A stretch of 64,000 nucleotides of DNA from Lingula anatina (lineage: Eukaryota; Animalia; Brachiopoda), in NCBI GenBank assembly GCA_051362555.1, contig CM120644.1, forward strand, positions 23,272,534 to 23,336,533. The letters run 5' to 3'. This document shows positions 1 to 64,000 of this stretch, one piece after another. The first letter of the stretch is position 1. Each line of letters opens with the position of its first letter. Under the pieces are notes generated by a model. The model was not told where the DNA came from. It searched no databases and saw only the letters and a list, made by a program, of their open reading frames with translations. Both the position numbers and the translations under genes were made by a program.

Positions 1-538
1 ATTGCTAGAAATGGAAGACCTAGGACATACGTTACTAGGCTTCAATGTCCATAGGACAAAGGCTCCCAAGTAATGTAAGTCTTACGTGTAGTAATGCACG
101 TCTTAATGGGACGTGCGTTCCTGACATTTTAGTAACGCATGTCCTATATAGTATACACCAAGGAATGACATGAATGAATAGATATAGAGACATACTAGTT
201 TTAAACATATAATACACGTTTGCTTTATTCTATTTATATGACATTTTATCTTTATATTTTACAATGTTTTTATTTTCCGTTAGGCAGTTTATATGCATAT
301 TAATGAAGAAGCAAAAACAATTTACTAATTTTATGTGTATTATTCATCTAGTAAACGCATATTTTTGGCGTACTCCTCCCTCAGTGTACAATATGTATGA
401 GCCTGGTTTGCCCTATATTTTTTTAACAAAACAATGCAAAGGCCTTCCCTTATTTTCCTCCTTTGAGGTATATGTAAAGTGTATATTATTTCATGTCCTT
501 TTCTACTGGAGTGTACCTTTTGTGTTTTGCGTCGAAAT

Positions 539-575
<37 letters not shown>

Positions 576-939
576 AAAACCTTATTCCTAAGAAAAAATT
601 TACTTTACACAAAACGCGGGATCTCCGTTGTTAGATTTATGTTTCGGTTTACACTCGCAGAAATTGAAAAATAACCTCGAAATCGATAGAAATTTGCTCT
701 TGGAAAGTATGGGCTGAGATTTAAGACAAACCAAGACAGTTTAGAAATTGAAAATTGCAATATATGTATTTAATGGTCTGTAATAACCCTTTGCTATTTT
801 GGTGCTTTGACACTTAAAAAACAAAACAAAAAAATTAGTTGTAAATGTAATGAGCACAGAATTTCGAACACATAAAAACACCATTAAACATATTGCTGCA
901 AGTAATAAGGGGGGAAAGGTGGAGGGGGGGAAGGTCATG

Positions 940-1030
940 TCAAAGGTAGGTCTCGAACCCATAGATGTAACAGAACGATTCAAGAATTCTTACCTTACAG
1001 ACTTGCACGCTAACCACTACACGGAAGAGC
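940..1030 (-). other. tRNA-like Pol III promoter (A and B box), SINE head or tRNA pseudogene
   Basis: Minus strand reads gctcttccgTGTAGTGGTTAGCGtg...GGGTTCGAGACCtacc. The spacer is too long and irregular for an intact cloverleaf. Confidence 0.55.
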
Positions 1031-1167
1031 TGACGTTGCAAACCATTCATTTTTGTCAGATATATGGCTCACAGGAAGGATTTCATATACATTTATAGTT
1101 TTATCATTTGACCGTATTATTGCCTAAGGATAGGACTTTCAAATAGCTGGACTTATATTACTGTCAT

Positions 1168-1336
1168 GGTATAACAGGAATAAAAGTCCGACAGTAATGC
1201 AAGTCCTACCTACTCTAATTATGAGCCAGGAACCTAGGTCCCTGTAGGACTACTATTCCCAAGTAATGTTAGTCCTACAGACAACCTACATCCGTAGGAC
1301 CTCGGTTCCTGGGGGACTTGGATTACTGTTACACCG
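1168..1336. mobile_element. Terminal region or short copy of a ggtgtaacag(g/t)aat TIR family
   Basis: ggtataacaggaat ... attactgttacacc inverted pair rich in ggac/gtcc motifs. Related sequence at 1-130, 42085-42270 and 60632-60784. Confidence 0.55.
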
Positions 1337-1345
1337 GTAATCCCA

Positions 1346-3640
1346 CAGTCAGATGCAGGAACAGAATTTACAAAAAGAAAAACTCAGGCATACCTGAAAG
1401 AACAAGGAATAACCTTTTTCACAACAAAGTTGGAACAAAAATGTTCGGCCGTACAACGTTTTAAAAGATCCTCGAGATCTCGCATGGACAAAAATTTCGC
1501 CGCCAACATTACACTGACATATTTATATGCACTCGACCAACTTTTAATGGGATTAAACATGGCTGTAAACAAGAGCATTGGTACAACACATCACCAATGG
1601 AGGTGTCAAAATAAAATGAAAAAAAATCGGACGAGGAATGAAAAAACTTTACAGGAGTATGACATTTGAAAAGGCAAAGTTTAAATTCAAGGTGGGAGAC
1701 ACAGTAAGGATGAGAAACATAAAACTCTCTTTGACAAAAGCCTCGAGCAGGGTTGGGTGCAGGAGTTGTTTACAATAACGCAACAATTTGTCAATGAGAG
1801 AGAAGCCGCAGACAGAGTTTTACAAAACCTACAAAGACGACCACTGATGCAGTCCGTCGATACATTCATACTTTATGTGATCATCCAGCAGCTTTGTGCG
1901 AAGCTTTCATGCCGTTTAATAAGATCATCTTGGTTATAGCAGCTACGAGGTACGAGTTGGGAAGATTTGACCCGGAGCGCTAGAAAAAGTCGAATGAGAA
2001 TCTCATCAAGATTCTAAAGACCCTCGTAATGTAGTCGCTGGTAATAATTTGTATGTCGCAGAATATATACGTTACTTCACAGGAATTAATACCACGGTAA
2101 ACGAGAGTAACTATGATGTTGGCGAGATGTACTCTCACTCAAAGGTGTCGAGGTGCAAATTCCTTCTGGCCCCAAGACATGTAAGTCACTTTTAGACTTA
2201 GACTTTTAGAGAGGATACTGAAAAAAAATAATAAATTACGTTCCTTCTAATCCTGCTGATTTTAATAGCTTGTTGAAATTAAATGAAGAAGCACAAAAGG
2301 ATTAAAAATTGTAACCATGAGCAACTCAAAGAGTTCTTGATGAGACAAGCTCCATATACATGACATGCTAACAGCAGGAAAATATTTCATACCAATCGTG
2401 TTGTTATTGGTCACACAGATCAGCAATGGAAAGCGTATTCATTTTTTTTTTATTATAATTGATGTAATTCCAAAGTTCTCATGGGTTGTGGCCATCAAAT
2501 CAAAAACTGCTGATGGTGTGTTCGAAGCTTTTAGTAATATTTTAGACGAAGGTCGAAATTCAGCAATCAAACAAACAGATGCTGGAACTGATTTTACAGA
2601 TAGAAAATTCCGGGCATACCTGAAATAATAAGGAACAGCAATTTTCACAAAAAATGTTGGAACAATAAAGTTCGGTTGTCGAAAGGTTTAACTGAAACTT
2701 AAAATCTTGCATGGACAAATATTTCCCCGACAACAGTACAATGATATATTTATGTGCACTCGACCGGCTTTTGATGGGATATAAAATAACTGAACACAGG
2801 AGCAATGGTACGTCACCAAGGGAGGTGAAATAAAAAAAATCGGACGTGGTATGTAAAAAACTTCAGGGGGAATGAAATATAAAAAAAATTAAAATCAAGA
2901 TTGGAGAAACCGTATGGTTGAGCAAACATAGAACTCCCTTTGCCAAAGGTTACGAGCAGGGTTGACGCAGGAGTTGTTTTCAGTAACCCAACGTTATGTC
3001 AATGAGAGAGGAGATGGAGAGAGAGTTCTAGAAAAGCTACAAAGACGACCACGTGATGCAGTCCGTGGATGCACTCATACTCTATAAAATCATCCAGCTG
3101 CAATGTGTGAAGGTTTCATGCCGTTTAATAAGACCATCTTGGTTATAGTATCCATGAGTCACCAAGTGGGACGATTTGAGCCGGAATATTGGTAAAAAAT
3201 TAGAACATCATCAAGATTTCTTAAGACCCTCATAATTTAGTCGCTGGTAATAATTTGTATGACGTGGAAGACGTACATCGGTTTACAAGAATTTATACCA
3301 CGGTTCTGGAGAGTTACTGTGACATACTTTCACTCAAAGATGATGACAAATACACACGGACACAGTTCACAGCCAACAGTACAGTGGTATATATTTATAT
3401 GCACTCGACCAACTTTTAAATAACTAAAAACAAGAGCATTGGTATGTCACCAACCGAGGCGGTGAAAGAAAAATTCGGACGTGGTATGTAAAAACCCTTA
3501 GGGGGAATGAAATCAAAAAAAGAAGTTTAAATTCAAGGTAGGAGACACCGTAAGGTTGCCCAAACATAGAACTCCCTTGGCAAAGTCTACGAGCAGGGTT
3601 GGATGCAAGAGTTGTTTACGCTAACGTAAACTTTAAACAG
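1346..3640 (+). mobile_element. Decayed Polinton/Maverick retroviral-like integrase plus adjacent unknown ORF, tandemly repeated (about 2.5 units)
   Basis: QSDAGTEFT/QTDAGTDFT, VERFN.LKS, SIG.SP.EV, FKFKVGDTVR, YEQGW.QELF motifs at ~1346-1790, ~2300-3000 and ~3365-3640, with stops and frameshifts. Confidence 0.88.
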
Positions 3641-3789
3641 GTCACAAAGAAAGACGATGTGTATAGGGTCTAAAAAATGTTAAGATCTAGAGGCAAGGGT
3701 AAATCGAGGGGACATTTGTTAAATGGCAAGGTCAGTGATCTTATAATCCACGATGACCTTTCATCTATCGGGAAAACAAACAATGTCAT

Positions 3790-4238
3790 AACACATCGTT
3801 TTAGGAATGGTAGATGGCGATACCTTCAGTGGTGATTCAGAAAAAAAAAACATTAAAAATACTGTCACTTGCGACAGCTGTGTCTTACTCTGGTAGGAAA
3901 GCAAATAACCTTTAAACCATACTCACCAAGATTTTGGGGTCACTGGTGGTTTAGGCTACATAAAATCCTATTTCAACATTTTATCATCAGTTATCGCAGA
4001 TAGCAGTGAACAAGATATTACAATAGATCAAGCAGATTTTTTTGAAATGTTCACTGTGTTTGGCTTTGGCTTGACATCAGATAGAAACTGAAAATTATAG
4101 TATGCCAACGAAGCAGGGTTCGCTCAACATCAATCTAGAATTCGGACAAGTGATTGATAATTCCATCTTGGTAGTTAAGCTGAATTTGACGCCATTATAA
4201 AAATTGATCAACGCAGGAATGTCTATGTTGAGTATTAA
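3790..4238 (+). pseudogene. Polinton/Maverick major capsid protein C-terminal remnant
   Basis: Frameshifted HIVLGMVDGDTFSGD...LRQLCLTLVGKQITFKPYSP.DF...YIKSYFNIL...FTVFGFGLTSD...AEFDAIIKIDQRRNVYVEY*, ending 2 nt before the protease ATG. This is the usual MCP-PRO gene order. Confidence 0.8.
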
Positions 4239-4240
4239 AG

Positions 4241-4708
4241 ATGAACACAAATCTATTGAATTGTCTACTTAAAACTGTTCCTTTTACAAGTGCTTGTTTT
4301 CGAGGAGTATTTGCATTGGACACTTTGCCACATAGTCAAATAAGGACTTATCCTGTATGCATAATTGCCATCACCGACCCACACGACAAACCTGGTGTGC
4401 ACTGGGTCGCATTTCACTTCAATGAAAACGGAACACGATTTTTTTACTCTTACGGCAAAGGACCTTATTACTATAACGATTCGTTTGAATGCTTTTTGGA
4501 CAAGAACTCGACATCTGTGTGGACGTGTAACACCAACGAAGCACTAAAGAGCATTTACACAAAAGTGTTTGGACAATACTGTATATATTATTTAATGAAC
4601 TGTTCTTGCGGGAAAACTTTAGAACAAATTCTTAGAGGTTTTACTAATGATAAACAATTTAACGATACATTAGTGTACAAGGACATTTCATCATACCAAG
4701 TTTTATAA
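4241..4708 (+). pseudogene. Polinton/Maverick adenain-like cysteine protease, open but with substituted catalytic residues
   Basis: FRGVFALDTLP...I(N>I)TDPHDKPGVHWVAF...FF(D>Y)SYGKGP...(Q>K)SIYTKV(C>F)GQYCIYYL. Confidence 0.85.
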
Positions 4709-5149
4709 ATACGAGTTTTCGAGCTTGCAGATCAAAAAAAGGTCTTTAGGATTTATATATGAAATACGTTATTTCAAACAAAATAATATGTTCAAAAGTT
4801 TTCTAAATACCCGGGGCCAGTTCATAGTTGCTCATAGTTTAGTGTTCAAAGCCTTGCTGTATTTCTAACTTCTCCACGTGTGACTAATTCACTGTCGGAA
4901 ATATACCTCTGTCATAATATTAAGTGATCCGTGTTGCCTACCCAAGTCCTTTAAATTTCGGAATATTTATATGCAGCATAGTGCCTTGACTCGGCATTTT
5001 TTCTCCATCCCCAACCCCATGGAATTTTCTAGAAAAAAATGTTATAGTATGTTCTGAATGCATCTATTTGTTTATTTAAATGACTGGCCATTTTTTGCAA
5101 TCCCAACGGTAGTTTTGCCATGTTTCTTTATGAAAAATTGGGATATTTA

Positions 5150-5243
5150 TACACACCAAAATAAAATGACTGTGCATTTCTCTTCTTTCCCTGTCTTGTA
5201 CATAAACACCAGTCCTTTATCAATTATATATGTGGCAACTTTC

Positions 5244-5250
<7 letters not shown>
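5150..5250 (-). pseudogene. Second ankyrin-repeat fragment
   Basis: 5185-5245 closely matches 6790-6848 (gtcttgtacataaa...cagtcctttatcaatta.atatgtggcaac). Confidence 0.6.
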
Positions 5251-5287
<37 letters not shown>

Positions 5288-5429
5288 CCTTTGTCTCATT
5301 ATTTTGCAAATACTCATAGTTCAATTATTGAGCAAGAAAACTAACATATCGTTCACAACACAACACGATACCCTTAACTTTTGTGCAGCATTCGTGACTA
5401 CAGCTTATATGATCAGTTGCACTGTGCTA

Positions 5430-6127
5430 AAACCCCTGTCACACTAGAGGCGGAATGAGCAAGAATGCCGTCGGAAAGACATTGTTTTGTGCGTTCCTGG
5501 GTAATCGAAGTGCATTCTAAAAATTCCCAGTGCATTCCAAATATTTTTACCCATTCTTGTGGCTGGCCCGAATATTTTGCTCGTGTTAAATACTTGTGCA
5601 TTCCAAGTGGAAAATTATTGAATGGCATTTGAATATTATTCTAACTGCACTATGACTGCATTCTAAACATTCTAAATATTCTCACGGCATTCCGACAGCA
5701 TTCGATACATTCTGATCACATTCGAGGGAGAACCAAAATGGCAAGACACTTCAAATTCTGCTAGAATGGGCTAGAATGCAACTCGAATGCATCTCGATCC
5801 TATTTCAGCCGGCAGTCGAACTACATTCGCACGGCATTCGAAGTGTATTCTAAATATTCTGACTGCATTTTACAGCATTATTGATACTCCAACGACATTC
5901 CAACGACATTCGAGCTGCATTTGAGGGCTAATACAACCAAAATGTGCACGAATCATTCCAGGCGGATTCAAGCGCATTCTGAGGATTCCAACGGCAATCT
6001 TACAAGAACTTAGGTCAATTTGAAAATTCTTCCAGTACGAATTCTTATAGTACGAATTTTTAAATTTAGTCATTCCGGCTGCTTCTGCTTGATTCCTGCT
6101 GATTCTAAATAAGCGTGACGGGGCCTT
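5430..6127. mobile_element. Harbinger-like MITE rich in cattc/gaatg motifs
   Basis: Ends acccctgtcacact / agcgtgacggggcc. A truncated relative lies at 45331-45690. Confidence 0.7.
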
Positions 6128-6629
6128 AAGCGACCTATGTTTGTTTCATGTAACCTGCATGATGATATGACATGCATGTTTCTACCAAGGGTAGCTGGAA
6201 ATAACCTCATTTACATTCATTATTGTTTATCAGCAATATAGCAGCTGGTCGCTCTCTGTCCATTCAAATACAGTAGTTATTTCACCTAAACACTCAATAT
6301 TTATGTATATTTGCAAATCAACTTGACAGAGGCATGTTCAACAGAGACTTAGTTATTCTGTATATTTGCAAATCCGCTTGAGAAACATATGGTACCAACA
6401 CAGGCCTAATTATAAATATGCAAAGACTGAGTTTTTTTCCCAATTCCAAAATATTCTAGAATCTGTTACAGGTACGTGACTCAGCATTTCCCTACAGACA
6501 AAGAGATAAAAAATTTCCCGATAGGCTGGAAGGTCATGCCATTTCTTTTTAGTTTTGCTATTGCATATACCGCAAGATACACAATTCTGTCCTTTTTTCA
6601 TTGGCTATGCAAGGTATGGATATTTCACT

Positions 6630-7088
6630 AAGACTACTATAAATCTTCGCCACAGCACGTGCTTTCACCTGAATTAATTTCACTGGGGAAAAGATTTCCT
6701 TCCTCTGGCAGTTCTGCATCTGTATCAAACAGCTTGGTGGCAATATCACCATGACGGTTCTCTAGTGCTAAATATATACTACTTCTACTTTCCTTGTCTT
6801 GTACATAAATATCAGTCCTTTATCAATTAGATATGTGGCAACGTTAATGCTGCCGTTTTCTGCTGATATATGTAAACTACATAAACCCTCTTTGTCTTGT
6901 GAATTGACATCAGCCCCTTCATCAATAAGCCTGCTAATACCCTGATAGTGATTTCTTATTGCAGCTAAATGTAAATCACTTATGCCACTAAGCAAAGACA
7001 CATCACCTGAACTAATTTCACTGCGCCCATATTTAATTTCTTCTAAGCCCGTGCACAGTTTACCCTTGCACAGTTTTAAACCTGTCAT
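6630..7088 (-). pseudogene. Ankyrin-repeat pseudogene fragment
   Basis: LHLAAIRNHYQGISRLIDEGADVNSQDKEGLCSLHISAENGSINVATYLIDKG, then a 1-nt frameshift into DIYVQDKESRSSIYLALENRHGDIATKL, then a stop. Confidence 0.8.
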
Positions 7089-7621
7089 TCTTTGTTGGTG
7101 CTGTAAATAAGCTCAAGGCATCCTCTGTTGAATATCCTCGATGGGATCCTTCCCCTTACAGTTTGTCTTGCTCACGTGACACAGCGTCTGTAATAAACAG
7201 ACAAGTTGAAAAAATAGGACCTGTCCAACTATCGTATGCATATTATATACAATTCCGATGTTCTACACATAAAACAATTTTGAGAGCAATACACCAATGT
7301 TTTGCACATTCGTGTCTCTGGTTTTACATACAACTTTACTACGGGAGCAGCATTACTCGGAAGATATTTAACTGATTGTAATGGCCTCCAATTTATTCAG
7401 TGTAATTTCAAAAATCCTCTTCGCGAGCCTCAAACGTTGCAAGTCGTTACCTATAGCTTAAGAAAAAAAAAAAAAAAAAACATGGAATTGCTGGAATCGA
7501 AATCAAAACTTGATATCGGGTACTTGTCTTCAGAACATATTTTGTCTTCTACAATTAACTTTTTTATATAATTCAGAATATTTATTTTGCACACATGAGT
7601 AGCTTATTTGCAATATCTTAT

Positions 7622-8257
7622 GTAAATGTACTGCTTGGTGTGTACTGGTATATGTTAGACCCCATTCCCAGAGATTAGATCGATCCAACTAGATCGACCT
7701 AACTCCCTGGGGACTCACGCTAAATAGCTGTTAGCCAAGCGGGCACGAGTTAATTACCCTCTTACAGCTTGCAGTAGGCGGGACGGACATTTAAGCCGGA
7801 TTGTCTGACAGTAATCTAGTGAGACTCCTCTCGGGGATAGATCGATCTAAAATCTATGGGATTGCGCCCTAAGTGTACTGCTCAGTGTGAACTGGTATAT
7901 GTAAGTGTTCTGCTCAGTGTGTATTGATATATGTAAGTGTACTGCTCAGGGTATACTGGTATATGTAAGTGTACTACTCAGTGTGTACTGGTATATGTAA
8001 GTGTACTGCTCAGTGTGTATTGGTATATGTAAGTGTACTGCTCAGTGTGTACTGGTATATGTAAGTGTACTGCTCAGTGTGTATTGGTATATGTAAGTGT
8101 ACTGCTCAGTGTGTACTGGTATATGTAAGTGTACTGCTCAGTGTGTATTGGTATATGTAAGTGTACTACTCAGTGTGTACTGGTATGTGTAAGTGCACTG
8201 CTCAGTTTGTACTGGTATGTGTAAGTGTACTGCCCAGTGTGTACTGGTAAATGTAAG
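7622..8257. repeat. 32-bp minisatellite (gtaagtgtactgctcagtgtgtactggtatat), about 13 units, interrupted by a MITE
   Basis: Period of 32 nt read directly (7981 vs 8013). Confidence 0.95.
7658..7869. mobile_element. PIF/Harbinger (Tourist-like) MITE family A, copy 1
   Basis: TIR gaccccattcccagagatt / aatctatgggattgcgccc, flanks tta/taa, inserted in the 32-bp minisatellite. Confidence 0.88.
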
Positions 8258-9938
8258 ACTACATAAAAATGTGATCATATCAGATAGTGTGCACTCAGGG
8301 ACATTTCATTTCAGTGTTACACTCTTGTCTTAAAAACTATCAGGAGAAACAAATGTTTACCTTGAGAATAAAATAACAGTATTGCAATGGATACCCATAC
8401 TGTTAATAAGCACTACTTCCCTGCACAGAGGGTTACATTAAGTTTAACACTAAGCTGTAAATCTCATCAGTCTGAAATACTAACATCTTAAAATGAATAC
8501 TATTTTAATATGTCAGAGTCAAACTCCTAGTTAACAGTATTCACTGTAAGCGAACTTGTGAACTGCAATAAACCGTAGTAGTGTAATTGCATGGTTAAAG
8601 TATTTTAACACAGTGACGGTCTTAAATGGTCATGAATTCTCAAATTTTAATTTGTTGTATATGCATAGGCTTAATAAATCGTCAGCGACCAGTCAAACTT
8701 GTTGATGTACAGCAAACTCTTCCGCTCAATGTTTAAAGAACCTTAAACTTTATTACCAATATTTTTCCAAGCATGTTTTCACTAAAAACTCCTTTTACTG
8801 CCATGCAATGCCATTCTTACTAAGGTGGTCACGATGATACTCTTTCATACTATCTTACAGCTTTGCGATTGGCAGCTCTTGAATTATATGACAGTTTGTA
8901 AGGCTACTCATGTAGTGGGGTGTGTTAGCGAAAAAATCGTGACAAGGCGGATAAAAGCACCAAATTTGGCATGCAGTTACCTTTTTGCCAAATAAGAGCA
9001 CTAGCCCTCTGAAACAATTTACCGTTTGATCAAAAAGTAAAAAATGGCTGCCAATTTATGGAATTCTATTGAAAAATATACATACCTATGTTGATTTTTA
9101 TCAAAAAAAGTATTTTCTCAGTGTTTTCCACATCCTTGTTACCCACATTATGCATATATGTCAGATAGCAAACGAGTTCCCTTGGACTTTTTGAAAAAAA
9201 TCAAGATGGTTGTCATATGCACTCCCTTTCTTCAGTGCCTGAACCTGAAATATATAATGATCCAAAAGGATAAAAGTATACCATAGGCAGACAGGGAGTG
9301 GGACCTACCATATCTAGCAATATCAATCTTGCAGTAACTTACAAAGCCACAAGCAATAATCTAGGCCCCTATGCTAAGAATTCATCGTTTCATTTCAATT
9401 TAAAATTTAAATAGAAAACTTCAGAAAAACTTGAGTTGGAGGTTCATCTTCAAGAGACACTAATCAAACTATGTGACGGGTGTGAACGGCAGTTGTAAAA
9501 GATCTTTGTTAAATATAAACAAGAAAGAATCGCATAGCAATAACAGCTTCCATATGTATTTATATTTAGTATGGACATTTTGCTGACATTTTGCGGTTTG
9601 GGATGAATGCGTTATTTTATTCTATTTTTTTAAAATTGTTTATGCTCTGTTAAATGTGCATATTAAATGTACACGTGTATGTGGTCGTGGTGTAAGCGGC
9701 GTCTTCAACTTGAGATTTTGAGATTTAAGACACCTACACTCAATCTTGATAAACTAGCACCCCTTTCTAGGTATACACCTACTCTTAATTTCGATAAATT
9801 TGTAACCTTCTTAAGGTCTATACATGCACCTACTTTTCAACTTGTCAACTCGTACCCCTTTCTAGGTTTACATCCCCAATCTTAAACTCCATCAAATTAA
9901 TCTTCATTTTATACTTATGTATGTTTAAATATGGCAAT

Positions 9939-9994
<56 letters not shown>

Positions 9995-12396
9995 TATGTT
10001 GCAATCCATAAAGGATATGATAAATAAACGTTTTACTGTGGGACCCTATATGTTGTACATAAAAAATAACAATTGCTATTGTAGCACTGACTTTAACAGG
10101 AACCCCGAGATTCTTTGTGCCGAAAAATGCACGATTTTTAGGTATGCTTTAGTATTATAAGCTAATTTGCCACAAGAAAACATTTATATTTCCATCTTTT
10201 AGTATTTTTGTCATCAATAAATTTGCACTTATATTCTTTTTTTTTTTTCAAATTTGTCGGCTAGTTAAGACATTGTCGTGGTTTAATCATGGCTCAATTG
10301 CCTTTACCTCCATTAAGGTTCTATAAGTAAGTGCCAAAACATATTTAAAATAAATACTTTGAAATGGCCTTCCTGTGATTTTTTTAACTTATATTAGTTT
10401 TAGTTTACTTTTCGTGTGGTGTGGCAACAAAAACATCTAAAAAAATGTACACAAAAGCTTTTCGTAATGTGTTAAGAGTGTTCAGACCCAAAAGCAGAGG
10501 TGTCACATTTCATCGCATAACCTCAATAATGGGCCAAGTTTGAAGAAAATCGTGAAAGTGGATTCTTAGTAATACGAATAAACCATTTCTACTAGTTTCT
10601 TATACAACTCAAATAAAATCCCCTGCCATAAGACAGACTGAATTAACCACCTATTTTAGGGAGGTACGAAGGATTAAATTGAAAAGGAGAAGCATTAAAA
10701 TCAAACTTCTGATTTGTCCATGGGAAGAAAGAACCCATATCCTCCCGCTCTTGAGGAAAAAACATCAAAAAGACCACAATAATAAACGTATAATTTGTGA
10801 ACAACTCGCACCTGTAAATGTGCAACATGCACATATTTAAATAAGCATTCCTGAACAAAACACAAGAGACTTGACCCTAACCTCTTAATATAGGTTCGAA
10901 TGCGTGGAACTTGGAGCCAATTAATACAGAATAGCGGAGGTTGTTAATCTTGCCTGGGTGGGCTTATCATCAGGACATGGAACAAATGACTACGTACCTT
11001 AAATAATAAAGCAGTTGTTATAAATGAAAAGCATGTCTCAATATTCATATTGTATGGCGTTTTAAAATATGTCGTCTCTTAGTACAAGTTACTTAAATTC
11101 GACGAGCTTTTGTTGTTGTTGTTAAATATTTGGTAATATCATCGGCATAAAAGTATTTCCTTAAATTGTCTGAGATACTCAGTTATTTTTTTAATTCATT
11201 TTTCTTTTATTTATAATATTTATTTTTTGGTGGAGTTTTGTGCCAAGCCAGGATTGAGGTTATTGTCCTTTTTCGACAGTGTACAACAGATGATAAGAGA
11301 CTTAGGATACTTAATTTTTCAATGACAATGTAACTGTGAATACCATTAGTGCATTTGAAAATATGTTCCAAGTAACCTGAAATTTAATGATAAATGAAAG
11401 AAAAAAGATACTGAAAGAAATAACCGATGGAAAGAGGAGATTGGGATGAAAAGATACTAGAAATTTACCCTCAACTTTTAGTCTGGCACATCAGTAAAAT
11501 ATCAGTAAATGTGTGATTTAATGTTATGCATTTTGTATTTTGTATATATATAATGAAACACTTATACTATTTCCCTTTCCATTACACCTAAGCAGTTATT
11601 TTATAACGGATGCTGTTGTGTGATGTTCTGTGGCATTAACTTGTTCATTCAAAATTGAAATTCAAAATTCATTCAAAAGGCAATGACACTGTTAATGGCA
11701 ACATTTTATAACAGTGTAAATGTTGATTTGCTAGAGCAAAAGTTGTTTTCCTGATTTTAAAAACATATAATCCCTTTTTCTTGGTCACCCCATTTTCGTC
11801 AAGGGTTTTAATTTTAACATCTTTACCATATACAAAACATAATTTAAAATCTACCGTGGCTTGGTTTTTATTTGTGTTTTATGAAAACATAAAAAATATT
11901 GCACATGTAAGTTTCACGGTAAAGAACCCCCTTTGAAATTGCTGGCTACGGGCCTGCTCGCTCTCTCTCTCTCTCTCTCTCTCTGGTATTTTACATTCTC
12001 TGTAATATTAAGAGTCTTTTATGAGCACGACAAGTGTTGAAAAAGGTAAGCTTACTATGCAATCTCTAAAATTTGAAATTGATTACTGCAATCGCTTTCC
12101 TTAATCATGATTAAATAGTACTCTCTGATCACAGGGTGCGCTAGTCAGTTAGAAAATTGTTAAATAGCAGAGTGTGATTTTGAACGTATTCTAGTGGGGC
12201 CCAAGTGCCTCAGAGTATAGTTATATATGGCTGGGAAAATCACTGATGCTTCAACCGTAGAGGGTGCAAGCGAGGAGCTATAAACCCATTATTCATATAG
12301 CTCATAGCCCCCGAGGACAAGCGATTGTTTTGAAAACAAAGCGACACCTCGTCCTGTGAACAGACAAAAATGTTCAACGTTCACATAAACGTTAAT

Positions 12397-13297
12397 CACC
12401 CAAACCCAACATGCTGAAGTGTCAAAAAATAAAAATGAATGAATTCAAAATTGTATTTAATATTTCAAAACATATATGTGTATAGAAGAAAAATCCACGA
12501 CTGTTTCAACTGAAATTCAAATTTTAATTTTTACCATGTCTTTAACATTACGCAAAGAACCCTATTTTGAAATTATGTTCCAAAAGCGTGCGGTAACGTA
12601 TGTTCCTTGCCATTTAATTTTCTTGTTTATGCCGCGTTCCGATATATCTTTAGTGGTTCAATCATGGTAAATTAGACATGGCGTAAGGACGATTTTATAA
12701 ATATTTAAACTGTATCTCAAAGGGCTTTGCGTCAAGGCTTATACTAGGTAACGTATGTTCCCTAGAAAAAATTGTCAAAATGTTTCATTTTGTTCAAGTA
12801 CTTGTGTGCAAGAAATACAATGTTTTCTTTTGCTGACCGAACAATATATTGTGGTACCATGATAGTTTGACATTTCTGATGTAATATTTGAATCACGAAG
12901 GGAAATAAATTATTTAATGCTTATTTTACTGTCGGTAGGGTGTATTTTCCCCATTAAATATATATATATATATTTTGTGACAAGCAAACTAAAGTCGCTC
13001 AAAAACAATTAACTTCTCTATACAGAAGATTATTATAATTTTTAGCAACGTTATACTTGTAGGAGATAAATCAATGAACAAAACCAGTCATGACTGAATT
13101 TTCAATGTGAGTAGAACGTTTCACAGTTTGACGTTTTGTATTTGTGACAGTAACGTATGTTCCTTTTTGGGGTTAAACGATGAATTATTTTTAATTATTC
13201 ATGGTTCCAGGAGAGTGAAACTTTTATACAAGCTTCTTCATGTGGAACCCTAAAATAATCAAACACAGTTTGCACCTCTCTATTGGGTTTGGGTGTA
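12397..13297. mobile_element. Tc1/mariner-type MITE family B, copy 1
   Basis: Ends cacccaaacccaa / cacctctctattgggtttgggtg-ta. The body is an inverted match to 14780-15308. Confidence 0.75.
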
Positions 13298-14779
13298 ATA
13301 TCATCCTTGATTACTAGTAACTAAAATCAGGCTTTTAATAGCTAAAGACGGGTGAAGAGGATTGACTTGACTAACAAAAATTCTCTGCGAAACAAATTGG
13401 TGATAATCCTGCCATGGATCCTTTAAATTGTTATATTGTATTTTCTTTTTTCTTATTGTGTTTTGTTTGTTACTATTAATATTTGTTCATCATTTTTTTT
13501 TTAAGCTACAACGTATTTGTTGCGATGATGCTACTAGTTTAGTGTTACGGGAAATTAAAGAAAAAATAGGTTTTGTTGTTACTTTAACTTTACATAAAAA
13601 TGCAAGTTCCTGGATTTTCTGCCAAGTTTCTTTCCACTTTATATTTTTTTTTCTATAAATACAATATGCGTAAAATTTACAACAGTTCTTTTTGACATTT
13701 AAAGAGGCAGGGTGAATTTTTGACCATGCTCATACAAACAATATTTTGTTCAGTTGTTGACCAGGCAACACAGCAAATTAAATAAAATAACAACTTTCAC
13801 TGGTTTAATGTGCAGTTAGCTCGTGACACTAAAAACATGGGAGACAGGTTGTTTACATAAGTAGTCAGAAAGGGCGTGCCAGCCCAGTCGACTGGGGGAT
13901 AAGGCCAGCCACCATATTCCACTTACAATCGTAAAGCTACTCTGTAATTAGCATACTCCTCTTTTGTAGTTTTAACTCTGAATTTAGCGCGTAACCTTCA
14001 AATGGTACATGGAATGAATATACACATGATCATGACCGATATGGTATGTACATAAACCTTGGGTACGTACCTATAATGCTGATATTATGAAAGAGTCGGA
14101 AATAATTCACAGAACTTGGAGCCTTTTAAAACAAAATGGTTGATCTGTTTGGTTCCCTTTTTCTTGGCTGCGTGTCCTTAATGTTAAGACAGGGGAAGTA
14201 TGATTGCGCATGCGTTACGTACCTTAGGCAACTGTAGTAACTAAAAAACTTGCTTTAATATTCGGTAACTGTTTGTACAATACCGTGAGCAGTTATTGTC
14301 GTCATTTTGCAGAATTCCCTAGCGGCTCTCCCGCCGAATAAATACCATCAAATTAATTTTATTCATTCATTAAACAAAAAGAACAGTATATGTACAACTC
14401 GTTTACTTAAGTTCATTGTATGAATAAAACTGAAAAATGGTGGTTCACATTTATCAGTTCAGTTCACCTCGCTGTTTAGATTAGCTTGTCCTGAATGAGT
14501 GCACTGAGAGACCTGTATTCTACATAAGCTGAAGAGTATAATACAAAATAATTTAACTTTGGAGAACAAGAAAATAATAAAGAGTCATTCCACAAAAGAG
14601 TGAACGTTGAGTCACGTCAGTGATTCATTATTTCCATAACCATTTTATGTCACTTATAAAAAACATATTGAATTCTTCCATGTTAGACGGTATTATAGTA
14701 TACTTCCTTACCAAAAGCGTGCCACCCCTTCCGCTTGATGTAAATTGTCACAAGCGAACCCATAGATTTATTTTCACTA

Positions 14780-15306
14780 CACACCCAAACCCGATATAGA
14801 GGTGTAATTGATGTCACAGGCATGCTCTTTTAAATATTTAGTGCACAGATTGAACAGAAAGCAATGTTTTCTATTGCACAAAATACTTGAACAAAATTAA
14901 ACTTTTTAACAATTTTTCTGGGGAACATACGTTACCTAGTACTAGCCATGACACAAAGCCCCTGAGTTATAGTTTAAATATTTATAAAAACGCCCTTTCG
15001 TCATGTCTAATTTACCATGACTCAATCACTACTAAATTATATCGGAACGTGGTTTAAAAAAAAATAAATTAAATGACCCAGAACATACGTTTCCATACGT
15101 TTCCGGGGCATACGTTACCATTTAGATACCCTTGCTTAATGTTAAGACATGGTAAAAATTAAAATTTAAATTTAAATTGAGACAGTCGTGGATTTTTGTT
15201 CTATTCATGCATATGTTTTAAAAAATTGAATTGAACTGTGAATTCATTCAATTTAATTTTTTGACACTTCAGCATGTGAAATACACCTCTATATTGGGTT
15301 TGTGTG
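14780..15306. mobile_element. Tc1/mariner-type MITE family B, copy 2 (opposite orientation, internally shorter)
   Basis: ta-cacacccaaacccgatatagaggtg ... cacctctatattgggtttgtgtg-ta. Confidence 0.8.
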
Positions 15307-15489
15307 TACAAGGTAACAGCTAGCTAGCTAGACAGAGCACTGTGTAAATGATGCGAGTTGTTAAACAACGCCGAACCAAATGTAATCATTAAAATATTCC
15401 AACAGCAATCGTGTAGAAAGAAATAAGTTTAATCAAATTGCATTCTGAAATTAATGTAGTCATCTCCGATTATATTTTTTTTAATTTAT

Positions 15490-15795
15490 GGTATTTAGAC
15501 TGTTTAAGAGGGCATCGAAACTAGAAATGTCGTGGGGTTTCAGCCTTACCACATAGTTTAGGGTGTTTAATGATAGCCGGTTGTGCTTAAAAAGTTGAGA
15601 TTGGAATGATAGGTCTACGCGAGCCCGATAAAAATGTATTTCTCGTATCCTAGCAAGCTGTAAAGTGATAATAGATTGGGGTCCAGCGAAAAGTTCAGTT
15701 TTGAGAGAATACTTGAGTAATCCAACACTTGAGCTGTTCTTCTGTTCTAAAATAAGACTGTTCCATGAAGACATAAGAAGTATCCCGGGCATTTA
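15490..15795 (-). mobile_element. Decayed 3' end of a non-LTR retrotransposon ORF2
   Basis: WNSLILEQKNSSSVGLLKYSLK...SQLFKHN...CGKAETPRHF*FRCP, resembling the C-terminal Cys/His motif of CR1/L2-group LINEs. Confidence 0.65.
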
Positions 15796-16214
15796 TAAGT
15801 AAATTTTGTCAGGGGTGTGAGATAATTTACCGAGCGATATATGCATGGCATATATTCATGGCATATATCAAGAGAGGGTGACAGTGTATTACGACATATA
15901 CACTCAGAATAAATATAGTCATTTCACCCTAAAACACCACTTAAACCGAATAAAGTGACCCTATATCACACTCTATATGGAATAAACTCGTCCATGTGCG
16001 CTGGTCAAATCCAGCCAAATTCTCACGAAGTGTCTGACCGTTTTGGTCAATTTTTGCTAAATACATTTTCTTGTTGTGGAAGTTCATCTCGCTTGAACAG
16101 TATTTAATAATAATAATAATAATTTATTCAGCTTTAACCGTTACAAATTAACATTTTTCGCTGCCTAAGCTACTCTATTATGCTTACTCTATTATGCTTA
16201 CATCAAACATAGTT

Positions 16215-17020
16215 TCTGTCAATTCACTCAGAGTTTCTGTGTTTACTATCGTCATAGGGTGATAACGAACTAAATCCACGCCATTAAAGTCTTAGTCTTG
16301 GCTCCTTTCTCTATCTAAAAAGTGTAGCATAGCCCGGAGTATTGCTGCGGCTATAATTAAAACTTTCATAACGACTTGGCTTGGCCTCCTGTGGTTGAAT
16401 GTTTCCTGCTCAGAAAATAAGGGGTTATAAGAAATGTGAATCGAGGACAAAGGGATTTTTAAAAAAATCCCCCTGGAGCCGTTCAAGGGTTATTTAGTGT
16501 TGAGAAATACCTTTCGGTTGATAGATATTTTGACAAGCAAATAACTTTTGTTACATTACTGACATAACACTGAAATGCCCTACAACGACGACTTGTTTAA
16601 GTGGCTGTCATTACCGTGTCATTAAAATTATTTGCTATTGAAGTCTGAATTTTAAATAGTCTTTTTATCTCCCACCCAAGTGGCAGGTTGTCACAGCTAC
16701 ATCCTATTAAATTTAGTTTGTTGTTGTATTTCTATTCATCAACGCATATTTTCAACGTGAAACGTTGTTTTATTTAGTAAACCCTTAAATTCGGAATCAG
16801 CTGTTCTTCAGCTATTTCAACATTTTCTCATTTTCTTGCCAAAAATATTAGTGATCATTTGAACTTACAAAACATTAGCTCAAACAGCAGAGACAAGAGG
16901 AAACCTATGCTTCTATGGCGGATGCTATTCTATCAAACAAAATATTTTCTACAGATGATTCATCGCAAATACTGGTTGAAATTTCGTATGGGGTACAGAG
17001 CTCATGATGAAATATGGTCT
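16215..17020 (+). repeat. ~800-bp diverged direct repeat, copy 1
   Basis: Colinear with 19275-20295, which carries an extra MITE. Confidence 0.9.
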
Positions 17021-18139
17021 ATGTATCAGGGCCAGGCAATTGGCATTAGTGGTGGCTTTACTTAATGTAGAACACAAACGATATATTGCTTAATATACCG
17101 CAGTGATTATAAGATTTCAGACCAAAACCAATGGTATCGGGCATACAGTGTAGCTGTCAAACTTGGCACAGGGCAAGCACGTGCATTGTGTTTATATCTT
17201 CAGGAGCAAATGTTCTTTGATAAGCAAAACATACAAAAACATTGGATATATATTATTCTTTTGGAAATATATTATTTATTTAATTTACAGGATTTAATGA
17301 TATGGAACACCCTGTGGCTCAAATAAGCACCTTTGAAATAATGGGGGGGGGGGGGTAAAGGAAGAAAAATATCTATAGTTTGCAATTTAAATAAGATATA
17401 ATAATTGTTTATATGACACTATGTAGCTGGGTTGCTCTAAACATGCAAGTAATGAAAAATATATAATAATGAACCATGTCGAAGTAAAATGGGTCAGAGG
17501 TAAAATGAGGTCAAATTTGAGAAATTTTCAGAAAAATAAAGAAATAATTGTATTTATATAGAGAATGTGAGCCAACAATATACTTTTTAGGGTAGAGTTG
17601 GTAAATCCCATCGATATTACAAATGTTTAATGGTCATTTGTAACTTAATTTAACAGTTTGTAAGAATTATGATGGATACGATTAGCATATGGGAGTATCT
17701 GAAAAATGTCAGTCCAGTGGGGTAAGAGAAAAAAATCAATCATAACTTGAAATTAAAGTAAGATATAACAATGACTTAAATATCATTGCACAGCTAGTGG
17801 GTTGCTTTAAACATGTACTACTAAATCATTGCGGAGTAAAAGGGGTCAAATGTCAAATGAGTCTAAATGTGAGGAAATTTCAGGAAAGTAAGCCAGTAAA
17901 GTTCATTTGTTTGGAGTATAAGAGCCCACAGTATATTTTTGGATTATGTTGTGAACATCTCATCTATCTAACAAATGTTTCCTGGTCTCTTGAGACTTGC
18001 ATATACATTTTCCGAGATTTATCAATATGAAGGTCGGAGGTCCATTCAATTGCCATAAATGGAGGTAGGGGAAAGGAAATCATTAATAGTATAGGATTTT
18101 ATTAAGATATAATATTGATTTATATAACACTGTGGTGCC

Positions 18140-18401
18140 GACCATTGAAACGCAAGACAGAGATATAAATGACAAGGAAAAAGTTGATCTTGCATCTGAC
18201 AATAAGAAAGATGCTATCGAATATTACGAAGCTGAAAAATTATTATACTGTAAAACTATAAAAAATAAACGTCATCACGAGGTCAAATGGAAGGGTTACA
18301 GGAATCCTACCTGGGAACCTGAAGAGAATATTTCAGATGAAGTACAGAGACATCATAACAATAAGACTTTACAAGGACGAAGGATAAAACGCAGAAATTA
18401 A
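18140..18401 (+). mobile_element. Chromodomain fragment, probably the integrase C-terminus of a gypsy-type (or Polinton) element
   Basis: YYEAEKLLYCKTIKNKRHHEVKWKGYRNPTWEPEENISDE followed by a basic tail. Confidence 0.75.
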
Positions 18402-18755
18402 AATGAAAATTACCTTGATCTTTTTATAATTATCGTATTTATTCCAAGTCCGGCAGTTCTTCATCAGACATGCCGTCTGGTCGAATTTCGGCGTTGGTTG
18501 GGGTAGAATTCCACGAAGTAACCTCGAAATCAAAAGTTCCCGACTCATCATGTCCAGTGGGGTATTTTAAGGGTGTCGCAGGGGTCGTACGGTCCACATC
18601 CCATTCGGAGTCAAAATCGAATGTATAATATCCGCTGATCAGGGATGTGGGATTTTAAGCTTGATGGAGAGAGTTAGGTCCTGCTTAGTGCTCCCCGAAT
18701 AAGGCTAGCGTACCTGGCACAGCGTGCTGTAGGGTCTTGGTCTGTCTCAGTGCCT

Positions 18756-19003
18756 CAGTGGCGGATTTAGAGGGGGGCAGGGGGTCCTGACACCTCCCCC
18801 CCCCCCCCCCCCCCCACTTCGATTTCTAGTCCCTTCTTGAAACTGGAGGTTTGACTAGCTGAACCGCACTAAATGGCAACGTTCGCCCTCTAAAGTACCA
18901 AAAATTCCTAGGCCCTTCAGCGGGCCCCACGCCAAGTGAGGGGAAGGGTCGGCTTCGCATCCGCCGTCCCCCACCCCTTCAAATAATCCTGGACCCGCCC
19001 CTG
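18756..19003. mobile_element. MITE with CAG(G/T)GGCGG TIRs and 5-bp TSD (hAT5-like)
   Basis: cagtggcggatttag ... cctggacccgcccctg with TSD tgcct on both sides. Confidence 0.8.
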
Positions 19004-19274
19004 TGCCTGATACAGTTGCAGAAACACCCCATGGGTGATCCTTCGTGCTCTCATCAATTGCATCTTCAGCTTAGTGTCCATTGTACTCGAACAGAGCTGA
19101 ATGGTGGTTGTTTTTTTACCCCCAAGGTGGCCCCTCAGTGTTAAGAGAAGCCCCAAGAGCTGGTCAACGGCCATATCTGGCTTTGGTGGTGGTTCTCGGC
19201 CCAGGAACTGTGCCGGATTCAAAGGAAGCTAATCATCTACAATTAGTAAGTGGGGCCGTCGCTGACGCACTAGT

Positions 19275-20295
19275 TTAGTCAACTCACTCAGAGTTTCAGT
19301 GCCTACTATTGCCAAAGGGCGAACTAACTCCACACCATCAAAGTCTTGGCCATGGCTTCTCTCTATATATAAAATGTGTAGCATATCCCGAAACATCGCT
19401 GTGACCATAATTAAAACTTTCATAACGACTTATTTTTGTCTCCTAAGGATGAATGTTTCGTACTCAGAAAATAAGGGGTTATAAGAAATCTGAATCCAGG
19501 ACAAATACATTTCAGAAAAAAATCCCTTGGAGCCGTTCTAGGGTTGTTTAGTGTTGAGAAATACCTTTTGGTTAATAGATTATGACAAGCAAATAACTTT
19601 AGTTACCATTACTGATATAACCCTGAAATGCCCTACAACTTGTTTAAGTGGCTGTTTGCTATTGCAGTTTGAATTCAAATATCTTTTTTCCCCCACCCTA
19701 GTGGCAAGTTGTCAAAACAACACTAAGACCCCATTCCCATAGATTTTAGATCGATCTATCCCTGTGGGGAGTCTCACTAGATTACTGTCAGCTTAGCCGG
19801 CTTAAGCGTCTGTCCCGCCTACTAAAAGCTGTAAGGGGGAAATTACCTATGGTGCACGCTCGGCTGACTGCAATTTAGCGTGAACCCCCAGGGAGTTAAG
19901 TTAATCTAAATCTAAATCTCTGGATCGATTTAAATCTCTGGGAATGAACCCTAAGATAACACAGCTACATCCTATTAATTTGGTTTGTTGCGGTATTTCT
20001 ATCCATCAACGCATATTTTCCACGCTCAAGACAATGTTTTATTTAATAAACACTTGAATTCGGAATCAAGTGTTCTTCAATATTTCAACATTTTTTCTCA
20101 TTTTCTTGCCAAAGATAGTAGTGACCATTTGAGCTTACAAAACGTTAGCCCAAACAACAGAGATAGAAGCAAACCTATACTTATATGGCGGATGCTATTC
20201 TAGCAAACAAAATACTTTATACAGATGATTCATCGCAAATACTGGTTTGAATTTAGTAGGGATACAGGGCTTATTGCTCGTGATAAAATTTGGTG
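19275..20295 (+). repeat. ~800-bp direct repeat, copy 2, with MITE insertion
   Basis: Colinear with 16215-17020. Confidence 0.9.
19727..19951. mobile_element. MITE family A, copy 2
   Basis: gaccccattccc ... gggaatgaaccc with TAA TSD. Confidence 0.88.
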
Positions 20296-23258
20296 CATCT
20301 ACAGTGGTCGGAATAATTTTGTTTCCGTTGTACACCGGGGTAACAACGTTCGAAATGTTTTAATCCCTATCTTGTGAATAGAAGGGGGCGGACAAACAAT
20401 GGAGGGCCGTATAAATCCCTTCAAAATTCGAACGCACAAACACAATAGCTTAGGTGGAATAACACAATACTTAATACGAGTGAACCCCATGAGGCTGGTT
20501 TCTGTGGTCCAGCGTGAGCGCGACAATCCGCTGTAACTAGGTGTAATTAACAGCAGGATACATCAGCCAGAGGGTCCCTATTGTTTGTTGCGGCGATAGG
20601 ATTATAGCTTTAAGAGGCTAAAACCCATGCTAAGGCGTGCCACGCGAAGCGAACTGCCATTTTGTTCACTAGTTTGGCAAGTGCAGCTGGATTTAAGTGT
20701 TGCTAACAAACTGCTAGTTAAATTTGTTATCAGTTATTTCGTCCTATATGAAATTTCCGCAGTCAAAAATTGAACTAATTATTGTTTGTTTGGTTGAAAT
20801 GCATGAGCGTCAGCATCAATCTGTCTCAAAAAAATTCTTATTGCATTAATTTATAAATGTATAATCCATTTATGTACTTACGTTTTAATTTGAAATATCT
20901 GCATTCAAGCATTCAAGTATTTATAAAACATGAATGATAATGAAAGAGGAATAAGGAAAGAATATATTACTTATATTATGCTTATATTATAATATTGAAA
21001 TTAAATGAGGTGCATTGACATAGGCCCAATGACAATCCAACTACAACGTGCAACAGGGGGAAGTCTGGCTGTGTGATCATACAATATACGAAAGTACGGT
21101 CAATTAAAAGTGTAAATCATCAGTTAAAGAGGAGGGGGTCTTACTATAGCTCGCTATCTATTGTTAAACGCGACTGTTATTATCTCTCGAACAAGCTTAA
21201 ACCATGCCTATACAATTACTGTGTATCCGGCTGCCGTTCAGAAACGCCAAGTCGAACATATTTTGCTACAGTGATAAACATGGTACACTGGCGACTTGTT
21301 TTAGATCACTCAAGAAAAAATGCATACGTGCGACACCACAGGAAAAACAATCAAGTATGCATCTGATACATTAATAGTAATTGCACAGTGCATGTTACTA
21401 GACCTTTGTCCTAACTCAGTAGTTAGGAATAGGATGTTTGGATAAAAAAGCTTCTATTCAACTCGCTTAGACCTAGGGCGTGATGCTACTATCATCCGAT
21501 GAAACACGTAACTGAACCCTCTACCTGAACCTGAAGTCCCTTTAGCTGAAACAAAAACTGCCCCTTGAACCTGTCCATTTTTAATCGTCAAATGATTTGT
21601 GATTTCATTGAACGTCTTTGATCGAAAGCTTTCAAGTGACAATAACCGAACCTTGTGTTTATTATTTATTAAAGCGTAATTAAGTTTATTCATCATGATC
21701 TATTTTGTAAACAATACTTGCCAAGATTGTACTTGGATTGATCATCGTCACTATTTAGCTACTCGCCTATAATGCGTGCTGAACGACAGACAACTTAAAT
21801 ATATTATCTGTGTAACTGTGCAAATGAACGCATTTAGTTAAAAATATAACGAAGCCGGCATTTAATCCATCGAACATATTTATATTTGTTCTTTTAAAAC
21901 CAGTGTAAGGTTAACGCCAAATCAAAGCAAGCCTTGCAGACTGGTTTTGTTTAAACTGTCGTATATTACGTAAAGCTAAGTAAAGCCTGTTTCTACTTCG
22001 CAGTGTTCATCCCAGCCATAAAACTGCATGAAGGATAACAAGACTCCGTAGCCCTGTGCTTCAGGTTTCCAGGAGTCCCGTATAACACAATAATATCGAA
22101 GAGTATGGCCTGAGGGTAATACATATATGAAGCCGTGTATGAAAGATTTTACAAATTAGAAATTCAAGAATTTAAACATGCTAGGTACATGCACATCACT
22201 TAATAAGTCATTTCACAAAAATCGCATCTAATTGTTTAGATTAACCTTTACTTTTATCGATCTAATCACGTTGTCTCAACCACCTAGAAGAAATATAGTG
22301 AACATAAGGAAAAGTAACACGTTTACATGCAGGCGAAGGAGTTATACTTCAATATTAATCGCGAACAATATCAACAGCGACTCAAGACCGTTGCCTGTCT
22401 TTCACACTTTTACACAAACGCACGAAGGTTTAATAAAGGGAGTCGCGGCGCGATATCCATCTCTTTCATTCGAACAAGCAAAGGGCTGACCCGAAGTAAG
22501 CTTTCTTAACTAATTTCCTTTTTATTGTATATTGTAATTACTCTACTTGCTCGCCTCCATTGTCTTGTAAAAGTGACATAGAATGTGTTGTATTCACACA
22601 CGAGTTGAAAGAACTTTGCATAACTCCTTTGCCTTGTTGCATAATGTCTTTCTCAAGGTTATAATCAGTGTGAAGAGGGTGCCTTGCCTCATTTAAAAAG
22701 GGTGTTGTTCTTCACACTGGTTTTTGCTTAACTTATGCCAATCTATTATGTACCAATATGGTTATAATAAATCGCCAAAATTATGACATTAATGAACATT
22801 GTGTATCAAACGTTTTGATACGATTTAAATAAATGGACGAGGAGGATTACGGCATTAGGTTCTATTTACCTCTGGCTATATAACTATTTACCTCTGGCTT
22901 CTATTTACCTCGCCCTGCTATATAAATTAACAAATGTTGCAGATCGTAACAAAAAAACTTTCTTATAGTGTTTTATGACATATATGATTTACACATTTGA
23001 TAGTGAAACACTCCTCGACTTTAACGAATCACCTGACGTAAACTGTCTACCCACGCTCGCCGAAAAAAACTGTTTCTTTTAATTTTGAAATGAATTGCTT
23101 TTAAGGCAAAGAAGTCCATTAAACCTTTTAAGACTCATTGTCATTGTACAGCATGTTGTAATCTATATTTAAAAAATTAATTTTTGTACTCCGCTTTCAT
23201 GGGGGATACCTCAGGTTGAGGTTACAATTACGTCGCTCGCCTATGCTACTGGAATATA

Positions 23259-23496
23259 CACACACTGGACAATAGAAGTGTCACCCCTACTGAACCAATA
23301 CTTTGGGGGAGATAAATGACTGTGGAATGATATGCTCCTGGTATCATTTAATAAACATCAAATTTCACAAAAAGAACAACAATACAATTCCATGGTACAG
23401 CGGTTTTACACTCATTAGTCACATTATAAGTAGACCAGGCATTATAACTTTGATTACTCTAATTCAGGGGGTGACACTTCTTTTGTCCAGTGTGTG
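23259..23496. mobile_element. Tc1/mariner-type MITE
   Basis: TIR cacacactggacaatagaagtgtcacccc / ggggtgacacttcttttgtccagtgtgtg with TA flanks. Confidence 0.88.
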
Positions 23497-24394
23497 TATA
23501 TTTAAGGACAAATTAAGCTTTGTAAAGTCCCTTTTGTCACACACCATAGATACCTAATTTTGTCTTGAATGAAAAAATAGCCTCAAATTATCGTTTTGTG
23601 CTTAAACCTTTCATTACTTGAACCAAGATCTGTACTATAGCTACCAAGACGTACATGCATCAAGTTGGGTCTGCTGGGGGAGGGGAGCATTTAAATGATA
23701 AACGAGGAAGTCTACCTGCAAAAGCAGCAGCAGTGGTTTAAATAATCGCTATCTAGACTCCTTTTTCTTTGACAGCAACATAAAAAGTGTTTAGGGAGAA
23801 AGTCACACAAAGACCCGACGTTGTTTTGTCTTCAGCATTTCCTCTTCCTTGTTATCTGCAATTATAATCGCCAATTAATGAAATCGAGAAAGCAATTAAG
23901 TGACGGCACATTGAATATAGTCACTAGGTGCACTTCGCTGAGTGTTTACAAGATCTAGCGACACATTTTATCGCCACGCGTTCTAGTTTGATTAGTTTAG
24001 AAAATTAAACAGTTACTCTGTCGGCTCTCCGTCATTGCTATGAATCTGACATCGAATTTAGTCCAAAATATTAGTAAATTTAGAATTAATAGCTAAAACG
24101 TAAATTGCCTTAATTTGTCAGATGATCAAAAATGTCGGTGATCCACGCGGAGGGTACGCTTTCCTGAAGGTAGCGGCGACGAACGGCGACGATATTTTTC
24201 TGAATAGTGAATGAACCTTTATTAGTTACGAAAAGCCCCCTTTTCAACAGACGCGTTTAATTAATTACTTCATGTCACAAAGTTAATTTATACAGGCAAA
24301 ACTTTATTCAAGGAAAGAGTTTCACAAAATGAACGAGAGTAAAATGTAAGTCGGCACAAATATAAGTCATACAACAATGAGACTAGTTCATGAG

Positions 24395-24720
24395 CAAAAC
24401 CAGCTCTGCCATTTCTGAACATGTAATAGACACCGGCCACAGTATCGACTGGAATTCAACCAAGATCCTTGAATCTGAGTCATCCAACATCCTGCGTTAG
24501 ATACGAGAGGCTATCAACATCAGCCGTCACCAGCCACGAACAGGGGGGGGGGTTGATCTTCCTGACATTTATAAGAGGGTCCTGGCCGCTATACCACCTA
24601 GCGGTCAGTGAGTGTGACCAACTGCTCCCATTAGTCTGATGAAGGTCTTCGACCAGGTTGGCCTTAAGCTTACGGTAAGGAATTTTTTAGGCTTGACTGG
24701 TTAAATTTTTCACTTCAAAT
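24395..24720 (+). mobile_element. Penelope-like element remnant (GIY-YIG endonuclease C-terminus and 3' end)
   Basis: SAISEHVIDTGHSIDWNSTKILESESSNILR*IREAINISRHQP..GGVDLPDIYKRVL, followed by ctgatgaag. Confidence 0.8.
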
Positions 24721-25301
24721 GTTTGACTTAGTATGACATTTGCCCCCAGCTTACACAGACATCATTCAATCTAACGTAACATTTACAATTTAAATGTTAA
24801 GAATATGTCTTTAGCTGTATGATAATATACAAATCAATGCCATACCTTAATTAGAATTTCTGTTGTGAGTGCCCCCCCTTTTTTTTTTTTGCAATTTAAC
24901 TAAACCCCTCAGAAGTATTGGTATCAGTCATAGATCTAACATGCTGTAAGATGAAATCCTGAAACCCTGTAAAATATCTGAGATTTAGACTGCATTTACC
25001 AATCATACTCTAAAAAACATTTTAGGTTCGAAAATTCTGATTCTGAAGTAAATTATGTTGGCTTATTTTTTTTTAAATACCTGAGTTTTGACCTTGTATG
25101 ACCTTTGATCCCTTTTAATGTGGTCACGATTCAACATACATTTTATTATTTATTGTTTTTTGAAAAATAAACACCACCTGACGATACATTGCACATTGCA
25201 TTAGTTTAGCCTTATGCAATGTTTTCAAATAAACACCTCCTGACGATCGGACATACCTTCTGGGTATGCCAGTGAAACTCAGAGTTGTTTACTTGTTAAT
25301 G

Positions 25302-25338
<37 letters not shown>

Positions 25339-26127
25339 AATTAAAAGTTGTTAGACTAACAAGTATAAAAAAAAACACCTGTCTTATAGTATCCTTCCTC
25401 TCCGCACGATGTGGTAGATGTGATCTGCCAAAGTATCACCCTTACCGAAATAAGATAGACAAGATAAACTAATGAATTATTGCCATGTACATGCAAAAAA
25501 TAAAATAAAAATCTCTGTTTTTCAATTAAATGACCAATTTAATTTTTTACAAGTAAAAGGTTGATTAAATGTATACAAAATTATATGGTAAATTCGCTAT
25601 GCTCCGTCATCACGGTAAGTGTGGCTTTGAGGGACCGTAGACGATTAGGTAATAACACTGGCTGGAACGAACTATTATTTGGATTGCAAGGGTCTCTCCA
25701 TGCTCACGTCACTTTCTTGAGCAAAATTGGCTCTAACATAGTCTTCCCACCGAAGGTACTGCCTACCCCACTATTCCACTAGAGGAGTTTCTTGTCATCC
25801 GCCTCGGATCCCCTTGCTGTACTTTAGTTTTTCTTAGTACAACAGTGGCTGTGTTTTATCTGTTACATAATATTTTTGCCTTACAAATATGGACTTTGTG
25901 TCGAAAGTAACCCCACTGGTATGAAAAAGGATATGTTAAGTAAAAATAGGTAAGCAGTCTGTCGGAAACGTCAATGGATTTAAACTATACTGTTTAACCA
26001 TACAGGGGTATGCTTATTTGCTTAAATTTTGACACAGCTAGCTTTCTAAAACTGTATTTTCATAATTCGTACCGATTGGCGCCGCTGTATTGACTTGAGC
26101 ATCGTTCGGTCGGAGAAATAAAACATA

Positions 26128-26353
26128 CACCCCATTTCCATAGATTTTTAGATCGATCTTTCCCTGTGGGGAGTCTCACTAGATTACTGTCAGCTTGGCC
26201 GGCTTAAGCGTCTGTCCCGCCTACTAAAAGCTGTAAGGGGGTAATTAACTTTGGTACCCGCTCGGCTGACTGCAATTTAGCGTGAACCCCCAGGGAGTTA
26301 GGTCGATCTAAAACTTAATCTTTAGATCGATCTAAATCTCTGGGAAAGCACCC
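26128..26353. mobile_element. MITE family A, copy 3
   Basis: Body nearly identical to 19727-19951, with degenerate ends. Confidence 0.85.
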
Positions 26354-27849
26354 TTTGCAGTTGTCAGGCCCATAAAAGTCATTGTCATATTTTTGAACTG
26401 TATGGTATTCGTATGCATTCAAGTACTAGCAAAAACTTAGGGAATTTTTTTCGAAAAAGTCTTGTGGACCATGACCACTCATTTATGAGTCAGAATGATA
26501 ATGCTTCTCCGCGCACAGCCAAGGCAACAGCTTCACGCCCATTTGGAAGAATTAACCAAGCTCGGCCGAACTTCTGGACAAGATTTAGCCTTGTTACAGA
26601 GCCGCTCACGGAGATTGGTTTAGAGATTATCCAAAGGGAAGAAGTCACCAAACAGACAACAAGTCAAACCAATTCAGAGCATTTATTTTTCTTTAACCAC
26701 CTTTTAATACAAGTTTCTAAGTACTCGTACTTATAATAATGAACAGTGCGTATGTCTGAATTTTTTTTTTTTTTTTTTCTTTTTTTTTTAATAAAATAAT
26801 TACAAAATCCTACTTTTGTTTGCAGCTCCACAATTGACTGGATGCACTAGACGTTTCAGATATAAACATCTTTTTTTACTTGATAATGCATTAACGGAAA
26901 TCCTCATTTTACACAGAAAAACACTGTCCAGATTATGGTCAAGCATAGACTTATACAATAAGATCAAGCAAATGTCCCGGTTGATTGGTGAGGAGGGCCA
27001 ATGGTCTTCTCTTTCAAGCTATACATTTTTGAAAAAAATAAATGTCATGACCGCTAGCCTTTCTTTAATTTCACAGTATACAGAATGATGTATTAATTAT
27101 TATAGTGTATTAAGTGTTGTATGAGTGGCAATTTATCGCTAGAATCATATTAAACTAAGAACGCTTAGTGTAAGCAAACAGTATGTAGTTTGCAGATCAT
27201 TTGATATCGCCTACTGATCTGTAAAGGCCCAGTCTGCACCAAGTAATGCAATAACGAGTGAATTCTTATCAGTTTAGGTATACACCCAAGTATTGGTACA
27301 ACACGACAGCTGACATCTCTTTAATTCATTTACGTTCATTCCAAAGACTCTAGGTTCTACATCAGTATTTTTGTTAACTGTGATTGATGTATTTTCAAAC
27401 TACGAATGGGTTGTGTTCATCGAATCAAAAACTGCTGATAGTGTGTGAGAAGCTTTTAGTAATATTTTAGCCGAAATCCAGCAATCCTACAAACAGATGC
27501 AGAAGCAGAATTTACAATTAAAACATTTCAGATATATTTGAAAGATAAAGGAAAAGCCTTTTTCACAACAAAGATGGATCAAAAAAATTGGCCGTTGAAC
27601 GGTTTAACAGAACATTGAAATCTCGCATGGACACATATTTCGCCGCCAACAGTACACTGGCATATTTATATGCACTCGACCAACTTTTAATAGGATAAAA
27701 CATGGCTGAACACTAGAGCATTGGTACAGTACATCACCAATGGAAGCGTCAAAATGAAAATAAAAATTCGGACGAGGAATGGAAAAACCTTTACATGTGT
27801 ATGAAATTTGAAAAAGAAAAGTTTAAATTCAAGGAGGGAGACACCGTAA

Positions 27850-28700
27850 AGCCTCGGTCACAACCGGCCGTAGGGGCTCTAACGAGCTGTTTGCGTACAA
27901 ATTTTGCTCAGAATCTCACGTCCCACGCAAGTCCTTCTTACGAAATTTCGAGTTCGCAGACAGTCCATAAGCACGTACGGAGGATGTTGGACATGTCCAA
28001 AAGATTCTACAAATAGCCTGTGAACAGCGAGACCGCAAGCGCTACTTGCTCCTTTCTCACGGAGTTAGCAAGAGAGACGCGCGTCTCAAGCAATGAAGAG
28101 GCGCACGCCCTCACAACTAACGAACAAAGTCGAGAGCACACCGGGAATGCGTAGCACGTGCGTCACCCCCACGCCTGGTGTATAAAAGGCGTGCTCACGA
28201 CGCGTACTCGTGTCTTTACAATGAACGTCGACTGTGTAACGTGTACAACAATTTTGAAAATTTTCAAATTTTTTGCTCTATTTAGTTTCTAATATGCCTC
28301 CAGAAGGCAAGAGAAAGAAGCTTTCATAGCAGTAAAAAAAAAAGGGAGGAGGAAGAAGAAAGAAGAGAAGAACAGGAAGCAAAACTGACGTACGCCGTCA
28401 GTACGTCACTACAAACGTGTGAGGCAAGTGTGAAGCAAAACCGTGCGTTACATTCCCTTCGTTAGTGGTGAGTGTGTGCCACGTACACAGGAAGCAAGAC
28501 AAACTCAAGAAATGAGTGCAATTTCCACGGCCATTGCTCTTTGCAATTAGCATCCATGCTTGAAAGAACATCTCATGTGGCCCTTGCGACTCGCAAGGCA
28601 GACTTTCCTCCACCTCTACGACCTCCACGGCCTCCGCAACACCCAAAATCGCAGGGGACGTAAGATCCTGAAATTCGTACGTCCGGTTGTGACCGAGGCT
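27850..28700. mobile_element. PIF/Harbinger-like non-autonomous element
   Basis: TIRs agcctcggtcacaaccgg / ccggttgtgaccgaggct with TAA target-site duplication. The homologous sites in the other integrase copies are empty. Confidence 0.9.
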
Positions 28701-29351
28701 TAAGATTGAGCAAACATTTTAAACTCCCTGTGACAAAAGCCTCGAGCATGGTTGGGTGCAGGAGTTGTTTATGATAACGCAACGTTATGTCAATGAGAGA
28801 AAAGCTGCACAGAGAGTTCTACAAAACCTACAAAGACGACCACGTGATGCAGTCCGTGGATGCACTCATACTCTATAAAATCATCCAGATACTATGTGTG
28901 AAACTTTCATACCGTTTAATAAGACCATCCTGGCTAAAGCGTCCACAAGGTACGAGTTGGGAAGATTTGGGGAAGAGCGCTGGAAAAAATTGGAATTAGA
29001 ATCCCATCAATATTCTAAAGACCCTTGTTCCGTAGTCCCTGATAATAATTTGTACAATGCGGAATATATACGTTACTTCACAGGAATTAATACCAAGGTT
29101 AACGAAAGTAACTATGACGTTGGCTAGATGTACTCTCACTCAAAGGTGACGAGGCACAAATTCCTTCCGGCGCCAAGTTATGTTGGTCACTTTGAGGCTT
29201 AAATAGAATATATAGAATATATTACCATCTTTCCAACCCTGCTAGCTTTGGAAGAGCGTCGAAAATAAATGGAGAAGCGCAATTTTTTTTTTTTTTTTTT
29301 AATTTACCCGTAAGCAACTTGAAGAGTTCTTGACAAGACAATATACAAATA

Positions 29352-29519
29352 CAGGGGCGGATTTAGGCCGTCTTCTGGGTCTTCTGGAAGACGGTCAGAT
29401 TTTCAAGTTTACATTGTCAGCCATCTAATGTTTTCTGTCGGAAGACGGTCAAAAATGGAAGATGGGTCAACAAAGATAATTTGGAAAACTGTCAGAAAAT
29501 ATCTCTGGATCCGCCCCTG
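29352..29519. mobile_element. MITE with CAGGGGCGGAT TIRs and 5-bp TSD
   Basis: caggggcggatttag ... ctggatccgcccctg with TSD aaata. Decayed inverted relatives at ~46070-46225 and ~48618-48792. Confidence 0.85.
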
Positions 29520-29739
29520 AAATACACTAAATGCTTAAGTCAGAAAAAGATTCCATACAAAGAAGCAGATAATGACACTTTATTCATACCATAGTTAACT
29601 GCAATTTAATAACATTATTTCAACATCAAAATTATCCACAAATAATTGAACAAATCGTAAAATGTGTCCAATAGACTTAAATAAAAATAGTTTCAACACA
29701 AACAATTTAACATCTTCCCAGTGCTTAGTATCCTCACTA

Positions 29740-30812
29740 CAAGGATGACTTGTCACGATTTAATTACGTTGTATTGTAAGTGGCAAACAAAAGACAAAGG
29801 AACCACAAATTCGGTTGCAAATCAGTTGCAAAGCAGTCGGCGACCTGTTAGCAACCGGTTGGATACTACAAGTAGGTTTTTCGGTCGCCAGGAGGTTATC
29901 GGTGCTGCACCGAAAACCGGCGCAACCGGATATTAACCCAGCGTTCATTTGGAAACCACTTTGCGAGTTGTTGCAACCGGTCGCCGACCTTTTTGCAATC
30001 GGTGACAGTTGCAAGTCGCAAAGAGGTTTTTTGTTCAGTGTGACCGTAACTGCACAGGCCTTGCGACCTCAAAGAGACCAAGTATTTGAACAAGAAAATA
30101 GTAAAGAGTATTATGAGATTAATAAGGATTAAAACATTTGCAAGTTTATGTTTTTATTGCAGCACTGGTTTCGTTAGGTGAGGGTGTAGTCTTTTCAAAA
30201 GTTCACAAAACATTGTTCATTCTATTTTTAGGAATGAAATGAAAACTTCCTGATTTTCCAGTCAAAGTTCTTTCATCAAATTTTTGTAATCGCCTTACGG
30301 GGGGCGTCTTGCAATCCACGGGTTCACTCAGTATTTTCGAGTTTTTTTTAGTCGTTTTACTTCTTAGGTAAACAAAGTCAATGATTATAGCACTCCCGTC
30401 TTTTTGAAAAGGAGTCGCTTTACTACAACATTTTTGTCTTTTGAGAGGGGAATTTATGGGAAAGCAGCTACTGTCACAAGTTAGCAGCATATATGTTCTG
30501 TGCGACCTTGCTGCTACCAGTTGACAAGCTATTGATACAGTCCTGCAACCGGTCTTCGGTCACCGAGTGATTGCAGACAGGTTGTGTATCGCTCGGCAAA
30601 CAGCGTGCGACTGGTAACCTATAACTTGAAGATGGTCTATAAGAGGTTGCAGATACCATACTGCAACCTTGTTGCAACCGGTTTGCGACTGCTTGCCGAT
30701 CAAAATTGGCCACAGCTTCTTAATTAGCTTGCAAAGTGATCGCAAGCGACCGCCAGATTTTGTGGTTGCAAAAAGGTTGCAAAAAGGTCGCAAGCGCAGT
30801 GTGACCCGGCCT
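29740..30812. mobile_element. Harbinger-like non-autonomous element with (tt)gcaacc subterminal repeats
   Basis: Right end cagtgtgacccggcct-taa, left end unclear. A related end occurs at 44783-44850. Confidence 0.6.
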
Positions 30813-31099
30813 TAAACTAGCCCGGCCAGTATAAAATAAATTCGGATGATGATGATTATTTACGTTGACCATCTATCTGAGCACTTCTCACCTGCGCATT
30901 ATCTCCTTCATCTTAATAATAATATAATAATATATTTATTTAAAGTCTAAAATCCATAAAATATGTTCTGTAGACTTTACAAACTAAAAACTAAAAACAA
31001 AGTTTAAAAGAAGAATCGACTTTACAAAATTGTGACCTAAGAGTCTGAGTTAAGATAAAGATGTCCAGTTAATGTTTTCGAGTTATAAAATGTTCTTTA

Positions 31100-32580
31100 A
31101 TAAAATTTGTTAAAAAGGTATGTTTTAAAGCTTTTTAAATATTCCACTGAGCTAATGCTTGTCAAGTCCACAGGTAATTTATTCCACTCATGTACTGCTA
31201 CGTACTGGAATGATTTTTCGCCAAAAGATTTTAGTCTTGCGTTCTGTGGTTTTAGTAATAATTGATCCTTAGATCTTAAGGTACGATTTGGTGTGTAATG
31301 AGATACAAGTTCACAAATACAATCTGGTGCAAGTCCATAAAAAGCCGCATGAGCGTGGGTTAAACGTTTGAATAAGATTTACAGGTAGCCAGTGAAATTG
31401 TTTTAATATCGGTGTCATGTGACTCTCCATAGAAGTTCGGGTAAGAAGACGTGCTGATATATTTGAATGCGTTGGACTTTCTTTGTTTTTTCTATGCCAC
31501 ATCCATAGAGCAAGGAGTTACAGTAATCAAGCCTTGATGTTACTAGGGCATGAATGACCGTGGCAGTAGCAGAATCTGTTAAATTATTTCGTAGGGAACT
31601 GATGTTTCTTATGTGATACAAACAAGTTTTTTTCACATTGGCTATCTGCTTGTCTATGTTTAAAGTAGTATCAAAATACACCCTCAGGTTTTTTGCATGA
31701 GGATAAACCCCAACTATTACAGATTCAATTTGTAGAGATAGTTCTTCAGCTAAGTGTTTTGAGTGTGGTCGAGAGATGACCATGAATTCTGTTTTTTCAT
31801 CATTTAATTTTAGTTTACTTTTGATCATCCATTCTCGCAAATCTGAAATGGCACAGGTCATTCTAGTTATTGCATCTCCAGGCTTAAGAATATCACAGTT
31901 AGGGTACAATTGGGTGTCGTCTGCATATATATGATAGCCAATTTGATGATATCGTAGTATAGTACCCAAGGGTAGTGTGTAAATGCAAAATTTAATTGGT
32001 CCAACAACGCTGCCCTGTGGAACACCAAAAATCATTTGCTCAAGATCTGAAAGTACACCGTTGATGGATATCTGCTGTGTTCTACCAGTGAGAAAGGACC
32101 GTAGAAGAGACAAAGCCTTGTCCTTAATTCCAGCTGATTTCTCAAAAAATGATAGAAGAGTGGCATGGTCGACTGTATCAAATGCTGCTGAAAGATCTAA
32201 TAGCACTAGTTAGACTGCAGAATGATTGTCAACACTAGTCAGAAGGTCATTTTTTTATTCTCAGAAGAGCAAGCTAAGTGTTATGTTTTGCGTTATGAGC
32301 AGATTGCATTTTTCCACTAAATTGTTCTGTTTCAGATGCTCAAAAAGCCTCGTTGCCATGACTCTTTCTACCAGCTTTTAAAAGAAAGATATATTACTCA
32401 CAGGTCTATAATGATTAAAGACATTATGATCCAAGTTATTCTTTTTCAGAAGAGGTTTGATTACTGCACTTTTGAATGAGTCTGGAGATATTCCCTTTCT
32501 TAAGCATAAGTTCACCAGTTATGTGATAGGATTTATGACAGTTGGTAAAATCTGGGTCAGCAATGTTGTTGGGATGGGGT
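31100..32580 (-). mobile_element. L2/CR1-group LINE reverse transcriptase, 5'-truncated pseudogene
   Basis: YRPVSN, LLDLSAAFDTVDH, GVPQGSVVGP, YADDTQLY, LKLNDEKTE, LVTSRLDYCNSLLYG, LKQFHWLPV, with frameshifts. Confidence 0.95.
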
Positions 32581-33441
32581 CTAAAGAACATGATGTCTTT
32601 TTTGAACTCGTAATGATTTTTGAGACTTCTGTTACAGTTGTCACACTGAACGCGGAGAGAGTGGATACTGGCCTCGGTAGAAGTTCGGTTATAGGTGGAT
32701 GTGATCCGGTGGATCCGGATAGGAGAGCAAATGTGTATGAGGCCCTGAAAATGACAGAATTTGTTTAACAAACAAATCCAGTTAAGTGACCAATTTACAT
32801 GAAATTTTCATGAGGCCCTGAAAAGGTCAGAGTCTGATTAAGAAAAGTGAAAAGGGGGGGGGGGTTAGTTCAACTTACTGAGAGAAATTCTATCTGATGG
32901 GTCCATGCTTATTAGGCTCAAGTTTGTATTGCCCCATGTCCGAAAGGTGTGCTCCAACCCGAGTGGCATTCAGCAAACAAAGTGAAAAATGATATTATTA
33001 TTACTATTATCATTATTATTGTTATAATTATAAGAACCAAACCCTCGATGATTGAGGAAACTAGTGAATGAAATGCCCTCTTAAGATGCTTGCCCGGTTG
33101 CCAGGGATGAACATCTAGAATTATGTCAGACTCCTGTCTTCGTTCTTAAGACTGTATGTTATCATGGGGTAAACTTTACATGAAGGTTTGAATCATGGTC
33201 TTATATACTACCGAGGAGACTGAATTTCCAAGATGAAGCAATTTATTTTGTTTTTGGAGGATTTCTTTATTTACACTCAAATATACGGCAAGTTGTCATG
33301 TTAGCCTCTAAAATAACCGATGCCCAAGATCATTATTAAATTGACGTATATTATAAAATGCGTTCTTCTATTTCAACCACTGGTCCTAAAAACATTACGA
33401 TTTTAAAAGCATGTCTAAGCTAGTGTGCATTTTTGAAACTC

Positions 33442-33444
<3 letters not shown>

Positions 33445-33505
<61 letters not shown>
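33445..33505. repeat. (TA)n microsatellite; others at 541-571 (CT), 5246-5285 (TA), 9940-9995 (TTA), 42357-42425 (TA), 43484-43536 (TA), 59673-59716 (GT)
   Basis: Read directly. Confidence 0.95.
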
Positions 33506-33508
<3 letters not shown>

Positions 33509-34689
33509 TTATCTTGTTGTGAGTTCAGATGTATTACTTAATAGTCGCCACTGAATTGTTGAATGATTAAAGTAATTCAGTCTATTTCGCCAGTAACTCG
33601 TAATTCCAGTGTATTTGTTCATCTTTATAGCTCGTATTTATCTTTAGAGAACTACTACTAGGCGGCTGTCAGCCTTTATCACTATCATAACAGGTGGCCA
33701 GGATGTATTTGCTATGGTGAGGGCATAATTACCCTCAGCAGTAGGGTCAGGGATTGTAAGCCTCTATCAACTGCTTAATTAAGGGACCAGCCTCAGTTAA
33801 TAGGCCATAGAAGGGCCATAAAGCTCGGTTGTAATTTTAATTTTAACCAGAGAACAGGAGACTTTTCATGGAGCCTTGTTACTTGAAAATGGGTCAGGAA
33901 TACAAGACATGTTTTTACGATTAACTAGGGTGGGAAAGTTTTGCAATATCCTACTGAAAGCTGAAAGAGTGAAGTCCTAAGAAAATGAACAGAGGTCATT
34001 GAATATGATAAAAATGAAGGCAATGTGCTTCAATAAGTATTGAAATCTTCCATATCTGGGGGACTTGTAATACCCATGCAAAATTATCCTGCTTACTGAA
34101 AAGTGAAAAGCTAATAACTATTTACTTCTCTGACTAACTTAAGATGCTCTATCAGTTGTAATGCCCTAAGTAAGTGAACCCAAGTAGTAGAGATGTGTGA
34201 AGGGTGGGGGTTGATATAAGACCACAAATTTTCTTCAGAAGACTTAAAGACAGAGCTATAAATGTGAAACTCAATGATATGTAAGCAGTAGGTGTAAATG
34301 GTAACTTCAGTGATAACAAAAACGAATAGTTGATGAGGCAAGGAGGGTTGATTTTTGGATTGAGCTGGTTTATAATGATGTGCAGGTCAGACTGAGCAAG
34401 ATACTCTACTTTGCTAAGGTATCTACCCTGAACAGTGAAACGTCTGACGAGGAATATGATAGAAGTGGGAAACTAATAGTAGGTAACTGAATCGGCATAA
34501 TGTGATATCCAATAAATTTCGGGACATTGCGTCCGCCTATGTCTTCAGGTGACTGGAGATTCTACACGCAAGGACCCTTAATTTCTTTGTGCAGTCGCAG
34601 TGACCGCTATCGGAGCAAACAAGCAACTCCTGGATAAAGAACGTTTTGTCAACTGCAACTGCTAAATAGCTACGTTTTTTAGAGTTTGG

Positions 34690-35030
34690 GTGGGGATATC
34701 ATTCCACGCAGTGATATTTGCCTTTCGCAGTTCATCACTATTTACCGGCCGATGACCATAGCTATTAATTCTGTGAGTTACTTTTGCCCAAAGTTTTTCA
34801 ATTGGGTTCATATCTGGAGAGTTTGCAGGTTAGGGCAGTTGCTGAACCCATTGGTTTTGAAGAAAAACAGCGATTCTGCGGCCTCGATGTGGGGTTGCGC
34901 AGTCGTCTTGATACAAAAAGTTGTTCCTTAAGATGACTCTTACCAATCGAAGCATTGTTTGCTGTAGAATGTCTCTGTAGGAAGCCTTGATGAGGTTGCC
35001 TCCTAGAAAAACCAACTGGTTCTGGGCACC
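34690..35030 (-). mobile_element. Tc1 transposase remnant
   Basis: GNL...YRDILQQ...NFLYQDDCATPHR...QQLP*PANSPDMNPIEN, matching Tc1 QDDNAPxH and WPxxSPDLNPIE. Confidence 0.85.
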
Positions 35031-35199
35031 GACATGTCTAGTCTAGGGGAAGATAGAAGAAATTACTCATGTATGTACTTAAGGACGCGCGAACAGACTG
35101 GATATAATAAGATCCTCGATTCTTGTCCTTAAAGTGCGGGAATAATGATATTAATATGTCGTTACTTAAATATAACTTTTTGTTGTCTTTATTTGACAG

Positions 35200-35802
35200 G
35201 TTCCACTGCCCAGAATCACCAAAACGCCCCACCGTCTGGCATTTTACCTGATCCGCTCTCTAGTCAGTTAAACATTTCACGAACCAAGATATCCAAATAC
35301 GACGAATTTGCACAATGTTTGGCAAATTCACCCCAACGTGCGTACTATACAGTGGGTGTGAACAACAGCATTTTCTACTCCGTGACGAACCTAGTCCAAG
35401 GAACGTGGGAAACCAAAAAGACGGGTCGTGGGCGAGACACACGAAACCTTGACCACGCCCATATTGTGGTAAAGAAAGTCGAGGTCATCGTGAACCAACG
35501 TTTGAAAGAGCGTTATGAGACTACCAAGGATCAGCACCACATACGTCAAACACAGAGCCGTTTGAAACCTTATTATTACGTGGATCCTACGAAGAAAAAG
35601 CCCATGACCGCCGAGATAGATTCCCCTGTATTGAATACACTAAATGAGGACATCAATGAACATTACCTATTTCATGGAACAAAGAGTGCATATATACCAT
35701 CTATTTGCACAATGGGGCCAGATCTCAGGATCGCTGGAAGAGGAATGTTTGGTCGAGCAATTTATTTTTCAGAGAGCGCCACCAAAGCGGATCAGTACGC
35801 AG
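35200..35802 (+). CDS. PARP catalytic domain, exon A
   Basis: Acceptor ttgacag|gt, donor gcag|gtacgt. Encodes NEHYLFHGT (His) and GMFGRAIYFSESATKADQYA (Tyr), a tankyrase/PARP12-like signature. Confidence 0.92.
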
Positions 35803-37004
35803 GTACGTCGAGGCGGGCATGGAGTATGCCTACGTATGAACATATCTACAACTGCTCGTTTTAGTTTTCTCATTGCAGTATTTTGTTATTATTGTTGTCG
35901 TTTGTATTTTAGAAGTGGCGGCCAAACATACACCTCTTGAAAACTTTACAGGTATTTCGGGAAATAACAGTAAGCATAGTATACCTACTTGCACCCATGC
36001 ACATGAAATCAATAAAATATATTTATTATATTTCATTTTGCATTTTTATCTTCCTCCAGACAACATGGACGACAGACAAACGGAAGACCTTCAAATACTG
36101 ATTTTTCGCGTTCTTCTTGGAAATGCCTACTATTGCGAGGAACGACAGACATTTAAAAGACCGCCGTGCCTCTGTAGGAAAGAGATTTGCTGTGAGCATC
36201 ACGAGACCTTCGACTCCGTGATATGTGATACCAGGAAGTTATTCCGGGAATTCCTCCTGTTCACGGCGGAACAGTGTTACCCGGAATACATCGTGACCTA
36301 TGACCGGATTGACCAAATTCAGGCTAGAGGTAAGCAAAATCTTACAAGCGAATATTTAATCAATTAACCGATGGATCAGTAGTTTTATGATTTTTTTATT
36401 ATATTTCCTTCAATTATCATTTACATTTTAAAATGTTCATTACTCTTATAGATTACATGCAAAGTTAAAGAGGCCTTAAAAGTAATACTTAAAAGGACAC
36501 TTTTTGGAATTTTTCCGCAAAATATGATTTTTAGAGATTCTCTCCATGCCTAACCCACCCTCCCACAGTCATATTTATGTCATGTAAAGCTTCTTAAATT
36601 CTTAATAAATTCTTAATAATAAACAATAATAAATAAAAAATATAGTTTTTTTATATTTATTGTCTTGCATACATTCTTTGGGATAACGGATATATCTTCA
36701 GTGTTCAGTGACTCACTTAAACTAAAGTATCATATTTTGAATGAAATAAAACATCGAATCCAAGTGCAGGGATGGATCAAGCAATTACTCGTGAGTGGAA
36801 GAGATACGCTCTTTCCTCCAGGGAAATTAATTTTGTGGATAAATTCCATGGAGTTAGCCTTTAATCAGAACAATTTAAAATAAAAACACGACTTTTTGTG
36901 TTGCTTTTAGTCATGCCTCAACTTACTGTGACGTCACTTAGTGTGAGAGCTGCCGACCGTTGGCTGTTTATGAAGGAAGCCTACAAGGACGATGTATAGA
37001 TAAA

Positions 37005-37039
<35 letters not shown>

Positions 37040-37406
37040 ACTACTATACATTATATCACGGAAAATATGATCAATTCACTTTGGAAGAGTGCTCTACCCA
37101 TGGTGATTGGGCTTATAAACAACTTAGGGTGTTAAGGGTGTATTAAACATGGAGAAAACAGATTAACTATATATATTTTACAGCCTTCTTGGCACTAGTA
37201 GGTACTCAATTTGATGTCTACTTCAGGTCTACCAAAACTGTGGCCTGCCGCGTGGACGCGCTGTCATCATCAACAACATCAAATTCCAGCACCATGAGAA
37301 GAGAGACGGGTCAGAAATGGACTGTAAGGCGCTGGTAGAGCTGATGGAACAGATGAGTTATACCGTCATTGTGCATAATGATCTGACCGCAAAGGTGAGC
37401 TGGTGC

Positions 37407-37437
<31 letters not shown>

Positions 37438-37864
37438 TGAATGCATGTATGTGGCCGTGGGCATGTGCTTCTGTGTTCGTTCATTTGTGTATATATCTAT
37501 GAATTGGGAATACAGCTTCACGGTATGTTACAAAGTTATTACTAGAATGTATATCACACAATATGTACATCTAATGTGATGATTTTAGGGAATCTTTGAT
37601 GTGATGGAAACTGAAAGCAAACAACCTAGCCACTGGAACAGTGATTCCTTCATCGTGTTTATCCTGAGTCACGGTATGAGTAACGCAGTGCTCGGGACAG
37701 ATGGCAACTGTTTGCCGTACAGTATGATGTATATGCACTTTACCACCGACCGCTGCCCCGCCCTGGCGGGAAAACCAAAAATATTTTTTATTCAGGCGTG
37801 TCAAGGAAGTAAGTCAATAAATTAATTCAAATATACAATTTTGGCAGACTGGTTATGATTTCTA

Positions 37865-37900
<36 letters not shown>

Positions 37901-40702
37901 AACGATAGTTAACTGAAATTGGCATTACGAGTTTGTTATCATCAAGCATTTTGAAAACAGAATTAAAAAAGGCGACACAGCAGATTGATTAAAGTAATTT
38001 TCGGTGCTTAATATATCACTTTACCTTAAATCAAAACATTGTATTTATTTTAGAAAAGAAAGACAGTAGCATTCTGGGGGATCCCGACCCTCTTACAGTA
38101 AGACAAGATGGCGGTCAATCAGATAACACACGGTCGCTTTTAATTGAACACGAGACAAAATTTGTCGCTAACATGAGTGACATAGCGGTTGCCACGGCAA
38201 CCACTCCAGGTGGGCAAATCACTATTATATAAAAAAAATAATAATAACAGACTGAACTAAACTGGAACCTCATACCGAAGGAAGTTCATTAGTTTATTAG
38301 ACAATATTTTCGAATGTTTGAAAATAATTATGAAATAAACACTGATATTGCTGATTTTTTTTTTTTTACTAATTTCTCGTCCTGATAAATAATTCAGTTC
38401 TTGAATTTTTAAACTAACAGCAATTAAATGGTGTTGGTCAATTATACATTGGCTCATTTCAGACTACGTGTCCTGGCGAAATAAGGAGAACGGATCTTGG
38501 TTTATCAGCGCCATTGTTAGGGTGTTCAGTGAGGAGGCGAGGAGTAAACACTTTCTGGAGCTCCTGACCTCGGTAAATCAGTGACCAGGCTAGTAAAGGA
38601 GTTATTATGTAAACACATTCTAGAGCTCCTGACCTCGGTAAATCAGTGACGAGGCTAGTAAAGGAGTTATTATATAAACACATTCTAGAGCTCCTGACCT
38701 CGGTAAATCAGTGAGGAGGCAAGTAAAGGAGTTATTATATAAACACATTCTAGAGCTCCTGACCTCGGTAAATCAGTGAGGAGGCAAGTAAAGGAGTTAT
38801 TATATAAACACATTCTAGAGCTCCTGACCTCGGTAAATCAGTGACGAGGCTAGTAAAGGAGTTATTATATAAACACATTCTAGAGCTCCTGACCTCGGTA
38901 AATCAGTGACGAGGCTAGTAAAGGAGTTATTATATAAACACATTCTAGAGCTCCTGACCTCGGTAAGTCAGTGAGGAGGCAAGTAAAGGAGCTATTATAT
39001 AAACACATTCTAGAGCTCCTGACCTCGGTAAGTCAGTGACGAGGCTAGTAAAGGAGTTATTATATAAACACATTCTAGAGCTCCTGACCTCGGTAAATCA
39101 GTGAAGAGGCTAGTAAAGGAGTAATTATATAAACACATTCTAGAGCTCCTGACCTCGGTAAATCAGTGACGAGGCTAGTAAAGGAGTTATTATATAAACA
39201 CATTCTAGAGCTCCTGACCTCGGTAAGTCAGTGACGAGGCTAGTAAAGGAGTTATTATATAAACACATTCTAGAGCTCCTGACCTCGGTAAATCAGTGAA
39301 GAGGCTAGTAAAGGAGTAATTATATAAACACATTCTCGAGCTCCTGACCTCGGTAAGTCAGTGAGGAGGCGAAAGGTTAACATTATTTAGAGCCCCTGAC
39401 CTCGGTAAGTCAGTGAGGAGGTGTAAACGCTTTCTTAATTGCAGCATATCCCATAAAACAATAAATAAATGTGGGCATTTCAGATTACATAACTGCAAGA
39501 ATTGCACATGACATAACAGCCCTGCGAAGATTTTTGCCTTATCGCGCCGTTGAAAAATCCTCTTCTGCTTTTTGGCAATATTGAGACCAGTGCAAATTTG
39601 GCTGATATTTTCATATGTTACGTCTTTCATAACTTTTGTTAATAGTAGCAGGCGTTCTCGAGTACAGTGTTTATTAGTTCAAGGACAGACTGGTATTTCT
39701 TATAAAATACGTATTGCCAGCGACAGTTCGCCCCCCCCCCCCCCCTTTTTTTAACTTTCCCAAAATAGAGTAGTCTCAGGCTCCAGTTTGAATATAACCT
39801 GGCCCCCGTTTCACAAAAAAACTTAAGTCGGTTTCCCTGACTTAGGGCTTGGTTACCAACGTAATTAAGTCGTTACGTCACTAAGTCCCGTTTCACAAAG
39901 AATCTAAAAGGTCGCTTACGTCGTTTTTTTCTTAGCTGTAAGTCGACGATGTCAAGCCTCCTCGGGAGGAGACTTAAGTCGGCAAGCTCAACTAAAACTC
40001 GGTAAATGAGAGCATAAACAACAAAAATTTGGAAAGAACATACCTCCTTCAAGATATTGTGTTATAATATACTTGAATAGCACTGACATTTATGGAATAT
40101 TAAAATAAAAAATAAAATTCCACTTTACCCAGCCGATCGCGTGTTTGTTTATGTTTTTGACCGCTAGACGTCCCTTAGTAATGTTCCACGACAAGCTAAT
40201 GTTTAACTGTTACTTTGAAGTTGTATTGAAGTTAAACTAATCAATAAAGTTCAAAAACAAACTTTGTTTGTGTTTTGGCTGACTTTTATTGTTGATAAAC
40301 GATCGTTCTCGGCCGAAAGAGGCCATGAAACGTCATGTCTTGTGAAACTTTTGCAATTTTACACCTCCTTTTCTTGAAGAGTTTCTTGTGCGCGTCGACT
40401 ACGGTAAGCACGCCAAGCTAAGACGTTAGATTCTTTGTGAAACACTCCTAGTCGACTTCAGCTAAGTCGACCTAGCTAGGCCACTCAGCTCGAGCTAGTC
40501 GACTACGGATTTAAGATTCTTTGTGAAACGGGGGCCTGGGCATTTTCTGCTGATCGGCCTGCACTCTCAACGCAAGCATCTGCGGCTCAGCAGCAGTGCT
40601 TCAGTCACTGGCCATCGTCTCAGAGGAGTACCCTGCAGTCTCCATTTTCAATTATTGTTTTTATGTTGATCAGATTTTGTATTATATTCTAGTCACATCA
40701 AT

Positions 40703-40741
<39 letters not shown>

Positions 40742-42351
40742 TTTGTTTGTTTGTTTGTTTGTTTATTTTGTTCTTGTTGTTTTAAATATTCGATCAGTCC
40801 GCAACATTAGGTCTGGCGAGTCGGACATCAACATCAACGGCATGAAAGAAAGACGATTGAAAGCAGCAAGAACGGGGCGCCTGGCTTCTTCTTTTACAAA
40901 ACCAGTATTAAAAGCAAAATAGACTATTCAAAAAGAAAAGAGGAGAACCCATAATTTATATCAGATTAAAGAAGTAACTACATTGAAGACAGAATGCGAA
41001 ACGGCAAACAACACTTACATCGATACCTTTGAAGACGACGACGCCACTGAAGCAGCCCAACTTGGTTCGTATAAGTGGCAGGAACATGTACGCACTGTTT
41101 ACGGGATATTTCAGAGATTATTCACATAAATGAACTCCAAAAGCCAGCCAAAGAGCCCTCCGTATCACCTACTCAAGCACCAAAACCAATTGTCGCATGG
41201 ATAGATGAGCTCACACCACATCGTGGGACTGTTTTACCTGTTGTATAATGACTTAACAGAAAGGACTTTTGAAGAATTGTTTCCCAAATGTGTTTTCGAA
41301 AAAGAGTATCCATTGCCCCATTCAACAGATCAGCCCTTGATTTGCGGAGTTTTTTCACCAGAAAATACACAAACAAATTTAGACATAGATCGCTAGTGGT
41401 CCGCAATTTTTTGGAGCGTGTGACAGATGTCCCGACTACCAAAGACCGGGCTGGGGTACAACTAGAGTCAATTTATGTCAACATCCAGGAGAGCTTGGTT
41501 ATTCTAAAGATGACGTATAATGGGAGCAACGTTATGAATCTAGAAACACCAAGATATTACTCTCTGGGTCTTCCACTATGTTGACCCGAATGGTGTTGCA
41601 TTCTGTGAGCAACCCCCAAACCAACTTTGGTTGATTTAGAAGAATGGTGATCAGACAGAGGACAGGCATGCTCAGATCCAGTTTGACCAGAAAATCATGT
41701 GCCAATTTAGACGTTATTCGGTAACAATACAGTGGAAACATTTATATACATTTCTAACGTCTAATTAAGCCATAGCCCTCAAGTGCTTCCAATCCCTGTA
41801 CTGCGAGCTAAAAATTAACCCACTGCATTCCCTTAGCTACTCTGACATCATCGACACATGGCTGGGGAAAGATTCCAGCACGAAAATGCAGAAGTATCGA
41901 AGTAGCAAAGAAACATTAACGCAGTAGTGGTGTGGAGCATATTTGCAGTAGAAATGCAGCATAGCCTACTGCAATTCTACTCAAAAAAGTGTCAACGGCA
42001 GCATCAGCGGCTCAGCAGCAGTGGTTCTCTCACTGGCCATCGTCTCAGCGGTGCACCCGGTACAAAAGGAATGGCAGCCCTAGTAACACAAGTCCTAGGT
42101 CTAGCGTTTTTGGAATGGATGCATTAGGACATGCGTTACTAGGATTTAACGTCCGTGGGACAGCAGTTACTAAGGAATCCAAGTCCCATGGTGAGGAATT
42201 AAAGTCCGGATGAAACCTGTTTTCCTGATTTATACTAGGGATTTATGTCCGCCCTGACTTTTTCTCGCACACTTAAATAAAAGTTATATATAATGAATAA
42301 TAATATATGTAATAAAATTGTATATATATATATAATTTTATTACATATATT

Positions 42352-42428
<77 letters not shown>

Positions 42429-43480
42429 TAGGTAAAAAAAATATTAGGTGTCATATAAAATATGAAGAAGTGTGAAGTGAGGTGTGTCGCTATGAATTAA
42501 CTGAATACCATGTTTGTTGCACTGCCGCATTGTGTTAAGTGCAGTGATTTAATTGGGTAGTGCTCCTATGGGCTGGTCAAAGCTTGGTTTTGGCAAAACA
42601 TGGTTCTGTCAAAGAAGTAAGCATATGTCAGCAACTGATGCATAAAAGAATTTAAAATTCTGCATGCAAGCGGTCGGGTTTGCTGTGCTTTAAATGACAA
42701 AAGCAGTGTTTTACAAAATTGTTAATCTGTGCCAGAATGGTGCAAAAAAGACAGACATTGCCAGACAGCTTGTGTTAAACGGAATGGTCTGCACATTTTT
42801 ATAAAGTTATTCCCAGACTGATGTACCTACATAGAGTACACGCCAAGTGTATTGAAACCCCACCACCAGGGTACAGGACTCACTGCCCTTCCTGATATGC
42901 CTCTGCAACTAAACAAGTACCACCCAGTCCGTTCGGAATGAGGGGCAAATTAACACCAGAGCGCATTTTTCAAGGCCCTTACCAAACGTCAAACTGGTTT
43001 TAGCAGGTTAGAATACCAAACGAACTCTTCGGAAGTCACTATAAATAGCGTAACATCGACGTCTGTTTCTCTAATGAATTAGGGACCGTTTCTGGTTCGA
43101 ACATTTAAATCGTGTTGCTTTCTTCACTGAGGTCAGATTTCACCTGTACTACTCAACTTGTCAAAATTTTACGAGTTTACAGACATCCTGGAGAGGCCTA
43201 TGACGGAGCGTGTGCCGCGTCTAAAGTGACTAGGGACAGTGTCAGCTTCAGTATTTGGAGTGGATACCACACTGGTGCCAAAACACCAAAGGTAGTCATA
43301 TGTGAAAACCTGAACCTCATCAAATAAAGGAGTTATCTGGGAACCACCTGACTGTTATTTAATAGGGGGCACCGTAGGAAAAATTTAAGGTTGCACGATG
43401 AGATTCCCGTTCACACAGAGCACTTTCAGTAGCAAATCAACGAACGAAGGGAATGAACAGCTACCTTGGTCATATAAATC

Positions 43481-43540
<60 letters not shown>

Positions 43541-44516
43541 AACCACAGACAATATGTGGGTAGGTCATTACTCGCCTTATCAACGGCCTGCATGTCCTAC
43601 AACAAAACTGAACCACAAGATTTGACCAATTCCTTGCCGCTTCAGAGCCCTGGTAGCAGCCAGATAAGGTCATGTGTAACCGGGTCAGGCTTATCCGTTG
43701 CTGTGACTAGACACTGACTTATGGGTCCTTTGTGGGGCGTGTAACTCTTTTACGGATGATAATTGGGAAATAAGGCGATCCAAAATATCGCTTTTAATAG
43801 TTGTCGTATTACTTAGAATAGGGAATGTACTTTTGCTTGCTTTAGTGGCGAATTCAATTAATGAGCTGTTGTCACAATGACGTCATAGAGTTTATTAAAA
43901 GTCATAAAACACGATTTCAATACTTATTTTCATTTAGCATATCAGCAAAACAGGAAAAAATGATGAAAATGGTTTGGAAAAAATATTTTTTTCCTTTAAA
44001 TGTCAAGTCTGTATACATTAGCATATTGATATGCTACCCTTGTCTGAAAAGAAAAAACAAAATAGAAAAAAAAAAAAAAAAAAAAAAAACAAAAAACAAA
44101 AAAAAAAAAAAACAAGTGGTGCCTGGGATATATAAGCCGTTGTGCAAATAAAATACTCCCAGATTCAAAAGGCTGGCACACATATTTTGACACTACTGAC
44201 ATAGACCTTACTAAAAACTTTATGAGGATTTCTCTATTTTTAGTACCGAGTCTGACACATAGCTAACTAATATAATCATTTACCCATTTAGTACAGTGTT
44301 GCTGTTGAACTTGTGGGTTATGTGTAGCTCATATTTTACATCAAATTTCGCCTCTTTGTGGTATTTCAGGTGAACAGAGTGGTTGCCAGTATGAAGACCC
44401 AAGGTCAAGGTCAATACCAGCAGGTGTCCAGCATGGAAACCATGTCCTTAACCAAACGGTTTTACTTCTGGCCCCGCCTCTGTATGGTCAACAATGAACT
44501 CCTTGAGCTTGATTAG
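35200..44516 (+). CDS. Multi-exon PARP (ADP-ribosyltransferase)-caspase fusion gene, 5' end not identified
   Basis: Eight exons with GT/AG boundaries: 35200-35802 (phase 1-1), 36060-36329 (1-1), 36911-36993 (1-0), 37227-37394 (0-0), 37589-37808 (0-1), 38054-38209 (1-1), 38463-38572 (1-0), 44370-44516 (0-stop TAG). Total 1757 nt plus 1 upstream nt = 586 codons with no internal stop. Confidence 0.78.
36060..36329 (+). CDS. PARP catalytic domain, exon B
   Basis: Acceptor cctccag|ac, donor agag|gtaagc. Encodes IFRVLLG...RPPCLCRKEICCEHH...FDSV...LFREFLLF (Glu)...QCYPEYIVTY. Confidence 0.92.
36911..36993 (+). CDS. Linker exon between PARP and caspase domains
   Basis: Acceptor ttgcttttag|tc, weak donor gat|gtatag. 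83 nt converting phase 1 to phase 0. Encodes VMPQLTVTSLSVRAADRWLFMKEAYKDD, loosely like the segment preceding the Y-x-x-x-x-x-PRG start of caspase large subunits. Confidence 0.68.
37227..37394 (+). CDS. Caspase large subunit, exon 1
   Basis: cttcag|gtc ... aag|gtgagc. Encodes VYQNCGLPRGRAVIINNIKFQHHEKRDGSEMDCKALVELMEQMSYTVIVHNDLTAK. Confidence 0.92.
37589..37808 (+). CDS. Caspase large subunit, catalytic exon
   Basis: ttttag|gga ... ggaa|gtaagt. Encodes FIVFILSHG (His) and CPALAGKPKIFFIQACQG (Cys). Confidence 0.95.
38054..38209 (+). CDS. Caspase intersubunit linker and start of small subunit
   Basis: tttag|aa ... ccag|gtgggc. Encodes KKKDSSILGDPDPLTVRQDGGQSD...ANMSDIAVATATTP. Confidence 0.88.
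38463..38572 (+). CDS. Caspase small subunit exon
   Basis: catttcag|ac ... tcg|gtaaat. Encodes DYVSWRNKENGSWFISAIVRVFSEEARSKHFLELLTS. Confidence 0.92.
38527..39422 (+). repeat. 65-bp minisatellite built from the caspase exon 3' end and its splice donor, about 13 units
   Basis: Unit gtaaatcagtgacgaggctagtaaaggagttattatataaacacattctagagctcctgacctcg, period 38573 to 38638. Confidence 0.95.
39802..40535. mobile_element. Harbinger-like MITE with CTG TSD, in the last caspase intron
   Basis: gcccccgtttcacaaa / tttgtgaaacgggggc, flanked by ctg on both sides. Confidence 0.88.
44370..44516 (+). CDS. Caspase terminal exon
   Basis: tttcag|gtg. Encodes VNRVVASMKTQGQGQYQQVSSMETMSLTKRFYFWPRLCMVNNELLELD*, with the typical caspase C-terminal SLTKxFYF. 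Confidence 0.9.
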   Translation: MNRVVASMKTQGQGQYQQVSSMETMSLTKRFYFWPRLCMVNNELLELD

Positions 44517-44782
44517 ATATGTGATTCCATGGGATGACTAGATTTTATTATATCCTTTTTTTTTTTTTTTGTTAAGTTTTGGGTTGACCCGTTTTGTTTT
44601 GTTTAATTTACTTTATTTACGTGATTATTTAATTTACTTACTATTAATTGCTTTTTATCAAAGACATATATTTTAATGTATGCTAATAAGGTGCCCCAGT
44701 CTAACACGCTTGTTATTTAATGTAGTTGCTTGCTTTTTTATACATCAATTAAGAAAACCTTTCACCTGAGAGTGTACGTGTT

Positions 44783-45690
44783 AAACCTGGTTCACACTGT
44801 GCTTGCAACCATTTAGCTACCTTTTGGCAACCTCAGTCGCAAGGAGTTGCCGAATGCATGCACGAATTGGGTACAAATAAAAGTGATTTCTGGACTATTC
44901 TTGACATTTCGTGGTATTTCCCCTCCGTGCATGCTTCGGTGAATTTCGTGACTGATTCGTAGCCGATTCGTGGTCAGTCCAGTGATTCACGAATCCCCGA
45001 AAGAGTTAAGAATACATACGAATGCCTACGAATCGATTACGATTCAGTTACGATGCCTAAGAATGAAATGCGAATTTGCTACGAATTAACTACGATTTTT
45101 GGAATCGGGAGTTCGTGGCCAAAAATTTGAACAACTCAAAATTTTGGCCACGAATTCGCGATTGATCAAGAATTGCTGAACTAAGCTGAACTGAACTGAC
45201 TACGAATATATACGAATCTGTTAAGAACTTCACGAACTGATTACGATTCAACCACGAATCCTGAAATTTGTCAATTCTTGGCGATTCGTGGTCTGTGTGA
45301 AATAGGGGCATAATAACCAGGTTATATAATACCCCCGTCACACTAGAGGCAGAATGAACAAGAATGCCGTTGGAAAGACAATTCTTTGTGCATTCCTGGA
45401 TATTCAAAGAGCATTCTATAAATTCCGAGTGCATTTCAAATACTTTTACCCATTCTTGTGGTCGGCCTGAATGTTAGAAACTTTCGAAGTGAATTCCAAG
45501 TGGAAAATTATTGAATGGCATTTGAATAGTATTCTAACTACATTATGACTGCATTTTAAATATTCTCACTACATTCTGACATGACAAAAACATTCGAGCC
45601 GGCCACAAGAATGGGTAAAAATATTTGAAATGCACTCGGAATTGTTAGAATGCTCTTTGAATATCCAGGAATGCACAAAGAATTGGATGG
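44783..45690. mobile_element. Cluster of adjacent or chimeric MITE fragments
   Basis: gcaacc-family end (44783-44850), acgaat-rich element ending gtgtgaaataggggcata (~45310), and a cattc-family copy 45331-45690 with an internal fold-back. Confidence 0.6.
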
Positions 45691-45920
45691 TAATCTTACG
45701 AGAATTAAATCAGTTATCGATAATACGCGTACCAATAGTCGTGTTTTTTTTAGCTATACGGTACATTCACACCTGCATAAAATCGGCTTTAAAAACTAAA
45801 TAAACGTAAGAACTTTTTTTCATTACTCAAAAATGACTTTTGGGCACCTAATGGATAGTTTTAACCCGTTTTTTCATCACAGTATACCTTTAATGTATTT
45901 TATGAAATAAAAAATAAAAA

Positions 45921-48900
45921 AACAAGGCAGCAAAGCTGTCAAATGTACAGACAAAAAACAGAAAAAAAAGATGCAAAATAGGAAATTCTGTCAATTTTGA
46001 TGCAATAATAAATGCTTATAATAGCACAGTCAGTCAACACTGATTTTTAATCATGCACAACAGGTAACATGGAGCAGATCCAGAGATATTTTCTGACAGT
46101 ATTCCAAAGTATCTTTGTTGATCCATCCTCCATTTTTATGGTCTTCCAACAGAAACCTGTTAATATAAACTTTAAAATCTGACTGTCTTCCAGGAGACCC
46201 AGAAGATGGTCTCAATCCACCCCTTCAATAAGAATACAGTTTCAGGACCATGAGAGTTAAAATTCACATGATGAAAGTCCCAATATATGAAAAATGATGA
46301 CAGTGCATAAAATAATATTACAGCGTGTTTAAAGACATAAATACCAATACAACTGCTTATGTGGAAATACTGAAAATGTGCAGAGCCTCAGGTGGATGGG
46401 AGTTAAAAATCACATCTTAAAAATGCCAGTGTTGGAGAAAAAATTAAAATGAAAACAACAAAAATATAATTCCTATGAAGCTGCTATTCACTGCTTCCTT
46501 ATTATGGACACTATGTTATCTAGCACAGAGCTTAACCTTTGGGAGTTTACAGGGAAATATCACCAAGTGTGCTTTATGAAATTTCATTTAATGGCCACTT
46601 AATTAGGTAAATGAGTTTACAGCACTTAAATTAGCCTAGTGAATACCCAAGGGGAATTTACAGACTGACCACACAATTTGTCTATCAAAGGTCTTCAGGC
46701 CCATAAGTCACACCTTAAGAAAAGCAGAAAACAATAATGCACAAAAAAAACAGGAGACTGCCAATTCTGATGCAATAATACATTATGTTTAACTGCACAG
46801 TCAACATCAAATTTTAATTTTGCACAACAGGTAACACTGATGAAAGTAAAAGCATAAGGCTCCAGGCCCATCAGAGTTAAAGTTTACAATTAAAAAGTGC
46901 CAGAATGAGTAAAATGAAAATTTCACAAAAAAATTCATAAATTTAATAAAAATGATAATCCAATAGAGCTGTTCTCTAATATATATGTATGTCAATCCTA
47001 AGAATCATTCTTGTAAGAATAGTTAAAAAAAATAGAAAGTAACACTTTACTTTACATAATATTAATGGTGGCAGAGCACAAAGTAGGTTTTTTGTCAATT
47101 TTGATGCAACATTACATAATGATTAACTAATTAAATACCACCAATTTTAAAATATCTACTATTAAAAACATGGACATTAAGAAAACTGATTACCACTGGA
47201 CTTCATGCCCAAGGGAGCTCTAAGTCCCATATTGAAAATTGCAACATGTGAAAGATAAAAATTTTCACAAAAATCCTGTATTACTTCCAAACAATTAACT
47301 AATGAGACAATTTTTCAACTGAAGCTGTAATTCAGTCCTATGTTTCTTTCCTGTAAGTGTGAGAAGAGCAAGTGACATGGTTTTCCTTTCACCACCATAC
47401 GGAGGCAGTGCCCAGAATAGGGTTTTGTTAAATTTTGATGCAATATTACACAATGCTTAACAGCATAATAACCATAATTTTTTTAATAATAAAATAAAAG
47501 TATCATGGATATTCAGAAAATGTGACTAGCCCAGAGAGTTCAGAGTCATACTTTGGAAATCCCAAAATGTAAACAAGAGAAAACTGTATTGAAAGAGTTT
47601 ATTTCCATTTTCAACACCTTTTTTACATAAAGCAAAGTAATTAATTTACTGTCATTTTTATATGATCAATAAAAAAATATGTTCTCAAAGCAAAAATATC
47701 AATAGAAGAATTATAAATTTCCAACTTGCTCCATTCTGAGATTCTGAACATAGTGAATGGTTGAATCTGACAAACTGTAAAGATATGTTTTTTTCCCCAT
47801 TTTTGACACTTATTACACAATACACAATATCAAGTTTACCATCATTTTTATATAATCAACTAACAATGTTGTTAAGATGCAGTAAATGTCAAAAGAACAA
47901 CTTAACATATCTAATTAGTTCAAAAATGAGACTGTTAACATGCCTGAGAATTAAATTTGAGGAAAAAACACTTATATACAAAAAAAAAAAAAAAAAAAAA
48001 GGCATAACTTAACCAAACTTTAACTGATCAAGCTTATTTTCAAAACTTAATCTGTATTTCAGTAACACTGATCACTACTGTGAATTTCAAGACAATTGGC
48101 CAAAATGTGTTATAGGTGTTGCATATATGCTGAAAAAAAGTGAAAAAACAGCAAAACTTTTATAAAAATGCCCTGATCATGCCAATTTTGGAACTTGACT
48201 TGCGTATTATAGATATTCATTAGTTCTGTAAGTTTCAAGCCAAAAAGTAAAGCAGTTCTTCACTTATCGTGTTATCAGGGTTGCATATATGCTGAAAAAA
48301 GTGAAAAAAACAGCTGACTTCCATAAAAATGTTCCTATCATGCTGATTTTTGAACTTGACCTGCGTATTATGAATATTTTCCATTTCTGTAAGTTTCAAG
48401 CAAAAAGGTAAAATGGTTTTTCAAATATTGTGTTATCAGTGTTGCATAAATGTTGAAACAAGGCAGCAAAGCTGTCAAATGTACAGACAAAAAACAGAAA
48501 ATAATGATGCAAAATAGGTCATTTTGCCAATTTTGATGCAATAATAAATAATGCTTATAATAGCACTGTTAGTCAACACTGAATTTTAATCATGCACAAC
48601 AGGTAACATGGTCAATAACAGGAGCTGACCCAGAGATATTTTCTGACAGTATTCCAAAGTATCTTTGTTGATCCATCCTCTATTTTGTTGATCTTCCAAC
48701 AGAAAAAAATAATAAATATCAGTCAATATAAACTTAAAAATCCGAACGTCTTCCGGAAGCTGACCCAGAAGATGGTCTCAATCTATCCCTTTAATAAGAT
48801 TACAGTATCAGGACCATGAGAGACCAAAGTCACATGATGAAAGTCTCAATATTTTAAAAATGATGACAGTGCATAAAATAATATTACATAATGTTTGAAA

Positions 48901-49071
48901 ACATAAATAACATACAACTGCTTATGTGGAAATACAGAAAATGTGCAGAGCTTCAGGCGGTTAAATATCACAAATGCAAGTGTTTTTGAGAAAAAAGTTA
49001 TTAAGGAAAATAAACAAAACTAGAAAAACACTCCGAGAGTGCAGACCTCTGCCCAGGCAGCAATTGTTGAT

Positions 49072-49105
<34 letters not shown>

Positions 49106-51827
49106 TATACATATATATATTACCTGCATAATTTACCTCCATAATTATCACTGCTTCCTTATTATTAATCTAGCAGAGAGCTTAACCTTTGGGAGTTTAC
49201 AGGGAGATATCAACAAGTGTGCTTTATGTAATCTCATTTAATGGCCTATTAATAATCAATTAGGCAAATTACTTTATAACTCAGAGCTAAGCTAAGTGAT
49301 ACCCAAGGGAAATTTACAGACTGACCCTCTCAAAGACCCTTCAGGCCCATAAGTCACATCTTAAGAAAAGCACAAAACAATAATGCACAAAATAGGAGAC
49401 TACCAATTCTGATGAAATGATACATTATGTTTAACTGCAAAGTCAACATCATATTTTAATTATGCACAGCAGGTAACACCGACCAAAGTAAAAGCATAAG
49501 GCTTCAGGCCCATCAGAGTTCAAGTTTATACTTAGAAAGTGCCAGAATAAAAAAATGAAAATTTCACACAAAATTGCATAAATTCAATAATAAACGATAA
49601 CCCAATTGACCTAGCTTTCTAATTTTAACTGCATGCCAATCCTAAAAATCATTCTCATAAGTTAAAAATAATAATAAGTAACACAGTTTTCTTTTCATAA
49701 TGTTTGCAGTAGCAGTGCAAAAAGATTATTGCAAATTTTGATGTAACATTGCATAATAAATTATAGAATAATTATCACCAATTTTTGATTATTGATTACA
49801 AATAGCATGGACATGTAGAAAATTTGATTACCATTCGGCTTCATGTCCATGGGAGCTCCGAGTCCCACAATGAATATGCCAAAAAGTTAATGAATATTTC
49901 ACTCAAATGTATAACTTCCAGAAAAAGAAGCCAATTAGACTGCTTTTCCAACTCAGGCTGCATTTTAGTACAGTGTTTCTTTTTTTAAGGTTTGACAGTC
50001 ATAAGTAACACGGTTTTCCCATCATGGTCATCATGGCAGCAGCACCAAAAATTGTGTTTTCTTCTATTTTGAAGCAACATTACATAATGCTTAACAGCAT
50101 ATATGACCATCAATTTTTATTTAATAGAATATTAGTAACATGGACTTTCAGAAAACATGACAAGCAAAGGTCTTCAGAATCACCTTGGAAATGCCAATAA
50201 GTGAAAAATTAAATTTTCACAAAAAACTGTTTAACTGCCAGAAAAAATTACCAAACAGACTGCATTGCCTACTGAAGCTGTATTTTAGACCCATATTTCT
50301 TTCCTGTAAGTTTGATAACAGTAAGTGACATGATTTTCTTTAAATGGTCATCATGGGAGCAGTGCCCAAAATATGGGTTTCTTCGAATCTTGATGCAATA
50401 TTACATAATGTTTAACAGCATAATGACCATCAATTTTTAATCATAAAATATTAGTATCATGGATATTCAGAAAATGTGACTAGCAAAGATCTGCAGGCTC
50501 ATGGAACTTCAAAGTCACATCTTAAAAATGCCAAACTGTAAAAAAGACAGCACTGTTCTGAAATGGGTTTATTTCCATTTTAACACTTTTTAAACAAAAC
50601 AAAATAAACAGTATACTTCCATTTTTATATGACGAACTTAGAAAATTGATGAAATGGGAAAATATCAATAGAGCAGTGTTAAATGTCCAATTTCCTCCAT
50701 TCTGAGATTCTGAACATAGTTGATGATTGAATCTAAAAAACTGCAATATGATATGATATGAGTTTATTTCCATTTTTGACACTTTATTACACAATACACG
50801 ATATCAAGTTTACCATCATTTTTACATAATCAACTAACAATGTTGTAAAGATGCAGGAAATATCAAACAAACACTTTTACGTATCTTATTAGTTAAATAA
50901 TGAGACTGTTAACATGCTTAAGAATTGAATCTGAGGAAATGTGAAAAAACAGCATAACTTCTAAAATAATGGCCAGATTATGCTGATTTTCCAACTCAAC
51001 CTGCATTTTAGTAAGATTGACCATTCCTGTAAGTATAATGACAATTGGCTTATCTGTTTTTCTTATATAGTGTTATCAGTGTTGCATATATGTTGAAAAA
51101 AAGTGAAAAAATAGCATAACTCCCCTAAAAATGGCTTGATCATGCTGATTTTCGAACTTGATCTGCGGATTATGAATCTTCATCAGTTTTGTAAGTTTGA
51201 AGCCAAAAAGTAAAAAACGGTTTTCCACTTATCGTGTTATCGGTGCTGCATATATGCTGAAAAAAGTAAAAAAAAAAAACAGCATAACTTCCCTACAAGT
51301 CACCCGATCATGCCGATTTTCGAACTTGACCTGCGTATTATGAATATTTATCAGTTCTGTAAGTTTCAAGCCAAAAAGTAAAATGGTTTTCCACTTATCA
51401 TGTTATCGGTGCTGCATTTATGCTGAAAAAAGAGAAAAAATAGCCTAAATTCACTAAAAATGTCCCAATCACGCTGATTTTCGAACTTGACCTGCGTATT
51501 ATGAATATTCATCAGTTCTGTAAGTTTCAAGCCAAAAAGTAAAACAGTTTTCCACTTATCGTGTTATCGGTGCTTAATTTATGCTGAAAAAAGTGAAAAA
51601 ACAGCATAAATTCCCTATAAGTGACCCGATCATGCTGATTTTCGAACTTGACCTGCGTATTATGAATATTCATTAGTTCTGTAAGTTTTAAGCCAAAAGA
51701 AAAAACAGTTTTCCACTTATCGTGTTATTGGTAAAAGTGCATGGCGACGGCGACGACGGCCACGACGGCGACGACAGACGCAGATGACGGCTATATGTAC
51801 AGACACATCTGTGTCTGTACATAAAAA
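45921..51827 (+). mobile_element. Helentron-associated (HINE-like) non-autonomous element with a ~2.5-kb internal duplication and ~161-bp tandem repeats
   Basis: Starts aacaaggcagc...atgtacagaca (repeated at 48457). Ends with a (gacggc)n microsatellite, the perfect hairpin tatgtacagacac-atct-gtgtctgtacata and an A tract. The 5' atgtacagaca matches the hairpin arm. Confidence 0.75.
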
Positions 51828-52329
51828 CTATATTTAAAGAACGTAAAACATGTTACACATGGCCCTCAATACAAGCAGTGAACGAAGTTTTTAAACAAAC
51901 AAATGACAGACGAAAACATTGCTTCCATACTATGTAACTACAGAAGGCAAAAAAATTAAATCAAGTACATAAAGCTAGCAAACAGATCAATAAATAAAGT
52001 AGATGAAAAATAAAGTTGTATGGAAAGCTGTATAGACTTTACCATCTAACCCAATGCAGTACTCAACATGACAGTAGTAATATAAATTTTTCCACAAAAA
52101 ATTTCCACAAATCTCATTGCGTCTTACAGTAAGTAAATTAAATTAATATGAACACTGACAAAAATTATATTGAAAATACAAAGAAAGTAATAATCTCATA
52201 CAGCAACAACACTAGGTTAAAAAATATCAGACAGTAAAAAATATAAAAGATATGTGTCTTTAAAAAATTGTTTAAAAAAATACGTCTTGGTTTGTCCTGA
52301 TTCTACACAGAGCTTATTCCCGAGTTTTA

Positions 52330-52668
52330 GACCCCATTCCCAGAGATTAGGGGCGTATTCCCATAGATTTTAGATCGATCTATCCCCGTGGGGAGTCTCA
52401 GCTATTTAGCGTGAACCCCCAGGGAGTTAGGTCGATCTAGTTTGGACCGATCTAATTTCTGGGAATGGGGTTTAGATTGATCCAACTAGATCGACCTAAC
52501 TCCCTGGGGGTTCACGCTAAATAGCTGTCAGCCGAGCGGGCACGAAAGTTAATTACCCCCTTACAGCTTGTTGTAGGCGGGTCGGACATTTAAGCCGGAT
52601 TATCTGACAGTAATCTAGTGAAACTCCCCACGGGGATAGATCGATCTAAAATCTATGGGAATGCGCCC
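52330..52668. mobile_element. MITE family A, copy 4, with a nested inverted deleted copy (52351-52472)
   Basis: Outer TSD tta/tta. Inner gggcgtattccc...gggaatggggtt flanked by tag/tag. Confidence 0.88.
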
Positions 52669-52823
52669 TTAGAGCATATAACTCAAATGCACGGCCTCCG
52701 TTACACATACGTATACCTCTGTTTCACACCAAGTGAAAAATGTAAAATCTACCTGTCGCAGAACTACTTTCATCATCATATCAGAGATACCCATACTAAT
52801 ATTAAAACTTTGAAAAGCCATGC

Positions 52824-54164
52824 CTACGTTGGTGTAATCAGTGAATACTTTTTATCGACCTGAAGCATTTTATAAATTCGATCACATGCCACGGTGGGAT
52901 TTTTCTCGCCAAATATGGGGAATCCATGCGATTTGTAATACGACAACAATCGGTTCACATCCTGGTAGTGTCTTTCTTGGGCCTTCATACAGCCCGGGTG
53001 CCAGGTCCAGTCGGTGAACTCAAAATTAAACAGGTCTCTTTGAATGACGCTCCTACTGAAAAATCTACAGTGATTCGGGCACATTTCGAAGCCACCGGAA
53101 TAGCAAATCCCCATCAGAAGAGCTTGAGGGTAGTAAGTTTCCCTGTCGTACGGTGTTTTCAACAGTTCCTGTTTGGGTACTGTCTGATATTTCCAATGCA
53201 TTGAAGTTCTAGCGATGGGGGATAGTTCCTCCGTCGTAAAATTTTCTTTGTAAGTTTTGAGAGGTGCTCTCCCGGGGAGTTCGGCTTTGAAGTCTCCGTT
53301 TGGGCGCATTTGGATGCGAAAGATGTATTCCTTGCGATGGAGAGTGTATATACACTGACACATTATGCTGAATTGAGAAAAGAGATTGTCGACTGATATT
53401 TCTTTAATGATTGCATCGAAAGATTTCTTATGTAACCGCTCCAAGTAATGGCGACATTCAACAACATGTTTTACTTTTATGATGACAGGAAAGTATGACA
53501 TGCATTTCATGACTTCTCCAGTCCCGAATAAATTGTAATGCTTCATTGTTGTCATTCCCCATTCTTTCGTCAGAAACTGGCCAATGACGCCGACCACGAT
53601 AGGTTTGCCGTCTCTGAAAAGGTCTTCCGGCGTAACAACCGTAACGAACAGAGTGTCTGTATCCACGTAGCCAACGTACTCGGCCTTGGTGTAATTTTCG
53701 GGATAAAACATCGACCGCTGCATACGGCTTGGCCCTCGATGGTTGTATATTTCTGGGTAGGGGTCTTCAAAGAAAACCTTCGGAAAAGGCGGGCTGTCTC
53801 TTATCGTTGCTTCCAACGCATGGTCCTCTTTCGATTCATTGTCTAAGATAACCATCACACGAATATGACGCGGCCAGAAAAGCATCAAGCTGGGTTTGAA
53901 GATCTTCTCGTAAAGATGATGGTGTTTGTGGTACATGCGAAGGAACAGTTCAAGCGTCGGAACAGAGTCCCAGACACCTGGGATATTGGAGTTAGACCCG
54001 CTAGCACTAGTACCTGCCGGCGCCCCTTCATCCACGACGTGGCTTGGTCCTCCGGAGAGACTTTGGAGCGGGGGCGTTGTTTTCTTATGCATTGTTATTA
54101 ACAATACCATAATGCCCCCTATCGCCACACCGATACATAATCTTATTAGTAGCGTACTTCTCAT
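52824..54164 (-). CDS. Intronless type II membrane protein with DxD motif, putative GT-A fold glycosyltransferase-like
   Basis: 446-aa uninterrupted ORF with an N-terminal hydrophobic anchor (LCIGVAIGGIMVLLITM), a Ser/Gly/Pro stem, YVGYVDTDTLF and several Cys in the lumenal part. Confidence 0.8.
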   Translation of the reverse strand: MRSTLLIRLCIGVAIGGIMVLLITMHKKTTPPLQSLSGGPSHVVDEGAPAGTSASGSNSNIPGVWDSVPTLELFLRMYHKHHHLYEKIFKPSLMLFWPRHIRVMVILDNESKEDHALEATIRDSPPFPKVFFEDPYPEIYNHRGPSRMQRSMFYPENYTKAEYVGYVDTDTLFVTVVTPEDLFRDGKPIVVGVIGQFLTKEWGMTTMKHYNLFGTGEVMKCMSYFPVIIKVKHVVECRHYLERLHKKSFDAIIKEISVDNLFSQFSIMCQCIYTLHRKEYIFRIQMRPNGDFKAELPGRAPLKTYKENFTTEELSPIARTSMHWKYQTVPKQELLKTPYDRETYYPQALLMGICYSGGFEMCPNHCRFFSRSVIQRDLFNFEFTDWTWHPGCMKAQERHYQDVNRLLSYYKSHGFPIFGEKNPTVACDRIYKMLQVDKKYSLITPT

Positions 54165-54315
54165 GACTGTACATGTGGTTTCATTTCAAAACCAGCAGAG
54201 CGTTTTTTGTAGCAATACCTGAGTACACCAGTCGAAAAGTCACTGCAAATTATAAACAGATCGCTAGATGTCCACCTTTCCAAAGAGAATGTTGACACGG
54301 CTTACACACTTCGGG

Positions 54316-54545
54316 GGTCACCTTGACTGGTCGGTGAACGGGTGTCGTAAAATCGTCCTATTATTAATAAACCGGGTGCATCAACCTGAAAAAACTATAA
54401 TAAAATAACTGTCATTCTATTATGCCAAAGCACATTTTAAAAACACCAAATTCGATAGCAGCATTGAAAACGTAATAATAAAATAATCATTTGGTTATCT
54501 TACGACACTCGTTTACTGACAAGTCAAGGTGAGCGTCAAGGTGAC
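54316..54545. mobile_element. Small TIR element
   Basis: caccttgactggtcggtgaacgggtgtcgtaa / ttacgacactcgtttactgacaagtcaaggtg. Confidence 0.7.
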
Positions 54546-55232
54546 GACCGCAACAACAACAACACTGGGTTAAAAATATCAGACAGTAAACCTAAAACAC
54601 GGAACAGCGGAACAACGGAACAGCGGAACAGACTATAATGCGGAACATTGTTACTGTGGAACACACGACGCAGGAACGGAACAGCATAAAAGACGGAACG
54701 TTTAATTGTTGTGACTGCTGGCTTGCGGAACCAACAGTGCGGAACGGCCTTAGAAAACAAACGCTCCAATAACAACCAAAGAAAATTGTGACGTCACAGA
54801 TAACTTAGACTATTAATAAATTTACAATTACAAGTAAACAAGAAAATATTTTTACTAAATAAAAATATCAAAATTATAAATATGCGTCAGCTCATTGTTT
54901 TTTATCAATAAATTCCTGAAATTACATTAGTTTTTATTTCAATGGTGATTAATCTTTTATCGTAGCAAATTAAACCCTACCATTGTATAAGTCATAGACG
55001 TTTGAGAGTGTATAAAGTGGCTAAATTACAGCGAATAAGGAAAGGATGATGTGTTTTCTATCTCACCCCACCAATACTCACTACTGTCTTTTATGTTTCT
55101 TTTCTCTTTTCAATAAAAATTAGAGATATTTGTTGTTTGTTTTCCTATTTGCAAACTGTGGAGTCTACGTCATAATCGCTATCACCATAATGCTACAATA
55201 GCACTAGCAGCGGCAACGCTTAGAGATGCGCG

Positions 55233-55690
55233 ATGGCGCAGAGAATGGTTGATACAATATCTGAAAAAAACGCCCCGCTAACAACAGATAAAGTGTGTCG
55301 ACTATTTAATCACACTGAGAAAGTGGACGTCATTCCGTTTCGACCAAAAGGAGGACAAACATTTGTTTTCAAAGCCAATTCGGAGGCGGAAAAAGAAGAC
55401 TGGAGGGCAGACGGCCATAGGTGGACAAACGGCAGTTCTAAAAAATTACCTAGGAAACAACCATTATACAAAAAATCATACTTTTATGCAAAGGGTGCAG
55501 ATGGAAAAGCCACCGTCATGCAGTTGTCCACTGAAAGATGGGTGCGTGCACCTTATGGCAGTGCCCATGAGCATCAATTTGCCATTAGAGAAATCAGGCC
55601 TCAAAAACTTATCAACTGTCAGGAAAAACGCAAGAGGGCCGAAAAGAGCAAAGCCTGGAAGGAAAAAACCTCGGGTGGGTGATGTATGTG
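55233..55690 (+). pseudogene. Transposase remnant: CG-1-like DNA-binding domain joined out of frame to a SWIM finger
   Basis: PFRPKGGQTFVF...EDWRADGHRW, then in another frame CSCPLKDGCVHLMAV...KRAKPGRKKPR. Confidence 0.72.
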
Positions 55691-56047
55691 ACACCGGAAC
55701 GGAACACTTAGCTCTAGACGCGGAACAACAGAACAACTACCACGGAACGGAACACATAGACATCGCCCACGGAACGGAACACTTAACTCTGGACGCGGAA
55801 CACAGAGACAACGGCTACGGAGCGGAATACTTAACTCGGGACACGGAACAACGGAACAATGACCACGGAACGGAACGGAACACATAGACATCGACCACGG
55901 AACGGAACACTTAACTCGGGACACGGAACAACGGAACAATGACCACGGAACGGAACACTTAATTAACTCTGGACCACGGAACGGAACACTTAACTCACAC
56001 AGACATCGACCACGGAATGGAACACTTAACTCTGGACGCGGAACACA
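55690..56047 (+). repeat. Degenerate coding tandem repeat (HGTEHLTLDAE-like) built on cacggaacggaacac
   Basis: Repeated units read directly. The reading frame breaks near 55885. Confidence 0.85.
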
Positions 56048-56862
56048 TCGATGAAAGTTTTCAAAGGGACATCAGCTACAGCAGAGAAGTGTGGATCCCG
56101 GCTGACAGGAATATTATTAAAGAAAATTTGAACGTCAGAGACCGCGACATAATCACTGACCCTTGCGGTTGGCTAAATGGAACCATCATCGACGCTTGTC
56201 ATGATATAATTAAATATCAATTCCCGCTTCTAGAAGGACTCAAGTCATGTGCTCTGGCAGTACAGCTAGATTTCAAGCGTCACAAAAATCAATTCATCCA
56301 AATTATAAACCGAACACCAGACCGCGGTACACACTGGCTCACAGTATCAAACATTGGGTGTGCCCCAGATACAGTTAATATATGCGATTCCTCTTTCAGT
56401 GACATTCCAACTGTGGAACAAATGTGCATTGCGTCATTAATAGCACCATCGTCTGCAAGAACTCTACAAATTAACGTTTTGGACGTAACGCAACAAAACA
56501 ACAACTATGATTGCGGTCTGTACGCAATAGCAAATATGGTTGCCTTGGCGCATGGTAAAGATCCCACAAACATGAAGTATGACAGTAAAAAACTGCGTTC
56601 ACATTTATTTTTTTGTTTAGAAAGACGACATCTTTCTCTTTTTCCGATAACAAGCAGACGTAAAATTAAAAATCCTATCAAAAATTCGGTCGCGGTAAAT
56701 TTATATTGTAATTGTAAATTACCAGATACACATACCCTCTATGTCATCTGTGACGGGTGCAATGAGGAATATCATCCTCAGTGTATAGGACGCAGTGACG
56801 AGGACGCATTGAATGAAGAACGAATGTATTGCACAGAATGCAGAAAAAGACAACAACAATAA
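56017..56862 (+). CDS. Ulp1/SENP-like (C48) cysteine protease plus PHD finger, transposon-encoded
   Basis: WLNGTII, THWLTVS (His), ICDS (Asp), QQNNNYDCGLYAIA (Gln/Cys), then YCNC...ICDGCNEEYHPQC...YCTEC. Confidence 0.85.
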   Translation: MEHLTLDAEHIDESFQRDISYSREVWIPADRNIIKENLNVRDRDIITDPCGWLNGTIIDACHDIIKYQFPLLEGLKSCALAVQLDFKRHKNQFIQIINRTPDRGTHWLTVSNIGCAPDTVNICDSSFSDIPTVEQMCIASLIAPSSARTLQINVLDVTQQNNNYDCGLYAIANMVALAHGKDPTNMKYDSKKLRSHLFFCLERRHLSLFPITSRRKIKNPIKNSVAVNLYCNCKLPDTHTLYVICDGCNEEYHPQCIGRSDEDALNEERMYCTECRKRQQQ

Positions 56863-58499
56863 TAATAATAACTCAATATAACGCATTGAAACAAGAAATA
56901 ATATATTGGCGTTCAAATTTTTGTTTAATTATATGCAGGAAAAGAAGACAACAACAACAATAATAATAACTCAATGTATTCATATTCGTCTTGTTTTTCT
57001 TTTACCACTAAATAAATAATATTTCCTCGTTCCACAATGTATTTGATACACGTTCCGCTTTTTACTGTATTCCGCATTTTAGTCTGTTCCGCTGTTCCGT
57101 TGTTCCGGTGTTCCGTCTTTTAGGTTCTGCCCGAGCGAACCGGTTTTGGACGTAAAGAAGATGATGTTTGTGGTACATGCGAAGGAACAGTTCAATCGTC
57201 GGAACAGAGTTTATTAGTGATTATTAGAGCGGAAATATAAACGTTGGACTCTGTGAAGCGTCACGGCCCAAACAGAGTCAAGATGGCAGCAGCAGGTAGG
57301 CCCTATCAGGGGGTGGAAACGCGCTACTTATATGGTTATGACGAGCCTAACCGTCAGCACCGGATATTAGTTTGTGACCTTGAGGGGCAATTAGGCTTGG
57401 TCTTTGCGGCACGCGCGAACAGTAGTCGATCTACCACACCTGGGTCTTTTGTGTTTGACAACTGTTCACTCGTCAACGAGGTGCTTGTTCTAGACTACAG
57501 ACTGATATCTACTAGTACTACCAGTGGCTTCATTAGTAACGTTCCCACAATACATGGTTTACTGTCTGTGCGTAGCCTACATACCCTGAATTCGGTTAGC
57601 CTCACTGACGTAACGAGAACAATGGACGTTTCTGACCCCTCTCTAGGATTACCCCTGGCCCTATACCACAGGCCACAGAATTTAATGGCTCATTCCCCTT
57701 GAAACCATCAATGTCGGTCTACGTAGATCGTTCGGTATTTTTGTAGTATACCCCCCCCCCCCCACCCTGTAACTTTCTGTAACTTTCACTTTTCAAACAG
57801 TCTTTTACATTTTCTTGTTCATCTATGTCAAAGCTGTTGAAATAATTGCTTTTGTAATTACCTGTGGTCTTTTTATTAGTTTTAATCACATTTAATCCAG
57901 CCCATTGAAATACAATGTGAAAATCTACAATACACCCGCAGTCAATAACTTGCCGCGTTTTCGTTGGCTAACTCTAAGGTAATTTTATGTCTCCTCAAAT
58001 CTGACGTTCCACTGTCATAATTAATTCATTATGGAAATTTAAAAAGAAGCTGGGTAATGAGGAACATGGACCCCTACAACCAGTTCATCTCTTCAGAACT
58101 CTTTTCCATGTGAAAAAGATCAGAAACGAAAGAAAGGATTATTTAATAGTTTTATATGGCAATCAATAGAAATAAAAGAATAACGGGGCATGTAAGAGTT
58201 CAAATTTATCTATATTTGTGTTTGAAAAATGAACTGAAAAAATTGACCTAAAAAGGACTAGACTTTTTCCCACCTGTTTCTTCTGTACACCATCTCGGCT
58301 CATAAAATGTCTATAACAATTATCTCGATTTTCTTGTGTTACACTCATACATGATTTGAAAATAGGATTTATGTCCAACAGAATGGTAAATTGTGTCCGA
58401 TATTTAAGGCTGGCGATGTACTGTTTACAGTATCATCTCATAGCACTCAAAAATGTGACACGGGTGCAAACGGCTGAATTACGTTGTGAGTCTCAGCAA

Positions 58500-59015
58500 C
58501 CACAATGAACAGGCTCTGCACCATATTTTGGTGATGATCCATTAATTCATTTATTAATTAATTGTTTAATAAGTTTATTTATTACTTAGCTATTAACAGA
58601 TTTTGTTGAAATTTACAGGATAGGTCACAAATGGGCAAAGGAAGAAATGGTTGGATTTTGGTTGTGTTCCATTAATTAATTACTTGAAAATTAAATTTCC
58701 AGGATAGCTCACAAATGGACAATGGAAGAAGATTTTGGTAATGATCCATTTATTTATTATTTAATTAATAAATTAATCGATCATGGAACTCCGCAAGGAC
58801 AAATAATTTAGTATTAATTAATTAAGAATACTGAATAATACTAAATTATGTCCTTGCGGAGGTTGCGCTCTCTGGTTTTCTTCTGCTCAGGTGCATATTT
58901 TAGTATTAATCAATTTATAATACTAATACTTAATTAATGATACTTTATAATACGCAATTATTTGTCCTTGCGGGGGTTGCGCTCTCTAGTTTTCTTGCAC
59001 TGAGATGCATATTTT
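58500..59015. repeat. HINE-like repeat end with long hairpin and local duplication
   Basis: ctccgcaaggacaaataatttagtatta ... taatactaaattatgtccttgcggag inverted pair (58788-58864). gtccttgcgg.ggttgcgctctct occurs twice. Confidence 0.6.
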
Positions 59016-59678
59016 GGTGTTTGATTTTTTTCTTCCGATGTGTAGACATATCAAAGTTTGCACACAGTTTTACAGAGCGTTGTTTTCAGTCGTTAGCGTT
59101 TTTTTTTTTTTTTTTTTTTTTTTTTTTGTAATGTTTTAGCCATAAATAAAATCCTCATTTCAGTTACATCCACTGTTAGCTAGACGAAATGGTGACAGGG
59201 CATAGTCAAGCATTTTACACAAAACGCGACAAAACTGCATTCTCAGAGAAAGTAATTTGCAGAATCTTTTGTAAAAATATACTTGAGGTTGAGTACAAAT
59301 TGTGTCAGTAAAATAACCATGCATCTCGTAATAGCCCTTAGCGCAGTTTGATTTTTCTTAGTATTAATATCGTGCAAATATTACACAAAAGGCGTGATAT
59401 TTTTAAAATTTCTTTCATAAAACCTTCGTTTCTCTTCGCACTCCCCGCACTAGCAGGGCATGGATTTTAAACTTTTCTTGGATTGGCATGCGCACAAAAA
59501 GCTATATTTATCACTTTCTGTCTCCAGAGTTAAAAAAAAAAAGGAGAAATCGCGCTTATATTTTTAACTTCATTTTTTCCTTTTTTTTTTTCAAATGAAC
59601 TTAAGCCTATATATATATTGAGTATCAGTAAATATGTATATAATATGTCTTTATTCAGGTGCGCAGCTTTTAAGTGTG

Positions 59679-59718
<40 letters not shown>

Positions 59719-60115
59719 GGGGAGGGGGCAAACCATGTGAGGGAATATAAGCGACGGAGGAGGGGGTCCGTTGGTCCCACTGCTTCCTACGCCTATATGT
59801 AGGCCCTAAACGTTACCACAAAGCCGCGTGCTAAGCGCACAATAACAATCACGAGCTTTGTTAAATATTAACACTTCTAAAAATGCACTGACCGAATTAC
59901 AGTGATAAATACGTCATATCGTCCGTTGTCTATTTGACTTTGCCAAATCTTTATCGGCCCCTTAACATCGTCTTACGCCCTCTTCCTAACTTTACTATCA
60001 GCGACAGCTCACGTAAACAACGAACCCGCCTGACTCTAGATCTGGTACGGTGTTGAGTTTAAAACGCTCTAGTCAAAGCAACAAGTCGCATTCATTGACA
60101 GCGCCCAACGTAAGC

Positions 60116-62754
60116 ATGAAAAGAGCGGAGATCTGCGAGGCTTTAGCTCCTCTGAAGATTGTCGACTATCCTGAAGTTCCGCCCCCTCCCCCTAAAGGGG
60201 TTGTGGTTAAGGTGAGGGTCGGGACAAGGAGGGGTATGTAAATCTATTTCGAAGATCCGCGTTCATACTGCTTGGAGACATAGGACAGATGGTGAGATAT
60301 CTGTATGCATTTAGATCGTTTGCACGTGTGTGCGCGTGCGTGCGTGTTTTTGAGAGAGAGAGAGAGAGAGAGAGGGATTGAAACCATGACCACCTCAGTA
60401 CAATTGCACATTCATCTGAACCTCTTATATTCTGAACTGAAGTGAACTAGCTTCAACTGATTATCAGTAAGCGACGGTGATAATATCCACAAGTCAAAAT
60501 CTGGTCACAAGTCACTGGTGATTCTCTATTCTTGATATTATTAACCCAGATATACGAGTATGTCAACAGAAGTAGAGGTGTAACGAAACTGGGGGTCGTG
60601 CCATTGTCTCGTGTGCATATATAGCCTTAAACGGTATGACAGGAATGGTAGTCCGCTAGGAACCGTAGTCCGTTCGGCATTATTTAGTACAGGAGACTAA
60701 CACTTACCTGTAGCAATCAACCGACTAATCATATTATTGGAACCTCGGACTTTCATTTCTCGGACTGCTATTCCTGTCACACCATGACCCTTTGGGAATG
60801 ACATTAGTTCTTAAATTATGTCGCGTCCATAGGACATAATTACACCGTTTTGGTAACAGATTTATGCGACCGATTAATTCCTTTCTCTTTTGACTCGGTT
60901 TGAATAAAAATATGATATTTCGTGTTGTTTATTATGACGCCTTCCATAGACCTTTAATATTGTTGAGATGTTGCAGCTAATAACAATGTCCAAAATGTAT
61001 GCGGGAACCAAACAAGATGTTTAACTACCAGTAGCTCCAAGTGTGAGTGGAGGATTAATTTTTACTTCTATGCAATGCAATGTGTCTCAAAATGCGTGTT
61101 GTTGTTGACACTGAATGTTGAAAAGGAAAAGCATCGAAAAAACCCAACCAAATTTCTATTTGGTGTTTTCACGTTTTTTTTTTTCTCCAGACCATAAATT
61201 TCAACTGAAATGGTTACTCCGCACGGCTAATCTTATTCGGATATCAGAGTTGAAAGTGAATTTAACTTGTAATTTAAATTAATTACAATGCTGACCGGTC
61301 CTACCCTCTGACCACAGTGTCCGTTAGTAGTCTGTTACAAAATTATTGTATCTCCTTTTCTTCAGTTTTGTATGCTGTACCTACTATATAAAGATACTAT
61401 CAGAATGTGATTCCGTCCTACCTTCTCCTCAATTTACAGGAGAGCATTAAATCACGGGGAATCTTTTAAAAAAAAGTGACTTTGTTATCTTGACTATGGA
61501 AGTAGATGAAATGTAACGTAACTATCCAATAAAATTTACAAGTAATCACAAGTTGGACACCAACTCTTGGGTTTACAAATTATATCAGCAGATCAAAGAT
61601 CTTACACGATTCTTACTCATTATAACTTTATTTACGTAGGCTACTTAGAATGGATGAGAACCTTATATGATAGGGAGGAAACATTGTGGTTCATTCTCAG
61701 CTGTTAATTAAAAATTTAAATAGTAAAAAGTATTTCTTATGTATTGATATAAGTTTTTTATGATAAAAACGAATTAATTATAAAATATACTTCATTATAA
61801 TATATCCGTGTTCACTACTGTGAACTGGTAAACAATAAACTGTACATGTAGTAATGTAGTACTTACATCTAGATTTAAGTGACATTTGGTGAATGAATTG
61901 GTAAGTCATTCGATGCACACTTAAATCGGGCATAAGTAAGCACTGCACCTGTGCTATATTTGTTATATTTTGCGTTTTACAGCTATTCACACAAATATCA
62001 CACTTACTCCACGGGGACTCACTCTGAATGAAAAAACACCTTTTATGGCCACAATTTGGTCGAAGGAAGCTAAGATATGTTGTTACTCCGTGCATATGTC
62101 ATTTGATTTTGAATGTACTGCTAACCCCCTTCCCATGCTCCTCCTTCCCCTTCCCAAAGGAATATAACATATATATTTTTACAAATGAAAATTAAATACA
62201 GGATAATATTCGAATGTTTACTGGATTATCACACGAATAACTTCTTAGTTTCCGATGTCACAATTAATTTCGCCCTGTATTTCTTCTTCAATGTGACCTG
62301 TGCACGCACGGACAGCCCAACCTCTGCTTGAACGTGGTGGAAAGGATTGGGGCTGCAAAGCACGGAGGGTAGGGAGGACAGTACAGTAATGTGTTAAATA
62401 ATTTAAGAACAGAAGAAGGCAAATGAGAAGTGTGTATATTGTTAATCTTAAGAGAGTTGACAGTTTGATAAAGTCAACGTATGAGGTTGATATTGGAAAG
62501 TACATGTACAGAACTACATCTAGCTTCTTGCCTTGAAAATGAAGAGAGAGAGAGAGCTATGGCACTGTATTGTTTTCCTAATGTTCTCAGGTTCGCCACT
62601 CACGTGGTGGTTCCTATCACCAGTGGTGCTGTGGTGAAGATTCCCGAGGGACTGGCGCCGGAATTCGCCTGTATGGTGCTGTGTAGTGGCATCACCACGT
62701 ACAACGCCGTCCTGAAGACGAAAGAAAGAGTAACCGAAATGATCAGGATGAAAG
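60116..62754 (+). pseudogene. Zinc-dependent alcohol dehydrogenase (MDR family)-like gene, apparently damaged; continues beyond the window
   Basis: Exon 60116-60211 MKRAEICEALAPLKIVDYPEVPPPPPKGVVVK|gtgagg. Exon ~62292-62368 CDLCTHGQPNLC...KHGG|gtaggg, whose acceptor reads ttcaa rather than ttcag. Exon 62591-62754 GFATHVVVP...KIPEGLAPEFACMVLCSGITTYNAV. No CHSD or GHE exon found between them. Confidence 0.7.
60632..60784. mobile_element. Short TIR element of the ggt(a/g)tgacaggaat family in the ADH-like intron
   Basis: ggtatgacaggaat / attcctgtcacacc. Confidence 0.7.
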
Positions 62755-62873
62755 GTAATGTATTCTTCAGAAAAGAATAACATCTGCAGTGTTATTGCAC
62801 TGTTGATAGAAGAAAAATCGTATAGCCATGCTAGGGTGACATAAATCTATCCTCAACCGTCACCTCCTCTCTG

Positions 62874-64000
62874 TTTTTATGTACAGACACAGATGTGTCT
62901 GTACATATAGCCGTCATCTGCGTCTGTCGTCGCAGTCGCCGTCGTCGCCGTCGCCGTGCACTTTTACCGATAACACGATAAGTGGAAAACTGTTTTTTTC
63001 TTTTTGTTTGAACCTTACAGAACTGATGAATATTCATATGCAGCACCGATAACACGATAAGTGGAAAATAATTTTACCTTTTGGCTTGAAACTTACAGAA
63101 CTGATGCATATACATAATACGGAGGTCAAGTTCGAAAATCAGCGTGATTGGGTCATTTTTAGTGAATTTAGGCTATTTTTTCTCTTTTTTCAGCATATGT
63201 GCAGCACCGATAACACGATAAGTGGAAAACCATTTTACCTTTTGGCTTGAAACTTACAGAACTGATAAATATTCATAATACGCAGGTCAAGTTCGAAAAT
63301 CAGCACGATCGGGTCACTTATAGGGAATTTATGCTGTTTTTTCACTTTTTTCAGTATATATGCAACACTGATAACACAATATAAGAAAAACAGATTGGCC
63401 AATTGTCATTATACTCACAGTAGGGGCCAATCTTACTAAAACGCAGGTTGAGTTTGAAAATCGGCATAATCAGTTCATTATTTTAGAAGTTATGCTGTTT
63501 TTTCACATTTCCTCACATTCAATTCTTAGGCATGTTAACAGTCTCATTATTGAACTAATAAGATACGTAAAAGTGTTTGTTTGACATTTCCTGCATCTTT
63601 ACAACATTGTTAGTTGATTTTTTAAAAATGATGGTAAACTTGTTATCATGTATTGTGTAATAAAGTGTCAAAAATGGAAATAAACTCATATCATTGCAGT
63701 TTGTCAGATGCATTCATCCACTATGTTCAGAATCTCAGAATGGAGGAAGTTGGACATTTAACACTGTTCTATTGATACTTTTCCCATCTCATCAATTTTC
63801 TTCATTGGTCATATAAAAATGGAAGTAAACTGTTTATTTTATTTTATGTTAAAAAAGTGTTAAAAATGGAAATAAACCCATTTCAGAACAGTGCTGTCTT
63901 GTTTACATTTTGGTATTTTCAATATGTGACTTTGAAGTTCCATGGGCCTGAAGACTTTTGCTTGTCACATTTTCTGAATAACCATGATACTAATATTTTA
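62874..64000 (-). mobile_element. Second copy of the HINE-like element, inverted, running off the window
   Basis: Reverse complement of ~50440-51827, including the identical hairpin at 62878-62907. Confidence 0.88.

Follow-up and report, generated by a model that had tools for sequence, protein, structure and literature searches.

An intact, previously unannotated PARP-caspase copy in Lingula anatina, its gene family and its likely parents

Mammalian caspases cut PARP1, stopping the loss of NAD+. Among lophotrochozoan caspases, odd prodomains include ankyrin, kinase, TIR, Roc and Z-binding domains (PMC11463336, 2024), and the same report assigns the L. anatina protein XP_013395828.1 to caspase-Y, with the CARD prodomain replaced by PARP. 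The available text of that report gives the gene one line, without active-site, transcript or functional analysis, and cautions that unusual prodomains in annelids may result from chimeric gene predictions. No functional study of a PARP-caspase was found in the literature searched. Here we analyzed a 64,000-nucleotide stretch of L. anatina contig CM120644.1 (the window), in which a first-pass annotation had recognized a PARP-caspase gene and proposed that its architecture was novel unless already described. As XP_013395828 is already in print as a PARP-prodomain caspase, that proposal falls; the window copy is an intact, previously unannotated member of an already reported architecture. We add transcript evidence, the number of database copies, the integrity of both active sites and the probable parents, which make the PARP-caspase a testable target.

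Gene model of the window copy

The window copy consists of eight exons on the forward strand, all with AG/GT ends and with phases 1,1,0,0,1,1,0 that yield one frame, as the annotation had it; joined, the exons give 584 codons plus a stop (1,755 nt) with no internal stops or frameshifts, and encode a PARP domain with an intact H-Y-E triad followed by a complete caspase. Exon 1 (35200..35802), an internal exon with a phase-1 acceptor, carries a short N-terminal stretch and the first half of the PARP/ART domain, including H158 (35673-75), Y188 (35763-65), K195 and Y199. The second half of the ART lies in exon 2 (36060..36329), with a C237/C239/C244 cluster and the catalytic E264 (36248-50); the 3' end of this exon extends 7 codons beyond the point where stand-alone relatives end, up to a phase-1 donor. 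An 83-nt linker with a weak donor (exon 3; 36911..36993) leads from the ART to the caspase, whose large subunit starts in exon 4 (37227..37394; S1 arginine R344) and continues in exon 5 (37589..37808), where H402 (37670-72) and C445 (37799-801, in QACQG) are found. Exon 6 (38054..38209) holds the intersubunit linker, the predicted autoprocessing site RQD466↓G (38107-09) and the start of the small subunit, exon 7 (38463..38572) the motifs VSWRN (R505) and GSWF of that subunit, and exon 8 (44370..44516) its end, the stop and a C-terminal tail common to Lingula Roc-COR-caspases. Pfam searches identified PARP in exon 1 (E 9e-10) and Peptidase_C14 in exons 4, 5 and 7 (E 1e-9, 7e-18 and 6e-8, respectively), while exons 2, 3, 6 and 8, searched singly, matched no family. 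A chance origin of the model is ruled out, as five L. anatina proteins track it wholly or partly.

As position 35200 is a splice acceptor, the model lacks a start codon and its 5' end is missing; the first in-frame Met is residue 135. No homologue of the first 45 residues of the sister copies was found in positions 1-35199, where the best scores fell within the shuffled range. A candidate start exon (35034..35070, forward strand; ATG, 12 codons, phase-1 donor) is unproven, has neither read nor homology support and borders on an interspersed repeat.

The fusion family and its transcripts

Five near-identical database copies are 90-97% alike, and the window copy is approx. 20% divergent from them (80% identity, 468/584, with XP_013395828). 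Five separately annotated loci share the same PARP-caspase join. XP_013395828.1 and four relatives have the domain order and linker of the window copy, whereas for the window copy no N-terminal exons were found and the copy was not seen in RNA. The window copy has its ART directly before the caspase and falls in one clade with XP_013395828 (support 100 in both trees); no protein in the databases matched the window copy itself. A different species as the cause of the 20% divergence was rejected, as a neighboring ORF in the window is 99% identical to L. anatina LOC106150368 (one gene only). Among the proteins retrieved, none from outside Lingula contained both domains, and 75 of 83 PARP-bearing proteins end no more than 10 residues past the domain; the other 8 include 5 fusion proteins. 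The CARD prodomain, a caspase-Y trait, is absent from sister copy P0029; our caspase tree, built without labelled caspase-Y references, had weak deep support, and the available text of PMC11463336 places XP_013395828 in caspase-Y. Overall, we consider it nearly certain that the PARP-caspases are a real fusion family.

RNA evidence came from raw-read runs labelled L. anatina (8 runs, 6-30% of each read). Sister-copy reads span 35313-35802 and then splice to exon 2; 27 sense-strand junction reads (run X1) connect exon 2 to the linker exon, and 36, 3, 6, 54 and 44 sense-strand reads (runs X1, X7, X8, X2 and X3, respectively) connect the linker to exon 4. Loose read ends on either side of the linker translate to the exon-3 homologue, and their median lengths (49 + 60) overlap inside the 83-nt exon. 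The joint 38206>38460 (GT..AG) is present in reads, and 18 reads (run X1) join exon 7 to the exon 8 homologue. The sister copy is spliced from PARP through linker to caspase as a single transcript, which argues against an annotation chimera. The fusion transcript that had been anticipated is thus borne out for the family but not for the window copy: only 19 of the 2,983 reads placed on the latter were at least 99% alike, and none was clearly its own in the eight partly read runs. The listed coding differences from the window copy are carried by nearly all reads; 36 of 71 read-versus-window differences fall at third codon positions, a count that covers best-supported rows only and is not a dN/dS. 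The odds that the window copy makes a full protein appear about even.

Active sites and probable parentage

Both active sites of the window copy are intact by sequence, as had been claimed, with HGT (H158), GRAIYF (Y188) and FREF (E264) in the PARP domain and EKRDGS (R344), SHG (H402), QACQG (C445) and VSWRN (R505) in the caspase. H402 and C445 form the His-Cys dyad in SHG and QACxG, within a PF00656 match; R344, Q443, R505 and S511, which we take to form the Asp-specific S1 pocket, are aligned in register with other caspases, and the ART H, Y and E are in register with those of tankyrase. The catalytic residues are common to every database copy that spans them. The two halves were modelled apart, on sister copies, and structures were compared with Foldseek and a second aligner. 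The predicted ART of P0030 matched tankyrase 2 (Z 22.8, rmsd 1.9 Å, 189 residues) and the predicted caspase half of P0031 matched CED-3 and caspase-3/7 (target TM 0.86-0.91); in the latter model the intersubunit linker, which carries D466 and D471, is of low confidence and likely flexible. A joint alignment of PARP and caspase was dropped (caspases misaligned, approx. 13% identity). In the ESM Atlas, generic caspase and macro-PARP clusters only were seen, with feature scores of 0.75-0.76 that serve as leads only. Both halves are probably catalytically active.

Compared to P0029, the caspase core is identical at 189/203 positions and the intersubunit linker at 23/40 (p 1e-7); within the linker, 10/12 positions around D466 are identical as compared to 13/28 in the rest (p 0.04, for a stretch chosen after the alignment was seen). 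The PARP half (113/135) diverges faster than the caspase core (p 0.007), a pattern that would fit an arms-race bait or relaxed constraint as well.

Among 50%-identity representatives, the best single-stretch matches were L. anatina XP_013397857, an RRM-macro-KH-PARP protein, for the PARP side (45%) and L. anatina XP_013407220, a Roc-COR-caspase, for the caspase side (46%). In the PARP tree the six fusion copies group at 100, and with XP_013397857 and one more RRM-macro-KH-PARP at 98; on the caspase side, where the tree was a quick one without bootstrap, grouping with Roc-COR-caspases has weak support (81-83). A PARP14-like gene of RRM-macro-KH-PARP layout may have supplied its terminal catalytic exons, which would have lost their stop, gained a phase-1 donor and become joined by splicing to caspase exons from a Roc-COR-caspase; the fusion would thus unite the effector ends of both parents without either sensor end.

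Proposed mechanism, alternatives and known systems

We favor, with a probability of roughly 0.45, the reading that the protein is an immune initiator caspase whose attached PARP domain clusters the protease, which cuts itself at RQD↓G. An immune or cell-death role is likely, being plausible because of the parents of both halves. The ART would serve as the proximity module in the place of COR or CARD, through ART-ART contact or through self-ADP-ribosylation that lets relatives with macrodomains gather the protein; the clustered caspase would dimerize, autoprocess at D466 with the PARP domain remaining attached, and cleave after Asp. Clustering driven by the ART is, taken by itself, a tentative proposal. 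ART-ART contact has precedents in PARP15 dimers and tankyrase filaments, and the available part of the same source found that neither PARP14 nor PARP10 forms a stable dimer through its ART (PMC12572374). The lack of a PARP14 dimer, together with the PARP14-like layout of the donor gene, tells against such contact. It is rather unlikely that the whole of a more elaborate version holds, namely that brachiopods evolved an ADP-ribosylation-gated cell-death caspase whose activation platform would be its own NAD+-consuming enzyme, by joining the effector ends of two genes, one PARP14-like and antiviral, the other a Roc-COR-caspase, and that duplication and diversification followed, the window copy being a second, diverged subtype.

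A functional family with a window copy that is silent or recently disabled, through loss of its first exon or promoter or through a PARP-only or C-terminally truncated product, is a serious prospect, at somewhat less than even odds. Such a state would fit the absence of its own reads and of a start exon, and its absence from protein databases although an annotated L. anatina protein matches its neighbor at 99% identity. It would fit, too, the exon-3 donor at 36993, which scores 0.9 bits (crude matrix), is equalled by 34% of the 3,649 GTs in the window and, if read through, meets a stop one codon into the intron. A 65-bp tandem array (38545..39427, unstranded), whose unit copies the 3' end of exon 7 plus its donor, starts inside exon 7; the donor is thereby present 14 times (13 extra, 5 stronger than the coding donor), and any later array donor leads to a stop three codons past exon 7. 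Against disablement, 4.4% of single changes give a stop, and a frame staying open by neutral drift over 1,755 nt has p 0.02 at 5% divergence (0.22 at 2%); no rate excess on the branch of the window copy appeared in 10 outgroup tests; and the sequenced animals may lack this copy, and some runs contain almost no reads of the sister copy either. That a PARP gene and a neighboring caspase gene are joined only on paper is very improbable, and for the family this reading is largely refuted. Five AATAAA hexamers in intron 2, together with repeat-derived reads there, a stop after 12 codons of exon 2 read-through and the published caution on chimeras would suit it, but junction reads lie on both sides of the linker exon, five separately annotated loci have the same join and the exon 2 donor ranks with the strongest of the window.

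Of the two mechanisms offered in the first-pass annotation, release of an effector by self-cleavage appears the weaker, because the position where prodomains are usually removed has no usable conserved Asp. Caspase-3 and -8 shed their prodomains approx. 8 residues before a conserved Tyr, and caspases are not known to cut before Pro. A two-step effector, in which another platform activates the caspase, which then cuts off the ART, and the freed ART drains NAD+ or modifies targets, is improbable: all 6 copies retain DRID (D282-D285) at the border of the ART domain and D285 lies in fusion-gained sequence, but the next residue after DRID is Gln and the motif ends the last ART strand (model strand 223-234), D306, the other linker Asp, precedes Pro in 4/5 database copies, and no Asp stands approx. 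8 residues before the conserved Tyr. Equally doubtful is an integrated bait, in which the ART would mimic its antiviral PARP14-like parent, pathogen binding or cutting would trip the caspase and ART catalysis would be incidental. The faster divergence of the ART half, a multi-copy family confined to Lingula among retrieved proteins and the joining of Lingula caspase domains to RIG-I-like receptors (PMC8998645, available part) speak for it; however, H-Y-E, K195, Y199, M182 and three Cys have stayed unchanged in 6/6 copies over a long shared branch, which would be expected if the enzyme works.

The PARP-caspase arose in a single genus and is one of many unusual prodomain combinations in lophotrochozoans, so that its general weight is modest for now. 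Its ART is 38-45% identical to that of PARP14-like macro-PARPs (XP_013397857; mollusc PF01661+PF00644), with which it shares H-Y-E, KADQY, a PPC-x-C-x4-C cluster and a C-terminal TYxR; in those proteins, however, the ART comes last, behind RRM, KH and macro domains, whereas in the fusion it comes first and those domains are missing (absent from P0029, present in the nearest ART relative, P0197). The closest caspase domains (40-46%) belong to Roc-COR-caspases of Lingula and Owenia (XP_013407220, XP_013401300, XP_013412607 and CAH1786849), two of which share a WP..C.NGE-type tail with the fusion, where the ART replaces Roc-COR. Human tankyrase 1/2 are the best structural match to the ART, with H-Y-E and the GMFG loop aligned, but their zinc motif is absent, a different Cys cluster sits further on, and their ankyrin repeats and SAM are absent from full-length P0029, which has PARP and C14 only and no room for more. 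Human PARP15 offers an ART used as a dimerization module, albeit in a mono-ART with macrodomains and no protease. Both activities in one protein, if true, would invert the mammalian relation between caspase and PARP1, and would offer a simple system in which to ask whether an initiator caspase can be activated by ADP-ribosylation.

Gene model, identity and surroundings

The eight exons that the first-pass annotation had joined into a PARP-caspase fusion gene (35200..44516, +; hereafter the window copy) were confirmed, with canonical ends and a spliced frame of 584 codons plus a stop, and all seven PARP/caspase motifs it had named were found. Pfam matches were PARP for exon 1 and Peptidase_C14 for exons 4, 5 and 7. 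The model starts at a splice acceptor, without a start codon; no in-frame Met occurs before residue 135, which is already within the ADP-ribosyltransferase (ART) fold.

A search with exon 1 retrieved a Lingula anatina protein carrying PF00644 and PF00656 together, whose 90% cluster holds five members on five contigs; these may include uncollapsed alleles, and the sequence of P0032, one of the five, is cut short upstream of the catalytic His. Compared with the two longest members, the model of the window copy has 466/584 and 468/584 identical residues, and the window copy itself was absent from the results of both homologue searches. As a neighboring 446-aa single-exon ORF (52824-54185, -) shows 99% identity to L. 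anatina LOC106150368, the simplest reading is that the window comes from L. anatina and that the fusion gene is a divergent paralogue. The architecture, put forward as novel in the first-pass annotation, is already in print: the part of PMC11463336 (Genome Biol Evol 2024) available lists XP_013395828.1 (i.e., sister copy P0029) as an L. anatina caspase-Y clade sequence with a PARP catalytic prodomain in place of CARD. PARP occurs three times in the main text of that paper, never with regard to function, and no functional study of a PARP-caspase fusion was found in the literature searched, which excludes most subscription journals. Overall, the window copy is a real gene and a new divergent member of a published, still uncharacterised architecture.

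By eye, the 446-aa ORF looks like a membrane-anchored DxD glycosyltransferase; a Pfam search assigned it no family, and its relatives are patchily distributed (Lingula, a mussel, Hydra and many metagenome contigs). The window also holds an ankyrin-repeat exon of a separate gene (6768-7112, -; domain search), a chromodomain fragment (18090-18401, +) and an exon resembling, by eye, zinc alcohol dehydrogenase (62472-62780, +; no Pfam match). An ORF with a Ulp1-type protease and a PHD finger (55224-56862, +), downstream of 27-80 bp repeats, is likely transposon-borne, and integrase-like fragments (by eye), along with a weak adenovirus-protease-like match (E 0.012), at 1298-1707, 4232-4708 and 27483-27849 are possibly Polinton relics. 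A broken LINE reverse-transcriptase relic (31097-32807, -) lies upstream of the fusion gene. Among the repeats, a tandem duplication of about 2.5 kb lies in 45920-50940 at 77-85% identity; another stretch, of 978 bp, recurs in inverted orientation (50444-51417 vs 63038-64000; 89%) and contains 161-bp repeats.

Transcription and coding capacity

RNA reads were compared for 8 of 9 listed runs, using 6-30% of each run's reads. Sense-strand read depth tracked the exons of the fusion gene in the stranded runs X1-X3. Loose read ends joined exon 1 to exon 2 (47, 4, 56 and 43 reads in X1, X8, X2 and X3, respectively), the linker exon to exon 4 (36, 3, 6, 54 and 44 reads in five runs) and exon 7 to exon 8 (18 reads in X1). 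Exon 2 was joined to the linker exon by 27 reads, all of them from X1 among the matches listed. No single read spanning exon 2 to exon 4 was seen in the sampled reads of these 8 runs; the read sets from either side overlap inside the 83-nt linker exon.

By eye, the loose read ends translate to residues of the database copies, not of the window copy, and the coding differences listed occur in nearly all reads (e.g., 113/113 and 114/114 at 35663). As the reads carry the letters of the database copies and only 19/2,983 (positions not given) are ≥ 99% alike to the window, it is a sister copy that is transcribed as a PARP-caspase fusion; transcripts of the window copy were not detected in the sampled 6-30% of the 8 runs. 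The fused transcript anticipated by the first-pass annotation was thus borne out by junction reads on both sides of the linker exon for a sister copy, but not for the window copy. Sister-copy expression varies widely between samples, as exon 4 depth ranged from about 130 (X2) down to 0 (X5).

The chances that the window copy makes a full protein appear about even. Its frame contains neither stop nor frameshift, which favors function, as do the strong conservation contrast between caspase core and linker and the finding of no rate excess. Conversely, the linker exon donor is weak and immediately followed by a stop, a repeat array carries the exon-7 donor 14 times, and window-copy reads are lacking, all of which count against function. 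A further point against it is that the first exon was not found within 35 kb upstream, a region with many transposon relics.

A possible activation mechanism

Initiator caspases become active when their prodomains gather them, and in the fusion the prodomain position is occupied by an intact ART. Structure models, built on sister copies, were confident for ART residues 1-240 of P0030, which match tankyrase, and for the P0031 caspase except its linker, which matches CED-3 and caspase-3/7. The conserved RQD|G site would fit intersubunit autoprocessing; as a good prodomain-shedding site is not conserved, the ART probably remains on the caspase. The likeliest reading is that the ART would supply clustering of the caspase, either through self-modification recognised by macrodomain relatives or through ART-ART contact, by analogy with PARP15 and tankyrase. 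Unlike these, the ART domains of PARP14 and PARP10 gave no dimers in the available part of PMC12572374. An immune role is plausible from the layouts of the parent proteins and from the hypothesis, in the part of PMC11463336 available, that caspase-Y acts in immunity; the available part of PMC10959488 defines caspase-Y without giving it a function.

Distribution and origin of the two halves

Among 332 proteins retrieved, both halves were matched only by the five Lingula copies. As the best 150 representatives of 9,486 matches in all were compared (1 with both halves, 41 with the PARP half and 108 with the caspase half), distant independent fusions may still exist. The Roc-COR-caspases were closest to the caspase half by score and C-terminal tail, with weak support in a tree of 50 rows picked out of 196 caspase-bearing proteins. 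Roc-COR-caspases occur in Lingula, where at least five database proteins are of this kind, and in Owenia (P0198, P0203, P0205, P0220 and P0036 are among these proteins); the Owenia protein carries Bcl-2, Roc, COR and caspase domains on a single chain. The available part of PMC11463336 mentions neither the Bcl-2 domain nor the Lingula Roc cases.

The ART half falls in a lophotrochozoan family marked by H-Y-E, KADQY and three invariant Cys, whose cluster is predicted to bind zinc; in 75/83 proteins the ART match stops ≤ 10 residues before the C-terminus. The lophotrochozoan macro-PARPs form a large family (mollusc, annelid and brachiopod; alignments A2, A4 and A5) with a PARP14-like layout, in which the catalytic Glu, not known from vertebrate PARP14, and the invariant three-Cys cluster are retained; all three motifs occur in 65/83. 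Separately, a 1,154-aa protein (P0196) has five PARP domains in tandem. Two database proteins stop just past KADQYAG, where the window copy would if read into intron 1, which suggests that the intron is shared and hence that duplication took place at the DNA level. The closest ART relative, an L. anatina RRM-macro-KH-PARP with which the fusion copies group in a quick PARP tree of 78 rows, stops at its C-terminal YDRV, whereas the fusion has YDRI and continues for seven more codons to a phase-1 donor.
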